Source: Candidatus Latescibacterota bacterium (GTDB taxonomy: Bacteria; Latescibacterota; UBA2968). Taken from it: 64,000 bases of DNA. Below are positions 1-64,000 of the stretch, piece after piece. The stretch covers positions 2,624,001-2,688,000 of the forward strand of contig OZ242195.1 of NCBI GenBank assembly GCA_965205975.1, read 5' to 3'. How positions within the stretch are numbered: the first letter of the stretch is position 1; every line of letters begins with the position of its first letter. The position numbers and the translations under genes were made by a program. Under the pieces are notes generated by a model. It was not told the origin of the DNA, made no database searches, and was given only the letters and a program-made list of their open reading frames with translations.

Positions 1-399
1 GCAACACAGCGCGATTTAGCCGCACAAGATAACCTCTTCACATGCTTGATCAGCACGGGATCCTGTGCATCGGAAGACGCAAAAGCCTTATGGGAAAATC
101 GCAGCGATCACGCAGGCGAAGAAGAAACCTCCCAAATCCTGTTCTTGCGCCCCGAACTCGTGCGCGAAGATCTGATAGCCAACAATCCCCCCCAATATCC
201 CAAATTGAAAACACTACGGGAATTTGACATCCACTTTGTGCGTCCCTGGCACTTGTATTTGCCCACATCCGCTGGCGGCGATGCCCGAAAAGCCTCAGCG
301 CAAAAAGGTGAAACAGTCTTAAACTCAGCCGTGGAAGGAACCGGGCGATTCCTTGCTGAACTATCACAGGCAGAGGATTCAGAGACATTTCCTTATTGA
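1..399 (+). CDS. Creatininase family protein, C-terminal part (5' truncated by window)
   Basis: Frame 1 is open from base 1; DHAGEEETS and GDARKASAQKGE motifs are typical of the creatininase C-terminus. Confidence 0.75.
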   Translation, partial: ATQRDLAAQDNLFTCLISTGSCASEDAKALWENRSDHAGEEETSQILFLRPELVREDLIANNPPQYPKLKTLREFDIHFVRPWHLYLPTSAGGDARKASAQKGETVLNSAVEGTGRFLAELSQAEDSETFPY

Positions 400-411
400 A
401 AGGACCACAGC

Positions 412-1500
412 ATGATCACCTACGACACACTCGGCGTAAAACCATTTATCAACGCGAGTGGTACCATTACCACACTCGGCGGTAGCTTAATGTCAGATGA
501 AGTACTGGAGGCGATGTGCGCGGCGGGAGGATCATTTGTCGATTTGAACGACCTGCTCGTAAAAGCAGGCGAATATCTGGCAGACCGCATTGGCGTACCT
601 GCGGCCTTTATCTCGTGTGGTGCAGCCAGCGGTGTACAATTGTCCGCCGCGGCGTGTTTGACAGGACCTGACATATCAAAAGCGCGCCAGTTGCCGCACA
701 CACAGGGATGGCAAAACGAATTTGTAATCAGCCTGGTCGATAGCCATACGTACATCCATCAGGGCATTGAAGTCTGCGGTGGCAAACTCGTGCGAGTAGG
801 CAGCAAACAAGCGGTAACAAGTGAAGACCTCATTGGCGGAATCGGTGAAAAAACAGCGGCTGTGGTACATTTTTTGGGCAAACAGAGCAAAGAACAACTC
901 GCAGAAGTCATCGCCAGCGCCGAAAAAAAAGACGTGCCCGTCATGGTAGATGCGGCGGCACAGTTGCCTCCTCGCTCAAACTTAACCGAACTCGTCGAAA
1001 TGGGTGCGAGCCTGGTGACATTCAGCGGAGGCAAGGGATTGTGCGGGCCTCAAAACAGCGGTCTGGTCGTGGGCAAAGAGGATTATGTAGAAGCCGTGCG
1101 GATCAATGCAAGTCCCCACTCGGCAATTGGACGCGGCATGAAAGTCGGCAAAGAAGAAATCCTGGGATTAATCGCGGCTATAGATCTGTTTTTGAGCCGA
1201 AGCGATAATGAAGACTGCCAGCGATGGCACGGGCAAGCTCGCGTCGTGGTAGATGCAGTCAAAAACATCGCAAACGCCTATGTGATGACCGAAGGACAGG
1301 ATGCCGCGCCCGAATTTGCGCCCCGTGCATACATAGACCTGCCGGATGAACAGCGCGACGCCGTAATCCACGCGCTACGAGAAGGCGAACCATCAATTGT
1401 CGTGCGCCGAAGTCCCAGAGGTATTTTGATCGACCCCATGACCATGCAAATGGGTGAAGAAGCCATAGTCGCAGAAAAATTGCTGGAGGTATTGACATGA
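412..1500 (+). CDS. PLP-dependent SelA-like / DgaE-like (D-glucosaminate-6-P ammonia-lyase type) enzyme
   Basis: INASGTITTLGGS, VDAAAQLP, FSGGKGLCGPQ (PLP lysine), GRGMKVGKEEI. Confidence 0.8.
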   Translation: MITYDTLGVKPFINASGTITTLGGSLMSDEVLEAMCAAGGSFVDLNDLLVKAGEYLADRIGVPAAFISCGAASGVQLSAAACLTGPDISKARQLPHTQGWQNEFVISLVDSHTYIHQGIEVCGGKLVRVGSKQAVTSEDLIGGIGEKTAAVVHFLGKQSKEQLAEVIASAEKKDVPVMVDAAAQLPPRSNLTELVEMGASLVTFSGGKGLCGPQNSGLVVGKEDYVEAVRINASPHSAIGRGMKVGKEEILGLIAAIDLFLSRSDNEDCQRWHGQARVVVDAVKNIANAYVMTEGQDAAPEFAPRAYIDLPDEQRDAVIHALREGEPSIVVRRSPRGILIDPMTMQMGEEAIVAEKLLEVLT

Positions 1501-2324
1501 TCGACGCGCATTTACACCTCACGCACAACGGCAGATCGGTTGAAGAAACCATCACGCATATCAAAGCTATCGGCGCGGAAAAAGCCGTCATGCTACCCAT
1601 TGAAGATGGCGACGACGAGTTTGGCTGGATGACCGAAGACATAGTAAAGGCGCATCGGGATTATCCCGATACCATCATCCCCTTCTGCCATGTAGATGTC
1701 ACGCGGGAAGACGCCGTGGCCGAACTGGAAAAACGCGCCGCCAGCGGCATATTTAAGGGCTATGGCGAACAAAAACAGCACCTGCGATTGGACGATCCGC
1801 GATTGGAAAAAGTACTGGCAATCTGCAATGAATTGAACTGGCCCGTAACCTGGCATTTTCAAGAAGGCGAGCGGGGATATAACCAGGGAATTGAACACCT
1901 CGAAGTGCTCCTGAAAAAATTCCCCAATATTAAATTCATCGGCCACGCCCAATCGTGGTGGGCGCATATCAGCGCCGACGTACCCGCCCCCGAAGAGACC
2001 CTGTATCCCACGGGCGAGGTCAAACCCGGGGGCTTAATAGATCGGCTATTGGCAGACTACCCCAATATGTTTGCCGATTTATCCGCGGGTTCGGGTCTGG
2101 GCGGCCTGACGCGGGACGAGGATTTTACCGCGGAATTCCTGGCGCGGCATGGCAAAAAATTGATGTTTGCCACAGATTGTCCGTGCAGGGATGGCAAAGG
2201 TGCGGGCCTCTCCCGCGGCGCGTGTTTCGCGCAATTGAGTCTCCCATTCCTCAACCGCATGCTCTCCCCCAACGCACTGGAAGATATCTTGCACAACAAT
2301 GCGGTGAGGATTTTAAACCTGTGA
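1497..2324 (+). CDS. Amidohydrolase_2 family metallohydrolase
   Basis: IDAHLH metal motif, FIGHA, MFATDCP; ATGA overlap with upstream gene. Confidence 0.8.
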   Translation: MIDAHLHLTHNGRSVEETITHIKAIGAEKAVMLPIEDGDDEFGWMTEDIVKAHRDYPDTIIPFCHVDVTREDAVAELEKRAASGIFKGYGEQKQHLRLDDPRLEKVLAICNELNWPVTWHFQEGERGYNQGIEHLEVLLKKFPNIKFIGHAQSWWAHISADVPAPEETLYPTGEVKPGGLIDRLLADYPNMFADLSAGSGLGGLTRDEDFTAEFLARHGKKLMFATDCPCRDGKGAGLSRGACFAQLSLPFLNRMLSPNALEDILHNNAVRILNL

Positions 2325-2358
2325 GAACCAGACTATCATAATTGAACGGGAGGAGACC

Positions 2359-3177
2359 GTGCGAATCGATTCTCACGTACACGTATGGACAATGGGGACA
2401 CCGCCGTTTACCCATAACGATGGCATGACCACGCAACGGCCCGATTATCCGGGACTGGTGGAAAATCTCATCAAGTATATGGATCTCAATAAAATCGATC
2501 GCACCGTGCTGATCCAGTGCATGTATCACGGGTATGACAATCGCTATATGTGCGATTGTTTGAGGCGATTTCCAGATCGCCTGCACGGGGTGGCACTAAT
2601 CGATCCCCTGAAACCCGACGCGCCCGAAACACTGGCACGTCTGCACCGGGATCACGGGGTGCAGGGAATGCGATTGTATCCGATTAAAGATCGAGATGCG
2701 TCGTGGTTGTCAGATCCTGGGCAGCATGCGCTTTGGGAGACGGCACAAAGGCTGGGCGTGCCGTTTACATGGTTTGGACGCTGCCATCAGATTCCACTGC
2801 TGGAACCGATGTTGCAGCAATTTCCCGAGGTAAATGTGATAGTAGATCATCTGGGCGAGCCGATCCTGTCCGAGGGGATAGACGGCAGTTTCGGGATTTT
2901 GCTGGCAGCGGCAAAATACCCCAATCTCTTTGTTAAAGCGACCCGGATTGATGGGATTTCCGAACAACCCTGGCCACACGAGGATGTGTATCCCTATGTC
3001 AGAGCCGTGTACGAGGCTTTTGGGCCAGAACGGATGCTGGGGTGTACGGGATTTCCGGAGAATCCGCAGCGCGGAGAGGCCGTTGGTTTTCGCGTGGTTG
3101 AAGCGATGGATTTTCTGTCGGATGAAGACAAAGCATGGATTTTGGGCAAGACAGCCGATGCACTCTATGGCACATAA
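2359..3177 (+). CDS. Amidohydrolase_2 family protein (lactonase-like)
   Basis: IDSHVHVW, VIVDHLG, AFGPERML; GGAG RBS before GTG start. Confidence 0.8.
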   Translation: MRIDSHVHVWTMGTPPFTHNDGMTTQRPDYPGLVENLIKYMDLNKIDRTVLIQCMYHGYDNRYMCDCLRRFPDRLHGVALIDPLKPDAPETLARLHRDHGVQGMRLYPIKDRDASWLSDPGQHALWETAQRLGVPFTWFGRCHQIPLLEPMLQQFPEVNVIVDHLGEPILSEGIDGSFGILLAAAKYPNLFVKATRIDGISEQPWPHEDVYPYVRAVYEAFGPERMLGCTGFPENPQRGEAVGFRVVEAMDFLSDEDKAWILGKTADALYGT

Positions 3178-3190
3178 GGGAAAGGCCGAA

Positions 3191-5983
3191 ATGTACAACT
3201 CCCAGGATATCGAAAACGCCCGGCAAAATCTATCTCGCTACAGCTGGGCACAGGAAATCGTGAATGGTTGGGCGCAAAGCGTTGTATTTGCCATGCAGCA
3301 AAATCGAGCGTTTTTCGAAACAATGATCCCCGAATTAACCCCCGGCACGCATTACGGCCAGAACTGCCCGAACTGTGTGGGCAAACAATCGCTAATGGGC
3401 GGCGGACTCTTTGACTGGCACATTGACAGCCCGGATGAGATTACCTGTCGCGCCTGTGGCGCAGTTTATCCCAACGCCCAGTATCCAGAGACCGGCTTAC
3501 TGGTATGCCCGCGAATGGATCAACAGTTCACCTATTATGAAACACCTGAAGAAGTGGCCGACCCCGAAAACCGCGCAAAACACGCGCTCAAATGGCTGGG
3601 GGACCGCCCTACAATGACGAGTTTTAGCGGACATATTCGAGATCGCAAAGCAGGCTGGGCGCGAAGCCAGGCATTGACACTCGCCAAGCTGTACGCAGTA
3701 ACAGATGAAATTGGATACGCGGAACGCGCAGTGTGGATCCTCGACCGAGTCGCCCGGGTATTCCCGAATTACCTCTACCATTCCTATGACGGAAGTATTG
3801 CAGACTGGCCACCTGCAGAGGTGGCGGCCAACATGGGCAAAGAAGAGGCCGAAGGTGGCCCTCGTGGGGGACGCTTTCCAAAAGATGCGATCTGCCATGC
3901 TTACGGTTTGCACCAATTTGAGGATTATTCGACACTAAATAACGGATTCTGGGGCGCGGGCCGCATGAATGTCCACGGAAAGGGAAGCGATGCCGGGGCG
4001 CTATTTGTATTAACTGTTGCCTACGATCTAATCCGCAATGCAGAGTACGCGCCTGGTCGCCGATTGCTGGACGGAGATACGGAGCGACGGATAACAGAGG
4101 ACTTAATTCTGGCCGGATGTGCGGACATGATGCACTGGAACTCTCTAAGCAACAAGGGCACAGCGGTTTTTGTGCTAAGCGCTGCGGTAGGAACACTTCT
4201 GGATCACCCGCAGAAAGTGCGGCACGCGCTGGATGGCTTCAATCGGATGCTGGCAGAGCGATATCATCACGATGGTTTTTACTCTGAATCGCCCGCCTAT
4301 TCGGCTCACAACCTTTCCAACGTATATGAACTGGCCGACTTGCTACACGGATATAGCGATCCCCCCGGTTACCAGCCAGAAGCAGGTAAGCGGATCGAGC
4401 AGTTAGACATGTTTTCAAGCGGGCGTTACCCTCTCTCCCTGCTATCTCTGACAAAAATGCTCGCACCCGGCAACCGCATGCCAATAATTGGCGATACGCG
4501 GTACGATACCGAAGCAAATCTCCTCTCCGCTGAAATCCTCGCCGCTCGCCTCGGTGGTGCGTACGCTGGCTTGCTGGAACTCATTCAGGGAGCGCCTTTA
4601 TCCAAAAAAGGCGGAGAATACGCGCTCTGGTACCGTCCTTATGATCTACGGGCAGAGACAGCGACACTACCCCTGCATACCGAGTGGTTCCCCGGCTGGC
4701 ATGTGGGCGTCTTGCGCGGCGGTCGAGATGACACCGCGCTTTATTTAAACGGCAATGAGCACCGGTGGACCTTGCAAACCAGTCACCGGCAGCAAGATAT
4801 CTTGAGCCTGAGCTATTACGCTTATGGGGAAGAACTCGCCTCGGACCGCGGTTATTTTTCCGGCAGTAGCCAGCAACTCCCAGACGGCCGCAGCGGACAA
4901 GTTTGGGTAAAAAGCAGTCTATCGCACAACCTCATAGTAGTCGATGAGGAAGAGCAAAACAACACGGCTTGCGGTTCCAACCTGGAATTATTTGGCACAG
5001 CACCAGGCATTGAAGTTGTACAGGCCTCGGGCGTGAATGTGTACCCCCAGTGCCGAGAATATCGGCGCACCTGCGCGATGGTGACAACGCCGCAGGGACA
5101 AACCTATAGTGTGGATTTTTTTCGGACCAAAGGCGGGCGGATCCATCAATACAATTTCCACTGCAATGGCTCACCAATGGGTATGAACCCGACAACGCCA
5201 TCGCCGCAGACAGTAGCTCTGGGAGACACCTGGGATATGTGGCTCGAAAATCCTCAGGCGATTGCGCCCCAGGGACCGACCACATTTACATGGCAATTTC
5301 GGAGTGTAAATCTGGATCTGATGTTGTTAAATGCACCAGACCGCATTATTCTCGCAGATGCGCCTGGCTGGCGGGTTGGAACACCTGAGGAATTGGAAAA
5401 ACCATCAATCAGACAAATTTTCGCGGAGAACCGCGCTGGGGATGGCAATGAGACACTTGCAAGCCAGTACGCCGCCGTAATTGCGCCCTACGAAACTGGA
5501 GCATCTCCACTACTTAGCGCGCGATTGCTCGCAGATGACCCAGACGCCGGTGTTCTCGCAATTGAAGTAAAACTACCGGACCGCACCGATTATATTATCT
5601 CGACAAAGGACCAAAAAGAGCGACAATTCGGCCCCGTAACCGCTGCCGCTCAATTCGCATTTGTATCGGTAAATGATCAAGGCGTACAGGGCTATTTGCT
5701 GAACGGCACAGTATTGTCGTGTGGCAATCTAAAAATTTCACTAACAGAGCCAAGTACCACACTGAAGGTACAGTCGGTAGAGAAAAATGTATTTCATCTC
5801 GCAGAACCATTACAAAACCCACAGGCAGTCGTCGGCTCTTATTTACTCGCCGGAGAATCACCTCAGACCGGTTTTGAAATTGCATCGGCCACAGAAAACG
5901 CGATTACCGTGCGGGACTATCCCGCGATTATTTGCGACAAAATCAGAATCTTAAATTCCGCCTGGGCGCATGTCGCGTCTTAA
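3191..5983 (+). CDS. Heparinase II/III family protein with N-terminal Cys-rich insert
   Basis: SESPAYSAH, HRQQDILS, SHNLIVVD motifs; CPNC and CRAC motifs near the N-terminus; ATG 3191 follows the upstream stop (ORF-track start 2930 overlaps the previous gene). Confidence 0.7.
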   Translation: MYNSQDIENARQNLSRYSWAQEIVNGWAQSVVFAMQQNRAFFETMIPELTPGTHYGQNCPNCVGKQSLMGGGLFDWHIDSPDEITCRACGAVYPNAQYPETGLLVCPRMDQQFTYYETPEEVADPENRAKHALKWLGDRPTMTSFSGHIRDRKAGWARSQALTLAKLYAVTDEIGYAERAVWILDRVARVFPNYLYHSYDGSIADWPPAEVAANMGKEEAEGGPRGGRFPKDAICHAYGLHQFEDYSTLNNGFWGAGRMNVHGKGSDAGALFVLTVAYDLIRNAEYAPGRRLLDGDTERRITEDLILAGCADMMHWNSLSNKGTAVFVLSAAVGTLLDHPQKVRHALDGFNRMLAERYHHDGFYSESPAYSAHNLSNVYELADLLHGYSDPPGYQPEAGKRIEQLDMFSSGRYPLSLLSLTKMLAPGNRMPIIGDTRYDTEANLLSAEILAARLGGAYAGLLELIQGAPLSKKGGEYALWYRPYDLRAETATLPLHTEWFPGWHVGVLRGGRDDTALYLNGNEHRWTLQTSHRQQDILSLSYYAYGEELASDRGYFSGSSQQLPDGRSGQVWVKSSLSHNLIVVDEEEQNNTACGSNLELFGTAPGIEVVQASGVNVYPQCREYRRTCAMVTTPQGQTYSVDFFRTKGGRIHQYNFHCNGSPMGMNPTTPSPQTVALGDTWDMWLENPQAIAPQGPTTFTWQFRSVNLDLMLLNAPDRIILADAPGWRVGTPEELEKPSIRQIFAENRAGDGNETLASQYAAVIAPYETGASPLLSARLLADDPDAGVLAIEVKLPDRTDYIISTKDQKERQFGPVTAAAQFAFVSVNDQGVQGYLLNGTVLSCGNLKISLTEPSTTLKVQSVEKNVFHLAEPLQNPQAVVGSYLLAGESPQTGFEIASATENAITVRDYPAIICDKIRILNSAWAHVAS

Positions 5984-6000
5984 AATAGGGAGGGAATCAC

Positions 6001-7041
6001 ATGCAAATCTTCGATCAATATTCAGATCTCCTGCAGCAGATTGAACAGAAAGGCTATCCATCCCAGGTACTCGGACATACGCCGGATGGGGCACCGCTGG
6101 TATGTATCAGAACCGGAGGAGAAAAAACACCGGCTATTTTTATCAGCGCGGGCAGTCATTCGACAGAACAGGCCGGAGTCGGAGCGGCAATGGGACTTCT
6201 GGACGTACTCGACACAGAACACCAGGTCTATGTGATACCCACCCGCGATCCAATGGGAATGAACGGATACGCGTACGCGCTGAGCTTGAGCCTCGGCGAA
6301 GAGCCGGAATTAAACTCCGTAGAAGATGTCGAGAAAATTCTGCGAGCACACGGCGAGGTACTCTACGAAGAGGATGAAACAGTAGTCGCAATCATAGGCG
6401 AATACGGGTACTCGACTAAGGGAATTTTCGGGAAATTCGAGGTGGGAGTTAATTTTATAGAACCGCTCTTTGGACGGCGCATTTTTTTTCCATCAAGCGC
6501 CGAAGGCATTGAAGGCACTGCCCTCTGCCAGCGAGCATATACCCTGATTGTAAGTCCAGAAGGCGAGATATTGCACATCAATCGCTTTCACGATACAGCG
6601 TGGTCGCCCGTGGAACCGCGTTGCACGCGCAATTTAATGGCCGAAATTCAGCCCGGACTGACACTGGACCTCCACGAATACGGAGGAGACGGCTTCTGGT
6701 TCTCCGCCCGTCACCAGCGCAATGCAGATGATGAAATGTGGGAAAAGCGGATGGCAGATGCAATAATTCGAGCAGTTGCCGATTCCGGAGCCAAACTTGC
6801 GCCAGAAGGTTATTCGCCCGGATCGTTTTTTGAAACAGGAGAACGCGGCGTATTCTGGTTGATCGCCCAAGAACGAGGAGAGGGCCTAAATCTGGCCGAT
6901 TACGGGGCGCATCAATACGGTCCATCATTTACAATTGAGACGGGAATGACCATGCAGGGCGGGTATCAGGAGCGCGTGCAAACATCTATGCTGGCAGCAC
7001 AAACCGCGATCTCGGTTTTTGAAGAACGATGGGTTAAATAA
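6001..7041 (+). CDS. M14-like zinc carboxypeptidase / succinylglutamate desuccinylase-type hydrolase
   Basis: GSHSTEQAG (HxxE), INRF, LDLHE, FTIET. Confidence 0.65.
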   Translation: MQIFDQYSDLLQQIEQKGYPSQVLGHTPDGAPLVCIRTGGEKTPAIFISAGSHSTEQAGVGAAMGLLDVLDTEHQVYVIPTRDPMGMNGYAYALSLSLGEEPELNSVEDVEKILRAHGEVLYEEDETVVAIIGEYGYSTKGIFGKFEVGVNFIEPLFGRRIFFPSSAEGIEGTALCQRAYTLIVSPEGEILHINRFHDTAWSPVEPRCTRNLMAEIQPGLTLDLHEYGGDGFWFSARHQRNADDEMWEKRMADAIIRAVADSGAKLAPEGYSPGSFFETGERGVFWLIAQERGEGLNLADYGAHQYGPSFTIETGMTMQGGYQERVQTSMLAAQTAISVFEERWVK

Positions 7042-7066
7042 GGCGTTTACATGCTCATGCAGGAGA

Positions 7067-7312
7067 TCACGATTCTGAGATTAATGAACGGAGTGCTTTA
7101 TTTACAGAATTGGAATCGGGGAAATGTTGTTTTACATCTGGGTCTAACATAATAGAACCGTCTTCCTCTGTGAAACAGCGGGTTTCTATTGAGCCATCCT
7201 CTTTTCTTATTTTAACCGTATGCCCTTCACGGTAAGCCTTAAAATGTTTTCCCTGAACCCCGTCAGCGAAATCGTATTCTGATCGCATGTTCTTATCTTT
7301 ATTGCCCTTCAT
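7067..7312 (-). CDS. BrnA-like antitoxin
   Basis: MRSEYDF, LDPDVKQHFPDSNSVNKALR; overlaps the BrnT stop. Confidence 0.7.
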   Translation of the reverse strand: MKGNKDKNMRSEYDFADGVQGKHFKAYREGHTVKIRKEDGSIETRCFTEEDGSIMLDPDVKQHFPDSNSVNKALRSLISES

Positions 7313-7583
7313 AATTGCGTCGCTCCCTTCGGGTAGCTTCTCTACTGCTGATGAGACGAATTCGTGAGCCTCTCTCTGTATAGAATACAACCAGGAATCT
7401 TCCTTTTGATGAAAGTCCCAAATCAATATACCGGTCTTCATTTATCGAATGATCTGGATCATAAACCGTAATAGCAAAAGGATCGTTAAAGATTGTCTTT
7501 GCTTCTTCGAAACTGACACCGTGTTTTTTCTGGTTCTCCCTGGATTTATTCTCATCCCATTCAAATACCAGTGACAAAGGCAC
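7299..7583 (-). CDS. brnT: BrnT (DUF497) family toxin
   Basis: FEWDENKSRENQKKHGVSFEEA, IRLISSREAT. Confidence 0.88.
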   Translation of the reverse strand: MPLSLVFEWDENKSRENQKKHGVSFEEAKTIFNDPFAITVYDPDHSINEDRYIDLGLSSKGRFLVVFYTERGSRIRLISSREATRRERRNYEGQ

Positions 7584-7676
7584 ATCTCCATTTTGCTTGA
7601 TTTGTTACATCTGTAGCATTTCAATAATAGCCAAATTTCACGCGTACTACAAGAGAAGAAATCTAAAGGACGAATA

Positions 7677-7991
7677 ATGGACAATATCTTCACAGGTATT
7701 CCGAAAACTCTGGAAAATGAATTTTTTGAAGTCTTGCTAACGGATAAAAGCCTGAAAATAGAGCGCATTGTCTCACGCGGACATCGCTCGCCTGCTTCGG
7801 GCTGGTACGACCAGGATCAAAACGAATGGGTGATGGTCGTACGCGGTAAAGCCATCATCTCGTATAAAGACGGCTCGTCAGTCCACCTCAAAACAGGAGA
7901 TCATATTCACATACCCGCCCACACCGAGCATCGAGTGGCGTGGACGGATCCCGACAATGATACGATTTGGTTGGCCGTGCATTACCCTTGA
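7677..7991 (+). CDS. Cupin domain protein
   Basis: IERIVSRGH, WYDQDQNEWV, IPAHTEHRVAWT. Confidence 0.8.
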   Translation: MDNIFTGIPKTLENEFFEVLLTDKSLKIERIVSRGHRSPASGWYDQDQNEWVMVVRGKAIISYKDGSSVHLKTGDHIHIPAHTEHRVAWTDPDNDTIWLAVHYP

Positions 7992-8004
7992 GGGGAACCA
8001 CGTT

Positions 8005-9321
8005 ATGAATTTAATCCAAAAAGTTGCATTGTGTGTTTTTGTCACGCTTATTGCGTGTGGTGATAAACCCACAGAACCAGAAAATGGAGATAATCCCACA
8101 GATAGCGGTCTGGATGCACACCGCTTTGATATTACGGAAAACCAGACCAGCGATTTCGGTATGAGCACGCCTGGTGGACGCGGGGGCAGGGTCATTCGGG
8201 TGACAAATCTATTGCCGAGTGGACAGGGATCGCTGGATGCGGCACTATCTGCATCGGGACCACGTATTGTAGTATTTGAAGTGGGAGGGGTAATTGACCT
8301 GAACAAAACGCGGTTGAACATCCGCGAGCCGTTTGTAACTGTGGCGGGACAAACCGCACCGAGCCCGGGCATTACCATCATTCGCGGTGCCATTTTCATT
8401 CAAACACACGATGTAATTATGCAACATATTCGCGTGCGACCAGGCGATGCGGGAGAACCCAGGAGAAGTGGATGGGAGCCGGATGGCATCTCCACAGCGG
8501 GTGCTGATGCGTACAATATATTGATCGACCACTGTTCGATTTCATGGGCAGTAGATGAAAATTTGAGCGCGTCTGGTCCAAACACCGAAGGCCCGGATGC
8601 GACTTCTCGGCGCATCGCATTTGTCAATTGCATCATCGCCGAATGCCTGAATGATGCATCCCACAGCAAAGGCCCGCACTCCATGGGATCGCTGATTCAC
8701 GACTTCTGCCGAGAGATCGCCATCATCGGCAACTTGTATGCCCACAATGCAAATCGCAACCCGTATTTCAAAGCATTTACAACCGGAGTGATCGTGAACA
8801 ATTTAATCTACAACCCGGGATCCCGAGCGATTCAACTGAGTTTTTCAGATGCCGAATTTAGCGACACCAATCTCGTACCTCAAAATGCACGCGTGAGTGT
8901 GGTCGGCAATGTGATGATTCACGGAGGAAATACCCGGTCGGGACTGGCACTGGTATCCTCAAAGGGCGATGCCTACCTCGAGGATAATATCGCGCTGAAT
9001 CGAACCGGTGCTAATGTGCCTTTGACCTCGGGCAATATCCGCATTTTGGAAGAGAAGCCCATCTGGGGCAACATCACACCGTTGCCCGCATCTGCGGTTG
9101 TAGAACATGTGGTGCAAAGCGCTGGTGCGCGTCCAAAAGACCGCGATGAAATAGATCAGCGGATTATACACGAATTTCGCGCGCGCGAAGGCCGGATGAT
9201 AGATAGCCAGCAGGAGGTGGGTGGATATCCTCAAATAAAAATGGTCAGACGACCGCTGAATATTCCCGCGGATGTAGATGCGTGGTTGGCGCAACTCGCA
9301 GCAGAACTCGAAGGAAAATAA
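8005..9321 (+). CDS. Pectate lyase (PL1-like) lipoprotein
   Basis: Lipobox LIAC; GGRGGRVIRVTNL, VAGQTAPSPGI, IDHCSISWAVDE, HNANRNP. Confidence 0.85.
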   Translation: MNLIQKVALCVFVTLIACGDKPTEPENGDNPTDSGLDAHRFDITENQTSDFGMSTPGGRGGRVIRVTNLLPSGQGSLDAALSASGPRIVVFEVGGVIDLNKTRLNIREPFVTVAGQTAPSPGITIIRGAIFIQTHDVIMQHIRVRPGDAGEPRRSGWEPDGISTAGADAYNILIDHCSISWAVDENLSASGPNTEGPDATSRRIAFVNCIIAECLNDASHSKGPHSMGSLIHDFCREIAIIGNLYAHNANRNPYFKAFTTGVIVNNLIYNPGSRAIQLSFSDAEFSDTNLVPQNARVSVVGNVMIHGGNTRSGLALVSSKGDAYLEDNIALNRTGANVPLTSGNIRILEEKPIWGNITPLPASAVVEHVVQSAGARPKDRDEIDQRIIHEFRAREGRMIDSQQEVGGYPQIKMVRRPLNIPADVDAWLAQLAAELEGK

Positions 9322-9345
9322 CCGTAAAAAGAAAAAGGATAACAC

Positions 9346-10218
9346 ATGCAAAAACGAACCCTTGGACGTACCGGGCATCAGAGCACTGTAGCGACCTTTG
9401 GCGCATTCTCGGTTGGATATGTAGATCAGGACGAAGCAGACCGCGCCATACAACTCGTCCTTGACCACGGCGTAAACCACATCGACATTGCGCCGAGCTA
9501 TGGACATGCGATGGAACGCATGGCCCCGTGGATGCCCGACATACGGGACAGCGTATTTCTCGGCGCAAAAACAACTGGTCGCACGCGCGACGAAGCGTGG
9601 CGGGATGTGGAACAAATGATGAAACGACTAAACGTCGAAAACTTCGACCTGTTCCAACTCCACTCGGTCGGCAATATCCTCGAACTGGACAAAGCCACCG
9701 CATCGGGCGGCGCACTTGAAACCCTGATAGAAATGCGCGAACAGGGTTTGACCAGATGGCTGGGCATCACCGGGCACGGACCCCAGGTGCCGAGTACCAT
9801 CCTGGAAAGCCTGAGCCGCTTCGATTTCGACACCGTCATGTTCCCACTGAACCCGGCAAGCATGCGAGACGCGGATTATCGCCGGGACGCCGAAGCACTA
9901 CTCGCCGAAGCAAATGCGCGCGACATTGGCATCCAAACAATCAAAATGATCGCACGCGGCGGCTGGGGTGAAAATTCAAAAGACTGCCACACCTGGTACG
10001 ACCCGCACCGGGAACAAGAAGCCATAGACCAGTCCCTGTGGTGGGTCCTGTCCCAACCGATACACACTGCCCCCACCTGTGGTGAAATCAGCTTGCTACC
10101 CAAAGTCCTCGACGCCGCCGAGCGATTCGTCCCCCTCACCCCCGACGAACAGGCCGCCGCCATCGCCGCACAGCGACCACCCCAGCCACTTCCAGCGCTG
10201 GCGATTCCCGAAGTGTGA
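9346..10218 (+). CDS. Aldo/keto reductase
   Basis: KRTLGRTG, GVNHIDIAPSYG, DLFQLH, GITGH. Confidence 0.9.
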   Translation: MQKRTLGRTGHQSTVATFGAFSVGYVDQDEADRAIQLVLDHGVNHIDIAPSYGHAMERMAPWMPDIRDSVFLGAKTTGRTRDEAWRDVEQMMKRLNVENFDLFQLHSVGNILELDKATASGGALETLIEMREQGLTRWLGITGHGPQVPSTILESLSRFDFDTVMFPLNPASMRDADYRRDAEALLAEANARDIGIQTIKMIARGGWGENSKDCHTWYDPHREQEAIDQSLWWVLSQPIHTAPTCGEISLLPKVLDAAERFVPLTPDEQAAAIAAQRPPQPLPALAIPEV

Positions 10219-10359
10219 ACCACCCCCATAACCTCTTGCCAGACACGCAAAACTTTGGCATCATGCAAAAAAGAAAGCGTTGGACTCTGGGCTTTTTTCC
10301 TTCTATGAACCAAGCCAGATCTGACAAACAACCATCCTCAAATCGGAAGGGAGCTTATC

Positions 10360-10785
10360 ATGCTCAAGCAAATAGTCGGCGCAATTCTCCTTATTGTGGG
10401 GGTGGCGGTTGCCATCCACACCGTAGTAGAACCGCTCTATCATGTCTCCACCGACGAGCAGCTATACAGCTCGTTTTGGGGCATCCTGAATCCGTTGATG
10501 GTGCTATCAATTATACTGGGCTTAATATTCGGATACATCCGCAAAAAAGGCGTCGCTGGTGACGACGCCATCACCCGCGAATACCTCGCCGCCAACATCC
10601 AGTTCTACGGCCTATTATTCGTCGGTATCATGTTCTTCTGGAACTATTTTAACTACTATTATGGCCCTAAATTTACCGCAATAGGAGCCGACACCCAATC
10701 ACTCGTGTGGATACTCATCGACGCCAGCCTCCCGCTACTTTTAGGCGCAATGGGCATATCTTTGCTACGCAGCAACGACGAGTAA
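10360..10785 (+). CDS. Hypothetical membrane protein (about 4 TM segments)
   Basis: Four hydrophobic segments; GGAG RBS. Confidence 0.7.
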   Translation: MLKQIVGAILLIVGVAVAIHTVVEPLYHVSTDEQLYSSFWGILNPLMVLSIILGLIFGYIRKKGVAGDDAITREYLAANIQFYGLLFVGIMFFWNYFNYYYGPKFTAIGADTQSLVWILIDASLPLLLGAMGISLLRSNDE

Positions 10786-10786
10786 A

Positions 10787-11155
10787 GTGGCGCAGTTACT
10801 ATTCATAGCCGGTGGGGGTGCTCTGGGAGCCTTATTGCGCTACGGGATGTCCATAAGCATACACATCCTGTTCGGACGCGGCTTTCCCTATGGTACGCTC
10901 ACGGTCAACGTCACCGGATCGATCCTCATGGGGCTCCTTTACGTATGCCTGTCTGAATATATGGACATGCCCTGGCGCGATGGCCTGCTAATAGGTCTCC
11001 TGGGAGCGTTCACCACTTTTTCGACCTTTTCCATCGAAACCCTGCACCTGCTGGAAACGAGCCATCCTGTACTCGCCTTGATGAACATCATCTTAAGTGT
11101 CACCCTCTGCATCGCGGGATGCTGGATCGGCATTGTAATAGGGCGAGCACTATAA
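10787..11155 (+). CDS. crcB: Fluoride efflux channel CrcB/Fluc
   Basis: GGALGALLRY, FPYGTLTVN, GLLGAFTTFSTFS. Confidence 0.93.
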   Translation: MAQLLFIAGGGALGALLRYGMSISIHILFGRGFPYGTLTVNVTGSILMGLLYVCLSEYMDMPWRDGLLIGLLGAFTTFSTFSIETLHLLETSHPVLALMNIILSVTLCIAGCWIGIVIGRAL

Positions 11156-11266
11156 AGGGATTTATCATACTAAAAAAAATTAAATCCACAAGAACACTCT
11201 GACCAATGGCGTGTATAAACAGCACAGACAGAAGACAGTTACAGACACTACACAAAGGAGAATTGC

Positions 11267-12490
11267 ATGGTCAAACGCATCATCGCCATTGGCATCATCT
11301 TTTTCTGCATCGCAGTAGGCTGGATTATTCTGAGTGCCACCACCTACATACGCACAGAGGAACAGGACGACAAGCTCAAAAGTGCAGTGGGGCAACTCTG
11401 GGGCACAGCACAGACCCAGCGAGCACCGCAAATCTACTGGTTGGAGCGCGTCACCCACATCGAAACTATTGACGGCGAGTCTGTCTCACGCACAGTAGAT
11501 GAAAAACACTTCCTGAACCTGAAAGTCAGTCGCATTGAAGTTGACCTGTCTCTGGAACACCGGCGCAAAGGCTTGCTGTGGTATTCCACCTACCAGGTGC
11601 AATTCGCAGCCTCGTACACCTTGATCAACCCCACAGACCAGAATCGGCACCTGTCCTTCGACCTGGAACTACCAGCCCCGAATGCAGTGTACGACGACTT
11701 CACCTTAACCGTTGACGGTCAATCCATTGCCGAACTCCCAATCCGCAAGGGTCATTTAATCCAACCCATCGACCTATCACCTGGACAGGAACTCTCCATT
11801 GACCTCTCCTATCACTCCCAGGGCCTGGACGAATGGCGGTACAGTTTTGGGGACCACGTTAACCAGGTATCGGACTTTGAACTGGTGATGCATACGGACT
11901 TCGCCGCCATTGACTTTCCCCAAAACAGCATGTCTCCCACCTCGAGGACCCGCGATGGCGACGCCTGGACCCTGACGTGGAAATACAACCATCTCCTCAC
12001 CGGCATTGACCTGGGAATGATCCTTCCAGCCCGTCTCAATCCCGGCCCCTGGGTCGGCAAAGTCGTTGCCGCCGCCCCCATCTCCCTCTTTCTTTTTTTC
12101 TTTTTGCTCTTTATCTTTTCCATAGTGCGCGACCTCGACCTGCACCCGATGCACTATTTCTTCATCGGTGCCGCCTTCTTCAGTTTTCATTTGCTACTGG
12201 CTTATCTGGTTGACCACCTGATCATCCACTACGCATTTGTCCTATCTTCGGCGGTCTCCATTGTCCTCGTCATCTCGTACATGAGACTGGTCCTGGGCAC
12301 GCGCCTGGCATTTGTCGAAATCGGCCTGGGGCAATTTGTCTATCTCGTACTATTTTCCTACACCTTTTTCTTCCCCGGCTATACCGGACTGGCCGTCACC
12401 CTCTTGTGCATTGCGACCTTATTCGCTGTCATGCAATTCACCGGCCGCATCGACTGGAACGCGGTATTTAATAAGGAATCATCTCGATGA
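11267..12490 (+). CDS. CreD-like inner membrane protein
   Basis: N-terminal TM, large soluble domain, C-terminal TM bundle with LHPMHYFF and FHLLLAYLVDH. Confidence 0.7.
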   Translation: MVKRIIAIGIIFFCIAVGWIILSATTYIRTEEQDDKLKSAVGQLWGTAQTQRAPQIYWLERVTHIETIDGESVSRTVDEKHFLNLKVSRIEVDLSLEHRRKGLLWYSTYQVQFAASYTLINPTDQNRHLSFDLELPAPNAVYDDFTLTVDGQSIAELPIRKGHLIQPIDLSPGQELSIDLSYHSQGLDEWRYSFGDHVNQVSDFELVMHTDFAAIDFPQNSMSPTSRTRDGDAWTLTWKYNHLLTGIDLGMILPARLNPGPWVGKVVAAAPISLFLFFFLLFIFSIVRDLDLHPMHYFFIGAAFFSFHLLLAYLVDHLIIHYAFVLSSAVSIVLVISYMRLVLGTRLAFVEIGLGQFVYLVLFSYTFFFPGYTGLAVTLLCIATLFAVMQFTGRIDWNAVFNKESSR

Positions 12491-13923
12491 GTATATCAGT
12501 AGATAAAATCGACCTCAACGTTTTGAACATGCACACGCGATTTCCGTTTAAATACGGAATAGCATCGCTCGTGGCATTGCCCCATTTATTTGTGCGAGCG
12601 CGGGTCAAAGTCGATGGAAAAACAGAAATTGGATTGGCTGCAGAGGGACTGCCACCAAAGTGGTTCACCAAAAATCCAGACGCGCCGTTTGATTCCGATC
12701 TGGATGAAATGCTCACCGTTATCCAAAATGCCTGTGATATTGCCCTGCACAGCGATGCAGAAAATTCGGTATTTGATCTCTGGCAGACGATTTATGCCAA
12801 ACAGAGCGCGTGGGCCAAAACAACGGCCTATCCGCCGCTCTTATGGTCATTCGGCGTCAGCATGATCGAACGCGCAGTAATCGACGCCTTTTGTCGAACA
12901 AAAGGCGTGACATTTGCACAAGCTATAAAAGAAAATACATTGGGCATTCGCCTTGCCGACATCCACAGCGAATTGCACGGCAATGCCCCCGGCGACCTCT
13001 TGCCACACGCGGCGCGACGATCAATCACCGTACGGCACACCGTGGGCCTCGCCGATCCATTGACCGATAAAGACATCGCAGACGAAGATCGCGTCAATGA
13101 TGGCCTGCCGCAGTCATTGGCTGCAAATATCGAAGCCTATCAGTTGACACACCTGAAAATTAAGCTATGTGGCGATGCAGAACAGGACCTTGCTCGCCTT
13201 CGGCAAATCGCGGGCCTGATGCCCGATCAATGCGCCTTCACACTCGACGGCAACGAACAGTACACAGAGGTCGAACCCTTTAGAAAACTCTGGAACACCA
13301 TTCAAGGCGATACCGTGCTCTCATCTTTTATGGAAGGACTGATCTTTGTCGAGCAACCACTTCATCGCGACATGGCCCTCAGTGCAACCGTCAAAGCCGT
13401 ACTAACAGATTGGACCGACCGTCCCCCGATGATCATCGACGAATCCGACGGCGCGCTCGACAGTGCAACGCAGGCATTGGATTGCGGCTACGTGGGCATG
13501 AGCCACAAAAATTGTAAAGGCATCTTCAAAGGCATTGCCAATGCGTGCTTAATAGCCCATCGCCAACAACGCGACCCCTCGGGAACTTATGTCTTAAGCA
13601 GTGAGGACCTCGCCAATGTCGGTCCTGTAGCTTTATTACAGGACCTCGCGGTACTCGCTGTATTGGGCGTAGATCACTCAGAGCGCAACGGACATCACTA
13701 TTTTGCGGGATTGCACATGTATCCCGAAACCATCCAAAAACAAGTACTCGCGCATCACAGCACCCTTTATCGCCAACACGCGCGTGGCTTTCCCATTCTA
13801 AATGTACACAATGGCACACTCAACGTAGAAAGCGTAGTCGAAGCACCATTTGGTTATGGATTCGAACTGGACACCCTTCAATTTACCTCCCTCGCGGACT
13901 GGACCATAGATGAACTCGCCTGA
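12487..13923 (+). CDS. Enolase-superfamily (mandelate racemase-like) protein
   Basis: HLKIKL, LDGNEQY, VEQP, IIDES, EDL, ERNGHHY. Confidence 0.7.
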   Translation: MSISVDKIDLNVLNMHTRFPFKYGIASLVALPHLFVRARVKVDGKTEIGLAAEGLPPKWFTKNPDAPFDSDLDEMLTVIQNACDIALHSDAENSVFDLWQTIYAKQSAWAKTTAYPPLLWSFGVSMIERAVIDAFCRTKGVTFAQAIKENTLGIRLADIHSELHGNAPGDLLPHAARRSITVRHTVGLADPLTDKDIADEDRVNDGLPQSLAANIEAYQLTHLKIKLCGDAEQDLARLRQIAGLMPDQCAFTLDGNEQYTEVEPFRKLWNTIQGDTVLSSFMEGLIFVEQPLHRDMALSATVKAVLTDWTDRPPMIIDESDGALDSATQALDCGYVGMSHKNCKGIFKGIANACLIAHRQQRDPSGTYVLSSEDLANVGPVALLQDLAVLAVLGVDHSERNGHHYFAGLHMYPETIQKQVLAHHSTLYRQHARGFPILNVHNGTLNVESVVEAPFGYGFELDTLQFTSLADWTIDELA

Positions 13924-13934
13924 GGGCTAAAACA

Positions 13935-15296
13935 ATGACCATAAACTGGCACCACATCGAAAAAGAAGTAACAAATTTCTTACAGCACCTGATTCAGTGT
14001 AACACGACCAATCCCCCGGGCAATGAAATCCTGTGTGCAAATTATATTGCCGATGTATTGAAGCGCGAGGGCATTGATGCTACGATTACAGAATCAGAAC
14101 CCGGACGCGGAAATGTCACAGCGCGCTTAAAAGGTGGAAAGGAACCCGCGCTCATGCTATTGGGACACACAGACGTCGTCGCCGTAGAACCCGATAAATG
14201 GTCGCGCGACCCCTTTGGGGGAGAATTGCACAACGGCTATATCTGGGGGCGCGGCGCACTGGACATGAAAAACATGGTCGCGGCAGAACTCATGGTCTTC
14301 TTGCTCTTAAAACGGCAGGGAGTGACACTAAACCGCGACGTAATCTATGCGGCAACCGCAGATGAAGAAGCGGGCAGAGGAAACCACGGCATTGGTTGGC
14401 TCATCGATCGCCATCCCGAACAAGTCAATGCAAAATACGTATTGACAGAAGGCGGAGGCGGAGATTTTTATGTAAATGGAAAACACTTTTATACGTGTCA
14501 AACGGGACAAAAAGGCATTTTTCGCTTTCGCCTGCAAGCAAAAGGACGCCCAGGACACGGCTCCCGCCCGCACCGCGACAATGCAGTCATCAAACTCAGC
14601 CGCGCCATTGCTGCATTGGGACAGGCAAAACTTCCAATGCATCCCTCAAAAACACTGCGCGCATTTTTAGAAGGCATTGCGGCGACACAGGACGATGAGA
14701 CTGCACAACAGTTGCGTCGAGTACTCGATACAGAAAACAGTGAGAACGCATTGCAAAAATTGCCTCTCGCGCCAGATATAATCGCCTCACTGCGCGCCCT
14801 ATTGCAAAATACGATCTCACCAACAATCCTCGAAGCAGGCAGTAAAATCAATGTCATACCCGCCGAAGCAACTGCGCGGATTGACGGCCGGCTCGCGCCC
14901 GGCCAGACCGATAAGAGCTTTGAAGCCGAAATCCGACCCTGTATTGGCTGTGAAATCGACCTCATCACAGATCAATACAGCCCCCCCTTAGAGACGAGTA
15001 CAAATTCGCCCCTGTACGAAACCATTGTCCATGTTATGGCAGAACGAGACCCAGACGCCACCGTAGTTCCCGCTCTGATGACCGGAGGCACAGACGCCAA
15101 GCATATTTGCCCGCGCTGGCCCCACGTACAGGTTTACGGATTTATGCCCCACCGGCAAGTCCCGGGAGAAGAAGAAATGAATCTGATACACGGTCATAAC
15201 GAACGCATCTCAGTCGAAAATCTCGTCTTTGCAACGCGCATTTTATACGATATTGTAATGCGATTTTGCCAATCCTCACCGGGAGATAACGCATGA
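13935..15296 (+). CDS. M20/M25/M40 family metallopeptidase
   Basis: GHTDVV, GRGALDMK, ADEEAG, GGTDAK, HGHNER. Confidence 0.92.
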   Translation: MTINWHHIEKEVTNFLQHLIQCNTTNPPGNEILCANYIADVLKREGIDATITESEPGRGNVTARLKGGKEPALMLLGHTDVVAVEPDKWSRDPFGGELHNGYIWGRGALDMKNMVAAELMVFLLLKRQGVTLNRDVIYAATADEEAGRGNHGIGWLIDRHPEQVNAKYVLTEGGGGDFYVNGKHFYTCQTGQKGIFRFRLQAKGRPGHGSRPHRDNAVIKLSRAIAALGQAKLPMHPSKTLRAFLEGIAATQDDETAQQLRRVLDTENSENALQKLPLAPDIIASLRALLQNTISPTILEAGSKINVIPAEATARIDGRLAPGQTDKSFEAEIRPCIGCEIDLITDQYSPPLETSTNSPLYETIVHVMAERDPDATVVPALMTGGTDAKHICPRWPHVQVYGFMPHRQVPGEEEMNLIHGHNERISVENLVFATRILYDIVMRFCQSSPGDNA

Positions 15297-16258
15297 AAAT
15301 TCTGGTGACAGATTATGCCTGGGCAAATTTAGACGTAGAAAAAAGTGTCCTAAATGAAATCGGTGCCGAACTCATTCCCGCATCCGATGGCGAGGAAAAA
15401 ACACTTGTCCAATTGGCGCAAGGGTGCTGCGGCATCATGACCTGCTGGGCGCAAACAACGCGCGCGGTTATCGCATCTGCATTGCCCGATCTGAAAGTAA
15501 TCGTGCGATACGGCGTAGGACTGGACAATATCGATGTAGCCTATGCAACCGAACAGGGCATTCCCGTAGCCAATGTACCCGATTATTGTTTTATCGACGT
15601 AGCCGAGCAAACCATGGCCCTGCTATTGGGACTTTCGCACAAAGTCGCGCAATTTGATCGGCTAATTCGCAGCGGCACATGGGATATTCAGGCCGGCTTG
15701 CCCATGCGGCGTTTAACGGGACAGGTACTCGGATTAATCGGCTTTGGACAAATTGCGCGCGAAGTTGTTCCCCGCGCACGGGCTTTTGGGCTACATGTAT
15801 TGGCCTACTCGCGGTCTTTGACACCAGAACAAGCGCGCGCCTGTGGCGTCGAATCCACAGACCTGGACACCTTGCTTCGCACATCGGATTTTGTATCGCT
15901 CCACTGCCCATCTACCGATGAAACGCGAAGCCTGATCAATGCCGATAACCTCTCAAAAATGAAGCCGACAGCGTGTTTGATCAACACATCGCGGGGCGAT
16001 ATTATCAATGAAGCAGCACTACTTGAGGCATTGGAAAATAACACCATTGCAGGTGCTGCCCTCGACGTGCGATGTCAGGAACCGCCCGAAGCGGGGGATC
16101 GTTTAATCCACACAGATCGGGTAATTCACAGCCCACATTCGGCTTTTTATTCGGAAGAATCACTCATTGAATTACAAAAAAAAGCCGCCTGGGAAGCGCG
16201 GCGAGTTCTGGCGGGAAAGACCCCCGTGCATCTGGTCAATCCGGAAATAGACGAATAG
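15293..16258 (+). CDS. D-isomer-specific 2-hydroxyacid dehydrogenase
   Basis: GLIGFGQIA, INTSRG, GAALDV, SPHSAF. Confidence 0.92.
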   Translation: MKILVTDYAWANLDVEKSVLNEIGAELIPASDGEEKTLVQLAQGCCGIMTCWAQTTRAVIASALPDLKVIVRYGVGLDNIDVAYATEQGIPVANVPDYCFIDVAEQTMALLLGLSHKVAQFDRLIRSGTWDIQAGLPMRRLTGQVLGLIGFGQIAREVVPRARAFGLHVLAYSRSLTPEQARACGVESTDLDTLLRTSDFVSLHCPSTDETRSLINADNLSKMKPTACLINTSRGDIINEAALLEALENNTIAGAALDVRCQEPPEAGDRLIHTDRVIHSPHSAFYSEESLIELQKKAAWEARRVLAGKTPVHLVNPEIDE

Positions 16259-16338
16259 ACGAATAGACGAATAGACGAACCCCGCCCTACCACCCAAAGT
16301 TGTTATAAACTCCGTCGTTGATTCGTTGATTCGTTGAT
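16246..16338. repeat. (AATAGACG)x4 plus (TCGTTGAT)x3 forming an imperfect inverted repeat, with a GTAG REP-like half site between them
   Basis: Copies at 16246-16277 and 16315-16338; 16277-16290 reads GTAGGGCGGGGTTC on the minus strand. Confidence 0.85.
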
Positions 16339-16358
16339 TCATTGAAAGGAGTATCAGT

Positions 16359-17348
16359 GTGAGCAAACCAAAAGTCGGTATTGTAATTCGGAAATCGCTC
16401 AGAGAAAGAATTCTGAGTGATCGGGAATTGGAAACATTAGAAAGTTTTGCAGAAGTGACCATAAACGACGAAGACCGCGATATCGTAGATGGTGAAGCGG
16501 CTGAATTTCTGAACGGAATGGACGGGGCAATGACGAGTTGGAACTCGGGCGATTTGACACCTGCCATTCTGGAAGGCGTGCCAACGCTAAAAATTTGGGC
16601 TTATGGCGCGGGCACTGTAAAGGGAAAAATCTGCGATGAAGCCTGGGAAAAAGATATTGTGGTAACAAGTGCCGCACCCGCGATAGCCGATGATGTCGCA
16701 GAAATGACCATGGGATTCATGACCATGGGATTGCGCCGGGTATTTTCCCATTCACGCGCCATGCGAGAAGGTGAGAGAAAACCGGACAAGACCGAATCCC
16801 GCTCGCTGTATCGGCGCACAATCGGCGTCATCAGCGCCAGCCAGGTCGGGCAGCGCGTAATGCGGTTGTTGCAACCTTATCAGACGCGCACATTGCTCTA
16901 CGACCCCTTTGTGTCGCCAGAGCGAGCAGAGGAATTTGGCGCAGAACTCGCGGACCTGGAGACAATAGCGCGCGAAGCAGAAGTGGTAACCGTTCACGCC
17001 CCCAAATTAGACGCGACATATCACCTCTGGAATGAGACACATTTCAAACTCATGCGCGACGACTGCGTATTTATCAACACATCGCGCGGTGCCAATATCG
17101 ACGAAGCTGCGTTGATCGCAGAATTGCAAAAAGGGCGATTCTCCGCTTTCTTAGACGTAACCGATCCCGAACCCCCTGCTATGGACAGCCCACTGCGCCG
17201 TTTGCCCAACGTGGTCTTAACACCGCATTGTGCCGGGCTGCAATCCTATCGCATCGGCGCACTGGTAGTCGAAGAACTGCGCCGATTTTTTGCGAACGAA
17301 GACCAACTATTTCAAGTCAAACGAGAAATGCTGGATCGGCTGGCATAG
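16359..17348 (+). CDS. D-isomer-specific 2-hydroxyacid dehydrogenase
   Basis: [29 protein letters not shown]. Confidence 0.88.
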
Positions 17349-17358
17349 GAAGGATATA

Positions 17359-17847
17359 ATGCAAAAACGCGTAGATTATTTATCGTGGGATGAGTATTTT
17401 ATGGGTGTGGCCTTGCTATCAGCTCAACGAAGCAAAGACCCCAATACACAGGTGGGCGCGTGTATTATCAACGAAAAAAAGAAAATCGTGGGCATTGGAT
17501 ACAACGGATTGCCCATTGGATGTTCGGACGATGAGTTTCCCTGGGGCAGAGAAGGCGACTTCCTCGACACAAAATATCCCTATATCTGCCATGCAGAATT
17601 GAATGCAATCCTGAACAAAATCAGCGCAGACTTACACGAATGTACGCTTTACGTCACTTTATTTCCGTGCAATGAATGTGCAAAAGTAATTATTCAGTCG
17701 GGCATTCGTGAAGTGATCTATCTGGCGAATAAATATCCAAAGTCCGATTCTATAAAAGCCACTTACCGCATGTTTGACAGCTCGGGTATTCGCTATCGCG
17801 TTCTAAAAGAACATCGAGAGCGCGTTGTCCTTGATTTCAGAGTCTGA
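17359..17847 (+). CDS. dCMP deaminase
   Basis: [31 protein letters not shown]. Confidence 0.93.
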
Positions 17848-17854
17848 GGCAGTC

Positions 17855-18886
17855 ATGGCATCTCCGACACTTCAAAATAGCATGGACACTAAGGCATTGT
17901 CAGGCGCGACCGATTTGAAACGCGCACTCGTGGACGTTTTATACCGAAGGCAGTTTGGTGCATTGCTAATTTTTAGCATTGATCCCCTCAATCGGGCGCC
18001 CGGGGACAATATAGAGCAAGCGCTTAAAGTGCTAAATTCCATTGTTATTCCCACCCCCGAAAGCTTTCGCATAACAGATGACAAAATTGTCGTGCTTTTT
18101 GATGCCGATGATGCGCGTGTTCGTGAAATCCCATCATCTCTGCCTGCCGTGATTGCCGGGCAAACAGGACACCGCGTATCTTGCGGTGGTGTTAAAATTT
18201 CGAGCGAAGATTATGGCCTGCACCCCCAAATGTCCGAGATGATCTTTTCCACTGCCCAATGCGTACTCGCCCGGGCGCAACAACACGCAATCCCGCACGT
18301 GGTCTGGTTGACCGAGAAATCTGCAGAGGATATATTATATCTAACAGATATTTCCCTGAACTTTTTTCGAGAAATTGCGCGTATCAACGCCACGCGAGTG
18401 CAAAGAATGACATTGGAATCGCGCACAGATTTTTTGACAGGTCTTTACAATCGGCGCGGTTTTGAAGCAGTATTTACACGTATGGTGCGACGCGCAAATC
18501 GCAATGGAAACCCCCTCGCGCTCTACTACATAGATTCCGATTCGCTCAAGGCGATCAACGACAGCAAAGGGCACGATGCGGGCGACCGATTTATTGTAGA
18601 TTTGGCACAAGTATTGAATGACATGCTGCGCGCATCGGATTTGTTATCGCGGTGGGCGGGAGATGAATTTGCTGCGGTAGTTGAAAATACGCCGCGAGCG
18701 CGTGCTTATGCGATAGCCCGCCGTTTGAACCGGGCCGTTGATGAAAGCACAGAAGGCACGATATCCATTGGGGTTTATCACGGCGTACCCAAATCAATGG
18801 AAGACGCGTTTCGACAAGCAGATGCTGCCCTTTACCGCGTAAAAAACCGCGGTAAAAATGATATAGAACTGGCTGACCCGGTTTAG
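17855..18886 (+). CDS. GGDEF-domain protein (diguanylate cyclase, AGDEF variant)
   Basis: DFLTGLYNRR, IND--GHDAGD, RASD I-site five residues before AGDEF, ADAALYRVK. Confidence 0.85.
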   Translation: MASPTLQNSMDTKALSGATDLKRALVDVLYRRQFGALLIFSIDPLNRAPGDNIEQALKVLNSIVIPTPESFRITDDKIVVLFDADDARVREIPSSLPAVIAGQTGHRVSCGGVKISSEDYGLHPQMSEMIFSTAQCVLARAQQHAIPHVVWLTEKSAEDILYLTDISLNFFREIARINATRVQRMTLESRTDFLTGLYNRRGFEAVFTRMVRRANRNGNPLALYYIDSDSLKAINDSKGHDAGDRFIVDLAQVLNDMLRASDLLSRWAGDEFAAVVENTPRARAYAIARRLNRAVDESTEGTISIGVYHGVPKSMEDAFRQADAALYRVKNRGKNDIELADPV

Positions 18887-18962
18887 AAACCCGGAATGGG
18901 TTTACATCGTCTTATTAAAGATTACGAGAAGGATCTACCCGTTCATTTGAAGGAGACATATC

Positions 18963-19505
18963 ATGCCAAAAAAGAAACGCTACGGAATGAATAAATACCA
19001 GAAAAGAGCAAAAAAAGTAGGCGAACTTCGGTTGCGACAAGAAGATATTCCGCATTATCTCGCACTGGCGGAAAGCGACGACCCGGCAGACCGGCACGAA
19101 GCCGCTGCCAATTTGTGTCCGTGCCATGTGCGGCATCCCGTTCCCGAAATACAGACCGCGCTATTTAAGCTCATGGAAGACCCCGACTCAAACGTGCGCG
19201 CCCGCGCCTGGCACACGCTGGAAGATGGCGGCGTACCTGACGATCCGAGAATGGATGAAATTTTTGAACGCGCCCGTCAAAATGAAACCGATAAGACAGT
19301 GCTGAACTTTATGCGACAGGTGGAAAACGAAAATTACGCGCACAAAGAACGCACCATGCTCAAAGTCGCAGCCCAATCGGAATACGATCAGACTGGCCGA
19401 TGCGATTTTTGCGGAACAACCGGCAGGGTAAAAACAGATTTTGACACCGAAATACCCGATGGCGGGCAGATGCGCTTTGCATTGGTATGCGAAGATTGTA
19501 GATAA
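18963..19505 (+). CDS. HEAT-repeat protein with C-terminal CxxC...CxxC motif
   Basis: LMEDPDSNVRARAWHTL HEAT-like repeat; CDFC and CEDC. Confidence 0.65.
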   Translation: MPKKKRYGMNKYQKRAKKVGELRLRQEDIPHYLALAESDDPADRHEAAANLCPCHVRHPVPEIQTALFKLMEDPDSNVRARAWHTLEDGGVPDDPRMDEIFERARQNETDKTVLNFMRQVENENYAHKERTMLKVAAQSEYDQTGRCDFCGTTGRVKTDFDTEIPDGGQMRFALVCEDCR

Positions 19506-19511
19506 AAATGA

Positions 19512-19537
19512 GTAGGGGCGACCCCCTGTGGTCGCCC
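19512..19537 (+). repeat. REP-like element (GTAG followed by a hairpin)
   Basis: GTAG-GGGCGACC-CCCTGT-GGTCGCCC just after a stop codon. Confidence 0.65.
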
Positions 19538-19591
19538 ACTTTACCAGAGTGCTAATGTAGTTGTATTCCAATTCAACAAAGGATTTTTTTT

Positions 19592-19846
19592 ATGATCGAA
19601 GGACCATCAGAAATTGAGTATCCGTGTTTATGGAATTTTAAGATCATTGGCCGCGAAGAAGAACACATGCGTCGGGCGATTGCCAAAATTGTGGGCGATA
19701 GCGATTATACCCTGACCTTTTCAAATCAGAGCAGGCACGGGAAGTATCGCAGCTTAAACCTGGACATGGTCGTCCTCGACGAATCCCACCGCCTCAATAT
19801 CTATGAGGCTCTCAGACATCATCGCAGTATTCAAATTGTGCTTTAA
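19592..19846 (+). CDS. DUF493 (YbeD/HP0495) family protein
   Basis: IEYPCLWNFKIIG, SRHGKYRSLNL, C-terminal VL. Confidence 0.85.
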   Translation: MIEGPSEIEYPCLWNFKIIGREEEHMRRAIAKIVGDSDYTLTFSNQSRHGKYRSLNLDMVVLDESHRLNIYEALRHHRSIQIVL

Positions 19847-19981
19847 ATCCGTCCGTTTTTCCTATTTTATCTTGACAATCCACGCCATTTCTTGCACTAT
19901 TTACGGCTTGCGATCCTCGCTTATTACGGTGCTGTCGTAGTGGAATGAAACAACCTCTACGATTGAGGATTGGAGCAAAAA

Positions 19982-20299
19982 ATGGCTCGCGTACCCAGCA
20001 ATCGAATTGCGACACATCCTGGTGCTTTGTTGCTTGAACAGATAGAAGAAATGGGACTGACCGTTAATGGCGTTGCCCGAGACATCAACCTGCCAGCAAC
20101 CCGCTTGCATGAGATTGTCCATGAACGCCGAGGCGTGAGTGCAGAGACAGCAATCGCTCTGGGAGTGTATTTTGGACAGACTCCAGAATTTTGGATGAAC
20201 GCTCAGAAGACGTATGAGCTATCAAAGGAATTAGTTGAAAACGGTGAGGAAATTTACGCGAGAATCCGTCGCCGTGCAAAAACTCAAGCTGCGATTTAG
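19982..20299 (+). CDS. higA: HigA family addiction-module antitoxin (no HigB seen)
   Basis: HPGALL, HTH, AIALGVYFGQTPEFWMNAQ. Confidence 0.9.
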   Translation: MARVPSNRIATHPGALLLEQIEEMGLTVNGVARDINLPATRLHEIVHERRGVSAETAIALGVYFGQTPEFWMNAQKTYELSKELVENGEEIYARIRRRAKTQAAI

Positions 20300-20537
20300 C
20301 ATATCATCTGGGGACGACATTTTCCTACGGTCAAATGTTGTTCTTTCAAGGATAATGTAACTACAATAATCACAGGATTTTGCCGTATCTAATACAAGTA
20401 ATTCAGTTAGATTATCCAAAAAAAGATAGTGTACTTCCCGAAAGTCGTGGTCACTGGCTAAGCTATGTTTATGATCGGGCTACTTGTTACTGCATGAGGT
20501 CATCATATACTCATTCAGAGAATTAGGCACTCATAAA

Positions 20538-21017
20538 ATGACAAACAACTTTCAACGTGAAGGATCATCTAGCAATTCCCATGTTGGGAGAGATTTTGAA
20601 GAGGCTGCAATTGGTGTGCTTGCCGAGTGTGGTGTAAAAGTTCGAAAGAAATATTCTGTAGAGGTAGGAGTCTCTAATTTCAAAAAGCATCACGAATTTG
20701 ACTTAGGTGCAGATCACCCTCCTACCATAGTTGAGTGTAAATCCCACAGATGGACAAAAGGTGGGAATGTCCCGAGTGCCAAGATGACCAACTGGAATGA
20801 GGCGATGTATTACTTTGCATGTTTGCCACCCAAATTTCGTAAGATATTCTTTGTTTTGAGAGATGTTCGAGAGAAAAGAGGAAAATCAGAATCATTGGCT
20901 GAGTACTACATCAGGACATATTATCACTTAATTCCCTCTGACGTTGAAATTTGGGAGTTTGATGATAAAATAAATGAAGCCGAGATCGTGTATGAAGCAT
21001 CTTTAGGTCTGAAATGA
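20538..21017 (+). CDS. PD-(D/E)XK nuclease-like protein
   Basis: GRDFE, EFDL, IVECKS motif; lower GC than flanks. Confidence 0.6.
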   Translation: MTNNFQREGSSSNSHVGRDFEEAAIGVLAECGVKVRKKYSVEVGVSNFKKHHEFDLGADHPPTIVECKSHRWTKGGNVPSAKMTNWNEAMYYFACLPPKFRKIFFVLRDVREKRGKSESLAEYYIRTYYHLIPSDVEIWEFDDKINEAEIVYEASLGLK

Positions 21018-21026
21018 AGGCAGTGC

Positions 21027-21098
21027 ATCGCACTGAAGGTGTATTTTGGGCAAACGCCGGAATTTTGGATGAATACTCAGAAAATGTATAAACTATCA
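21027..21098 (+). pseudogene. higA C-terminal fragment
   Basis: Translates to IALKVYFGQTPEFWMNTQKMYKLS, 20/24 identical to the HigA at 19982-20299. Confidence 0.8.
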
Positions 21099-21222
21099 GG
21101 TGCCGAGGCGAGTTAGTCAGTGACCGATTGCCTTGAGGTATCCAATATCCAAGCAATATTATACTCTTAGATATTTTGTGAATGGTGGTTTGCTCTTACA
21201 CGCCATCTACAGGGAGAACGAA

Positions 21223-21462
21223 ATGGGCGCATCGAGAATAACCATAACGCTGGATGAAGGGTTGCTCAAACGCCTTGACCATCTCGTGCAGGCGGTACCT
21301 TATTCAAGTCGTAGCCGGGCGATTCAAGAGGCAGTTGAGGACAAGCTCAGAAAGGCGAATAGGGATGACTTTGAGAGGGAGCTTGTCAAGTTAGATCCGC
21401 AATTTGAGCAGGAAATGGCCGATGAAGGGTATGGCCTTAACCAATTAATCACGGCGCAATGA
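21223..21462 (+). CDS. Ribbon-helix-helix (CopG) antitoxin-like protein, no partner toxin
   Basis: RITITLDEGLLKRLD, SRSRAIQEAV, EQEMADEG. Confidence 0.75.
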   Translation: MGASRITITLDEGLLKRLDHLVQAVPYSSRSRAIQEAVEDKLRKANRDDFERELVKLDPQFEQEMADEGYGLNQLITAQ

Positions 21463-21492
21463 TGAAAAAACCCCTATCCTTTAGGGTTCCCT

Positions 21493-21765
21493 ATGTACAA
21501 TTTTAACTTTAACGTGCAAAATATTGAAGACGGTCAGGGCATGGGCATTGCGCTGACCGGGATGATCATTGTATTCTGCGTTTTGACATTGATCAGCGTA
21601 TTTATTGTAATATTGCCCAAAATATTGGCTGTTGTAGCAAAGAAATTTCCCGAATCTGCAGGACACCATGGTGTGCCCGTACAGGATGAAGACGACTCTG
21701 CCCTGGCCGCAATCGGTTATGTCATGCACATGAGGCGTAGTACCGAAATCAAACAGAAAGTTTAG
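21493..21765 (+). CDS. oadG: Na+-translocating decarboxylase gamma subunit
   Basis: GMIIVFCVL TM segment, ALAAI motif, directly upstream of oadB. Confidence 0.85.
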   Translation: MYNFNFNVQNIEDGQGMGIALTGMIIVFCVLTLISVFIVILPKILAVVAKKFPESAGHHGVPVQDEDDSALAAIGYVMHMRRSTEIKQKV

Positions 21766-21785
21766 AACAGTTTCTAAGGTATTTG

Positions 21786-22913
21786 ATGGACATATTTTAC
21801 GATTTTTTGAATACAACTGGATTTGCCAACTTGAGTTGGGGCAATGTCATTATGATCGCAATCGGCATTGTGTTTATCCACCTGGCGATCACCAGAGATT
21901 ACGAACCCCTGTTGTTGCTGCCAATTGGTTTTGGCATGATCGTGGGCAACATCCCCGCTATCCCGAGCATGGCCCTCGGCGTTTACGACGAGGGCAGTGT
22001 ATTGCGCTATATTTACTTTGGCGTGACATCGGGCCTGTTCCCGCCGCTGATTTTTTTGGGAATTGGCGCAATGACAGATTTCTCCACACTCCTATCCAAT
22101 CCCAAACTGGTACTATTGGGCGCAGCGGCGCAAATGGGCATATTCCTGACCCTGATCGGTGCGCTCTATCTGGGCTTTTCACCTTCCGAATCTGGAGCCA
22201 TCGGAATCATTGGAGGGGCTGATGGACCGACGGCCATTTTCTTATCGGCTAAATTGGCTCCTCATCTTTTGGGTGCCATTGCCATTGCCGCGTATTCGTA
22301 CATGGCACTCGTACCGGTAATTCAGCCGCCTGTCATGAAACTGTTGACCACAAAACGCGAGCGCCTGATTCGCATGCCCGAACCGCGCAAACCCTCCAAG
22401 CGCGAACGCATCATTTTTCCAATAGCTGGCTTCTTAATTGCAACCTTAATTGCACCGGGCGCATTGACCCTGCTGGGCATGCTATTTTTTGGCAACTTGT
22501 TAAAAGAGAGCATGGTCACAGACCGATTGGCAGAATCCGCACGCACCGCAATGGTCGATATTGTGACAATCTTGCTCGGTTTCTCCGTGGGCGCCAGCAC
22601 AGAAGCACAGACATTTTTGACCCCTGATTCGCTTTTGATTTTTGGCCTGGGCGCGCTATCTTTTGCAGTCGCTACGGCCAGCGGCGTCCTGTTTGCAAAA
22701 TTGATGAACGTGTTGACAAAAGAAAAAATCAATCCCCTCGTAGGTGCCGCAGGCGTATCGGCAGTGCCCGACTCTGCGCGGGTCGTACAGATGGTGGGAC
22801 AACAAGAAGACGCACATAATTTCTTATTGATGCACGCCATGGCACCCAATGTGGCTGGCGTGATCGGCTCGGCTGTTGCCGCGGGCATCTTGTGGTCGGT
22901 ACTGGTTCAGTAG
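21786..22913 (+). CDS. oadB: Na+-translocating decarboxylase beta subunit
   Basis: EPLLLLPIGFG, IGIIGGADGPT, AAYSYMAL, GAAGVSAVP, AMAPNVAG. Confidence 0.95.
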   Translation: MDIFYDFLNTTGFANLSWGNVIMIAIGIVFIHLAITRDYEPLLLLPIGFGMIVGNIPAIPSMALGVYDEGSVLRYIYFGVTSGLFPPLIFLGIGAMTDFSTLLSNPKLVLLGAAAQMGIFLTLIGALYLGFSPSESGAIGIIGGADGPTAIFLSAKLAPHLLGAIAIAAYSYMALVPVIQPPVMKLLTTKRERLIRMPEPRKPSKRERIIFPIAGFLIATLIAPGALTLLGMLFFGNLLKESMVTDRLAESARTAMVDIVTILLGFSVGASTEAQTFLTPDSLLIFGLGALSFAVATASGVLFAKLMNVLTKEKINPLVGAAGVSAVPDSARVVQMVGQQEDAHNFLLMHAMAPNVAGVIGSAVAAGILWSVLVQ

Positions 22914-22941
22914 GCACTGCATTTGGCGAAGGATTTTAGTT

Positions 22942-24732
22942 ATGGCAAAGAAAAAAGTAATATTTATGTGTACGGCGTTTCGCGATGGCTTTCAATCGGT
23001 TTATGGCGCGCGCGTGTTTACGCCCGACTTTTTACCTGCGGTAGAGGCCGCACGCGAAGCCGGAATTGATTACCATGAAGCTGGTGGCGGAGCGCGATTT
23101 CAATCCCTTTACTTCTATTGCAATGAAGACGCGTTTGCAATGACCGATGCGTTTCGCGAAGCCGCAGGACCAGAGGCCAATTTGCAGACCCTGGCACGCG
23201 GCGTGAATGTGGTAGGACTGGAATCGCAGTCGAGCGACATCATCAAGCTACACGCCGAATTGTTCAAAAAACACGGCATTACGACCATCCGCAATTTTGA
23301 CGCCCTCAACGACGTCAACAATTTGATCTACAGCGGACAATGTATCGCAGAAGCGGGATTGCACCATCAAGTATGCGTGACATTGATGGAATTGCCACCC
23401 GGATGCACCGGGGCACACGACGCGGATTTTTATGAACAAACACTCCGCGAGATTTTAGATGCCGATATTCCATATCACTCGGTGTGTTTCAAAGATGCCT
23501 CAGGTACAGCCGTGCCAGCAAAAGTATATGAAACCATTAAACGGGCGCGCCAACTGCTACCCGACGGCACATTTATCCACTTTCACACCCATGAAACGGC
23601 AGGGATCAGCGTCCAGGCCAATCTGGCCGCGCTGGAAGCGGGAGCCGATGCTATCGACCTGTCGTTGGCACCTTGTTCCGGGGGCACATGCCAGCCCGAT
23701 ATCCTGGTCATGTGGCACGCACTTCGCGGCACAAATTACGATCTGGATATCGATATAGAAAAAGTCCGCGACGCCGAAGAAGTATTTAAGGAATGCATGG
23801 CGGATTACTTTTTGCCACCAGAAGCCACGGCGGTTGAACCCATGATCCCCTGGAGCCCAATGCCGGGTGGCGCGCTCACGGCCAATACGCAGATGTTGCG
23901 CGACAATGGCATCATGGACAAATATCCCGACATGATCAAAGCCATGGGCGACGTGGTAGAGCGGGGTGGTTTTGGCACATCTGTCACACCCGTATCGCAA
24001 TTCTATTTCCAACAGGCATTTAACAATGTGATGTTTGGTCCCTGGGAAAGAATCGCCGAACCTTATGGGCAAATGGTACTCGGTTATTTTGGCAAAACTC
24101 CCGTCCCTCCCGATCCCGAAGTTGTGAAAATCGCGTCAAATCAACTGGGACTTGAGCCCACAGACCAGCCACCTCTCGAACGCAATGATGCCGATCCCGA
24201 AAAAGGGAGAGATGCTGCGAAAAAACTGTTGGACGCCGAGGGAATTGAGGCGACAGATGAGCACATCTTTATCGTAGCGACGTGCGGCGATAAGGGAATG
24301 GATTTCTTGAAAGGCGATGCCGAAATTGGCGTGCGAAAAATCGAAAAGCAGGATGACGCACCCGTACCAGTTGCCGACGGCGCAGCAGAATATAAGCTAC
24401 AGGTCAATGGCAAATCCGTGCGCGTGCAAATTGACGGCAATATCGCCACGGTAAATGGCACAGCTTATACAGTGGATATAGAAGATACAGTATCTACACA
24501 GACGTCAACACCCGCCAATGCCGAACCTGTAAGCGCGCAAATGCCTGGAAAAGTCATTCGGATTTTGAAACACGCAGGGGATCAAGTCCAGGCGGGCGAA
24601 ACGATCCTCATTCTGGAAGCAATGAAAATGGAAGTCCAGATCACCTCTCCAAATGCGGGCACAGTCATCGAAATGCCCGTCAACGTCGGCGACCAGGTAT
24701 CCAATGGTCAGACGCTTGCGATGGTAGGGTAA
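22942..24732 (+). CDS. oadA: Oxaloacetate decarboxylase alpha subunit (carboxyltransferase plus biotin carrier)
   Basis: FRDGFQS, FDALND, HFHTH, MPGG, VTPVSQ, EAMKME biotinylation motif. Confidence 0.9.
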   Translation: MAKKKVIFMCTAFRDGFQSVYGARVFTPDFLPAVEAAREAGIDYHEAGGGARFQSLYFYCNEDAFAMTDAFREAAGPEANLQTLARGVNVVGLESQSSDIIKLHAELFKKHGITTIRNFDALNDVNNLIYSGQCIAEAGLHHQVCVTLMELPPGCTGAHDADFYEQTLREILDADIPYHSVCFKDASGTAVPAKVYETIKRARQLLPDGTFIHFHTHETAGISVQANLAALEAGADAIDLSLAPCSGGTCQPDILVMWHALRGTNYDLDIDIEKVRDAEEVFKECMADYFLPPEATAVEPMIPWSPMPGGALTANTQMLRDNGIMDKYPDMIKAMGDVVERGGFGTSVTPVSQFYFQQAFNNVMFGPWERIAEPYGQMVLGYFGKTPVPPDPEVVKIASNQLGLEPTDQPPLERNDADPEKGRDAAKKLLDAEGIEATDEHIFIVATCGDKGMDFLKGDAEIGVRKIEKQDDAPVPVADGAAEYKLQVNGKSVRVQIDGNIATVNGTAYTVDIEDTVSTQTSTPANAEPVSAQMPGKVIRILKHAGDQVQAGETILILEAMKMEVQITSPNAGTVIEMPVNVGDQVSNGQTLAMVG

Positions 24733-24742
24733 CACGCCTCCC

Positions 24743-25486
24743 TTAAATCGCCGCGACATCACCTGCCCAAATCTCACTTATCTGACCGTCTGACCCGCGC
24801 AACAAAAGCTGGCCGCAGTCGCCAAATCCCGCGAGAACGCCCGTTTTCACGTCATCGCCTTCTCCAACTGAGATCTCCTCACCGAGATAAACACAGCGGT
24901 ATTCCCATGCTGTGCGAAGAGCGGCAAAACCCTCGCTTTCCCAGCGATCAATCCACGGAGCAGTACTTGAAAGAACTCGCGCGAGCACTTGTTCGAGATC
25001 GTATTCGCGTCCCGTTTCAAGACGCATAGACGTGACGTGACGGTCGATAAGAGCCGCGGTCGTCGCATCCATATTCACGTTGAGACCAATACCAACGACA
25101 ATAGCCGTGCCATCAGGCTGTTTTTGGTCGCTGCGCTCGAGAAGCATGCCGCAAATTTTGGCGCTATCGATCAAAACATCGTTGGGCCACTTGGTACGCG
25201 TACTTATAGCATAAGTTTTCAGCGCATCGGATACACCCAGAGAAATAGCAATGGGAAGAGAGGTCAACTGAGAAACCGTGGCTTTCGTGATAAGAAGAAA
25301 AGAAAACGTCAGATTCTCATTGGCCTGCGCGATCCATTGACGCTGATAACGTCCTCGTCCCGCTGTTTGTTCCCGCGCAGCGAGGACAAAGCCGGAAGAA
25401 AGCCTCTCACCTCTATATAGACGCTGAAGAAGGTGCGTATTGGTCGAAGCGAGTTGATCGTGCCATTCGGAGGGTAGAAAATTCAT
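24743..25486 (-). CDS. birA: Biotin--protein ligase
   Basis: STN, QTAGRGR, KWPND, KICGML, GIGLNV. Confidence 0.92.
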   Translation of the reverse strand: MNFLPSEWHDQLASTNTHLLQRLYRGERLSSGFVLAAREQTAGRGRYQRQWIAQANENLTFSFLLITKATVSQLTSLPIAISLGVSDALKTYAISTRTKWPNDVLIDSAKICGMLLERSDQKQPDGTAIVVGIGLNVNMDATTAALIDRHVTSMRLETGREYDLEQVLARVLSSTAPWIDRWESEGFAALRTAWEYRCVYLGEEISVGEGDDVKTGVLAGFGDCGQLLLRGSDGQISEIWAGDVAAI

Positions 25487-25599
25487 AGAAATTGAGTGCA
25501 TAAATAAATGTGATAAAATCTGACCTCGTGTGCTCAGGAATTATCACTTTTTTTAGTGTGTCTCATAAGGGACAAACACAGATCTGTCCATTTGCCCGC

Positions 25600-25628
25600 T
25601 TGACAATAGAATGGGAATGCCACATACT
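25600..25628 (+). promoter_or_regulatory. Sigma70-type promoter for the yejABEF operon
   Basis: TTGACA-17 bp-CATACT; followed by a GC-rich 5'UTR hairpin at 25635-25680. Confidence 0.6.
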
Positions 25629-25730
25629 TCACAAGGGCAGACGTAGCAGCAGGCGTATAGGCACGCCTGTTTGTCTGCCCATCACCGTATATGCCCTCTG
25701 CCTTAAACATTTTAACAAAGGAGCCTGCTC

Positions 25731-27563
25731 ATGAAAACTATTTTATTCGCGCTGGTATTGAGTCTATTGGTTGTCGCAATGCCATTGGCAGATCAGCCCA
25801 ATTATAAAGGGCACGCGATCTCGATGTACGGCGACTTAAAATACGCGCCTGACTTCAAGCACTTCGACTATGCCAACCCCAACGCTCCCAAAGGCGGCAC
25901 CGTGAAAAGGAGTGCTGGCGGCACCTATGATTGCTTGAATCAATTCATCCTCAAAGGCGTGTCGGCTTATGGCTTGGGGTTGATCTACGATTCATTGACA
26001 GAGCGTTCACTGGACGAGCCTTTCTCTGAATACGGTTTGCTCGCAGAGTCGATAGAAGTGCCCCCTGACCGCTCATGGGCACTCTTTACACTGCGCGCTG
26101 GCGCACGGTGGCACGATGGCAAACCCATTACCCCGGAAGATGTCGTTTTTACTTTTGAAACAATTCAAACCAAAGGCCACCCTTTTTATCGAAATTATTA
26201 TGCGGATATCAAACAGATTGAAAAGGTTGGCGAGCGGCAGGTAAAATTCACATTTGGCGGAAAGGACAATCGAGAATTGCCCCTCATTGTCGGTCAAATG
26301 GCGATCTTGCCCAAACACTATTGGGAAGGCAAAAATTTTGAAGAAACAACACTGGAACCGCCCCTCGGCAGTGGACCTTACAAAATTGAAGCACACGATC
26401 CCGGGCGTTCGATCACATACCGACGTATCGAAAATTATTGGGGCACTGATCTGCCGATAAAAAAAGGACGCTATAATCCAGACGTCATTCACTACGATTA
26501 TTACAAAGACGGGACCGTAGCAACCGAAGCACAAAAAGGCGGTGAATTTGATTTTGCATTGCAAAACAATTCCAAGTCGTGGGCAACAGCGTACGATATT
26601 CCGGCTGTAGCCGAAGGCAGATTGATAAAGGAATTAATCCCGCACGAAAATGGCACCGGCATGCAGGGATTCTGGTTTAACACGCGACGCAGCAAATTTG
26701 CCGATCCCAAAGTGCGACACGCACTGGCCCATGCATTTGATTTTGAATGGACCAATACCAATCTGTTTTACGGGCAATACGCGCGTTCAACGAGTTATTT
26801 TTCCAACACAGAACTCGCCTCGTCGGGACTGCCCCAGGGACAGGAACTCGAAATATTAGAAGCATTTCGCGGACAGATCCCCGAAGAAGTATTTACCGCA
26901 GAATACAAACCACCCACAACAGATGGATCTGGCAATATTCGCCAGAATTTGCGCGTGGCCGCACGAATGTTGAAAGCAGCCGGGTGGTCCGTAAAAGAAG
27001 GGAAGCTCACCAACGATGCATCTGGCGAAACCATGATAATTGAATTTTTGATCAATAACTCGCCTTCGTGGGAGCGCATTGTAGGACCATATATCCAAAA
27101 TCTGGAGCGACTCGGCGTAGAAGCGACAATTAAAATTGTAGATACATCGCAATATCAAAATCGCGTTCAAGAATACGATTTTGATGCTATTGTAAGCCTC
27201 AGGGGACAGTCACTAAGCCCGGGCAACGAACAGCGCGGTTACTGGACATCGGCAGCTGCGGATGAACCCGGTACGAGAAATTACGCGGGCATCAAAGATC
27301 CCGTCGTAGATACCTTGATAGATCAGCTAATCAACGCACCCGATAGAAAAACCCTCGTATCAACCACCCGCGCACTGGATCGCGTACTCCTGTGGGGGCA
27401 CTACGTGGTACCGCACTGGCATATCCGCACGCACCGCGTGGTATATTGGAACAAATTTGGCAAACCCGATATTTCGCCCAGGTACCTGCCTCAACCCTGG
27501 CAGTATTTCCCCGATACGTGGTGGGTTGATGCTGCAAAAGAAGCGGCATTAAAGAAAAATTAA
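25731..27563 (+). CDS. yejA: Peptide ABC transporter substrate-binding protein (YejA-like)
   Basis: Signal peptide, HFDYANPNAPKGG, YGLLAESI, SLSPGNEQ. Confidence 0.9.
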   Translation: MKTILFALVLSLLVVAMPLADQPNYKGHAISMYGDLKYAPDFKHFDYANPNAPKGGTVKRSAGGTYDCLNQFILKGVSAYGLGLIYDSLTERSLDEPFSEYGLLAESIEVPPDRSWALFTLRAGARWHDGKPITPEDVVFTFETIQTKGHPFYRNYYADIKQIEKVGERQVKFTFGGKDNRELPLIVGQMAILPKHYWEGKNFEETTLEPPLGSGPYKIEAHDPGRSITYRRIENYWGTDLPIKKGRYNPDVIHYDYYKDGTVATEAQKGGEFDFALQNNSKSWATAYDIPAVAEGRLIKELIPHENGTGMQGFWFNTRRSKFADPKVRHALAHAFDFEWTNTNLFYGQYARSTSYFSNTELASSGLPQGQELEILEAFRGQIPEEVFTAEYKPPTTDGSGNIRQNLRVAARMLKAAGWSVKEGKLTNDASGETMIIEFLINNSPSWERIVGPYIQNLERLGVEATIKIVDTSQYQNRVQEYDFDAIVSLRGQSLSPGNEQRGYWTSAAADEPGTRNYAGIKDPVVDTLIDQLINAPDRKTLVSTTRALDRVLLWGHYVVPHWHIRTHRVVYWNKFGKPDISPRYLPQPWQYFPDTWWVDAAKEAALKKN

Positions 27564-27568
27564 GTGTT

Positions 27569-28675
27569 ATGGGATCCTATATTTTAAGACGGTTTTTGCT
27601 ATTCTTCCCAACGCTACTCGGCGTCATGGTGATCAATTTTCTGATCATTCAAGCCGCGCCCGGTGGCCCTGTCGAGCAAGCCATTGCGCAGATACAGGGA
27701 CATGAAGTAGATGCGTCTGCCCGCGTGAGTGGTGATGGCGGCGAACTATCATCCACCCAAACCCAGCGACAGCGCAGTGAGGGATCAACGAGCAAATACC
27801 GCGGCGCGCAAGGGCTTGACCCCGACCTAATCGCGGAATTGGAGCGGATGTATGGCTTTGACAAACCGGCTCATGAACGCTTCTATCAGATGATAGTGCG
27901 CTATTTGCAATTCGACTTTGGCGAGAGTTTTTATCGCGATCAAACCGTTGTCGATATCGTTCTGGACAAAATGCCCGTGTCGATCTCCCTCGGCTTGTGG
28001 ACGACATTACTCGTTTATCTGATCTCAATTCCACTGGGCGTGACCAAAGCCGTGCGCGACGGATCCAAATTCGACATATGGACCTCAGGCGTGATCGTCA
28101 TAGGCAATGCCGTGCCGGGATTTATGTTTGCGATCTTCTTAATCGTATTATTTGCCGGTGGCAGTTATTTCGACTTTTTTCCCCTGCGAGGATTGACCTC
28201 CCCCGAATGGGACCAGTTTGGCCTACTTCACAAAATCACCGACTATTTCTGGCACCTCGCACTGCCCATCGCATCCATGGTAATTGGTGGATTTGCCGGA
28301 TTGACCCTCTTGACAAAAAATTCGTTTCTGGACGAAATCAACAAACAATACGTCATGACAGCACGGGCAAAGGGATTGGAAGAGCGCCGCGTATTGTACG
28401 GACACGTTTTTCGCAACGCGATGCTAATCGTGATTGCGGGATTCCCCAGCGCATTTGTCAATATCTTGTTCACGGGTTCACTACTGACCGAGATTATCTT
28501 TTCACTCGATGGATTGGGCCTCCTGGGCTATGAAGCCACAGTCAACCGCGATTATCCAATCATGTTTGCCACGCTTTACTTTTTTACCTTGCTGGGATTG
28601 GTAATGCAACTGGTAAGTGACTTGACTTATACACTGATAGATCCGAGGATTGATTTTGAAAGCAGAGAAGTATAG
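27569..28675 (+). CDS. yejB: Peptide ABC transporter permease
   Basis: YILRRFLL, APGGPVEQ, YGFDKP, DPRIDFE. Confidence 0.92.
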   Translation: MGSYILRRFLLFFPTLLGVMVINFLIIQAAPGGPVEQAIAQIQGHEVDASARVSGDGGELSSTQTQRQRSEGSTSKYRGAQGLDPDLIAELERMYGFDKPAHERFYQMIVRYLQFDFGESFYRDQTVVDIVLDKMPVSISLGLWTTLLVYLISIPLGVTKAVRDGSKFDIWTSGVIVIGNAVPGFMFAIFLIVLFAGGSYFDFFPLRGLTSPEWDQFGLLHKITDYFWHLALPIASMVIGGFAGLTLLTKNSFLDEINKQYVMTARAKGLEERRVLYGHVFRNAMLIVIAGFPSAFVNILFTGSLLTEIIFSLDGLGLLGYEATVNRDYPIMFATLYFFTLLGLVMQLVSDLTYTLIDPRIDFESREV

Positions 28676-29756
28676 CACTCGCACTGAGCGCGAAGATCGT
28701 TTTTGGGGTTTTCAGATCTCGAGTCTCACGCGCCGACGCCTGGACAATTTTAAGGCAAATCGACGTGGCTATTACAGCCTGTGGATATTTCTCGTCCTGT
28801 TCGGATTGAGCTTGCCCGCAGAATTTATCGCCAATGACAAACCCCTTTTGGTTCGACACAAGGGGGCATTTTATTTTCCGGTATTAAAAGCCTATCCCGA
28901 AACGCTTTTTGGCGGCGATTTTGAAACCGAGGCAGAGTACCGAGATCCATTTGTAAAAGAATTAATCGAAAAAGACGGATGGATCATCTGGCCTCTGGTG
29001 CCATTTCGATACGACACAATCAACTACGACCTCAAACATCCAGCCCCTGCACCACCTTCTATACAAAACTATCTGGGCACCGATGATCAGGCACGCGATG
29101 TAACCTCGCGATTGCTCTACGGATTCCGGTTATCGGTCTTATTTGCCCTCGCACTCACGGCATTCAGTTCTGTAGTCGGCATTGCAGCCGGCGCAGTACA
29201 GGGCTATCTGGGAGGGTGGGTCGATCTCATTTTTCAAAGATTCATCGAAATTTGGGGCGGATTACCCACCCTGTTTATCCTCATTATTATCGCCAGCATT
29301 ATTGAGCCAACCTTCTGGACCCTCTTGCTCATCATGCTGCTATTCTCCTGGATGCGCCTCGTCGGCGTGGTGCGAGCCGAGTTCTTGCGAGCGCGCAATT
29401 TCGATTTTGTACGCGCCGCACGCGCTCTGGGAGTCAATGACTTGACAATTATGTGGCGACACGTCTTGCCCAATGCCATGGTGGCAACACTGACCTTCTT
29501 GCCCTTTGTGCTCGTGGGATCTGTCACGGTATTGACCTCGCTGGACTTTCTCGGTTTTGGCCTTCCGCCCCCCTCTCCCTCGCTGGGAGAATTGCTCAAC
29601 CAGGGCAAGCGCAATTTGCAGGCTCCCTGGCTGGGTCTATCCGGATTTTTTATTCTGGCAATTATGTTATCGCTACTCGTATTTATCGGCGAGGCCGTGC
29701 GCGATGCATTTGATGTCCGCAAGACCCTGTCGCAAACGGAGGGCAAGAGCGCGTGA
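28650..29756 (+). CDS. yejE: Peptide ABC transporter permease
   Basis: FKANRRGY, GTDDQARD, RAEFLRAR, LDFLGFGLP; start uncertain. Confidence 0.9.
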   Translation: MILKAEKYSTRTEREDRFWGFQISSLTRRRLDNFKANRRGYYSLWIFLVLFGLSLPAEFIANDKPLLVRHKGAFYFPVLKAYPETLFGGDFETEAEYRDPFVKELIEKDGWIIWPLVPFRYDTINYDLKHPAPAPPSIQNYLGTDDQARDVTSRLLYGFRLSVLFALALTAFSSVVGIAAGAVQGYLGGWVDLIFQRFIEIWGGLPTLFILIIIASIIEPTFWTLLLIMLLFSWMRLVGVVRAEFLRARNFDFVRAARALGVNDLTIMWRHVLPNAMVATLTFLPFVLVGSVTVLTSLDFLGFGLPPPSPSLGELLNQGKRNLQAPWLGLSGFFILAIMLSLLVFIGEAVRDAFDVRKTLSQTEGKSA

Positions 29757-31369
29757 GCTTGTTAAACGTTCAAAATTTGGGCGTGCATTTTCAACTCGAA
29801 GACCAGGTCGTCGAAGCTGTGCGCGGCGTATCGTTTCACATAGAAAAAGGCGAAACCATCGCACTGGTAGGTGAATCGGGTTCGGGCAAATCCGTCTCGG
29901 CACTTTCCGTAATGCAATTGCTGCCCTATCCGCGCGCCTCGCATCCACACGGCAGCGTACAATTTGACGGAGAGGAAATGCTGGGCGCGCCGCAAGAGCG
30001 ACTGCAACAACTGCGCGGCGACCGCATTGCGATGATTTTTCAGGAGCCGATGACCTCCTTGAATCCGCTACACACCATTGAGAAACAGATCGGCGAAACC
30101 CTGATGTTGCACCGCAAAATGACGCGAGCGCAAGCGCGTGAACACACGATAAACTTATTGCAAAAAGTACACTTGCCCGCCCCCGAAACGCGCCTCAAAT
30201 CGTATCCACACCAGCTATCGGGTGGCCAGCGGCAGCGCGTAATGATCGCCATGGCCCTGGCCAATGAGCCGGATTTGCTCATTGCCGATGAGCCTACAAC
30301 TGCGCTGGATGTGACCATCCAGGCACAAATTTTGAAATTGCTCAAAGACCTGCAAGATGAATTTGGCATGGCAATTTTGCTCATCACGCACGACCTGACA
30401 ATCGTGCGGCATGTAGCGGATCGCGTCTATGTGATGACACAGGGGAAAATTGTAGAAGAAGGAAATACTGCACGCATCTTCGATCAGCCGCAACACACCT
30501 ATACACAAAAACTCCTGAATGCACAGCCAAAGGGGACGGCATCCGCGCTGAATGGATCGGCACCCATTGTGGTTGAGGCGGATAATCTGAAAGTATGGTT
30601 CCCCATTCAGCGGGGATTTTTGCGGCGAACCATCGGGCATATAAAAGCCGTAGATGGCATTTCAGTAACCATTCGCGCCGGGCATACCGTCGGCGTTGTC
30701 GGCGAATCCGGATCGGGTAAAACAACATTGGGATTGGCCCTGTTGCGATTGCTGAGCAGTCAGGGACCAATCGAGTTTAACGGACAGGGCATTCAGAACC
30801 TGCCGAGCAAAGTACTCCGCCCCTTGAGGCGAGAGATGCAAATTGTTTTTCAAGACCCCTTCGGATCCTTAAGTCCGCGCCTATCGGTCTTTCACATTAT
30901 CGCCGAGGGATTGCGGGTTCACAACATGGGAGACAGCGATCACAAACGCCGAGACCTCGTAGCAGAAATAATGGACGAAGTAGGACTTGAACCCGAAATG
31001 ATGGACCGGTTTCCACACGAGTTCTCTGGCGGCCAACGGCAGCGCATTGCCATTGCGCGCGCCATGGTACTGCGCCCCCGATTTGTGGTCCTGGACGAAC
31101 CCACAAGTGCGCTGGACATGACCGTGCAGTCCCAAATCATCGACTTGCTCCGGCGCTTGCAAAAAGACCACGATCTGGCTTATTTATTTATCAGCCACGA
31201 CCTGCGGGTCGTGCGCGCACTGGCCAATGAACTCGTCGTAATGAAGGACGGCGTCGTTGTAGAACACGGCGCAACAGAAACCGTATTTGCAAATCCACAA
31301 ACAGATTATACGCGGGAATTGATTACAGCGGCATTTGATATTGATGTTGTTGAAAGCAACCACACCTGA
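29753..31369 (+). CDS. yejF: Peptide ABC transporter dual ATP-binding protein
   Basis: Two GESGSGK Walker A motifs and two SGGQRQR signatures. Confidence 0.9.
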   Translation: MSLLNVQNLGVHFQLEDQVVEAVRGVSFHIEKGETIALVGESGSGKSVSALSVMQLLPYPRASHPHGSVQFDGEEMLGAPQERLQQLRGDRIAMIFQEPMTSLNPLHTIEKQIGETLMLHRKMTRAQAREHTINLLQKVHLPAPETRLKSYPHQLSGGQRQRVMIAMALANEPDLLIADEPTTALDVTIQAQILKLLKDLQDEFGMAILLITHDLTIVRHVADRVYVMTQGKIVEEGNTARIFDQPQHTYTQKLLNAQPKGTASALNGSAPIVVEADNLKVWFPIQRGFLRRTIGHIKAVDGISVTIRAGHTVGVVGESGSGKTTLGLALLRLLSSQGPIEFNGQGIQNLPSKVLRPLRREMQIVFQDPFGSLSPRLSVFHIIAEGLRVHNMGDSDHKRRDLVAEIMDEVGLEPEMMDRFPHEFSGGQRQRIAIARAMVLRPRFVVLDEPTSALDMTVQSQIIDLLRRLQKDHDLAYLFISHDLRVVRALANELVVMKDGVVVEHGATETVFANPQTDYTRELITAAFDIDVVESNHT

Positions 31370-31375
31370 AAAATC

Positions 31376-31753
31376 TCATTTAATTTTTTCATACGTCGTA
31401 TCAGTCTTAGTCTCAAGGGGACCCATGTATCTATGAGCCAGATCCAATACCAGATATGTCAGCAATTCTTCCCAAATTTTACCCACTTCCTCCTTATGGA
31501 TTTCACTCTGAATTTCACTCTGGGTAATAACCAAATTATGAACAAGCGTGGTATCTGTATAGGTTGTGTCTCGACCATCGTTTGTAATTTTACCCCGAAT
31601 TACAGCACCACTGACTCTGACAGAATCCACATGATGTACTATAGTCATATTCTCAAGCCTTACTACTCTGATGCCCGGTGGATCATGATCATCGCAACTG
31701 GCAAGCAGAACGAAACCAGCGATCAGACATAGAAGAGATAGTCGTTTCCGCAT
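31376..31753 (-). CDS. Hypothetical lipoprotein
   Basis: MRKRLSLLCLIAGFVLLASC lipobox. Confidence 0.65.
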   Translation of the reverse strand: MRKRLSLLCLIAGFVLLASCDDHDPPGIRVVRLENMTIVHHVDSVRVSGAVIRGKITNDGRDTTYTDTTLVHNLVITQSEIQSEIHKEEVGKIWEELLTYLVLDLAHRYMGPLETKTDTTYEKIK

Positions 31754-31948
31754 GCTTAAACCCCTTTCAATTCGAGTGGACAATAGAGTCTTTAACTGCA
31801 GTTGCATACCCCCGGGAAAGGATCCCAAAATGGATTTGACGGCACTGATTGACGCGGTGCCATCTCAATTTAAACAAAAACTGATCGCCGAATACAAAAA
31901 TCTGGATATGATCTACTTTCCGCAGTTGTAGGCAACCACTTAGTTGCA

Positions 31949-33079
31949 TTAAGTGATTCGACAAACTCTGGAATCACTTGCTCCCATTCCAGTGTGTTGG
32001 GCTTTTAATACAACAACAATTCGCTCTGCGGTGTTGCCATCCCACAACTCGGGTAAGCGGCCAGATTTATAATGTCCGTTCAAAACAGATTCAGCCTCTG
32101 CAACAATGCGTTCAGGACAAACACCCACAAGTGTGTTCGTCCCAATATCTATAGTCTCTGGGCGTTCTGTATTCTCTCTAAGCGTCAAACACGGCACACC
32201 CAAAGACGTCGTCTCTTCTTGCAATCCTCCAGAATCTGTCATCACAAATTTTGCATTCTTCTGAAGTTTCAAAGAATCGAGATAGCCAACGGGATCCATA
32301 AGTTTGACATTATCCATCATCTCAAGCCCTTGCAAAAAACCGAATTGAGATAGGCGATTGCGCGTTCTCGGATGCAAAGGCCACGCGATTGGACATTTGA
32401 GAACTTGCAACGCGGATAAAATGCCAGCCAACGTATCTGGACAATCGACATTTGAGGCGCGATGGAGGGTTAGAAAAACGTACTCTTGAACTGATAAACC
32501 GTGTATATCCAGAATGCTGGATTCATCAGCTTTGGGAGATAGCAACACAAGGGAATCGATCATCACATTGCCCACAAAATGAATGCGGTGATCTTCTATG
32601 CCTTCGCGCCTCAGATTTTCACATGCCTGCTTCGAGGGTGCAAATAACAGATCGCTTATGGCATCCACAACGAGCCGATTGATCTCTTCGGGCATTGAAC
32701 GGTCCCAACTTCGCAACCCTGCCTCTATGTGCCCAACGGGGATTTGCAATTTTGCGGCATCCATCGCACATGCCAAAGTGGAATTTACATCCCCAACCAC
32801 AAGAACCCAATTCGGCCTTTCTTGAAGTAAAACCTCCTCAAATCCCATCATGATCTGCGCTGTCTGGTAAGCGTGACTGCCCGACCCCACATTTAATTCA
32901 TAATGTGGCCTGGGAAGATTTAAGTCTCGAAAAAAAATCTCGGACATAAAATCGTCGTAGTGCTGTCCCGTATGCACCAGAATCGGATCAAACACATCGG
33001 GCGTCTTGACAAGTTGATACCACAGCGGAGCAACTTTCATAAAATTCGGCCGTGCACCTGCAACAAGAATAATTTTCAC
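31949..33079 (-). CDS. wecB: UDP-N-acetylglucosamine 2-epimerase (non-hydrolysing)
   Basis: GARPNFMK, HTGQH, HIEAGLRS, TDSGGLQEE, TERPET. Confidence 0.95.
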   Translation of the reverse strand: MKIILVAGARPNFMKVAPLWYQLVKTPDVFDPILVHTGQHYDDFMSEIFFRDLNLPRPHYELNVGSGSHAYQTAQIMMGFEEVLLQERPNWVLVVGDVNSTLACAMDAAKLQIPVGHIEAGLRSWDRSMPEEINRLVVDAISDLLFAPSKQACENLRREGIEDHRIHFVGNVMIDSLVLLSPKADESSILDIHGLSVQEYVFLTLHRASNVDCPDTLAGILSALQVLKCPIAWPLHPRTRNRLSQFGFLQGLEMMDNVKLMDPVGYLDSLKLQKNAKFVMTDSGGLQEETTSLGVPCLTLRENTERPETIDIGTNTLVGVCPERIVAEAESVLNGHYKSGRLPELWDGNTAERIVVVLKAQHTGMGASDSRVCRIT

Positions 33080-33092
33080 CTGCCTACTCCTT

Positions 33093-33872
33093 CTATTTCG
33101 GAGTTTCCACCTGCCAAATCGGATACCGTATATCTGCCCGCTGCATCTCTCGTTGCAACCATTGATTAAACAGAAGCTTTCGGATCTCCTTTGCTATCCG
33201 CCCGTCCAGCATTGTCGGATAGAGTTCCTGTAATAAATACAGCGCAAAGCCTTTCGATACTTTTTCTGGACCAAAAATTTCACCTATCGAAGCGGCAAAC
33301 ACGCGCGCAGCAATCCCCTTTGGCAACTGCTTCCGCCGAACACGACCCAAAAAGCCACTACCTGATCGCGTGTGTGCATCTTGAGAAAACCGACGCGCCA
33401 TCGCGTGAAAATCTGCACCTTCTTCCCGTATCTGCAAATCAACCTCGTCGATCACATCCTTATCCATGTGAAAAATCCAGCAAATCTCCGCCTCATCAAA
33501 TTCCAGCGTGTGCTGTGCAAAATAGGATTCGACCTGCCCCTCGGCGATCTTCTCAGACAGCAAATACTCCAGTCGCCTCACCTCGGCATCTTCTGCCACA
33601 TCCTGAAGTGTAATACCCCGCTTTGCAAGATAGGCTTCTGTATCTTCTACCCGCTCCAAACGATGTTGATACCGCCAGTCATTCACCTTGCGCTGGATAT
33701 CCTCCGGCGCTGCACAAACACCCTCGCGTCGGGCGAGTTGGCGTATCAATTCTCTACGCGCAAATTCATTAAAAAAATGCAGATTATCAGCAACACCCAA
33801 TTGTCGCACGACATGGTGCAACGACACCTCGACATCATTGACCTGAACCAGTATAGCATCCTCTGACATCAC
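33093..33872 (-). CDS. PpiC-type rotamase / SurA-like chaperone associated with the peptide exporter
   Basis: FHAMARRFSQD...GFLG, VFAAS.GEIFGP, LFNQWL. Confidence 0.8.
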   Translation of the reverse strand: MMSEDAILVQVNDVEVSLHHVVRQLGVADNLHFFNEFARRELIRQLARREGVCAAPEDIQRKVNDWRYQHRLERVEDTEAYLAKRGITLQDVAEDAEVRRLEYLLSEKIAEGQVESYFAQHTLEFDEAEICWIFHMDKDVIDEVDLQIREEGADFHAMARRFSQDAHTRSGSGFLGRVRRKQLPKGIAARVFAASIGEIFGPEKVSKGFALYLLQELYPTMLDGRIAKEIRKLLFNQWLQREMQRADIRYPIWQVETPK

Positions 33873-35254
33873 AACGCCCCCTCTTGCACATCGTATCTCG
33901 CCGACTCGTAAAGCTGTCGCAAAGGAGAAAGCAACATCAGCAAAACCGATTGCCGATCGGTCATAATCTCCGCCGTACCCTTCATGCCGAACATCAAAGG
34001 CTTGTCATATCCCTTCACACGCATCGTATTTTCTTCCAGTTCAACAACGCACTTAAATAGCGGTCCAATACGTTCATCAATCACCGCATCAGGTGAGATG
34101 TATATAAGCCACCCGCGTTTGATGCCAAAATCCTGAAAGGCATAAGCATCGTATTTCAGCTTGACCAACTGCCCGGGCTTGAGCAAACCCACATCTTTAT
34201 TCAACACCATCACCTCTGCAACCATCGGTGCCGAGGTCGGTGCCAGCGCAATTAGAGCCTGCCCCTTGTTGATCACCTGTCCCATCGCATTCACCATCAC
34301 CTGTGTGACAATGCCCGACTCAGGTGCTAAGATCAAATCCGACTCAGCTTCAAGGGTCCGATCAATGCGTTTGCGTGCCTGTTCCAATCGCAACTGTGCA
34401 GTCTCATAAGCGTGTCGCATCTGCGATGCCTCCCGCTCGTGTGCAATACGCGCCTCTGTGATTTGACGCTTGAGATCAGCCACAGCCATTTCATTCTTGT
34501 ATATCTCCGACATGCGCGATGGAAGCGCGGATAGAGCACTCAAATACTGCACACGCGCGCGATTCATAGCCGCCCGGCTGATCAACTCGCGCTCAAACAG
34601 CGTCTTTTGCTGCAAAAACTCCCCTTTCATAAGGTCAATCTCAGCCTGTCGAAATCCAATCTGCGCTTGCAATCCCGCATCAGATGTTTTGCTTTTCGAT
34701 CCGACACCATCCCCCACATCACTGTGATAATCTTCCAATGCATCCTGGTGCGCCTCCATAAACTGCTGCAAAACAGACAGGCGTTGCTCCAATACCCCTA
34801 TCGTCTCTCGATTTAACCTCGCCCTTTGTGGCAACACCGTCTTGAGATCGTACTCTGCCTTTTGAAAAGCCATCTTTGCCTGCTCCCATTCCCGCAACTC
34901 TCCCCAGGTCTCCCACGATTTGAGCTTAAACAATACCTCACCCTTCTCGACATGATCTCCCTCTTTCACGCCAATCAACTCAATCTCACCACCTCGCTGT
35001 GCCTGCATCGTCTTCACCTGTCCGAGGGGCACCAACCGAAAAGGGGCTGATGCCACCACATCCACCTCGCCCCACCACGCCCAGGTAATGGCAACAATCA
35101 CAAATAGCAGGACAATATAGAGCAATGCACGACCCCAAAAGGGCCGCAAGGATCCCATAAACGCATGCACCTCTTCTGCCGCGTCATCTTGTCCCTGAAT
35201 GATACCGGGAGACATTGTTTCTGCTGGTGTCTCCAAAAACCGTTCTGCCATCAT
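33869..35254 (-). CDS. HlyD family membrane fusion protein
   Basis: N-terminal TM, VKEGDHVEKGE, coiled coil, NKDVG, KYDAY, ISPDA. Confidence 0.92.
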   Translation of the reverse strand: MMAERFLETPAETMSPGIIQGQDDAAEEVHAFMGSLRPFWGRALLYIVLLFVIVAITWAWWGEVDVVASAPFRLVPLGQVKTMQAQRGGEIELIGVKEGDHVEKGEVLFKLKSWETWGELREWEQAKMAFQKAEYDLKTVLPQRARLNRETIGVLEQRLSVLQQFMEAHQDALEDYHSDVGDGVGSKSKTSDAGLQAQIGFRQAEIDLMKGEFLQQKTLFERELISRAAMNRARVQYLSALSALPSRMSEIYKNEMAVADLKRQITEARIAHEREASQMRHAYETAQLRLEQARKRIDRTLEAESDLILAPESGIVTQVMVNAMGQVINKGQALIALAPTSAPMVAEVMVLNKDVGLLKPGQLVKLKYDAYAFQDFGIKRGWLIYISPDAVIDERIGPLFKCVVELEENTMRVKGYDKPLMFGMKGTAEIMTDRQSVLLMLLSPLRQLYESARYDVQEGAL

Positions 35255-38200
35255 ACCACCTGCAACTGTTGACTACACATGTGATAGTACAAACCCTCTT
35301 GCACCATCAACTCATCGTGTGTGCCCATCTCCACAATATGACCCTTGTCCAGCACCACAATCGCATCCGCATCGCGCACCGTACTCAACCGATGGGCGAT
35401 AATCAATGCCGTGCGATCATCTAAAAACAGATCTAAATTCGCCTGAATCACCTGTTCCGAATCCGTATCTAAGGCATTGGTCGCCTCATCAAAAATCAAA
35501 ATTTTCGGATCGCAATACAGCGCCCGTGCAATCGCAATCCGCTGCCGTTGTCCACCAGACAGCCCCACACCCTGCTCACCCACCTTTGTCTCATAGCCCA
35601 AAGGCATATCGCTCACGAAATCGTGGACACACGATAGCTTTGCCACTTCCAAAATGCGGTCCATGTCCGCATCTGACTGACCAATAGCGATATTTTCTGC
35701 AATCGTGCCAGAGAACAAAAACGGCTCCTGCATCACCATACCCACCTGTCGCCGCAACCAATGAGGGTCCAGATCCCGCACATCCATACCATCTAAGGTC
35801 ACGCGCCCTTCTGACGGATCAAATAAACGAGGTACCAGCTTGACCAACGTGGTTTTACCCGCGCCACTACGTCCCACAACCGCAACTTTTTGACCCGGCT
35901 CAAGAATCAGATCAATGTTATTCAACACATACGGTTCATCAGAACCGACACCATATCTAAAAAATACCCCCTCAAAAACCACGCGCCCTTCCAAATGCTT
36001 TAAGATCAAACCCTGACCCTGTTGCCGCGCATCCTCCATCTGCGTGTCATACACATCATTCAGCCGATCCAGAGCAATACGCGCTTCTTGCACCTGCGGC
36101 CATATCCCAATCAAGCCCATAATCGGTCCCATCACATTGCCAATCAGCGCATTAAACGCCATCAACTGTCCAACCGACAGATTACCTGCAATCACCAGGG
36201 AAGCACCATACCACAAAATCACCGTACTGCTCAACAAATTGATCACGCTTCCGATCCCCCCAAACAGCATCTGCATTTTTAACCGTTGAAAGCCAATCTG
36301 CATTTCCTTTGTGAACTTACCTTCCCAATGCCACCGTGTCGCGCGCTCAACCGCCTCGGCTTTGACCACATCAATGCCGTGTAGCGAATCAATCAAAACC
36401 GATGATTGTTCGGCACGCGCCAGAAAAGCGCGCTGGCTGAAAGCCTTCAAAATGGGTGTGTAAATCAGCGTGAGACCTATAGAAAGCGGCACAAATATCA
36501 GCATCACCAGCGTCAGTTCGGCATTGTAATAAAACATCAGACCCAGATAGACAAAGAGCATGATAAAATCCAGAACCGCAGAAACCGTCGCACCCGTCAA
36601 CAAACGCTGAATCGTTGCATTCTCCCGAAACCGCGTGGTCAAATCTCCCGTGCGCCTGAGAGCAAAAAACCGCATGGACAGCGCCAATAAATGCCGATAA
36701 AAACGCGACAACATCGCAATGCTCAACCGCGCACTTACATATCCGATTAAATAGACGCGCAACGTTGATGTGCCCATCTGGAACAACGCAACCACGACCA
36801 TCCCTACCAGCATCAAATTCAACAAATCCTCGTCGTGATGCACTAAGACCTGATCGATAATCGTCTGCATAAAAATAGGCGATGCCAGACCGAACAAACT
36901 GAGCACTAAAGACGCTAATAGTACCTCAATCAAAATGCCCCTATAAGGCCGGATCAATGGAAAAAACCGCTTAAAAGAAGACTGGGACGGTTCGTTCTCT
37001 GCCACCTGATCCGTGTATTCCAACAACAGCGCCATGTTCGTCCACCCCTTCTCAAACTCTGCCCGCGACAGCTTGCGAATGCCCACACCTGGATCTGCTA
37101 TCTTCACCTCCCTTTTATTTATCTGATACAAGACCACAAAATGATTGCCTTCCCAGTGAAGAATGGCTGGCAATTCTGTCCGCATCAGAGCTTCATACCC
37201 CGTGCGCACACCGCGCGTGACAAAACCTATGGTTTCCGCAGCCTCGGCCAAAGCCGCCATCGACGTGCCAGAACGCGACACATTGGACATATCGCGCAGC
37301 CTGTTCAACCCAATAGGCATCTTGTAATACTTACAGATCATGCCCAAACACGCCGCGCCACAATCCGATTGATCGTGTTGCTTCAAGAATGGGAAGCGAA
37401 ACCAAGTGGATGGTTTTGCACCGTCTATTCTGATATTAACCACATTGGATGCTGTATTGGATACCGTGTCTTCTTGGATAACAGATTGCTCAACCGGTGT
37501 GGCCTCTTGATACCCCGATGGGGACAGGGCTTGCCGATCATCCCGTGCCTGTCTAAACCCTGCTCCATTCGTTCGCTGTTCTCCGCGCGATATGCGGCCT
37601 GCCTCCAACGCAGCCTCAAATCCCGGTATCATAGCTTTTAACTTATTAAAATCGCTTTTATCTATGTAAAAAAGCACACTATCACGCCGAGTGCGAATGA
37701 TCGTTTCGTCATCTCTACCATCGCCAAAATAATCCCCCGGGCGTAGAATCACCGTATTCCCATTTTCCAACACCGCCTCCAACTGACCGCTGCCAATCAA
37801 ATAAAATCGCTGTCCGAATTGCCCTTGATCAACAACGGTCACACCCTCCTCAACCGCCTCGCGCTTTAGCCGCGCGAACAACACCCGCATCGCCTCGCCC
37901 GGAACATCCCCTTTCAAAAACCGCGTAAAATCCCGATACGCAATACAGGCAACCTGCTCTTCAAGATATGCCCTTACATCAGAACTTTTTCTCACAGCCT
38001 TAAAAAATTCATCCTTCGGCACCTGCAACATCTCCGCATCCTCAACCGCTCGCACCGTTGCCCGATGCCCCTGCCTGCTCAACAGTGCCCCTTCGCCAAA
38101 ATGATCACCCGCATACAAATAGCCCACGGTCATCGAATTGCCATTCCCATCCTGCTTCATCACCCGCAACCGTCCAGACTGCACAATGTAAAACGCCTCA

Positions 38201-38295
38201 CCTTCTTGCCCCTGTTGAAAAACAACACCTCCAAAGGGAAAGTGAACAGATTGTGACCGCACCGAGTTTTTAATGAAAAAATGCGAAAGATTCAT
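35251..38295 (-). CDS. Peptidase-containing ABC exporter (PCAT): two cNMP-binding domains, C39 peptidase, TMD, NBD
   Basis: GDHFGE and GDYFGD cNMP folds; QHDQSDCGAAC, ILHW..NHFVV, IADP C39 triad; GRSGAGKT, LSGGQRQR; ATG 38295 has a GGAG RBS. Confidence 0.92.
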   Translation of the reverse strand: MNLSHFFIKNSVRSQSVHFPFGGVVFQQGQEGEAFYIVQSGRLRVMKQDGNGNSMTVGYLYAGDHFGEGALLSRQGHRATVRAVEDAEMLQVPKDEFFKAVRKSSDVRAYLEEQVACIAYRDFTRFLKGDVPGEAMRVLFARLKREAVEEGVTVVDQGQFGQRFYLIGSGQLEAVLENGNTVILRPGDYFGDGRDDETIIRTRRDSVLFYIDKSDFNKLKAMIPGFEAALEAGRISRGEQRTNGAGFRQARDDRQALSPSGYQEATPVEQSVIQEDTVSNTASNVVNIRIDGAKPSTWFRFPFLKQHDQSDCGAACLGMICKYYKMPIGLNRLRDMSNVSRSGTSMAALAEAAETIGFVTRGVRTGYEALMRTELPAILHWEGNHFVVLYQINKREVKIADPGVGIRKLSRAEFEKGWTNMALLLEYTDQVAENEPSQSSFKRFFPLIRPYRGILIEVLLASLVLSLFGLASPIFMQTIIDQVLVHHDEDLLNLMLVGMVVVALFQMGTSTLRVYLIGYVSARLSIAMLSRFYRHLLALSMRFFALRRTGDLTTRFRENATIQRLLTGATVSAVLDFIMLFVYLGLMFYYNAELTLVMLIFVPLSIGLTLIYTPILKAFSQRAFLARAEQSSVLIDSLHGIDVVKAEAVERATRWHWEGKFTKEMQIGFQRLKMQMLFGGIGSVINLLSSTVILWYGASLVIAGNLSVGQLMAFNALIGNVMGPIMGLIGIWPQVQEARIALDRLNDVYDTQMEDARQQGQGLILKHLEGRVVFEGVFFRYGVGSDEPYVLNNIDLILEPGQKVAVVGRSGAGKTTLVKLVPRLFDPSEGRVTLDGMDVRDLDPHWLRRQVGMVMQEPFLFSGTIAENIAIGQSDADMDRILEVAKLSCVHDFVSDMPLGYETKVGEQGVGLSGGQRQRIAIARALYCDPKILIFDEATNALDTDSEQVIQANLDLFLDDRTALIIAHRLSTVRDADAIVVLDKGHIVEMGTHDELMVQEGLYYHMCSQQLQVV

Positions 38296-38336
38296 TTTTC
38301 TAATTACTCCATTATGTGGATGAGCGCATATCCATC

Positions 38337-39200
38337 TCAATTATCGCATACCGGAGTTTCCTCAAGCTCAACCTCCGCCTCACGGTGATCTGTTTCTTCG
38401 CGCTTTGCCAACTGATAAAACCACCACAACCCAAGAACAGCCAATATTGGTCCGCACACATTCAACCACCACGGATTGTGAACCACAACATTAAAATCTT
38501 CTGAAACTGGAAAACCCGGTACATCGAAATGCAGAAATGTTGTAGCCAGAAAATTGTTCAGAGCGTGTCCCCAAATTGCAGGCCATAAAGACCCCGCTTG
38601 GATGACCCAATAGGCAAAGACAAGCCCTAATACAAAAGCCCCTGGAAATTGCCACGGATTCAAATGTATTAGACCAAATAAAATTGCCGACCACATAATC
38701 GCCCGATTTTGAGTACCATGTGCCAATAAACCTTTCAAGATAATGCCTCTAAAAACGACCTCTTCAATAAAAGGTGCTATCACAACTGCGCCCAATAAGG
38801 CTGACAGATAAGATGTTTTTTTGCCGAAAGATTGATGAAAGATGTCCTGAAATATATCTGGCATTGGCAAAACAGATATAACCGCATTGTACAATTCAGA
38901 AAGAACAACCCCCAGTCCAAAGATAGATAATCCAACGGAAAGCCACATGCGCCAGTCATAGTCTATATTTCTAATCGCAAGAGGCAACATATCTTTCCAG
39001 GTTCGACCCGTTCGATGCGAAATATAGCACAAAATCAGAATAAATTTTACCAACGACAAAAGCCAGAAAGAGTAATCATACTCAAACAAAGGTTTGTCAA
39101 TAATGGCACCTATAATGTCAATCAATATGGTCAAACCAAATGCGATGAGGATATATAATACCAGCAGCCAAACAGACTGTTTCAGATTTGGATACGTCAT
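38337..39200 (-). CDS. CPBP (Abi/CAAX) family intramembrane metalloprotease
   Basis: EEVVFRG, FGLIH, HALNN motifs intact. Confidence 0.9.
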   Translation of the reverse strand: MTYPNLKQSVWLLVLYILIAFGLTILIDIIGAIIDKPLFEYDYSFWLLSLVKFILILCYISHRTGRTWKDMLPLAIRNIDYDWRMWLSVGLSIFGLGVVLSELYNAVISVLPMPDIFQDIFHQSFGKKTSYLSALLGAVVIAPFIEEVVFRGIILKGLLAHGTQNRAIMWSAILFGLIHLNPWQFPGAFVLGLVFAYWVIQAGSLWPAIWGHALNNFLATTFLHFDVPGFPVSEDFNVVVHNPWWLNVCGPILAVLGLWWFYQLAKREETDHREAEVELEETPVCDN

Positions 39201-39300
39201 CTCTTTCCTTCTTGATAACTGATGTTACGCAGTGGTGAGTTGATTTTTTGTTCAAAGTATGGACAAAAAATCTAATAAGCTGTTTTAAAATTATTGAGAG

Positions 39301-39661
39301 TTAAAAAGTTTCGCGCTTCGCCACCTGAAAAAACCACCACAACCCAATCACAGCCAATAGTACCGCACACACATCTACCCACCACGGCAAAAAGATCAAA
39401 GCTTCTGAAATTTTCCCAAAGCCCGGTATTCCTGATCGTGCCAAGGTAACGGCCAAAAAACTGTTCAGTGCGTTTCCCAAAAGACAAGGCAACAAAGACC
39501 CCGTTTGAATAAACCACCATGCGAATACAAGTCCAAATGTGAAGGCCAGGGGAAATTGCCACGGATTCAGATAAGATAAAAAAAATAAAATTGTCGACAA
39601 AATAGCGGCCTGAGACTTTGAGCAACAGACCAATAAACCACCTAAAATAATGCCTCGGATC
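39301..39661 (-). pseudogene. Decayed CPBP paralogue fragment abutting the IS3 element
   Basis: IRGIILGG...YLNPWQFP...GNALNS aligns with the intact neighbour but lacks both conserved His residues and the EE motif. Confidence 0.75.
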
Positions 39662-39701
39662 TGTAACCCAAAATTTGAACCAGTTAGTAGGCTAATTTAC
39701 G

Positions 39702-40610
39702 CTAAGGGTCAGTCGTGATATTTCTCATAAGAATGGCCTGCACCACTTCTTGTGGCGTCTGGTAGCCCAAGGCAGAATGCCTTCGATCTTGATTGTAATA
39801 CGTCATTTGTTGCCCAATCACACAAATCAGTTCTGTCAAAGCGTCTGCGTGCATAATCAACGTTTTGTTTTCGGTCTTAAAACGTCCCCAAAAGGACTCT
39901 ATCCACGGATTATCTTTTGCCCCATTCATCGCAAAAGAAATCCCTGCACCTTCTCTTATCAATACACGGTGTAACCAGTCGTATGAGGTGTAAACCGAAT
40001 CGCGGTCGTGATGAATGAGGATGTCAGACAGTCTCCTGTCCAAACAGCTCAGGTTGTTTTGCAACTGGTCCAGACAGTATATCGCCAGGGCACGGTTGCG
40101 ATGTGCGCCTACGCCAAAGCCTGCGATCCACCTTGTCTGGATGTCCAAAAAGGCCATTAACCACGCTTTTTTCTGTCCTTGGCAATAGAACAATTCTGTA
40201 AAGTCGGTGCAAAAGACACGCAAGGGATCAATGGTGCGGTTCTGGACTAAATTAGCGTCTTGTCCGACTTGGCTTATCAGCTTCAATACCGGATTCTTGC
40301 CGCGTTTTGGCAGATGACGAGGTAAGTCTAACTCATAAGTTGACAATAGCTTACGCAACCGCTTATGATTGATCACGATGCCAGTACGGGCTTTTATATC
40401 TTCCTTGATGCGACGATACCCATAATCAGGATGATGCCTGATCGTCGTGATGATCTCATCCTTTATCTGGGCATCTTCACCCGAACAAGAGGCCCGACCG
40501 CGACGATAGGCAAGCGTCCCTTTCGACAAGCATAGGGCACGGCAGCACATATTTAGACCATACCTGTCTTTATGCCTCTCGACCAGTTCTACTTTGTCTG
40601 ACACGCTCAA
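39702..40610 (-). CDS. IS3 transposase OrfB (DDE)
   Basis: YGYRRI, CTDFTE, HHDRDSVY, DNPWIESF, RRHSALGYQTP. Confidence 0.92.
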   Translation of the reverse strand: MSVSDKVELVERHKDRYGLNMCCRALCLSKGTLAYRRGRASCSGEDAQIKDEIITTIRHHPDYGYRRIKEDIKARTGIVINHKRLRKLLSTYELDLPRHLPKRGKNPVLKLISQVGQDANLVQNRTIDPLRVFCTDFTELFYCQGQKKAWLMAFLDIQTRWIAGFGVGAHRNRALAIYCLDQLQNNLSCLDRRLSDILIHHDRDSVYTSYDWLHRVLIREGAGISFAMNGAKDNPWIESFWGRFKTENKTLIMHADALTELICVIGQQMTYYNQDRRHSALGYQTPQEVVQAILMRNITTDP

Positions 40611-40891
40611 CGGTTGCCTAAAAAATTTTTGAGCAGAGCCAGTTCGACTTCTTTCTGACCTAACAGGCGCTCCAGATCAGACACACGCGCTTCATACGTC
40701 TTGACCGTATCGTTGCCAGAGAAAATCTCTGCACCACTGTCTATAAACTGACGCTTCCAATTTGATAGACTCACCGGGTGCACATCGTAAGCGCGAGCGA
40801 TTTCTGCATCCTCTTTGTCTGAGGTCAGTGCTTCTAACACGATCTGGAACTTGAGTTTAGCCGAGTAGGACTTCTTGGTTTTCTTACCCAT
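40607..40891 (-). CDS. IS3 transposase OrfA (HTH)
   Basis: YSAKLKFQIV HTH; T TTT TTA slippery site near the 3' end. Confidence 0.9.
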   Translation of the reverse strand: MGKKTKKSYSAKLKFQIVLEALTSDKEDAEIARAYDVHPVSLSNWKRQFIDSGAEIFSGNDTVKTYEARVSDLERLLGQKEVELALLKNFLGNR

Positions 40892-41138
40892 GGTATCTCC
40901 TCCTGTTGGTGAGAAAATACCACGATGATACTCAATGTCAATTAGCCTTTATACCGGGTCAACTTTTGGGGCGCACCTCAAAACGTTACAATCAGGCATT
41001 TTTAGATTATCTATGATGGTGTTCTTCTGAGGATACAGCGATAGCTTCTGGTAGTATATAGGGAACCTGGTTTTGATGGATGATCTTGAATCCATTTGTC
41101 ATTTTTCACTGAAACTATAAAAATACTCACCTGTTCCT

Positions 41139-41696
41139 CTACTCCTCTTTTTTTTGAAATATTTGAGCTATACCAAAAGCTGTAGGATGTCCTATAACGA
41201 TACATTCTCTATTAAATTTTCTTAGTTTTATAAGATCTGAGATATCTTTAGCACTAATTGCGAGCGCAAAACTCAATATATTGGCGGACCAATAAGATAA
41301 AGAAAGGCAAAAAAGTACTATACAAATACTGCCAGTAGTGATGAGAGGGGTAATTAATGCTTTTCTTTGACAACCTACTGAAACAGGGACCTTACATGCA
41401 CAAAATAGCACTAACCAGTATATATAAAATCCGAAATAGATATTATCTCGATCAATTTTTCCCAATTTGTGGTAAGCGACAAAATGAGAGAGTTCATGTA
41501 TAACTAAGATAATAAGAGCTGCAAGAATCATTGTTAAATAATCATCTTCCCATTGGACCTGAATCTTTTGTTCCTCCAAAAAGGAAAGTATCGACAAAAG
41601 AAAAATTAGCATGCTTGAATAAATGAGAACAGATGTGCCCCAAAGAACAATCAGGTTTGTTTTTATTTCGCCAACTTTATGTAGTACTTTTTTCAT
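41139..41696 (-). CDS. DUF3267-like membrane zincin peptidase
   Basis: TM segments, HELSH (HExxH), ALITP, SAKD; very AT-rich; start probably ATG 41696. Confidence 0.65.
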   Translation of the reverse strand: MKKVLHKVGEIKTNLIVLWGTSVLIYSSMLIFLLSILSFLEEQKIQVQWEDDYLTMILAALIILVIHELSHFVAYHKLGKIDRDNIYFGFYIYWLVLFCACKVPVSVGCQRKALITPLITTGSICIVLFCLSLSYWSANILSFALAISAKDISDLIKLRKFNRECIVIGHPTAFGIAQIFQKKEE

Positions 41697-41884
41697 ATAT
41701 AACTCAAGTTGTGTGGTATAGCGTAGCCATACTATAGGCCAAGACAAAGAAGCCCTTGCTGGTAACTTCAGGTTGTGGACACAGCGTTTTCGGGTGTGAA
41801 TCTGCTGTCTCCAATTTACATTGGAGCCTCTACTATTTCAACTAAGATAGGGACAATACCCAGAATAAGATGAAAGTAGAGAGA

Positions 41885-41920
41885 GTCGATGTCAAACCAC
41901 ATATGTAATTTGACATCGAC
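41885..41920 (-). terminator. Stem-loop downstream of the precursor genes
   Basis: Perfect 12-bp stem GTCGATGTCAAA / TTTGACATCGAC. Confidence 0.65.
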
Positions 41921-41935
41921 AAACAGTACTACAGA

Positions 41936-42307
41936 TTAATCAATAAGATCACTAACAAAATCTACGGCCGCATCCACACCTGCTTTAATCTCTTCCTTCC
42001 AGGTACCAGCAGCTACAGCTACAGCTGCAATTGCAGTTATAATAGGTGCTGCCCCTCCTCCTCCTGGCCCTGCGTTGTTTATTGTTGTGGTTGTGCTGTT
42101 GATAGTAACCATAACAGGTGGAGGCAGGAATTCAGATAGGAGCTCAACCAAAGGATTTGGTCCCAGGGGGACAACCATACGACCACCACCTACAACGTCT
42201 TGCATTTTCGGCAAATCCAACAACTTGTGTTTTACCTGCAATTTCGTACAGGTAACAAATCCTTCATCCGGATTCGTGATAATTCGATCAGTCTGTGTTT
42301 GAGTCAT
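41936..42307 (-). CDS. Putative RiPP precursor 3 (41-aa double-Gly leader, 82-aa core)
   Basis: GGAGG RBS; L(-12), M(-7), V(-4), GG; leader aligns with precursors 1 and 2. Confidence 0.75.
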   Translation of the reverse strand: MTQTQTDRIITNPDEGFVTCTKLQVKHKLLDLPKMQDVVGGGRMVVPLGPNPLVELLSEFLPPPVMVTINSTTTTINNAGPGGGGAAPIITAIAAVAVAAGTWKEEIKAGVDAAVDFVSDLID

Positions 42308-42414
42308 GATATCCTCCCAAAATAAATGAAGCAGAATTTATAACAAACTTTTCCACCTAAACTGGCCAACATATTCACTTTGCCAAATACTTATCGGGTT
42401 CTGAACTGTATTGG

Positions 42415-42633
42415 TCAGGGAAAAGGGTTAAAGATATCTTCCAAAATATCGTCCAAAATATCGTCCAGCGTCGGGTCAAAATCCTCACTGGTATCATCAC
42501 CTGGGACCGGGAAACATCCATCGGTACCAGAGATCCGAGCAATTTCAAGCCTATTCAAATCACTCGTTTTAATCGGCAGATTGGTCACACCTGTGACCGA
42601 TTGCTCAGGAATTGATATAATTCGTCTCGCCAT
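42415..42633 (-). CDS. Putative RiPP precursor 2 (37-aa leader ending GT, 35-aa acidic core)
   Basis: AAGGAGGTG RBS; L(-12), E(-8), I(-7), I(-4), G-T. Confidence 0.75.
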   Translation of the reverse strand: MARRIISIPEQSVTGVTNLPIKTSDLNRLEIARISGTDGCFPVPGDDTSEDFDPTLDDILDDILEDIFNPFP

Positions 42634-42660
42634 TCTTCCTCACCTCCTTTCTTTACTGCC

Positions 42661-42720
42661 TCAGCGCAAATCGCTGAAATGTCGAATTTTGCGAAACGTT
42701 CTGTGGATCGTGGCACGATT
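42661..42720 (-). pseudogene. Duplicated 3' end of the upstream glycosyltransferase
   Basis: Encodes NRATIHRTFRKIRHFSDLR* versus GT end TRATAHKTLRKIRHFSDML; 42670-42706 matches 43019-43055 at 33/37 nt. Confidence 0.85.
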
Positions 42721-42721
42721 C

Positions 42722-42946
42722 CTACCAAGAATCCCACCATTCACTCACTGTATCTTCGACATAATCCACCGCATCTTCGATATAATCAATAATATCTTCA
42801 AAGAGCTCAAGTGGATCTTCTCCTGGCAAAATGCATCCTCCTGCTGCATTCGCCATCTCACCATGTGCCAGTTCTATTTCTTGACCGGGGAGTTGAACAC
42901 AGGTCACAGAAACTTGTGCTGGCATTGATGTAATGCGCTTCGTCAT
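42722..42946 (-). CDS. Putative RiPP precursor 1 (37-aa double-Gly leader, 37-aa acidic core)
   Basis: AAGGAGGTG RBS; ELAHGEMANAAGG fits the double-glycine consensus. Confidence 0.8.
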   Translation of the reverse strand: MTKRITSMPAQVSVTCVQLPGQEIELAHGEMANAAGGCILPGEDPLELFEDIIDYIEDAVDYVEDTVSEWWDSW

Positions 42947-43000
42947 TTTCTCGCACCTCCTTTCTTTTCCACCTCAACATAAGCCATATCCCTTCGCCAA

Positions 43001-44404
43001 TCAGGGAGCCGTGAGCATATCGCTGAAGTGTCGGATTTTGCGAAGCGTTTTGTGGGCTGTCGCGCGCGTTTCACATAAACCCAACAGGACGGCTTCGACT
43101 TCGTTTGGGTGTAAATGTTGCATCAAGTGAAGGCCCAGGCCTTCAATAAGGGACATATCTTGTCCCAAAAACGAAATGCGCGGCAATGGGCCTTGCACGC
43201 TTCCCAAATAGTTAAATCCCTTAGACACACTTTGCGGCACACCAGATACATCACAACCCTGTGTAAAACTCACGGTTATTGGTATCGGGCAGGCGGGTGC
43301 ATCGCGTTTGATCCGCAAATTTTCAAACAGTGCCATGTGCTGCTGCGCCGTGTGATCCCAGGAAAATTCGAGCGCGCGTTTGCGAGCACCCTCTCCCAAT
43401 TTCTCCCGCTCCGTTTTGCTATTCAACAAATCGCGTACAACATCTGAAATCACCTCAGGAGCGATATAACCCGTCACATTCAATGGCTCATCTTCAAACC
43501 GCTCAATCTCTATCAACCGCCCACAACTACCCAACAACTCTGGCGCACCCGCAAAATTTGTCGCCACAACCGGAAGACCACACGCCATGCCCTCTATCAC
43601 AGTTGAAGGACACGACTCATACGAATACACCGACAACGCGCACAACACATCCAGCATATTGTAATACAGCGGCATATCCGTATAGGGTTGCGCGCCCAAA
43701 AATATCACATTGGGCGAATGTGTCACAGGTGCGAACTGCTTGCCAATCACCGCAAACAACACATTGGGATTCAGATCGGCCATTCGCAAAAACGGATACG
43801 CACCCTTGCCCGGCTCAAACCGCCCACAAAAACCCACCACAGGCATCTCCAAAAAGCGTTGATCACCCGTCTTATCCGCGACCTCTTTGCGCGCTTGCAA
43901 CTTATCCATCGGCACAAACACCTCGGCATCTACCCCATTGGTAATAGGGCGCAAATACGATCGGTCAAACACCAGCTTGCCCACTTCCTCAGCGACATAC
44001 GCCGACTTGGGGGACAAAGCATCATAAGGCCGCAACAGCGAATAACATTGAAGCACCTTATCCATAAAATCGCGATTGCGTCCAAAAGAACACGACAGCC
44101 GAATCACAATGGGCGCGGGACACACATGGCGGAAAAATGCCAGGTCATCTACCCTGGGTTCAAACATCAGCACACCATCAAAATCCTGCCGCACAAACCA
44201 CTGGCGCGACGTATCAATCGTCTCAAATGCGGGTTGAATACCGTGCATATTCGGACCATAATCCACCGCTTCAGACGCTGGCATATACACCTCGCAATAC
44301 TTCGATAACGCCTGCACATGGTTAAAACCCGAAAGGGACGCCCCGCTATTCGACGCCATCACTTTCTCGCAGTCGTGATACGGGTGTGACACATAAATTT
44401 TCAT
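43001..44404 (-). CDS. GT4-family glycosyltransferase with ~100-aa C-terminal extension
   Basis: ITNGVD, GRFEPGKG, ESCPSTVIEGMACGLPVV (EX7E), FSWD. Confidence 0.85.
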   Translation of the reverse strand: MKIYVSHPYHDCEKVMASNSGASLSGFNHVQALSKYCEVYMPASEAVDYGPNMHGIQPAFETIDTSRQWFVRQDFDGVLMFEPRVDDLAFFRHVCPAPIVIRLSCSFGRNRDFMDKVLQCYSLLRPYDALSPKSAYVAEEVGKLVFDRSYLRPITNGVDAEVFVPMDKLQARKEVADKTGDQRFLEMPVVGFCGRFEPGKGAYPFLRMADLNPNVLFAVIGKQFAPVTHSPNVIFLGAQPYTDMPLYYNMLDVLCALSVYSYESCPSTVIEGMACGLPVVATNFAGAPELLGSCGRLIEIERFEDEPLNVTGYIAPEVISDVVRDLLNSKTEREKLGEGARKRALEFSWDHTAQQHMALFENLRIKRDAPACPIPITVSFTQGCDVSGVPQSVSKGFNYLGSVQGPLPRISFLGQDMSLIEGLGLHLMQHLHPNEVEAVLLGLCETRATAHKTLRKIRHFSDMLTAP

Positions 44405-44416
44405 CTTTCACCTCAT

Positions 44417-46969
44417 TTAGACTGATTCTATAAACTTTCGCGTTTGCTCGGCACCATCCATGGACAGATGGTGTTCGGACACAGAACTTTCGAGCATTTC
44501 GGCAATAGCTTTTGCCATCTTTCCCGTACCTATTTGATCGGGGTGTATCACCCCTGCAATACCCAACGCCATCAACTGCTGCGCGCGAAATTCCTGATCA
44601 TCCATTGCAATACTCGGCACCAGAATCGACGGGGCCTGTGTCTCGAGCACATTCATACACGTATTGTAGCCCGCCCGGCTAATCGATAAATCCGCGTGTT
44701 TCATCCACGCCAAAAAATTGGACGTAAAGCGCTCAAGGCGAAACGGACCATCACCGCATAACGCGCGCAAAGCCTCAAAATGCGTTTCATCGATAAACGC
44801 ACCGGCAAAAATCACCATCTCGCGTCCATCGTGCGCAACGTCCTGCTCCAATTGTTTCCACGCTTCAATACAAGGTGCAATAAGCGCAAGCCCCTCAGCC
44901 CCGCCACCAGCACTGACCAACACATACCGATCAGGCGCAGGATCAGGTCGAGATACGTCCTCGAGTTTCTCAGAGATAAACCCCGTATAAACCACGGGAA
45001 TATCGATATCACCAGTCCAGGGAAAGTGATCTTCCAGCCGGGACAATTTGGAATCGCCATGCACCAATACCGCATCGAAATACTGATTCAACACGGGCAC
45101 GACCTCCTCGTAATACTGCCGATTAAAAGCCAAATACTCGTGATGTATCCCGCCAAAAGGCACCGAATAAAACCGCATCGCATCTCCATCGCGTCTCTGG
45201 GTAAGCGGAAAAGTCAGTTGCAACGCATCGCTTTTTGCCCGCGTTGGAATATCGCGCAGTGAACACAGCACCTTCGCGTCGGGATTGACCTCATTGAGCC
45301 TGACAATGGTATTGAGGATCTCGTTCTTGAGCGACCATCGGGAAAAGGGAAAAAACTCAACACAAAACACATCGGGACGAATCTGCTCCATCACGTCGGC
45401 AAGCTGTGTCTGGCGCTCGCGCATAACAGCCTGCAAATCGCGCTCCTTATCAACAGACTCAATACCCTGCGCACCCGTGCGAAGCGGCGGCAGAGGAATA
45501 CGTACCACTCCTTCATCGAGATCAGCTTCGGGAATTGGTCGCCCGCCATCGATAAAAAACACATCGCATGTCTTCACCAGTTCATTGACAATCTGTCGAT
45601 TGCGAAAATGGTGCCCAACGCCAATGAGGTGCTGGCTGTAAAATGCAACGCGTGTGCGGGTTTTTGCTTGTTGATTAATACATTCCATACGGGCAGGACA
45701 AACGGCTATCGCGGCCTCATAGATCCCGCGATAGCGTTCCACAACCTGCCTCCATGTGTGCTCTGACCGCACCCATTCGTTGCCCCCTTGCCCCAATTGC
45801 ATCCGCAGCGAGGGATTCTCGATGAGTTCGGCACACGTCTGGGTGAGACTTTCGACATCATCTGCCACAAAAACGCGCCCGGTTTCGCCGTCTGTAACCA
45901 CCTCCTTGAGTGCGGCTACATCGCTAACGACAACGGCTTTTTCCATCGCCATTGCCTCATAAGGCTTCATCGGCGTGACCAGTTCGGTAACGCGGCTACG
46001 CGTACGCGGAATAACAAAAACATCTAACATCGCGTAATATGCAGCTATTTGGTCGTGCGGTATTTCACCCGTAAAAATCGCCACATCCGCCAGACCGCGT
46101 TCCTGTGCTTCGCGCTGCAATGCTGGCAGGTCTCGTCCACCCCCCACAATCAACACTTTGAGATTGGCATACTGCCCGCGAAGAACCTCACACGCCTGCA
46201 ACAACAACCGCAATCCCTCCAGTGACCGCACCAGACCGATATAGCCCACCACCACATCTTCCGGTTCAATCCCCAGATCATTGGCAAGTTCGCCTGACCG
46301 ATTTTTGGGTGCATATTGCTCAACCGCCACACCATTGGGCACTACGCCAATTTTCTCTTCGTCAACCCCCTCGCGTATGCATTCTGCTTTCAACACCTCG
46401 GACAGCGTCACCACAGCATCGGCTCGTTGCATCGCATTGACATGTTGCGCGTGTTGCTGGCGATACACCTCTGAATCGGGAGCCAGCATACCCTGCGCCA
46501 CACCGCTATCGTGCCACAAACCCCGCACCTCGTACACCACAGACAGACCACAGTGATGTCCTATATCAATCGCAACCTGTGCATTTCTACCCGGTGACGC
46601 CGCGTGCAACACATCGGGTTTTTCTGTCTCAACAGCCCGCGCAACGCGTTTGCGAAAGTGTTGCTCCTGCCCCACACGATAGATTCGTGGGGTATCTGGC
46701 AATTGAAATTTGCCCAGACGTTCGGACAGACGTGCTGTGTATGCTTCAGAAGTATTTCTCAAATAAGGCACATCATTGATATATTCAATATCATCAGCGA
46801 GTTGCTCAGACACACCCCAGCGCGTGAGCACCACAGGATCAAAGCCGAGCGCTTTCTGCGTATTGATGATATACTGGCTTCGCAAACTGTAGCCGCTTTG
46901 TCGGTGTGGCAGCGAAACATCCAGAATATGTAATATCTTCATCGGCATAGGATTTTCAAATTGTCTCAT
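44417..46969 (-). CDS. Two-domain glycosyltransferase: N-terminal GT4, C-terminal COG4671/GT28_C-like GT-B
   Basis: VPNGV, ELVTPMKPYEAMA in the first half; FYSQHLIGVGH, VSAGGG, ISRAGYNT, DQEFRA in the second half; start may be 46942. Confidence 0.85.
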   Translation of the reverse strand: MRQFENPMPMKILHILDVSLPHRQSGYSLRSQYIINTQKALGFDPVVLTRWGVSEQLADDIEYINDVPYLRNTSEAYTARLSERLGKFQLPDTPRIYRVGQEQHFRKRVARAVETEKPDVLHAASPGRNAQVAIDIGHHCGLSVVYEVRGLWHDSGVAQGMLAPDSEVYRQQHAQHVNAMQRADAVVTLSEVLKAECIREGVDEEKIGVVPNGVAVEQYAPKNRSGELANDLGIEPEDVVVGYIGLVRSLEGLRLLLQACEVLRGQYANLKVLIVGGGRDLPALQREAQERGLADVAIFTGEIPHDQIAAYYAMLDVFVIPRTRSRVTELVTPMKPYEAMAMEKAVVVSDVAALKEVVTDGETGRVFVADDVESLTQTCAELIENPSLRMQLGQGGNEWVRSEHTWRQVVERYRGIYEAAIAVCPARMECINQQAKTRTRVAFYSQHLIGVGHHFRNRQIVNELVKTCDVFFIDGGRPIPEADLDEGVVRIPLPPLRTGAQGIESVDKERDLQAVMRERQTQLADVMEQIRPDVFCVEFFPFSRWSLKNEILNTIVRLNEVNPDAKVLCSLRDIPTRAKSDALQLTFPLTQRRDGDAMRFYSVPFGGIHHEYLAFNRQYYEEVVPVLNQYFDAVLVHGDSKLSRLEDHFPWTGDIDIPVVYTGFISEKLEDVSRPDPAPDRYVLVSAGGGAEGLALIAPCIEAWKQLEQDVAHDGREMVIFAGAFIDETHFEALRALCGDGPFRLERFTSNFLAWMKHADLSISRAGYNTCMNVLETQAPSILVPSIAMDDQEFRAQQLMALGIAGVIHPDQIGTGKMAKAIAEMLESSVSEHHLSMDGAEQTRKFIESV

Positions 46970-46999
46970 GTCTTTCCAGTACTTTTAAGACCTATTCTT

Positions 47000-47410
47000 T
47001 TATGAATTTTTTTGAATAAGGCTTTCGCATCTCACTTTTGCGCGGTAAGCGGTAAGAGACATGTCATTTACCTTCTTAAACACCTCACAAAAATACTTTG
47101 AGGACCGATACCCACACGCACTTGCAACCTCATAGGTCAGCAAGGATTGTTCACCTATCAAGTGCTGTGCATGAGCAATTCTGATCTCTCTCAACTTTTC
47201 TCGGAAAGGCTTGCCAACATGCTTTTTGAACAAGGCACTCAGATGCGTTCTGGAAAGTTTGAAATGATCTACGAGATCACTAAATTTGAGGTCCGGGTTG
47301 CTGTAATGCGCCTCCAAAAAGGCTTCAAACGCGATTTTCCAACTCGAATCTGATGGGATATGGGTTTTGACCTTCGCCAAAAACTTGCTCCTTTCAACTA
47401 CACTATTCAA
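47000..47410 (-). CDS. AraC-family regulator (DNA-binding domain only)
   Basis: HLSALFKKHVG, RIAHAQHL, VASACGY.SSKYFCEVFKK; TTG start. Confidence 0.85.
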   Translation of the reverse strand: MNSVVERSKFLAKVKTHIPSDSSWKIAFEAFLEAHYSNPDLKFSDLVDHFKLSRTHLSALFKKHVGKPFREKLREIRIAHAQHLIGEQSLLTYEVASACGYRSSKYFCEVFKKVNDMSLTAYRAKVRCESLIQKNS

Positions 47411-47439
47411 ACAGATATTTCACAGCTTAAACAAATATG

Positions 47440-47455
47440 TGCAATATGTGTGCCA
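47440..47455 (-). promoter_or_regulatory. Sigma54 (-24/-12) promoter of the RiPP-like operon
   Basis: TGGCAC-ACATA-TTGCA matches the TGGCAC-N5-TTGCW consensus, ~30 bp upstream of the AraC start. Confidence 0.8.
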
Positions 47456-47549
47456 ATGTGAATTTCTCAAGTAATAATGATCATAAAGTATTGTTTTTAT
47501 TTCGTATAAAAATTATTATCGAGCAAAAGACAGGTTGAATACCGAATTA

Positions 47550-47574
47550 AAAAGTGAAAACACCATTCACTTTT
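47550..47574. promoter_or_regulatory. 9-7-9 palindrome, candidate activator binding site
   Basis: AAAAGTGAA-N7-TTCACTTTT about 100 bp upstream of the sigma54 box. Confidence 0.45.
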
Positions 47575-47612
47575 CTCTTTTCGATTGAACATTATTTGCA
47601 CTTTAATTCGCG

Positions 47613-47722
47613 TTGACAATCGCGTTCCGGATTGTTATTTTTTACATCCTTCTCAAGTTCTCAGCTTGAGATATTTACCTGCCGCTGACAGTTGACTTGC
47701 CCGGTCTTGTCGGCGGCTTTTT
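47613..47722 (+). ncRNA. Candidate small RNA or attenuated leader (promoter, two hairpins, U-tract)
   Basis: TTGACA-17-TATTTT; hairpin 47651-47671; terminator stem 47681-47717 followed by TTTTT. Confidence 0.45.
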
Positions 47723-47856
47723 CATACAACAATAATGATAATACCAACTCTTCTGTCGCTGCAACAAAAAAAGATTCCACTTATGTCTTATCTGACCTCT
47801 TTATGTCTTATTTTTGGTATTTTTTTTCGAAATGTTGTTTTTTATTTAACTCCTGA

Positions 47857-48840
47857 ATGGAAAGACAAATGAATCAACTCGTCAATCAAAACGATCAAAT
47901 TATTCCGCTCACTTCACTAACAGAGTGGGAAGAAAAGCGCGCGAAAATACTCGAAGCCGCGCAGGAAATCATGGGTCTTTTGCCCGGAGACGAAAAGCGA
48001 TGCTCACTCGCCATAGATCTGGCAGAAGAAGTGGATTGCGGCACTTATATAAGGCAAATGATCACTTACGCCGCAGAACCCGGCGACCGCGCACGGGCGT
48101 ATCTGCTAATCCCAAAACAGGCGCTGGATGGTCATGAATGTCCAGCCGTCTTGTGCCCGCACCCGACGCATGCGACATTGGGATACAAAACCGTCGTAGG
48201 ACTGGGCGACCGCCCCAATCGGGCTTATGCCAGCGAATTGGCCGAACGCGGCTTTGTCACCATCGCACCGTCCTACCCCATGCTCGCGGAATATTGGCCC
48301 GATGTATTCGGTCTGGGCTATGAAAGCGGAACCATGAAGGCGATATGGGACAATATCCGGGCGATCGATCTGCTGGAAACACTGCCGTATGTAAAGCGGG
48401 GACCCGTCGGGGCAATCGGACATTCTCTGGGCGGACACAACTCGGTCTATACCGCTGTTTTTGAGCCGCGCATCGGCGTTGTGGTATCCAGTTGCGGACT
48501 GGATTCCTACATAGACTACAAAGATGGAAATCTCGCTGGGTGGACGCAGGATCGGTACATGCCCAAATTGAAAAATTACGCCCATCGGCTGTGGGATATA
48601 CCCTTTGATTTTCACGACTTAATCGCGGCATTGGCACCCCGACCCTGTTTTATTGCCGCGCCTTTGCGCGACAGCAATTTCAAATGGCAAAGCGTAGATG
48701 CCGTTGTCAACGCAGCCGCCCGCGTGTACGCCCTTTACGATGCAACAGAAAATCTGATTGTCGAACACCCCGATTGCGAACATGATTTTCCCAACGCCAT
48801 GCGCGAACAGGCGTATCAATTATTCGAAAAACACCTTTGA
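47857..48840 (+). CDS. Alpha/beta hydrolase (dienelactone hydrolase-like)
   Basis: GHSLGG nucleophile elbow, ALAPRP, CEHDF. Confidence 0.85.
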   Translation: MERQMNQLVNQNDQIIPLTSLTEWEEKRAKILEAAQEIMGLLPGDEKRCSLAIDLAEEVDCGTYIRQMITYAAEPGDRARAYLLIPKQALDGHECPAVLCPHPTHATLGYKTVVGLGDRPNRAYASELAERGFVTIAPSYPMLAEYWPDVFGLGYESGTMKAIWDNIRAIDLLETLPYVKRGPVGAIGHSLGGHNSVYTAVFEPRIGVVVSSCGLDSYIDYKDGNLAGWTQDRYMPKLKNYAHRLWDIPFDFHDLIAALAPRPCFIAAPLRDSNFKWQSVDAVVNAAARVYALYDATENLIVEHPDCEHDFPNAMREQAYQLFEKHL

Positions 48841-48855
48841 TGACTCGAGATCCCC

Positions 48856-50127
48856 ATGCAAAGCAAAGTCGCACTTCTCCGCACATCGCCGCGTACGATC
48901 TTTGAAGACTACCACCGCCTGCTCAATCTGGCGGATTACCAGAATATAATTGCCAAAGAAGTGGAAACCGCGCTCAAGATCAACATCTCATGGCACTTTT
49001 TTTTCCCCGGATGTTCCACAACACCATGGCAACTCGACGGTGTTATCCGCGCCATGAAACAAGATGGCTACGACCCCGACCTCATTCACGGCTGCCACAA
49101 CCGAACCGTGGTCATTGACGCGCGTTTGGGCGAAAAAGAAAACAAACACCTCCCCGTCATCAAAGCGCACGGCCTGAAAAATATACATCTCTACGAAGGC
49201 GAAGAATGGATCAACGTACGCGACGCAGTCGGCGACCTCACCGCAAAATTTCTCTGTCTGAACGAAGTCTATCCCAAAGGCTTTCACATTCCCAAACGCT
49301 TTATCGATGAAAACATCATCCATTTCCCCACGGTCAAAACCCACGTCTTTACCACCACCACAGGCGCCATGAAAAATGCCTTTGGCGGCCTGCTCAACGA
49401 GCGTCGCCACTGGACCCACCCGGTCATTCACGAAACCCTCGTCGATCTGCTCATGATACAAAAGAAAATCCACCGCGGTGTCTTCGCAGTCATGGACGGC
49501 ACCTTTGCAGGCGATGGCCCCGGCCCGCGCTGTATGATTCCCCACACCAAAAACGTCATCCTCGCCAGTGCTGACCAGGTCGCCATTGACGCAGTCGCCG
49601 CCAAAATGATGGGCTTTGATCCACTTTCAATCAAATACATCCGCATAGCACACGACCTGGGCCTCGGATGCGGAGATCCCTCCCAAATCGAAATTGCGGG
49701 TGATCTATGCGCTGCAGAAGAAAATTGGGACTTTGTCGGTCCGTACAAAAAAATGACATTTGCCTCTAAAATGCAGCACAAGATCTACTGGGGGAGCCTC
49801 AAAAAACCCATCGAATGGTCGCTCAAAACCATCCTCGCGCCCTGGGCTTATATGGCTTCGGTACTCTACCACGACAGTTTCTGGTATCCTTTTCATGCCA
49901 AAAATAAAATGCAAGATGTACTAAACAGCGACTGGGGCCGCCTCTTCCGCAACTGGGAACACCTCACCCCAAACGCCCAGGGCTTCCCCGATGTGGGCGA
50001 CACCTCTGCCAAACTGAAAAAAACAAATCTGCAAGTCCTGAGAGATTCACTCGGCATCTTGCGCGATTGCATTGTCGAAGCCCCCGAGTTCATCCAATCG
50101 CGTAAAAAAACAGCGCACCGAGGATAA
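48856..50127 (+). CDS. DUF362 domain protein
   Basis: LKINISW, PTVKTH, TGAMKN, DQVAIDAV. Confidence 0.8.
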   Translation: MQSKVALLRTSPRTIFEDYHRLLNLADYQNIIAKEVETALKINISWHFFFPGCSTTPWQLDGVIRAMKQDGYDPDLIHGCHNRTVVIDARLGEKENKHLPVIKAHGLKNIHLYEGEEWINVRDAVGDLTAKFLCLNEVYPKGFHIPKRFIDENIIHFPTVKTHVFTTTTGAMKNAFGGLLNERRHWTHPVIHETLVDLLMIQKKIHRGVFAVMDGTFAGDGPGPRCMIPHTKNVILASADQVAIDAVAAKMMGFDPLSIKYIRIAHDLGLGCGDPSQIEIAGDLCAAEENWDFVGPYKKMTFASKMQHKIYWGSLKKPIEWSLKTILAPWAYMASVLYHDSFWYPFHAKNKMQDVLNSDWGRLFRNWEHLTPNAQGFPDVGDTSAKLKKTNLQVLRDSLGILRDCIVEAPEFIQSRKKTAHRG

Positions 50128-50156
50128 AAGAGGGCGCATACAAAGACGCGGGCGGG

Positions 50157-50186
50157 GTACAACTGGTCGTAGCTCAGACCAGTTCA
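50157..50186 (+). repeat. Dispersed 30-bp hairpin repeat, copy 1
   Basis: 25/30 identical to the reverse complement of 52447-52476. Confidence 0.75.
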
Positions 50187-50216
50187 CACACGGAGGGGCC
50201 CGTATCGAAAAAAATA

Positions 50217-50251
50217 AATAGGCGGATAATCGCAAAGATCATCCGCCTATT
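50217..50251. terminator. Hairpin between convergent genes
   Basis: AATAGGCGGAT / ATCCGCCTATT 11-bp stem with A-tract upstream. Confidence 0.65.
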
Positions 50252-50274
50252 CTACTTCAGCATTGAAAAAGCTG

Positions 50275-50694
50275 TTAATCGGAAAATTCAACCTCTAAAA
50301 ATCGTTTTGGAGAGCCTATCAAAATATCTTTATACTTTTCGATATCGAGAAGATCATCGTCTCCAGAAATAATCCACTGAACCTTTCCTGCAATAGCACA
50401 GGCTATCACATGATCATCATCTGGATCTCGTTCTACAATACCACTCACACTTGCGGGTTCATAAAGTTCAACCTGTTTCAATACTTCCCGCATCAACTCT
50501 GGCACACTGCTTTCTCGTGCAACTAGAATTGACGCAAATTTATCACGCCCTAAAACCTCTCGCAGTTCTTTGACAAGAACAGGCGAGATAACGGCTTTTA
50601 TTTTTCCATTCTCAATCAGTTTCAAAATTTGATTCGGTAAGCCTGTCCAGAGCAATGCCGAAACCCAGACACTGGTATCAAGCACCACGCGCAC
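50275..50694 (-). CDS. PIN-domain toxin (PIN_3 type)
   Basis: RVVLDTSVWVSAL, RDPDDDHV, ISGDDDLL. Confidence 0.9.
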   Translation of the reverse strand: MRVVLDTSVWVSALLWTGLPNQILKLIENGKIKAVISPVLVKELREVLGRDKFASILVARESSVPELMREVLKQVELYEPASVSGIVERDPDDDHVIACAIAGKVQWIISGDDDLLDIEKYKDILIGSPKRFLEVEFSD

Positions 50695-50935
50695 CGCATT
50701 TTTCCTTTCGATAAGCGTGGACCTCGTCGGCTATCTCACTTAATGGAGGCTCTATAAGGCTTGGCCCCCTGTTGGCGATTTGAGAAAGCAATGTTGTCCT
50801 TTTGGGTTTTAGGATCAGCGTATCACCCTCTATAAAAGCTGCTAGGCTTTCGCCGTTTTCAACATTTTCAATCCAGCTTTTCATTGCCTCTGGCAAAATC
50901 AGTTTATCATCGATGACTTTAACAGCATATTCCAT
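50678..50935 (-). CDS. Putative AbrB-like antitoxin
   Basis: LILPEAMK, EGDTLILK; overlaps the PIN gene start. Confidence 0.65.
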   Translation of the reverse strand: MEYAVKVIDDKLILPEAMKSWIENVENGESLAAFIEGDTLILKPKRTTLLSQIANRGPSLIEPPLSEIADEVHAYRKEKCGARGA

Positions 50936-51041
50936 AGCACTTGTCCTCTTAAAAATACGGGACACAATATTCTTTTTCAAAATAGACAACTACATCTCGA
51001 ATGTCAATCTGTGATTCCCAATTGATTTTTCCGATACGCGA

Positions 51042-51245
51042 CTATATATCTTCTTCAAGATGTTTATCTGTAATCTCTTTCCAACTACCGGCAGCAGCTC
51101 GGAAACATCGTATTTTTTTTTCTTCTGAAAAATCAGAGCACGACTCTATAATCACCGTGACGTTTTCACCTTCAGACAAAACAAGAGGTTCTTCTGGCTC
51201 CAACACACCGTTCCGATACATTGCTTTGATTTTTATCGCTTCCAT
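51042..51245 (-). CDS. DUF104/AF2212-like antitoxin
   Basis: IKAMYRNGVLEPEEPLVLSEGENVTVII. Confidence 0.8.
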   Translation of the reverse strand: MEAIKIKAMYRNGVLEPEEPLVLSEGENVTVIIESCSDFSEEKKIRCFRAAAGSWKEITDKHLEEDI

Positions 51246-51373
51246 AGTGATTGTCCTTTGAAAAAGTACAGAGCATAATATCTTTTTCCAAAATATACAA
51301 CTCTACCTTAAATGTCAAATCTGTGATCTCCGATTGTTTTTTCCTTATATTACTACTTGTCCCCCTAACTCCC

Positions 51374-52363
51374 ATGATCGAAACTATTCACCGCTTATTC
51401 CGCGACCAACTGCCAGAACAGCGCATTGCAAAAATCGAACCGCTCTCCGAAACCCGGGCGCACACAGTCTGGAAAGTCACAACTGACCGCTCGGTATTTG
51501 CAGTTAAACACCACCTCTTTGCGCCGCTCACATGCGGCAAACCATACCACTTGCTCGCCGTTGAACAAAAAGTCACCAACCATCTCCTCGCCAGCGGCGT
51601 CTCTGTCCCCCGCATCATCACAACCGATCACGACATGGTCATCTACGAATGGTGCGGCAATCACACCCTCGACGACATCTGCCAGACCGTTGATCCCAGC
51701 CCATTCATGCACAGCGTCATCAACACCCTCTGCGCGCTCGAAAAAGCGTTTTACAATCACAGCGCCAAATTCATCCCGCACATCGCGCCCGGGTGTAGCG
51801 CAGATGACTTGCGAGAACAGTGGCACAACACCACCCAATCACTCGCAGAAACGCTTCCCCATCTCGTAACGCGCGACTCCAATGCCCCAAATCTTCTATC
51901 GGCCTGGGAAACCATCGTAAACGAACTCATCCACGCACCGCCAGCACTCGGCCCCACCGACTACAACGCCCGCAACATCGCGTGTCCAAATCCAGAAACG
52001 GCAACCGTTCTCGAACTCGCCAAAATCGGCTATGACTGGCCCGAACGCCGCCTGATACAATACACCACATCGCTCGGCGCCCACAAGCCCCACGGCCGCA
52101 TCATTGGCCTTCTCACACCAGTACTTGCGCAATACTACGCACATCTTGCATCACAATTGTACTCTACTCCAGCCGAAACCATCCTCTTTCGTCTCGATGC
52201 ACACCACCTCATCTATCACCTGTTCGCAGCCCATATATGCCTCACAACGCCACACTGGCAAAATATCAAAACCCGCATCGCACAACACAAAAGTCAGATA
52301 TCCCAGCCCTTATCCGACCATCCCCTGATAAACAAATTCCGCGCATATTTTCGCAAAAAATAA
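51374..52363 (+). CDS. Phosphotransferase (APH/kinase-like fold)
   Basis: FAVK, VPRII, YEW, PTDYNARN catalytic-loop-like motif. Confidence 0.55.
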   Translation: MIETIHRLFRDQLPEQRIAKIEPLSETRAHTVWKVTTDRSVFAVKHHLFAPLTCGKPYHLLAVEQKVTNHLLASGVSVPRIITTDHDMVIYEWCGNHTLDDICQTVDPSPFMHSVINTLCALEKAFYNHSAKFIPHIAPGCSADDLREQWHNTTQSLAETLPHLVTRDSNAPNLLSAWETIVNELIHAPPALGPTDYNARNIACPNPETATVLELAKIGYDWPERRLIQYTTSLGAHKPHGRIIGLLTPVLAQYYAHLASQLYSTPAETILFRLDAHHLIYHLFAAHICLTTPHWQNIKTRIAQHKSQISQPLSDHPLINKFRAYFRKK

Positions 52364-52393
52364 AGGCGATCCCATTTCCAAGATCGCCTTTTT
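52362..52393. terminator. Intrinsic, probably bidirectional, terminator
   Basis: AAAGGCGATC / GATCGCCTTT stem with T tract. Confidence 0.75.
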
Positions 52394-52417
52394 ATTTATT
52401 TTCACTGTTATAGAGTC

Positions 52418-52507
52418 GAGGCAGGGATGCCTCTCTTACGGGTCTATGAACTGGCCTGAGAGTCGGCCAGTTGTACATCGCTCCGTCTATTCGTCTATTC
52501 GTCTATT
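52418..52507 (-). repeat. Repeat cluster: GTAA REP-like hairpin, 30-bp hairpin copy 2, (AATAGACG)x3
   Basis: 52418-52439, 52447-52476 and 52484-52507 respectively. Confidence 0.75.
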
Positions 52508-55500
52508 CGCGCTTCTACCACCCGCTCAAAAATCGCCCTTGTCTGTGCCATATCGTTCTTCAAAACATCTTCAAACACCTCAGCCGTATCAAACCCCATC
52601 GCCCGGGCCACTGCTGTCAACGCGCGGTCTTCGGTCGGCAAATGGGTACGTGCCTGTTCATCCTGGCGTCTGATCACTTTTTCTACAGTACGCAAAAACA
52701 CATACGCTTGCTGAAGCCGTTGTGCATCTTCTGCCCCCAAAAACCCGCCTTCTACCAATCTTCTCAGTGCCTCAAGCGTATTGGCACTGCGCAACTCCGG
52801 ATGATCTTTGGCGAACTTCAACTGCAAAATTTGTGCAATAAATTCAATATCCACAATCCCTCCCGCATCTGTTTTAATACTCAACACCTTACGGGATCTT
52901 TGTCCATCTTTGCGCTCCATCTTCTTGCGAATATCCAGCATTGTAGCTACCTCTGCATCTGAAAACCCGGTACCCACGACAAAAGGCTCAAACAAATTTA
53001 GCAGCTTTTCTCCCAAAACCGCATCGCCAGCGACGATCCGGCTGCGAGACAATGCCATGCGCTCCCATGTTGACGCGCGCGTATCCAAATAGCGACCATA
53101 AGATTCCAAAGACAGCGCCAAAAGCCCGCTCGCCCCCTCGGGACGCAATCGCGGATCCACCGGATAGAGCTTCCCCTGTGGCGTATTCTGCTCCAGCATC
53201 GCGATCATCTGCTGCGCCAGATCGATAAAAAATTGCAAATTCCCCTGTGGCTTTGCACCATCCGTTTCGCCATCTTCCCCATATACAAATACGATATCCA
53301 GATCCGAACCAAAACTCAATTCGTCCCCACCCATCTTGCCCAGACCCAGCACCACAAACCCGACCTCCTCACCGCTGCGATTGCGCGGCACCCCGCGCTT
53401 TTTAACCAAGCGCGCATAAACCACCTCATAAACCGCCTGCACAACCACATCGGTCAACATCGTCAGCGCCTCAAATGTTTCAAACGTATCGGTCAAGCCC
53501 ACGAGATCGCGCGTCCCAAAGCGCAGCAACTCCCGATTTTTTACAGCATTTATCCCCCCCGCCAATTCGGGCGTATCGCCATACCGCTCAACCTGTGCGC
53601 GAAACTGTTCTCGCAAAGCATCCACACCCGGACTCAGGTGCAAAACCTCTGCTTCCGGATCCAGATACAAAACCTCTGGACGAACCAGCCAATCGAGCAA
53701 TCCGGGATTGCGCCTTATCACCTGCACCAGAAATTGGCTACCCACACACAGCGATAACATCAGTTGGCGAAACCCCTGATTAGATGCCAAAATGCGAAAA
53801 AACATATCGCCTGCCCCATAAGCAGACACCAGACTCTCCAGATTACTCAACCCCTGATCGGGATCGGCTGACTCCTGAAGTGCCTGCATCAATGCCGGTG
53901 CCAGTTCTGTAAAGCTCTGACGCGCCCGTGTGCCCCGAATCCGCGGCACATGTCCAAAAGCCAGATAAATGAGATTGCGATGTGCCTCGCCCGGTCGAGA
54001 AAACCCAATCTCTTCCAATAACCCGCTGGCCTCTGCATCGCCTATTTCCATATTTACCAGCGCGCCTATAGAACGGCCCTCGCTTTCTCGCGCTTCCGTA
54101 AAGACCTGGGCATACACCTCCTGCACAGCCTTCAAATGGACATCCAGTATTTTGCGATACACCTCAGCAGATCCCATATCCATCGTGCGCGCCAGTATTC
54201 TCTGTTCATCCTCCCCTTCGGGCAGCGAATAATCACTGCGGTTGTGCATCATCTGCAAACGGTGTTCCAAACGCCTGAAAAATACGTAAGCGTCCCTTAG
54301 CTGATCGGCTTCCTTCCCCGACAGCGCAGATACCCGTTGCAACTGCCGAATAGCCTCGAGCGTATTGTCCGACCGCGCATTCTCGTGTATGCGCCCCACC
54401 AGCAATTGCAAACACTGCACAATAAACTCGATATCCCGAATGCCTCCAGAGCGCAACTTCAAATGCGTTTCGCGCTGCCCCTTGCTGCCAATCTGATCTT
54501 CTATACGCGCCTTAACGCGGTTGATCTCCGTTGCCGGGCTGGTATCAAAATAGCGCGGAAAAACAAAGGGCTGTACCATCTTCAAAAATCGCTGTCCCAG
54601 ATGTTCAGACCCGGCACAACAACGGGACTTGATCAACATCTGCCGCTCCCACAATTCGCCCCGCCGCATATAGTAGCCCTCATATCCGGCAAGAGGCATC
54701 ACGAGCGCGCCAGCCGCGCCATCGGGACGCAGGCGCATATCCATACGATACAAAAACCCCTCTGGCGTCACCTCTGTCGCCGCACGCACAATTTGCTCAC
54801 ACAATCGGGAGAAAAACTCCTGATTGGTCACAGAACGTTCACCATCCGTATTGCCCTCGGCACTATAGACAAACATCAAATCGATATCCGAACTAAAATT
54901 AAGCTCCATACCGCCCAACTTGCCCAACCCAAAAATAGCAAACTCCACGGACTGTCCATCGCCATTTCGCGGCATGCCATAACGCGCTTGCAGGTCGGGC
55001 AACAAAATATCAATCAGCTTTTGCAAACACACATCTGCCAAAATCGACAAATCAGCCGCAACATACTGAATGGCGCGACCACCAGCCAGATCGCCCACGC
55101 CAATACGCAACAATTCGCGTCGCGCACTTCGCCGAACAGTATTGAGTTTGTCGTCGCGCGTATCCACAGCCTCGACAGCCCGATCAAAAGCCACCATCAA
55201 TTGTTCTTTCTCACACGATTGTGCAATGCGATCCGGAGCATCGATCAACCAATCCAAAATATCGGGGTCGCGCACCAGCATATCAGCCATAAAAGGACTA
55301 CCGCCCAAAACGCACAACAACATGCGACACAACTCGGGATACTCATTGAGCGTGTGCAAAAACGACGCGCGACCAGCCTGCACAATGCGCAAAAAATTAT
55401 TCAGCGCCATATCGGGATCGGGCGCATCGATCAACGCCTGAAAAAAATCGTCGGGAAGTTGACCATCAGCCTCTGAGCCAGCCAACTCTTCGAGATTGTG

Positions 55501-55581
55501 CAACGCGCGTTCAACATCTCGAAATCCCGCCTGTGCAAGCGCGTCTTTTGCGTCGGGTGTATTAAAATCAAAAATATCCAT
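52495..55581 (-). CDS. glnE: Bifunctional glutamine synthetase adenylyltransferase / adenylyl-removing enzyme
   Basis: Two NT domains: GKLGGMELNFSSDIDL and GKMGGDELSFGSDLDI; DMRLRPDG; GGIRDIEF. Confidence 0.95.
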   Translation of the reverse strand: MDIFDFNTPDAKDALAQAGFRDVERALHNLEELAGSEADGQLPDDFFQALIDAPDPDMALNNFLRIVQAGRASFLHTLNEYPELCRMLLCVLGGSPFMADMLVRDPDILDWLIDAPDRIAQSCEKEQLMVAFDRAVEAVDTRDDKLNTVRRSARRELLRIGVGDLAGGRAIQYVAADLSILADVCLQKLIDILLPDLQARYGMPRNGDGQSVEFAIFGLGKLGGMELNFSSDIDLMFVYSAEGNTDGERSVTNQEFFSRLCEQIVRAATEVTPEGFLYRMDMRLRPDGAAGALVMPLAGYEGYYMRRGELWERQMLIKSRCCAGSEHLGQRFLKMVQPFVFPRYFDTSPATEINRVKARIEDQIGSKGQRETHLKLRSGGIRDIEFIVQCLQLLVGRIHENARSDNTLEAIRQLQRVSALSGKEADQLRDAYVFFRRLEHRLQMMHNRSDYSLPEGEDEQRILARTMDMGSAEVYRKILDVHLKAVQEVYAQVFTEARESEGRSIGALVNMEIGDAEASGLLEEIGFSRPGEAHRNLIYLAFGHVPRIRGTRARQSFTELAPALMQALQESADPDQGLSNLESLVSAYGAGDMFFRILASNQGFRQLMLSLCVGSQFLVQVIRRNPGLLDWLVRPEVLYLDPEAEVLHLSPGVDALREQFRAQVERYGDTPELAGGINAVKNRELLRFGTRDLVGLTDTFETFEALTMLTDVVVQAVYEVVYARLVKKRGVPRNRSGEEVGFVVLGLGKMGGDELSFGSDLDIVFVYGEDGETDGAKPQGNLQFFIDLAQQMIAMLEQNTPQGKLYPVDPRLRPEGASGLLALSLESYGRYLDTRASTWERMALSRSRIVAGDAVLGEKLLNLFEPFVVGTGFSDAEVATMLDIRKKMERKDGQRSRKVLSIKTDAGGIVDIEFIAQILQLKFAKDHPELRSANTLEALRRLVEGGFLGAEDAQRLQQAYVFLRTVEKVIRRQDEQARTHLPTEDRALTAVARAMGFDTAEVFEDVLKNDMAQTRAIFERVVEARIDE

Positions 55582-55596
55582 GAATGAACCTCAAAT

Positions 55597-55956
<360 letters not shown>

Positions 55957-56028
55957 TTACATGGATTACGCCGATGGCGCAGATGCAATACAATATATTC
56001 CGACAATCACATCTGTTCAAATGCGTTG

Positions 56029-56057
56029 TTGACACCACAAAAAAAAATCTATATTCT
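56029..56057 (+). promoter_or_regulatory. Sigma70-type promoter
   Basis: TTGACA-17 bp-TATTCT upstream of the cupin gene. Confidence 0.6.
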
Positions 56058-56101
56058 GTGCCCATTCAAAACCATCACCAATACGCACAAAAGGAACCGC
56101 T

Positions 56102-56455
56102 ATGCCCGTTACCAGACTATCGGAAACCACAGCCGAAGAATTTCCCTGGGGCACCCTCAACTGGCTCATGGGCCAGGCCATTGATCCCGATGCCAAACAG
56201 ACCTTTGGCATGGCCATCATTCAACCCGGCCAGCAAAATCCACCGCATTACCACCCCAATTGCGAAGAAATCCTCTATGTCGTCTCCGGAACATGCGAAC
56301 ACACGTACGGCGACGACAGCTATCAACTCGAACCGGGCGATAGCATTCGGGTTCCCGCTGGCGTGATCCACCACGCGATTAACAACGGCGATGAACCGCT
56401 GCGTGCAATCATCTCCTTTTCATCGGGCGACCGTCAAACCGTATTTCTCGAATAG
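56102..56455 (+). CDS. Cupin domain protein
   Basis: PHYHPNCEE, PAGVIH. Confidence 0.85.
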   Translation: MPVTRLSETTAEEFPWGTLNWLMGQAIDPDAKQTFGMAIIQPGQQNPPHYHPNCEEILYVVSGTCEHTYGDDSYQLEPGDSIRVPAGVIHHAINNGDEPLRAIISFSSGDRQTVFLE

Positions 56456-56462
56456 GCGAACT

Positions 56463-57032
56463 ATGACTATTCGGGCCATCATCTTCGACATGGACGGTAC
56501 ACTCACAGAATCGTACATCAACTGGCCAGATCTGCGTTCAAAAATCAATTGCCCGCCCGAAAAAACCATCATCGAGCACATCGACAACTTACCCGCAAAA
56601 CAACGCAAACAGGCCACTGATATCCTTCTCCAAAAAGAATGGGAGGCAGCACAACACGCCGCCATTCGCACTGGTGCAACAGAACTCATAGACGCACTGC
56701 GAGCGCGCAAGTACAAACTCGGCCTGGTCACCAACAACCACGGCGCCGCCATGCACTGCGTAATCAACCGACTCAATCGCGCCTTTGACATCGCCCTCAG
56801 CCGAGACGACGGTCCCATAAAACCCAGCCCCTACCTCATCCACAAAACGCTCCAGGCCCTCGACACTTCTCCAAACGAAGCCATAAGCATCGGCGATAGC
56901 CGTTACGATCTCATGGCCTCTGCCGCCGCCCGCGTGCGCTGTATTCACTTCACCGATGGCGCATCCGACCTCACGCACGATCTCCAGGTCGCGTCACTAC
57001 CTGCGATCATACCGCTCCTGGATCGGCTTTAG
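56463..57032 (+). CDS. HAD-family hydrolase
   Basis: FDMDGTL, LVTNN, KPSP, IGDSRYD. Confidence 0.9.
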   Translation: MTIRAIIFDMDGTLTESYINWPDLRSKINCPPEKTIIEHIDNLPAKQRKQATDILLQKEWEAAQHAAIRTGATELIDALRARKYKLGLVTNNHGAAMHCVINRLNRAFDIALSRDDGPIKPSPYLIHKTLQALDTSPNEAISIGDSRYDLMASAAARVRCIHFTDGASDLTHDLQVASLPAIIPLLDRL

Positions 57033-58203
57033 CACACGCCAACCTTTCCGCACACACTCGGATACGCGCCAACGCCTTTTCGATATTTTCCACAGAATTC
57101 GCGTAAGAAAACCGCAAATATCCCTCGCCGTATTCCCCAAAGTCCGACCCGGCCAGACACGCTACGTGTCCCTCATTCAAAATCACATCTGCGACTTCCG
57201 CAGACGACTTGCCCAATCTCATAATATTTGGAAACGCGTAAAAAGCCCCCTCGGGCATCGGGCATGTAATCCCCTCAATCGCATTCAAACCCTCTACAAT
57301 AATCGCACACCGTTTGCGAAACGCATCCACCATATCCTCAACAGCATCCTGCGGACCCTTCAACGCAGCTAAAGCCGCCATTTGCGTAAACGCAGCCGTA
57401 CACGAATTGCTATTGACCATCAGCCGGTCAAAATGCGGCACGAGATCCATCGGCATCACCCCATAGCCAATGCGCCAGCCCGTCATCGCATACGTCTTGG
57501 AAAACCCATCGAGAATAATCAACAAATCGGCCATACCCTCACACGCCGAAATGCTGTGAAACGCATCGCCATAGACCATCCGGGAATAAATCTCATCGGA
57601 CAACACGGGAATCTGATGCTCGACCGCCACCTCGGCAATCGTCTGCAAATCGCCTTCTGGAATTATGCCACCTGTGGGATTTTGCGGTGAATTTAGAATA
57701 ATCAGCTTTGTGCGTTCCGTCACCAGATCGCGCAATTGATCCGCATTCAGGCTAAACCCGCGATCCTCCGTCAGAGGCACGGGCACGGGTTGCGCACCCG
57801 CAAAGCGAATCACCGACTCGTAAATCGGAAAACCCGGATTCGGATAAATCACCTCATCGCCACGCTCAGCCAATGCCAGAATAGAATAAAACATAATCGG
57901 CTTGGCACCGGGCGTCACCACCACCTGATCGGGATGCACGTCAATCTGTCGCGTTGTCGAAATCTCTTCCGCTATTGCCTCGCGCAACTCGGGCAATCCC
58001 ACGGGCGGACCGTAATGCGTAAACCCATATGACAGTGCTCTCTGTCCCGCCTCGACAATATGTGCTGGCGTGTCAAAATCCGGCTCGCCAATTTCCAGAT
58101 GCACCACATCGTGTCCCATCTCCTCCAGCGCACGCGCCTTTACCAGTACCTCAAAAGCAGACTCCGTACCCAACAGCGACATGCGATTTGCAATATTCAT
58201 CAT
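57007..58203 (-). CDS. Class I/II PLP aminotransferase (aspartate aminotransferase-like)
   Basis: GEPDF, NSPQNPTG, SDEIY, SKTYAMTGWRIG. Confidence 0.93.
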   Translation of the reverse strand: MMNIANRMSLLGTESAFEVLVKARALEEMGHDVVHLEIGEPDFDTPAHIVEAGQRALSYGFTHYGPPVGLPELREAIAEEISTTRQIDVHPDQVVVTPGAKPIMFYSILALAERGDEVIYPNPGFPIYESVIRFAGAQPVPVPLTEDRGFSLNADQLRDLVTERTKLIILNSPQNPTGGIIPEGDLQTIAEVAVEHQIPVLSDEIYSRMVYGDAFHSISACEGMADLLIILDGFSKTYAMTGWRIGYGVMPMDLVPHFDRLMVNSNSCTAAFTQMAALAALKGPQDAVEDMVDAFRKRCAIIVEGLNAIEGITCPMPEGAFYAFPNIMRLGKSSAEVADVILNEGHVACLAGSDFGEYGEGYLRFSYANSVENIEKALARIRVCAERLACAKADPGAV

Positions 58204-58276
58204 AAAATCCTTAAATGCAGTAAAAGGTGAAACGTAAAAAGTAAGAACGTAGAGGCGGTGCCCATTATCTCGTTTT

Positions 58277-58582
58277 CTAATGTTGTGATCGTTCCGCTAC
58301 TTCGTAAGCTGTGTCGTGAGGTCCCACAGCTATTGCCCAAGCTGTGTCGTTATCCAGAATTGAAAAAACAAAGCGAAAATTGCGATTCAAACGCACCGAG
58401 TACAGATTATTGCCAATCCGCAGTCGCTCCAAATTCCGTCCGGGAGCCAACTCGCCAGCACATAGTTCGTCAATCACGCGCTCCAATTCTCTTTGCATCC
58501 GAGGGGGAAGACGCCTGACCATTTTGGCGAACTTGTTATTCGGTCTTATGAACGCGGTAATTTGTAACGGACGACTGGTCAT
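58277..58582 (-). CDS. RelE/ParE-superfamily toxin-like protein
   Basis: LERLR, LYSVRLNRNFRFVF, VGPHDTAY. Confidence 0.75.
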   Translation of the reverse strand: MTSRPLQITAFIRPNNKFAKMVRRLPPRMQRELERVIDELCAGELAPGRNLERLRIGNNLYSVRLNRNFRFVFSILDNDTAWAIAVGPHDTAYEVAERSQH

Positions 58583-58585
58583 GGA

Positions 58586-59152
58586 CTATAGATCTTCCAA
58601 AGATGCCATAAATTCTGCTCCGTTCGTGTATGTTTCTCCTGAGTTCGAAGGAAGCGACCCGTCGTTGATCAGAATGAGCCAGCGAAGCTCTTGATACCAT
58701 GCAACGAGAGATTTGAACAGATCGTCCAGGCGTTCCAATTCTTCAAAGACCTCGGCGCCGTGTGCGTTTGCCCCACCACTCTGCTGTAAGACGTCTCGAA
58801 TATCGCGCAATGCTTTTCTTTCATTAATGAAGTATGCCTCTCCCTTTTCCAGCGCAGGCACCCCAACATCATCAGGGTCCATTTCCTGACCCGGCGGAAA
58901 ATCTTTAGCGGCTTTCAAGAGCCGATCATGAAAGGTGTCAAGGATAGCGGCCTGGGCATTGTACCGTTCCCGAAAGCTATTGGTTAATACCTGTATCACC
59001 TTTTTATTCTGGCTTTTGTGCAGATTTGACAGCGCATTTTCGCGGAGTACCTCTGGGTGTTCCAGGGGTTGTGCTCCCCAGACTAATGCACCGGCGACAT
59101 CGCGCACCGCTTCACCGCTAAATTCAGCGACTTGTTGCGTAATCATGCTCAA
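58586..59152 (-). CDS. Hypothetical protein, putative antitoxin partner
   Basis: Helical acidic ORF ending 3 bp before the toxin start; C-terminal ETYTNGAEFMASL. Confidence 0.55.
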   Translation of the reverse strand: MSMITQQVAEFSGEAVRDVAGALVWGAQPLEHPEVLRENALSNLHKSQNKKVIQVLTNSFRERYNAQAAILDTFHDRLLKAAKDFPPGQEMDPDDVGVPALEKGEAYFINERKALRDIRDVLQQSGGANAHGAEVFEELERLDDLFKSLVAWYQELRWLILINDGSLPSNSGETYTNGAEFMASLEDL

Positions 59153-59220
59153 CCTCCCTTTCAGGTGATTGAAGGGTATGCTTATACTATACGTAGAACG
59201 GATGTGCAGAAGCTAACCGC

Positions 59221-59784
59221 TTATTTAATAACAATTGCGTGTGCAACTTCGGGACCGTGAACCCCCAGCGTCAGTCGCATCTCAATATCTGCGGTTCGGC
59301 TCGGTCCAGAAATAAAAGTTGCCGTTGCATTTTCGGGATGATCCAGATAAAACTGGCGCAACGGCTCAGCGGCATCCTTCAAATTCTCCAGCAGCGTACT
59401 CGCCTTAAAAATGCCGATATGTACGCGGGGCAACGTCGAAACAAGACGCACGGCATCGTCCAGAGCAAACTCGACGAGACTCCCCGACTCAGCCACTGCA
59501 AAAACCGCCCAGGACACTCCCGCCTCGACAGCATCAATCGCGTGGGGCAATTCGGAACTGTCAAAAGGCGGCACGCGCACATCAATCCCCGCATCCACAC
59601 ACGCGCGTTCAACAGCATCGTCCAACCCATCGGGCAACTCGGCGCACACAACCCGCTTACAACCGATCTCCCTGAGCACACTGACCACAATGGGCGCAAC
59701 CGCATCAACACCCTCAGCCACATGCGCGACACCGGACAAAGACGCGTACTTTTTCACAAAAGCATCAATCAATTCATCACTCAT
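59221..59784 (-). CDS. LUD domain (LutC/YkgG) protein
   Basis: AVAESGS, FISGPSRTADIE, GVHGP. Confidence 0.9.
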   Translation of the reverse strand: MSDELIDAFVKKYASLSGVAHVAEGVDAVAPIVVSVLREIGCKRVVCAELPDGLDDAVERACVDAGIDVRVPPFDSSELPHAIDAVEAGVSWAVFAVAESGSLVEFALDDAVRLVSTLPRVHIGIFKASTLLENLKDAAEPLRQFYLDHPENATATFISGPSRTADIEMRLTLGVHGPEVAHAIVIK

Positions 59785-60033
59785 AATCCACCTATCAATT
59801 GAGAAAAATTGCCCCCACCCTCAATTCGCGTTTTAATTTTCATTCAGGGGACATTTATTGCAACGCTTTAATTCGCCATCAAAGTATCAAAGAACATTCA
59901 AATTAATGTGAAATACCTTTCCACGCAAGTACACATACGGAGTACACCACTACTTTACCCTTTACCCTTTGAACTCTCCACTTTATCTTTACTCCATTCC
60001 GCACGCACTATCCATTGTTCACTGGTAACTAAC

Positions 60034-61029
60034 ATGCACTCTCCAATACGCATCGCACAAATCGGCCTTGGGCCACTCGGCCAGATGCTCACCCCCTATC
60101 TGGCAAAACGATCGGGCATTGAAATCGTCAGTGCCGTTGACATTGACCCATCCAAAACAAATCGCGATCTGGGCGAAGTGAGCCAATGCGACCCCCTCGG
60201 CATAGCCATCACCGACGATCTCGACAGGGGATTGGCCGACGCAGACCTCGCCGTAGTGACAACCGTATCAGAACTCCAACGCATCGCCCCCACATTAAAA
60301 GAAATTATCGACCGGGGCGTCAACATCGTCTCGACCTGCGAAGAACTGTCTTATCCCTGGACAACACAACCCGAATTATCCGCAACCATCGACACCTGGG
60401 CAAAAGAACGCGACGTCTCAGTCCTCGGAACCGGCATCAACCCCGGCTTTCTCATGGACTTCTTGCCCACAGCGGCCACCGGCGTGTGTCACACCGTGCA
60501 ATCCATACGCATAGAACGCACCCAGGACGCCTCTGCGCGCCGTCTCCCCTTTCAGCAAAAAATAGGCGCGGGACTCACAGTTGAAGAATTCCAGAACCTC
60601 GTCGCCCAACAAAAAATCCGCCACGTCGGCCTCACCGAATCCATGCACATGATCGCCGCGCGACTGGGATGGCAACTCGACCACACCGAAGACATCGTAG
60701 AACCCGTCCTCGCAAAACCGGGGCATTGTGCAGGCGTATTGCAAACGGGACGGGGATACCACAACGGGCGGGAAGTCCTCACCCTCATCTTCAAAGCCGC
60801 CGTCGGACAACTAATACACAATGGCGACTCAATCGAATCTCAGGAGCGCATCCAGATCAATGGCACACCCGCTTACGACCTCATCATACCCGGCGGCATC
60901 AACGGCGACATCGCCACCTGTGCAGTCATCGCCAATGCCATCCCAATAGTCGCATCTGCCGCACCCGGACTGCGCACCATGATCGACATCCCCCCACTCT
61001 CCTGCGCTCAAGAAATCCCCGAGGGATAA
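60034..61029 (+). CDS. NAD(P)-dependent amine dehydrogenase (2,4-diaminopentanoate dehydrogenase / DapB-like)
   Basis: GLGPLG Rossmann motif, STCEEL, GTGINPGF, GGINGDIAT. Confidence 0.8.
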   Translation: MHSPIRIAQIGLGPLGQMLTPYLAKRSGIEIVSAVDIDPSKTNRDLGEVSQCDPLGIAITDDLDRGLADADLAVVTTVSELQRIAPTLKEIIDRGVNIVSTCEELSYPWTTQPELSATIDTWAKERDVSVLGTGINPGFLMDFLPTAATGVCHTVQSIRIERTQDASARRLPFQQKIGAGLTVEEFQNLVAQQKIRHVGLTESMHMIAARLGWQLDHTEDIVEPVLAKPGHCAGVLQTGRGYHNGREVLTLIFKAAVGQLIHNGDSIESQERIQINGTPAYDLIIPGGINGDIATCAVIANAIPIVASAAPGLRTMIDIPPLSCAQEIPEG

Positions 61030-62910
61030 ATGCCTCCTATTCTAAGCGATTTTGACCTGCACCTGCACGGCGAAGGCAATCACCATAACATCTACGACTG
61101 CCTCGGCGCACACCCCACAGAAAAAGGCGTACATTTTGCCGTGTGGGCACCCAATGCTCAGCGCGTAAGCGTGGTTGGCGACTTCAACGCCTGGAATGGA
61201 TGCCAGCACCCCATGCAAAACAGAGGTAGCACAGGTGTATGGGAACTCTTCATCCCCGACCTGATGCCCGGCACCCTCTACAAATACGAAATCAAAACCC
61301 AAAACGGCGATATCTTTACCAAAAGCGACCCCTACGCCTTCTGTATGGAACACCGCCCGCACACAGCCTCTGTCGTGTACCAGCCCGACGATGCCCTGTG
61401 GTCCGATGCCGATTGGCTGCAAACCCGCCAGAAAAGAGACCCATACACAGAACCAATCGCCATATACGAAGTACACCCCGGCTCATGGCGGCGCAACCCA
61501 CACGAAAACAACCGGCCGCTCACCTATCGCGAACTCGCGCATGAACTCGTCGAATACATCCTCGAAATGGGCTACACCCACATCGAACTCCTCCCCATCA
61601 TGGAACATCCCTTAGACGAATCATGGGGATATCAGGTCACGGGCTACTACGCGCCAACCAGCCGTTTTGGTACGCCAGACGATTTCAAATACCTCGTCAA
61701 CCACTGCCACATCCACGGCATTGGCGTCATTCTCGACTGGGTACCCGCACACTTCCCAACAGACGCGCATGGACTCGCGCAATTCGACGGTTCTGCCCTG
61801 TACGAACACGCCGATTCGCGGCAAGGAACACACCCCGATTGGGGCACCTTAATTTTCAACTACGGACGCAATGAAGTACGCAATTTTCTCATTGCCAATG
61901 CTCTCTTCTGGATCGAAAAATATCACATCGACGGCTTGCGCGTCGATGCGGTTGCATCCATGCTCTACCTCGACTATTCGCGCAAAGAAGGCGAATGGAT
62001 CCCCAACCAATATGGCGGCAGAGAAAATTTAGACGCCATCGCCTTTATGCACCAACTCAACACCCTCATCCACGAAAAGTTCCCGGGCGTCTTGATGATT
62101 GCCGAAGAATCGACCTCCTGGCCCGGCGTCTCCCGCCCCGTTTATCTGGGTGGCCTCGGCTTTGGATTCAAATGGAACATGGGCTGGATGAACGACACCC
62201 TGTCCTATATCTCCAAAGAACCGATCCACCGCAAATACCACCACGACAACCTCACCTTTGGCCTCGTCTATGCCTTTCACGAAAACTTCATCCTCGTACT
62301 CTCCCACGACGAAGTCGTCCACGGCAAACGCGCCCTCATCGACAAAATGCCCGGCGACCGCTGGCAAAAATTCGCCAATCTGCGCGCCTTTTACGCCTTT
62401 CAATACGCCCATCCCGGCAAAAAGTTGCTCTTTATGGGCGGCGAACTCGGTCAATGGCAAGAGTGGAATTCACAGGAAAGCGTACACTGGCACCTGCTCG
62501 CAGAACCCGACCACGCGGGCCTGAAACGCTTTGTAAGAGACCTCAACACCCTCTATCGGGGCGAACCGGCACTCTACGAACGGGATTTTGAACCCGAAGG
62601 CTTTGAATGGATCTCGCTCCACGACGCCTCAAACAGCGTCCTATCCTTCCTGCGCCGCGCGCGATCACACGATGCCCCTTTAATTTTTGCCTGCAACTTT
62701 ACCCCCGTCCCAAGAGAAAACTACCGCATAGGCGTACCCACCCCAGGCACCTACCGCGAACTCATCAACAGCGACGCCGAACGCTATGGCGGCAGCAACA
62801 TGGGCAATCTCGGCACCGTCCAAACCGAACCCATCCCAAGTCACGGACATCCGCAATCCCTGCAAATCACCCTTCCCCCACTCGCCGCTGTCATGTTCAA
62901 ACCCGGGTAA
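61030..62910 (+). CDS. glgB: 1,4-alpha-glucan branching enzyme
   Basis: [43 protein letters not shown]. Confidence 0.97.
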
Positions 62911-63081
62911 ACGACATACATGTTCTCCTTGCACATCAAGCATAACGTTAGTAAAATATCAACATAGAAAACTATATTGGGCTGATCTCTATACTGCTTC
63001 AACCAATCTCTCCCCACAGTATCTCTTTCGTCATATAAAATTTATTTTTTCTGTTTCCATACTCACAATTTGGGGGATTCA

Positions 63082-64000
63082 ATGTCCAGGAGTGAGGGTT
63101 TTCAGATCGCTGATGTGACTATCTTTAACCAGGATGTTTTGGAATTATATGACCGCTGGAAAACACCAGATGTAATTGTTTCTGATGGAGGTTATGGTGT
63201 ATCCGGCTTTAAGAAAGATGCGAAAGAGCCTTCGACGCTAACAGCCTGGTATCAACCACACATTCAAGCATGGTCCCAACATTCCAGACCTGGTACGACA
63301 CTCTGGTTTTGGAATACAGAAATCGGATGGGCGACTGTACATCCTCTGTTAGATCGCTCTGGATGGGACTATGTGTGCTGCAATATTTGGAATAAGGGCA
63401 TACAGCATATAGCTGGAAACTGCAATCTTCCAGCTCTAAAAGGTTTTCCAATTGTCACAGAAGTCTGCGTCCAATACGTTAGACGTCCAGAATTTCAAGT
63501 TGAAGACCAGATATTGACCTTGAAGAGATGGTTGCGATTTGAATGGGAGAGAACCCAACTCCCTTTATACAAAACCAATCAAGCATGTGGTGTGGCCAAT
63601 GCTGCAACACGGAAGTATTTTACAAAAGATCATCTGTGGTACGCACCTCCTCCCGAACTTTTTGCAAAACTGGTATCCTATGCAAATCAACACGGCGAGG
63701 AAAGTGGTAAGCCTTATTTTTCCGTGAATGGAAAGGAACCCCTTACACAAAAAACATACGAACATTTCTTTGCAAAATTTAAGGGCAAATACGGTATAAC
63801 CAATGTTTGGGATCACCCTCCGCTTCACAATCGTGAAAGAGTCAGATTGCCGGGATCATCAAAATATGCCCATCTAAATCAGAAGCCGCTACAACTGGTG
63901 AAAATGCTGCTGGAAGTATCGTCTGATCCCGGTGGCGTTATTTGGGAGCCATTTGGAGGTCTATGTACTGCTGGAATGGCTTCATATCTTACCGAAAGAC
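63082..64000 (+). CDS. Beta-class N4/N6 DNA methyltransferase (3' truncated; absent from ORF track)
   Basis: Hand translation MSRSEGFQ...IVSDGGYG (motif IV variant)...HLNQKP...IWEPFGGLCT (motif I); start and end are in the same frame. Confidence 0.8.
   Translation, partial: MSRSEGFQIADVTIFNQDVLELYDRWKTPDVIVSDGGYGVSGFKKDAKEPSTLTAWYQPHIQAWSQHSRPGTTLWFWNTEIGWATVHPLLDRSGWDYVCCNIWNKGIQHIAGNCNLPALKGFPIVTEVCVQYVRRPEFQVEDQILTLKRWLRFEWERTQLPLYKTNQACGVANAATRKYFTKDHLWYAPPPELFAKLVSYANQHGEESGKPYFSVNGKEPLTQKTYEHFFAKFKGKYGITNVWDHPPLHNRERVRLPGSSKYAHLNQKPLQLVKMLLEVSSDPGGVIWEPFGGLCTAGMASYLTER

What the first reader, a model, noticed from the sequence alone, without database searches (positions are those of the whole stretch)
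31949..47455. Candidate new glyco-RiPP system: double-Gly precursors, GT-B glycosyltransferases, WecB and a PCAT exporter
Seen: one co-oriented minus-strand run of AraC, a GT-GT fusion, GT4, three leader-bearing short ORFs, a DUF3267-like peptidase, CPBP(s), cNMP-C39-ABC, HlyD, PpiC and wecB. Known: C39 PCATs cleave double-glycine leaders and export RiPPs. Characterised glycocins (sublancin, glycocin F, thurandacin) use SunS-like GT2 enzymes, and sublancin and glycocin F have disulfide-bonded cores. Here the only recognisable tailoring enzymes are three GT-B domains plus a sugar-nucleotide epimerase, and the cores are acidic with at most one Cys. Inference: an exported peptide carrying a multi-sugar, possibly ManNAc-containing, glycan. 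I do not recognise this class.
Basis: partly seen in the sequence, partly recalled or inferred. Interest (0 to 1): 0.93.

Follow-up and report, generated by a model that had tools for sequence, protein, structure and literature searches.

The report
Peptide-sugaring gene cluster in uncultured bacteria
This is a real, apparently undescribed gene cluster of uncultured Latescibacterota that most likely attaches sugars to a serine motif in small, highly variable exported peptides, using a different class of sugar-transferring enzyme from the known sugar-bearing bacteriocins.

Summary

The genome holds three copies. The constant core is a GT28-like domain, a 467-aa GT4, 1-5 precursors with one ~37-aa leader, an intact C39 PCAT, HlyD and PpiC. 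The GT4 is in 20 of 20 other genomes of the genus. WecB and the N-terminal GT4 form an optional, co-occurring module.

New here: the unrelated cores share [DE]-x-[VIALTF]-S-[DE] (58 of 72, 3.2 expected; 9 of 11 held-out). A sister genus keeps leader and exporter, lacks these GTs (0 of 15 genomes) and lacks the motif (0 of 42 cores). The GT4's nearest relatives carry an RRE.

Best reading: Ser-O-glycosylated exported RiPPs made by GT-B enzymes (0.65). Against: the contrast is one evolutionary event, two GT-bearing loci lack the motif, an early Cys co-varies too, and there is no biochemistry. It is not a glycocin by the defining GT2, but works like one.

The parts
47000..47410 (-). AraC HTH remnant of a receiver-AraC regulator; receiver domain deleted
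   Evidence: PF12833; the relative in L035 is 277 aa and about 417 bp of it is missing between window 47398 and 47412
44417..46969 (-). 850-aa fusion: N-terminal GT4 (about 45680-46969, accessory) plus C-terminal GT28-like GT-B domain (about 44420-45655, constant)
   Evidence: PF00534, PF13579 and PF04101; TIGR04063 333 bits, under its 442 cut-off; C half in 20 of 20, N half in 12 of 20 other genus genomes
43001..44404 (-). 467-aa GT4 with intact EX7E (E263, E271) and a clade-specific C-terminal domain (residues about 370-467); proposed peptide-priming glycosyltransferase
   Evidence: (pLDDT 92); RRE-fused relatives
42722..42946 (-). Precursor 1, 74 aa; GG site after residue 37; core starts with Cys; motif Ser68 (codon 42743-42745)
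42415..42633 (-). Precursor 2, 72 aa; non-canonical G-T site by register; motif Ser49 (codon 42487-42489)
41936..42307 (-). Precursor 3, 123 aa; GG site after residue 41; motif Ser58 (42134-42136) and Ser119 (41951-41953)
42601..43066 (.). Tandem duplication relic: the 3' end of the GT4 gene and the start of precursor 1 are repeated in front of precursor 2 (75-81% identity)
   Evidence: families D1 and D2
41139..41747 (-). DUF3267 putative zincin membrane peptidase (accessory)
   Evidence: PF11667; patchy across loci and present in GT-less loci
39667..40970 (-). IS3-family insertion sequence (orfA 40607-40891, orfB 39702-40610); not part of the system
   Evidence: NF033516; 45-nt inverted repeats; further copies in the genome
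39301..39633 (-). C-terminal remnant of a second CPBP gene beside the IS
   Evidence: PF02517 positions 39-92 of 93 only
38337..39200 (-). CPBP (CAAX/Rce1-like) intramembrane protease; accessory, possibly self-protection or trimming
   Evidence: PF02517; also in all 13 GT-less loci; role recalled, not tested
35251..38340 (-). PCAT: two cNMP-binding domains, C39 peptidase with Cys-His-Asp motifs present, ABC exporter; probable true start ATG at 38295
   Evidence: PF00027 x2, PF03412, PF00664, PF00005; TIGR01193 above cut-off; motifs; start
33869..35254 (-). HlyD periplasmic adaptor
   Evidence: TIGR01843 above cut-off
33093..33872 (-). PpiC-like protein, constant companion of the exporter
   Evidence: PF00639; TIGR04500 76 bits, under its 180 cut-off
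31949..33079 (-). WecB, non-hydrolysing UDP-GlcNAc 2-epimerase; accessory, travels with the N-terminal GT4
   Evidence: TIGR00236; the genome's only two copies lie in clusters A and B

Best explanation
A RiPP pathway whose tailoring is glycosylation by GT-B enzymes. (1) Shown by sequence: several precursors share a ~37-aa PCAT-type leader and have unrelated, mostly acidic cores. (2) Inferred: in the cytoplasm the 467-aa GT4 binds the precursor and puts a first sugar on the Ser of [DE]-x-[VIALTF]-S-[DE]. (3) Inferred, weaker: the GT28-like domain adds a second sugar. Where the optional module is present, as in this window, the N-terminal GT4 adds a third from the WecB product, UDP-ManNAc or its uronic acid. 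(4) From established PCAT biology: the C39 domain cuts the leader and PCAT-HlyD exports the core. The products would be linear, non-disulfide O-glycopeptides used in competition or signalling. My odds: the GTs modify the peptides 0.7; the motif Ser is the main site 0.55; ManNAc-type sugar on the peptide in this copy 0.3. The order of the three GTs is a guess.
For: Precursors lie directly behind the GT4 in 34 of 35 loci and the GT28-like domain in front in 33 of 35. Motif in 58 of 72 cores against 3.2 in shuffles, maximum 10; 9 of 11 in cores found afterwards by a leader-only profile against 0.3. Ser is the top residue of 20 at that position, 66 of 82, next Gly 29, and Thr does not substitute. 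The motif Ser uses both AGY and TCN codons, even within one core family. Genus g6 has leader hits in 15 of 15 genomes but no match to the GT4, the GT28-like domain, the N-terminal GT4 or WecB (0 of 15 each) and the motif in 0 of 42 cores. In four core families shared by both groups it is 19 of 22 against 0 of 35; at one aligned site Ser is in 4 of 4 against 0 of 6 while the flanking Arg and acid stay. The GT4 falls in one clade (SH-aLRT 99) with GT4s whose extra N-terminal domain matches 5WGG_A 5-95 at E 1.2e-10 and the N-termini of three radical SAM proteins of this genome.
Against: The GT-less genus is one clade, so it is one independent contrast, and its cores also differ in length, charge and Ser content. 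The motif was found after looking at the data. Two loci with all three GT domains (L016, L057) lack it, and L181 has it although no such GT4 was found in its 82%-complete genome. Cys in the first three core residues co-varies as well, 30 of 72 against 0 of 42. The window's GT4 has no N-terminal RRE. One GT4 (L033) lies about 35 kb from its precursors. No product has been observed.
Confidence: 0.65

Rival explanations
1. The GTs glycosylate the peptides, but on Cys near the new N-terminus (S-glycosylation as in sublancin), or on both Cys and Ser; the Ser motif is then a docking or folding element.
For: Cys in the first three core residues in 30 of 72 cores from GT loci and 0 of 42 from GT-less loci; 65 of 65 precursor-1-type cores start with Cys, although that set was selected on this Cys; glycocin GTs accept both Cys and Ser (PMC12457901 passages).
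Against: 42 of 72 cores have no early Cys and 16 have no Cys at all, whereas all 72 have Ser and 58 have the motif; window precursor 3 has no core Cys.
Confidence: 0.12
2. The precursors are unmodified double-glycine bacteriocin-like or signalling peptides. The GTs are a co-regulated passenger module that makes a cell-surface, lipid-linked or small-molecule glycoside, and the motif loss in g6 is lineage drift.
For: g6 shows the export system persists without GTs. The best structural matches of the GT4 are small-molecule and lipid GTs (MshA, BshA, PimA/B, sucrose-phosphate synthase). The N-terminal GT4 is closest to a PEP-CTERM/exosortase-associated GT model. The fusion and WecB also occur away from these precursors (L183, L184).
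Against: No flippase, polymerase or chain-length gene among the cluster proteins. The other fusion-plus-WecB loci L183/L184 hold a radical SAM gene, ABC genes and, in L184, a small Cys/Asp-rich ORF. RRE-fused relatives. Site-specific Ser loss in homologous cores.
Confidence: 0.17
3. The GT-B folds act on the peptide but transfer something other than a plain sugar, or attach it to Asp/Glu/Tyr/Trp, or couple the peptide to a carrier.
For: GT-B folds with unusual chemistry appear among the fold matches (LmbT, SenB). The GT28-like domain has Asn where MurG-type enzymes have an acidic nucleotide-binding residue (MurG motif recalled). L016/L057 cores are Tyr/Thr/Lys-rich and lack the motif.
Against: Canonical EX7E and R/K donor-binding residues are conserved in the GT4 clade; the Asn is invariant in all loci checked, which argues for a kept function; WecB co-occurrence points to a nucleotide sugar.
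Confidence: 0.06

Closest known systems
Glycocins (sublancin, glycocin F, thurandacin, enterocin 96, thermoglycocin)
   Same: Glycosyltransferase plus C39 PCAT plus double-Gly-type precursor; glycosylation as the only apparent tailoring; Ser or Cys as likely acceptor (PMC9811515 and PMC12457901, passages).
   Different: Glycocins are defined by a SunS-like GT2 (PF00535) and all characterised ones have disulfides. Here there are only GT-B domains, no thiol-disulfide oxidoreductase, HlyD-type export, up to five unrelated acidic cores per cluster and a shared Ser motif.
Cacaoidin (lanthidin) cluster
   Same: Three GTs, one of them GT4 (Cao24), plus sugar-nucleotide genes, building a disaccharide on a RiPP (PMC8068269, passages).
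   Different: A lanthipeptide glycosylated on Tyr, with the first sugar assigned to GT2 enzymes and no C39 PCAT.
RRE-glycosyltransferase fusions reported by RRE-Finder
   Same: Noted as present in uncharacterised RiPP-like clusters (bioRxiv 10.1101/2020.03.14.992123 and PMC7470986, passages); the GT4's sister clade is RRE-fused.
   Different: The 2025 update names PF00535 (GT2) fusions (PMC12710340, passages); the window's GT4 is PF00534 and lacks the N-terminal RRE.
GG-Bacteroidales peptide system GT4 (TIGR04157)
   Same: A predicted GT4 in a double-glycine peptide system (model name; further context recalled).
   Different: Score 27 bits against a 400 cut-off; that system is recalled as radical-SAM-based, and this cluster has no radical SAM gene.
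GtfA/GtfB and SdgB, GT-B Ser O-GlcNAc transferases of serine-rich surface proteins
   Same: GT-B enzymes that O-glycosylate protein Ser and carry an extra domain; fold matches Z 22.7 and 22.8 (mechanism recalled).
   Different: They rank below small-molecule GT4s in the fold search; their substrates are large adhesins, not leader-cleaved peptides.

Membership tests
Glycocins | SunS-like GT2 glycosyltransferase (PF00535) | tested here: not met
   No PF00535 hit in any of the 16 proteins scanned; definition from PMC9811515
Glycocins | C39 PCAT in the cluster | tested here: met
   PF03412 plus ABC domains, TIGR01193 above cut-off
Glycocins | Disulfide-bonded core | tested here: not met
   Window cores have 1, 1 and 0 Cys; 46 of 72 family cores have at most one
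Glycocins | Sugar on Ser, Thr or Cys of the mature peptide; antibacterial activity | not testable with these tools
   Needs mass spectrometry and bioassay
Double-Gly leader / PCAT substrates | Hydrophobic residues at -12, -7, -4 and Gly at -2 | tested here: met
   Alignment A5: Gly invariant, Leu at -12 in at least 90% of 40 rows; all 72 fit the register pattern; rule from PMC10885120 passages
Double-Gly leader / PCAT substrates | GG, GA or GS at the cleavage site | tested here: inconclusive
   -1 residue is G 43, A 4, L 19, Q 4, E 1, T 1 of 72; precursors 1 and 3 are GG, precursor 2 is GT
Double-Gly leader / PCAT substrates | Catalytically intact C39 domain (Cys, His, Asp) | tested here: met
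   Motifs at residues 324, 395 and 414; activity itself not testable
CAZy-type GT4 retaining glycosyltransferase (467-aa protein) | GT-B fold and EX7E motif | tested here: met
   Model pLDDT 92; Z 33.8, rmsd 3.8 A, 340 aligned to 6kih; E263 and E271 in at least 90% of 48 rows
RRE-dependent RiPP enzyme | RRE domain in the window's GT4 | tested here: inconclusive
   No N-terminal RRE. The C-terminal domain has three strands then three helices in the full model, but profile alignment to the relatives' RRE gave probability under 1% and the domain-only model was weak
RRE-dependent RiPP enzyme | RRE domain in the GT4's sister clade | tested here: met
   Profile positions 9-94 match 5WGG_A 5-95 at E 1.2e-10; 5WGG is listed among RRE reference structures (PMC12710340 passage); weak PqqD hits in 2 of 35 proteins
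GG-Bacteroidales system (TIGR04157) | Score above the curated cut-off | tested here: not met
   27 against 400 bits
Proteusin / NHLP / Nif11 precursor families | Leader matches a described precursor model | tested here: not met
   42 precursors against Pfam and NCBIfam: best E 0.014-0.015, no family matched by more than 2 members
PEP-CTERM / exopolysaccharide locus | TIGR04063 above cut-off; flippase, polymerase and chain-length genes | tested here: not met
   333 against 442 bits; no such families among the cluster proteins

The most novel reading that the evidence does not exclude
A new RiPP class: linear, acidic, disulfide-free glycopeptides in which a dedicated GT4 clade reads a short Ser sequon in otherwise unrelated cores and further GT-B domains build a di- or trisaccharide, optionally ending in ManNAc or ManNAcA. 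It would be a sequon-directed peptide O-glycosylation system with a combinatorial precursor library, switched between glycoforms by gain and loss of a GT4-WecB module and lost entirely in a sister genus.
Probability: 0.4. Interest if true: 0.85.

Novelty: new variant of a known kind. Interest (0 to 1): 0.68.

Why it matters
Glycosylated RiPPs are few, and the class defined by glycosylation rests on GT2 enzymes and disulfide-locked cores. A GT-B route to linear glycopeptides would widen RiPP chemistry. It would also give a function to an unannotated GT4 clade that extends to RRE fusions in Poribacteria. A leader-guided O-glycosyltransferase that accepts unrelated cores and needs only a five-residue sequon would be a useful glyco-engineering tool. 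The prediction is cheap to test: named Ser residues, named enzymes, and natural GT-less counterparts as negative controls. The cluster is fixed in a whole genus of uncultured Latescibacterota, often in several copies, so it probably matters to their ecology.

Tried and rejected
C-terminal domain of the GT4 as an RRE: suggested by its secondary structure but not supported. The hhalign probability was under 1%, the domain-only model had pLDDT 69 with a poor sheet, fold searches gave only generic three-helix matches, best Z 7.8 over 49 residues, no RRE listed, and the atlas gave no usable hit. This is left open.

Structure prediction of the GT4-precursor complex: no result was obtained, so binding is untested.

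Gene context of the RRE-GT4 clade: the metagenome scan returned only generic GT4s (best E 4e-20) and the viral scan one weak hit. The only context seen is L161 (RRE-like ORF by eye, GT9, GT4, ABC transporter, PEP-utilising enzyme; no leader or PCAT noted).

The homolog search with the full precursor alignment gave the motif in 100 of 114 cores and in 12 of the 13 least similar ones. The query contained core columns, so I do not count it as independent.

Expression: contigs from four RNA libraries (coral, sponge and unlabelled metagenomes) cover pieces of related clusters at mostly 80-95% identity. The IS is covered as well and DNA carry-over is not excluded, so this is no proof of transcription or habitat.

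Promoter and terminator scans were at chance level (28 against 24.9; 18 against 16.3). The GT28-like domain has no solved relative by sequence.

WecB as a core gene: rejected. The adjacent plus-strand peptide ABC operon: not part of the system, as it does not flank copies B and C.
Full report
OBSERVATION. The exporter has two cNMP-binding domains, a C39 domain with its Cys, His and Asp motifs, and an ABC unit; HlyD, PpiC and WecB follow. Three things were missed. An IS3 element with 45-nt inverted repeats sits at 39667-40970 beside a truncated second CPBP. The AraC is the remnant of a receiver-AraC regulator that lost about 417 bp. Precursor 2 arose by a tandem duplication that carried the 3' end of the GT4 gene and has G-T, not GG, at the cleavage register. 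Record titles of close relatives name Ca. Latescibacterota in 20 of 21 loci, and one is titled Poribacteria.

THE CLUSTER IS A CONSERVED FAMILY. The genome has three copies at 83-93% protein identity for the core genes. The 467-aa GT4 matches 25 of 168 genomes of the phylum at E <= 1e-25: this genome, 20 of 20 others in its genus and four in three other genera, two of the 25 only in part. My locus table had 38 rows; I set aside three without a full-length GT4 (L032 and L058 broken, L056 cut by a contig end). Of the 35 left, 34 have precursors directly downstream, 33 the GT28-like domain and 33 the C39 domain; the misses are the solo GT4 L033 and contig ends. The N-terminal GT4 is in 15 of 35. 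WecB is in 8 of 35 fetched stretches and within about 4 kb of PpiC in three more; all 11 also have the N-terminal GT4. Among the 20 other genus genomes, 11 have both, 7 neither and 2 only one. So the constant core is GT28-like domain, GT4, precursors, PCAT, HlyD and PpiC, and the N-terminal GT4 with WecB is an optional module.

THE PRECURSORS. An iterated profile gave 72 distinct precursors in 20 core families. The leader of about 37 residues has invariant Arg, Leu and Gly and the hydrophobic -12/-7/-4 spacing that PCATs read (PMC10885120, passages). The -1 residue is Gly or Ala in 47 of 72 and Leu in 19, so cleavage of some members is uncertain. The leader matches no Pfam or NCBIfam precursor model (42 of the 72 scanned). 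In this genome the profile finds eight ORFs, all in the three clusters. Cores are 28-115 residues, 65 of 72 net acidic, and all contain Ser.

A SERINE MOTIF THAT TRACKS THE GLYCOSYLTRANSFERASES. I noticed by eye that unrelated cores share [DE]-x-[VIALTF]-S-[DE]. It is in 58 of 72 cores against 3.2 in composition-preserving shuffles, and in 13 of 20 family representatives against 0.7; the genome background is 1.8% of 52-residue windows, or 4.6% of acidic ones. All three window precursors carry it. With each of the 20 residues in the Ser position, Ser scores 66 of 82 and the next best 29. The Ser uses AGY codons 34 times and TCN codons 38 times, and both occur within the precursor-1 family, which points to selection on the residue. 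As a test after the fact, a leader-only profile was run over the phylum and hit 41 of 168 genomes. Eleven new cores from seven loci of the window's family carry the motif in 9 cases against 0.3 expected. The same search found genus g6, 15 of 15 genomes. I fetched 13 loci from 12 of them. They keep the leader, CPBP and a C39 domain at 85-91% identity, most also HlyD and PpiC, but no GT lies in the loci, and none of the three GT domains nor WecB was found with these queries in any of the 15 genomes, which are 92-100% complete. Their 42 cores have the motif 0 times (0.4 expected). In four core families shared by both groups the count is 19 of 22 against 0 of 35, and at one aligned site the Ser is present in 4 of 4 and replaced in 6 of 6 while the neighbouring Arg and acid remain. 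A tree of exporter and adaptor places g6 as one clade (100/99) next to the window-type clusters, with two GT-bearing clades outside it under midpoint rooting, which suggests one loss.

LIMITS OF THAT RESULT. One loss is one independent contrast. The g6 cores are also shorter, less acidic and poorer in Ser. L016 and L057 have all three GT domains and no motif; L058, whose GT4 is broken, also has none; L181 has the motif though its 82%-complete genome gave no GT4 match. A Cys among the first three core residues co-varies too, 30 of 72 against 0 of 42.

THE ENZYMES. The 467-aa protein folds as GT-B over residues 1-368 (pLDDT 92; best Z 33.8 to a sucrose-phosphate synthase, then BshA and HepE) and keeps the EX7E motif. 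A search of 1.84 billion representatives found a distant full-length clade, mostly 540-580 residues at 25-34% identity. These share the C-terminal domain, which 18 of 18 generic GT4s lack, and form one clade with the window's GT4 (SH-aLRT 99, quick tree). Their extra N-terminal domain matches 5WGG_A at E 1.2e-10, a structure listed among RRE references, and the N-termini of three radical SAM proteins of this genome. Some members are Poribacteria. The window's GT4 lacks that domain, and whether its C-terminal domain replaces it is open. The GT28-like domain keeps an invariant N-terminal Gly-x-Gly-His motif; its assignment to COG4671 is recalled, not from a call. The fusion with WecB and a UDP-sugar dehydrogenase also occurs in L183/L184 beside a radical SAM gene and, in L184, a small Cys/Asp-rich ORF.

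MECHANISM. Shown: gene content, conservation, intact catalytic motifs, leader family, motif enrichment and co-variation. From established knowledge: PCAT cleavage and export; WecB makes UDP-ManNAc. Inferred: the GT4 primes the motif Ser, the GT28-like domain extends, and the optional GT4 caps with a ManNAc-type sugar. An outer-membrane channel must come from elsewhere; I did not look for it. The biological role, competition or signalling, is a guess from cluster type.

COMPARISON. It works like a glycocin pathway but fails the two testable defining features, a SunS-like GT2 and disulfide cores (PMC9811515 and PMC12457901, passages). Cacaoidin has a GT4 among three GTs but is a Tyr-glycosylated lanthidin (PMC8068269, passages). 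RRE-GT fusions are noted as uncharacterised (10.1101/2020.03.14.992123, PMC7470986 and PMC12710340, passages). Supplement 7 of PMC7470986 was partly garbled and three of its files could not be searched, so the GT family meant there is unknown to me. Passages of three sponge-microbiome papers (PMC12993501, PMC9426513, PMC11832590) mention RiPP-like clusters or biosynthetic potential in Latescibacterota without this architecture; their supplements were not read. PMC10352776 (passages) lists GTs as accessories of radical SAM clusters. Ten full-text searches listed no paper describing this system; the library lacks most subscription journals. GtfA/GtfB mechanism, the MurG motif and the CPBP role are recalled.

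VERDICT. A real and apparently undescribed RiPP family with a specific, testable glycosylation prediction and a natural GT-less control. New variant of a known kind; interest 0.68, rising to 0.85 if sequon-directed multi-sugar glycosylation is shown.

Noticed in passing
G000:C1:2813351-2815002 (upstream of copy B), also C1:2907883-2909555 and C1:3084810-3086249: Three paralogous radical SAM genes with an RRE-like N-terminus, at least two with a 64-70 aa Pro/Asp-rich peptide gene directly upstream and all three near a large kinase-like regulator; a second, separate RiPP system.
   Followed up: partly
G000:C1:2156690-2164352: Operon of an acyl-carrier-like ORF, a paralog of the GT28-like domain, further GT-like genes, a subtilisin-like protein, a regulator and a 68-aa Cys-containing ORF; labels read by eye, not scanned.
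   Followed up: no
G000:C1:2491193-2500829: Run of GT2-like, GT4, GT28-like and GT4 genes, a 703-aa protein and a 116-aa Cys-rich ORF with a signal-like N-terminus; possibly another peptide-glycosylation locus.
   Followed up: no
L183:4597-19887 and L184:987-18201: The GT4-GT28 fusion, WecB and a UDP-sugar dehydrogenase in a different cluster with a radical SAM gene, ABC genes, an M50-like protein and an 82-aa Cys/Asp/Glu-rich ORF.
   Followed up: partly
L162-L174 (genus g6): A GT-less version of the system with 1-4 precursors per locus: an undescribed family of apparently unmodified double-glycine peptides.
   Followed up: yes
L025:11260-11526, L026:11188-11577, L173:8733-9080: One core family ends in runs of 4-7 Cys, in GT-bearing and GT-less loci alike; possibly metal-binding.
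   Followed up: no
P0045, P0049, P0050, P0052, P0055, P0057, P0058: RRE-bearing relatives of the GT4 with weak or no Pfam GT match; six form their own branch and may be inactive partners. P0051 is fused to a methyltransferase and P0002 is a tandem double GT.
   Followed up: partly
L033:6227-7630, L175, L176, L032 (genome G009): The cluster is broken into pieces: a solo GT4, a fusion-precursor-exporter block about 35 kb away, an orphan precursor array and a decayed second copy.
   Followed up: partly
L161:764-7987: In another family of the phylum, a member of the GT4 clade lies between an RRE-like ORF, a GT9, a peptidase-less ABC exporter and a PEP-utilising enzyme.
   Followed up: partly
window 31376-31828: 150-aa minus-strand ORF after wecB with a lipoprotein-like N-terminus, no family match and a single copy in the genome.
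   Followed up: no
window 25731-31369: Plus-strand peptide/oligopeptide ABC importer operon converging on the cluster; also adjacent in L029 and L035 but not beside copies B and C.
   Followed up: partly
L025:6148-8928, L026:14497-17274, L019:9331-11752: Variable cargo between precursors and exporter: S41 peptidase lipoprotein, TPR proteins and small membrane proteins, perhaps immunity or receptor genes.
   Followed up: no

Follow-up and report, generated by a model that had tools for sequence, protein, structure and literature searches.

Export signals of the double-glycine type end in Gly-Gly, or else in Gly-Ala or Gly-Ser, at positions -2/-1 and follow a consensus of hydrophobic residues at positions -4, -7 and -12 with an acidic residue at -8. 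In the glycocins (sublancin, glycocin F, pallidocin and enterocin F4-9) the transferases are SunS-type GT2 enzymes (GT-A), and the cores are disulfide-stapled helix-loop-helix structures with paired cysteines and nested disulfides. Three glycocin papers report O- or S-linked sugars (PMC12457901, PMC6405829, PMC8620827). HetC of Nostoc PCC 7120 is a PCAT whose N-terminal cNMP-type domain is described as essential for function and as binding ppGpp, and that report places no membrane-fusion gene near hetC (PMC10986499). The SurA-like protein MirC (TIGR04500) is reported as a partner protein required for peptide maturation in the rosaritide graspetide cluster, which also encodes a PCAT (PMC13097080). 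Fusions of an RRE to a PF00535 (GT2) glycosyltransferase appear in the output of RRE-Finder as uncharacterised candidates (PMC7470986, PMC12710340). Lastly, in the EbfG/PteB system of Synechococcus elongatus, small double-glycine proteins exported by a PCAT have a non-antibiotic role in biofilms, and the available text of that work reports neither a glycosyltransferase nor a parvulin (PMC4997328).

The locus described here belongs to a Candidatus Latescibacterota bacterium and was analysed within a window of 64,000 nucleotides, i.e., the whole stretch of DNA under study (Table 1). With PCAT systems of the class II bacteriocin and LahT/PCAT1 types it shares the Gly-Gly at -2/-1, the hydrophobic residues at -4, -7 and -12, the Glu at -8, the C39 Q/C/H/D motifs and the adjoining HlyD adaptor. 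In contrast to those systems, its peptide family has leaders of 36-43 residues with an extra, better conserved N-terminal motif, and its exporter carries two cNMP-binding stretches and is constantly accompanied by a cytoplasmic parvulin. Like the glycocin clusters, it joins a double-glycine leader peptide, a glycosyltransferase and a PCAT; however, the transferases are GT4 and GT28-like (GT-B) rather than SunS-type GT2, the cores of P1, P2 and P3 contain 1, 1 and 0 cysteines rather than paired ones, and glycosylation is here a prediction. The architecture of the exporter, with a cNMP-type domain N-terminal to the C39 peptidase, is that of HetC, but the exporter in the window differs in its two cNMP stretches, in the HlyD gene beside it and in having recognisable substrates encoded close by. 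As with MirC, a cytoplasmic SurA/PpiC-like protein is encoded together with a precursor peptide and a PCAT. Unlike MirC, this parvulin falls below the TIGR04500 cut-off (76.5 bits against 180), lacks the MirC N-domain, since it matches profile positions 87-336 of 340 only, and keeps the parvulin signature PF00639; there is also no ATP-grasp enzyme here. The resemblance to the RRE fusions lies in a glycosyltransferase with an extra small domain beside short ORFs, although the enzyme in question, GT467, is a PF00534 (GT4) protein and none of the searches run on its extra domain identified PqqD/RRE. With EbfG/PteB, which we liken by description and not by sequence, the locus has in common several small paralogous double-glycine-motif proteins and a PCAT. 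Literature searches, supplements aside, returned no prior description of the leader family or of the cassette.

Table 1. Features of the peptide cassette, in the order of transcription (positions are those of the window)
Feature	Position	Strand	Description	Basis
AraC-family HTH regulator	47000..47410	-	Cassette head	Pfam HTH_18
850-aa transferase fusion	44417..46969	-	GT4 (residues 1-421) and GT28-C/MurG-like (434-850)	Pfam
GT467	43001..44404	-	GT4-type (GT-B) glycosyltransferase, directly upstream of P1	Pfam PF00534
Conserved element, about 110 nt	42947..43060	-	Ahead of P1; overlaps GT467 3' end	Upstream listing
P1	42722-42946	-	74-aa precursor; 37-aa double-glycine leader and acidic core	ORF listing
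Shortened copy of the element	42634-42745		Ahead of P2	Upstream listing
P2	42415-42633	-	72-aa precursor; leader end G-T, acidic core	ORF listing
P3	41936-42307	-	123-aa precursor; 41-aa leader	ORF listing
DUF3267 protein	41139..41747	-	Membrane HExxH protein, putative zincin	Pfam PF11667
IS3-family transposase	39272..40610	-	Two ORFs, inside cassette	Pfam rve/HTH_21
CPBP/Rce1-like protein	38337..39200	-	Intramembrane protease	Pfam PF02517
PCAT	35251..38340	-	Two cNMP-binding stretches, C39 peptidase, ABC membrane domain, ATPase	Pfam
HlyD-family protein	33869..35254	-	Periplasmic adaptor	TIGR01843, 217.5 bits, over cut-off; Pfam
PrsA/SurA-like parvulin	33093..33872	-	Cytoplasmic, PpiC-type	Pfam Rotamase (PF00639), E 1.1e-11
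UDP-GlcNAc 2-epimerase	31949..33079	-		Pfam PF02350, E 1.6e-107

The three minus-strand ORFs that a first-pass annotation of the window had read as precursor peptides are present, and P1, P2 and P3 are paralogues with double-glycine-type leaders. Pairwise BLASTP relates P1 to P2 at E 1e-07 (identity 19/53), P1 to P3 at E 2e-04 (18/56) and P2 to P3 at E 0.014 (9/33), and in the MAFFT alignment of the leaders R4, I5, P9, L19, L26, G36 and G37 come out as invariant. The Leu at -12 and the hydrophobic residues at -7 and -4 that had been proposed hold in all three translations: L26, M31 and A34 in P1 (E30 at -8, G36-G37 at the end); L26, I31 and I34 in P2 (E30, with T37 as -1); and L30, M35 and V38 in P3, whose leader ends in G40-G41 and has K34, which is not acidic, at -8. 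The non-canonical GT ending attributed to P2 is real (G36-T37), and the P2 orthologues end in GA. Each ORF also has the strong ribosome-binding site ascribed to it, the SD sequence being GGAGGTG 7 nt ahead of the ATG in P1 and P2 and GGGAGGA 4 nt ahead in P3; across the family, 22 of 24 listed upstream stretches have a GGAGG no more than 12 nt from the start. P1 has 65 full-length homologues besides itself (66 matches in all) at 52-84% identity, a range that also applies to the P1-type cores among these homologues, and orthologues of P2 are found at 86-88% identity in loci L018, a paralogous cassette, and L012. The P3 search gave five matches, itself included, among them three full-length homologues (62-74% identity) in which the leader is almost unchanged and the core has indels. 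P3 matches no Pfam family; its paralogue, the long peptide of cassette L018, matches DUF6861 (E 8.4e-07) and, weakly, Gly-zipper models (E about 0.03).

A profile search of 1.84 billion proteins for leader homologues yielded 80 cluster representatives at E <= 1e-3, 78 of which are 54-191 aa long; it is a leader family for which Pfam and NCBIfam have no model. Family peptides occur in 39 of the 168 genomes of the phylum, the named relatives are Candidatus Latescibacterota MAGs, and the DNA occurs in sponge metagenomes; judged from sequence, this is a lineage-restricted small peptide family. The family profile finds eight ORFs at E <= 3.3e-4 in the 5.56 Mb host genome and nothing further until E 0.23, so that a match there means more than chance, and the eight are spread over three cassettes. 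R4, L19 and G36 are invariant and C16 and P20 near-invariant in the family alignment. The analysis bore out the extra N-terminal motif pointed out at first pass, RIxxxP...VT(C/G)...L, and nothing else in the family is as strongly conserved (R-I-x-x-x-P...V-T-C-x-x-L-P; in degenerate form R-[IVM]-[TI]-[ST]-x-P ... [FV]-x-x-C-x-x-L-P). The accompanying claim of a conserved leader with a variable core stands insofar as mean pairwise identity among 16 diverse members is 0.375 in the leaders versus 0.19 in alignable core columns, but the cores of P1-P3 are not wholly unrelated: P1 and P2 still align for 13-16 residues after the Gly-Gly (C-x-x-P-G-[ED]-D), and each of the three peptides ends in an acidic amphipathic stretch. 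With some 80 sequence clusters that have a common leader and very different cores, and with up to three cassettes per genome, the family offers ready test material.

The neighbours of these leaders had been named as a check on the system, and a PCAT homologue is indeed found in 24 of 26 loci (14-20 kb, with family peptides), L058 having an N-terminal fragment only and L012 none. In every complete cassette, diverged ones included (PCAT about 64-74% identity), the PCAT, HlyD and parvulin genes come after the peptides, with the parvulin directly after HlyD wherever a complete cassette was examined; these three are the constant partners of the family peptides. The PCAT of the window lies in the same strand run as P1-P3, scores over the cut-off for TIGR01193 (530 bits), and has its two PF00027 stretches (E 2e-32) N-terminal to PF03412 (E 3.2e-40), PF00664 and PF00005. 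Its translation contains the catalytic Q/C/H/D motifs (QHDQSDCGAAC, NHFVVL and IADP). An N-terminal hydrophobic segment was looked for in the parvulin and none was found, and its PDB matches are PrsA and SurA. The cassette contains no outer-membrane channel gene, a point against the mechanism proposed below. Taken together, the sequence evidence makes it well supported that P1-P3 would be cleaved and exported by the PCAT.

Other genes of the cassette are less regular. A UDP-GlcNAc 2-epimerase gene also follows the parvulin gene in L018, with no match in L009-L017, and its product is a possible sugar supplier rather than a constant cassette member. A CPBP protease gene recurs in the L012, L018 and g10 cassettes (g10 being a genus discussed below), and DUF3267-like genes recur in the cassettes of other genera; the former product is a candidate immunity or processing protein, and the DUF3267 protein, which weakly matches the NCBIfam YydH/LiaK model (E 0.0098), is a candidate processing or immunity factor. 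The IS3-family insertion is absent from L018. Homologues of the AraC-family regulator (47-52% identity) occupy the same position in L051 and L053-L055.

From the observed ORFs, homology, leader pattern, peptidase catalytic motifs, folds and synteny we infer a mechanism that we regard as probable on balance: P1-P3 would be paralogous substrates with a bipartite leader, exported through C39 cleavage, with a second docking site in the leader and an added transferase module that glycosylates the cores. Within that leader, the C-terminal half, with L-12, E-8, hydrophobic residues at -7 and -4 and the G-G, would serve as the export signal of the double-glycine kind. The neighbouring ABC exporter would cut the leader off with its C39 domain, and the peptide would leave through that exporter and the HlyD adaptor. 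The N-terminal half would be the second docking site, most likely read by a constantly present component, with the cytoplasmic PrsA/SurA-like parvulin (in the role of a chaperone or partner) and the exporter's own N-terminal region as the candidates. A glycosyltransferase module (the GT28-like protein and the 467-residue GT4, the former here fused to a further GT4) appears to have been added in this genus directly upstream of the peptides. Its probable task is to attach sugar to the cores while they are still in the cytoplasm, and the serine of D-x-V-S-E is a candidate target. Self-protection or trimming may be the part played by the two membrane proteases, CPBP and DUF3267. The cassette would thus be a double-glycine peptide/PCAT system, possibly a glycosylated RiPP type of a new kind. 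To count as RiPPs the peptides would need a leader-guided post-translational modification of their cores, for which GT467, the GT28-like enzyme and the parvulin are the candidate enzymes. The system opens the questions of whether a parvulin can serve a PCAT as a chaperone for its peptides and what the job of a cNMP-type domain on such an exporter is.

What the exported products would do is a separate matter. Rather than antimicrobials, they may be peptides with which a sponge symbiont builds extracellular matrix, adheres or signals, a reading that is compatible with the proposed export and that we consider possible, if doubtful. The P1 core (CILPGEDP...DTVSEWWDSW) and the P2 core (DGCFPVPGDD...NPFP) are strongly acidic, with 13 and 12 D+E respectively and no K+R, and strongly acidic cores are unusual among membrane-active bacteriocins. 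Many family cores have long S/T/G/P-rich, mucin-like stretches, and the occurrence of the DNA in sponge metagenomes agrees with such a role as well. Precedents outside antibiosis are also reported: in Synechococcus, biofilm development is enabled by small proteins with a double-glycine motif (PMC4997328), and HetC drives cell differentiation (PMC10986499). Against this, hydrophobic segments, either rich in Gly and Ala or of the Gly-zipper kind, are a feature of P3-type cores. In P3 itself such a Gly/Ala-rich segment accompanies a Pro-rich stretch, a run of Thr and, at the C-terminus, an acidic helix (VDAAVDFVSDLID). Across the family, core types range over acidic helices, Gly-zippers, Cys-rich tails and S/T/G-rich repeats, and the multi-copy cassettes, variable cores and excess of amino-acid changes fit an arms race. 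The peptides also adjoin CPBP-type and DUF3267 membrane proteases, as is the case at bacteriocin immunity loci.

It is conceivable, though in our judgement unlikely, that the exporter receives the peptides unmodified, in the manner of class II bacteriocins, and that the transferases merely travel with the cassette, acting on, e.g., a cell-envelope glycan or glycolipid. The best structural matches of GT467 by Foldseek (MshA, GlgM and BshA, with PimA also among the best) are small-molecule and glycan transferases, and the N-terminal GT4 half of the 850-aa protein resembles the exopolysaccharide-system transferases of TIGR04063 (333 bits, below cut-off). The g10 cassettes, moreover, have the peptides, exporter, adaptor and parvulin with neither a GT467 nor a GT28-like gene. 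In contrast, GT467 is confined to peptide-bearing genomes: it occurs in 24 of the 168 genomes of the phylum, and 24/24 also have family peptides. A family peptide follows GT467 directly, within 700 nt, in 19/19 loci over a GT467 identity range of 52-100%, and in 19/19 loci GT467 adjoins the GT28-like half, which is unfused (about 417 aa) in many. The transferase domains belong to PF00534/PF13692 (GT4) and PF04101 (GT28 C-terminal); the cassette contains no flippase, polymerase or polysaccharide export gene and is flanked by housekeeping genes; and many of the cores beside GT467 are S/T/G-rich.

GT467 also stands out by an extra conserved, family-specific C-terminal domain (residues about 370-467), with a strand-strand-strand-helix-helix-helix order at residues 377-465 of a confident full-length model (AF2 pLDDT 89.8). 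It forms a discrete 467-aa family traceable to 46% identity. Of 80 loci retained when metagenomes were scanned with the GT467 alignment, L065 alone (83% identity, cut by a contig end) belongs to the family; the others were rejected as generic GT4 genes at 22-34% identity. An assignment of the extra domain to PqqD/RRE was tried and dropped, as there was no match by Pfam (E <= 1), by phmmer or profile search against PDB sequences, by Foldseek or VIA-align, both with the isolated-domain model, or by ESM Atlas. The model of the isolated domain has a pLDDT of 65.7 and poor strands, and its fold searches gave generic helical matches only (Z <= 7.2). Thus no Pfam, PDB or fold match connects the extra domain to a known peptide-binding domain, a point that sits well with unmodified peptides. 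P0112, a relative of 566 aa (31% identity), carries additional N-terminal sequence that matches PqqD weakly (E 0.17).

The predicted complex of GT467 with leader residues 1-45, a comparison that had been suggested as a check, reached a median score of 0.50 versus 0.00 for the best of three controls. The pass mark is one that 116/157 solved complexes and 2/215 mismatched pairs clear, but passing scores of at most 0.60 comprise 18/157 solved complexes and both of the passing mismatches, and the result therefore counts as a weak pass. Across the runs at least 36% of contacts agree, and partner pLDDT is at least 39. The model weakly supports a pairing of transferase and leader, and to that extent speaks against unmodified peptides.

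A recurrent serine in the cores offers a candidate for the modified residue. The motif D.[VAGLI]S[EDQ] is present in 33/76 representative cores, whereas shuffling leaves it in 1.3 cores on average and in 7 at most; it was defined post hoc, after inspection of the data, and P2 is without it. It is found in 38/60 distinct cores beside GT467 versus 0/15 in loci lacking the transferases (3/15 if N is also allowed at the first position), a contrast that is not independent because the latter loci are essentially one clade. On this sequence pattern, the D-x-V-S-E serine in the acidic amphipathic module is a candidate glycosylation site. If the cores are indeed modified, this would be leader-guided peptide glycosylation on GT-B enzymes, as against GT-A in known glycocins, in a candidate phylum that has no cultured members and is common in sponges. 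A more elaborate version, which we put forward tentatively and think doubtful as a whole, would be a new RiPP class in which the parvulin holds the bipartite leader and hands it to a GT4 with a novel peptide-binding domain, the GT4 and GT28-like enzymes build an O-linked glycan on the D-x-V-S-E serine of hypervariable cores, a nucleotide-gated PCAT cleaves and exports the product, and sister lineages without transferases reflect gain or loss of the module. Were the peptides unmodified, the family would still be an undescribed, rapidly diversifying arsenal of secreted peptides in sponge symbionts.

The cassettes without transferases bear most directly on the N-terminal leader motif, which the first-pass annotation had taken to exceed the needs of a PCAT and to be a candidate enzyme-recognition sequence. 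The conservation of the motif upholds the first part of that proposal; docking of a glycosyltransferase, as the reason why R-I-x-x-x-P...V-T-C...L-P exists, is weakened by genus g10 and seems to us quite improbable. GT467 (judged at E <= 1e-40) or a GT28-like gene occurs in 0/15 g10 genomes, family peptides occur in 13/15, and the motif is fully kept in 13/15. Of seven loci from genomes lacking GT467 (six from g10, one from genus g8), six have no match to either transferase at E <= 1e-4, and the g8 locus (L062) retains a 90-residue GT467 remnant. Since the g10 cassettes keep the full leader, the leader has no need of the glycosyltransferases and the peptides can evidently work without glycosylation; conservation of the motif there requires another reader, and the exporter, HlyD and parvulin are likelier ones because they are always present. 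In favour of transferase docking are the weakly passed GT467-leader complex, the strand-strand-strand-helix-helix-helix order of the extra domain, and conservation of the motif beyond the known needs of C39 peptidases, for which in PCAT1 and LahT leader positions to about -15 are reportedly those that matter. Sister genera that share the leader and have no transferases would allow tests of how a long bipartite leader is read. A TMEM260-like GT-C gene lies about 1.5 kb from the peptides in 4/7 loci of GT467-lacking genomes; it was considered as part of the system and set aside on local synteny, the orthologue in the host genome lying some 276 kb away from the window with no cassette next to it.

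That P1-P3 are chance open frames or decayed, untranslated remnants is extremely improbable, as all 66 P1-type matches keep an open frame and differ in length by in-frame changes, the frames are likewise open in 79 distinct family members across the retrieved loci, the SD sites are strong, and the leader motif is kept where other cassette genes are only 50-70% identical, although a purifying-selection signature, sought by codon comparison of the closest orthologue pairs, was not seen. In those pairs amino-acid-changing versus synonymous codon differences number 13 vs 3 for P1 and 9 vs 5 and 10 vs 4 for P2, an excess that is compatible with diversifying selection and is in itself no proof of coding. 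RNA-library contigs from three studies, 85-99% alike, cover P1 (X17), P2 (X19) and GT467 (all four runs), which is a hint of expression from relatives of this strain, with carried-over DNA as a possible source. For P3, such contigs at >=85% likeness reach its first 35 bases only and have no bearing on expression. As for regulation, a consensus scan counted 17 promoter-like sites (10.9 +/- 2.8 in shuffles) and 7 terminator-like sites (6.8 +/- 3.6 in shuffles), none of either kind informatively placed, and no Rfam family was found at E <= 0.1 in positions 40500-47800. The element of about 110 nt ahead of P1 has, in its alignment, a consensus fold with weak covariation.

The three precursor-peptide frames proposed in the first-pass annotation, each a leader followed by a core, lie on the minus strand where that annotation had placed them, and the strong ribosome-binding sites claimed for them are indeed present, a Shine-Dalgarno GGAGGTG standing 7 nt 5' of the ATG in both P1 and P2 and GGGAGGA 4 nt 5' of the ATG in P3. 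The frames are open in all homologues, with length changes in-frame. In the closest orthologue pairs, amino-acid-changing codon differences exceed silent ones (13 vs 3 for P1; 9 vs 5 and 10 vs 4 for P2), an excess which fits diversifying selection on secreted peptides but does not prove that the frames code. Relatives of P1 (run X17) and P2 (run X19) are covered by contigs, 85-99% alike, that were assembled from four RNA libraries in three studies, and relatives of GT467, the GT4 glycosyltransferase directly upstream of P1, by contigs of 4/4 runs; DNA carry-over is possible throughout. One contig each in runs X18 and X20 joins a P3-type start to the GT467 end (window 42330/42971) with 109 other letters between, so in some relative the cassette lacks the genes for P1 and P2. 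A 182-aa ORF antisense to P1 and P2 (42380-42928, plus strand) is in all likelihood a side effect of the open frames of these two genes.

Features of the peptide cassette, with the two paralogous cassettes of the same genome
Feature	Position	Strand	Length
AraC-type regulator	47000-47410	-	
Fusion of GT4 and GT28-C/MurG-like transferase	44417-46969	-	850 aa
GT467, GT4 enzyme	43001-44404	-	467 aa
Conserved element before P1	42947-43060	-	~110 nt
P1, P2, P3 together	41936-42946	-	
P1	42722-42946	-	74 aa
Conserved element before P2, shortened copy	42634-42745	-	
P2	42415-42633	-	72 aa
P3	41936-42307	-	123 aa
DUF3267 HExxH membrane protein	41139-41747	-	
IS3-family transposase, two ORFs	39272-40610	-	
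CPBP/Rce1-like protease	38337-39200	-	
PCAT, two cNMP-binding stretches	35251-38340	-	
HlyD adaptor	33869-35254	-	
PpiC-type parvulin	33093-33872	-	
Paralogous cassette L017	~C1:251.8-259 kb		
Paralogous cassette L018	~C1:2.799-2.812 Mb		

The peptides are related to one another (pairwise BLASTP E of 1e-07 for P1/P2, 2e-04 for P1/P3 and 0.014 for P2/P3), and all have the leucine at -12 and the hydrophobic residues at -7 and -4 that the annotation gave them. The leaders of P1 and P3 end in G-G, and that of P2 in the non-canonical G-T already remarked upon. P2 orthologues have G-A at this place, a form in which the double-glycine motif commonly occurs; the window's G-T is therefore one residue off a common variant. 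The window's P2 stops at ...NPFP, and its orthologues in L018 and L012 are three residues longer (...NPFPWPM). As for the cores, which had been described as divergent, C-x-x-P-G-[ED]-D stands immediately past the cleavage site in both P1 and P2, and all three peptides have an acidic amphipathic stretch at the C-terminal end, so within the window the divergence is less than was implied, and the description holds at the level of the family.

P1 matches 65 full-length homologues other than itself (52-84% identity), none with a Pfam domain or informative name, and P3 matches three over its full length, in which the leader is almost unchanged and the core carries indels; no Pfam or NCBIfam model exists for P1, P2 or P3. 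A profile built from 16 diverse members and run against 1.84 billion proteins retrieved 80 cluster representatives at E <= 1e-3, of which 78 have 54-191 residues and the remaining two, both long, look spurious. In these 16, R4, L19 and G36 never vary and C16 and P20 hardly do, and pairwise identity averages 0.375 over the leader vs 0.19 over alignable core columns. Core types range over acidic helices, hydrophobic Gly/Ala-rich segments, Gly-zippers, Cys-rich tails and long S/T/G/P-rich stretches. The pattern of conserved leader and variable core therefore applies to the family, where it shows more plainly than in P1-P3 alone. The family occurs in 39/168 genomes and 6/49 genera of the phylum set; the eight related loci that the reference-genome collection yielded all come from Candidatus Latescibacterota or uncultured Latescibacteria MAGs, and DNA runs containing at least a quarter of the window's sampled words include sponge metagenomes. 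The window's own genome (5.56 Mb, one contig) has eight members across three cassettes, among which GT467 is 91-93% and PCAT, the C39 peptidase ABC exporter, 90-93% identical, and the long-peptide set differs, L017 having a Cys-rich tail and L018 a Gly-zipper. No prior description of the leader family or cassette was found in the literature searched.

All cassette genes lie on the minus strand, and the C39 domain of PCAT has the Gln/Cys/His/Asp motifs. In 19/19 loci, including cassettes with GT467 at only 52-69% identity and entirely different peptide cores, a GT28-like gene adjoins GT467 and a family peptide follows within 700 nt. In related genomes the flanks are housekeeping genes (flavoprotein, GMP synthase, D-Ala-D-Ala ligase), with no polysaccharide export genes within the cassette. 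The window's cassette is split by the IS3-family transposase, with the DUF3267 gene on one side and the CPBP gene on the other; L018 is free of it. Unlike the window's fused protein, the GT28-like part is free-standing (~417 aa) in L009-L017, and L050-L052 have a separate GT4-like gene between the GT28-like gene and GT467.

GT467 is a discrete family of ~40 cluster representatives with 466-468 residues and identity down to 46%, beyond which a single 566-aa relative (P0112) stands at 31%, followed by generic GT4 enzymes. Its confident AlphaFold model (pLDDT 89.8) has a GT-B fold nearest MshA, GlgM and BshA, and a conserved C-terminal extension (~377-465) in strand-strand-strand-helix-helix-helix order. 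This order recalls a RiPP recognition element (RRE), an identity to which sequence and fold searches gave no support; modelled as an isolated domain the extension folds poorly, and it is taken here simply as a family-specific domain, with no RRE assignment. Prediction of GT467 in complex with leader residues 1-45 passed weakly (median 0.50 vs 0.00 for the best of three controls), at a mark reached by 116/157 solved complexes and 2/215 mismatches, scores of 0.60 or less comprising just 18 of the 157 solved complexes, yet both passing mismatches. The runs agreed in no fewer than 36% of contacts, with a partner pLDDT of 39 or above. P0112 is extended at its N-terminus by ~100 further residues, which give a weak PqqD match (E 0.17).

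The N-terminal leader motif had been proposed as an enzyme-recognition sequence, for which a glycosyltransferase is one candidate reader. GT467 is found in 24/168 genomes, 24/24 of which also have the peptides, and the peptides occur without it in 15 genomes, including 13/15 of genus g10. We fetched seven loci from such genomes, six from g10 and one from g8 (L062). The g10 loci run from peptides through DUF3267 and CPBP genes to PCAT, and no match to GT467 or a GT28-like transferase was obtained in any of the six at E <= 1e-4. Five (L059, L060, L061, L063 and L064) have a full PCAT and then HlyD and parvulin, and L058 has only an N-terminal PCAT fragment, with no HlyD or parvulin match. The g10 leaders nevertheless retain the full motif (e.g., MTDRILSMP...VTCxQLPGRE...REM...SGG), which therefore cannot exist solely for glycosyltransferase docking. 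L062 keeps no more of a GT467 homologue than its last 90 residues (10206-10475, minus strand; 62% identity), flanked by an IS3-like transposase gene and a family peptide; this piece may be what is left of a decaying transferase, or else the extra domain as a free-standing copy. In L058, L059, L061 and L063, i.e., in 4/7 of the fetched loci, the peptide genes have ~1.5 kb away a 731-aa homologue of TMEM260-like (GT-C) protein O-mannosyltransferases, whose orthologue in the genome of the window (69% identity, C1:2347530-2349704) is beside no cassette.

The constant partners of the peptides are the exporter, the HlyD adaptor and the parvulin. The latter has no signal peptide, resembles PrsA/SurA and is a relative of TIGR04500, scoring below threshold. 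According to recent work (PMC13097080), the TIGR04500 protein MirC is a required partner in a graspetide cluster also encoding a PCAT, the rosaritide cluster, with which our cassette has a parvulin partner in common. The exporter shares its architecture with HetC, whose example shows that the cNMP-type domain of a PCAT can be essential and can bind a nucleotide alarmone (PMC10986499).

An acidic amphipathic module with a serine recurs in many otherwise unrelated cores (DTVSEWW in P1, DFVSD in P3, DRVSEG elsewhere). The pattern D.[VAGLI]S[EDQ], defined after data inspection and with heuristic core boundaries, is absent from P2 and occurs in 33/76 representative cores vs 1.3 on average and at most 7 over 1000 shuffles. 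It is present in 38/60 distinct cores within 6 kb of GT467 vs 0/15 in GT-less loci, which are essentially one clade and of whose cores 3/15 match if N is permitted at the first position. By hypothesis, this serine is a putative modification site, which is not evidence of glycosylation.

P1, P2 and P3 have the testable features of double-glycine-leader/PCAT export, and the system is predicted from sequence to work in that way. That it is in addition a new glycosylated RiPP class we consider rather unlikely. Glycocins are defined by a SunS-type GT2 transferase and cores with paired cysteines, whereas the window's transferases are GT-B enzymes and its cores lack such pairs, and by these features the system is not a glycocin one. 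RRE-glycosyltransferase fusions are listed, in PMC7470986 and PMC12710340, only as uncharacterised candidates, for GT2.

The conserved element before P1 and P2 also stands upstream of P1- and P2-type genes in L009-L018, even where it does not overlap the GT467 end. Base pairing is possible between an upstream CGCUUC and GAGGUG in the ribosome-binding site, with weak covariation (term -0.74 kcal/mol; double changes in 3/22 pairs). The element holds an inverted repeat, TCAGCG...CGCTGA, which the window's P2 copy retains despite an internal deletion of ~35 nt.
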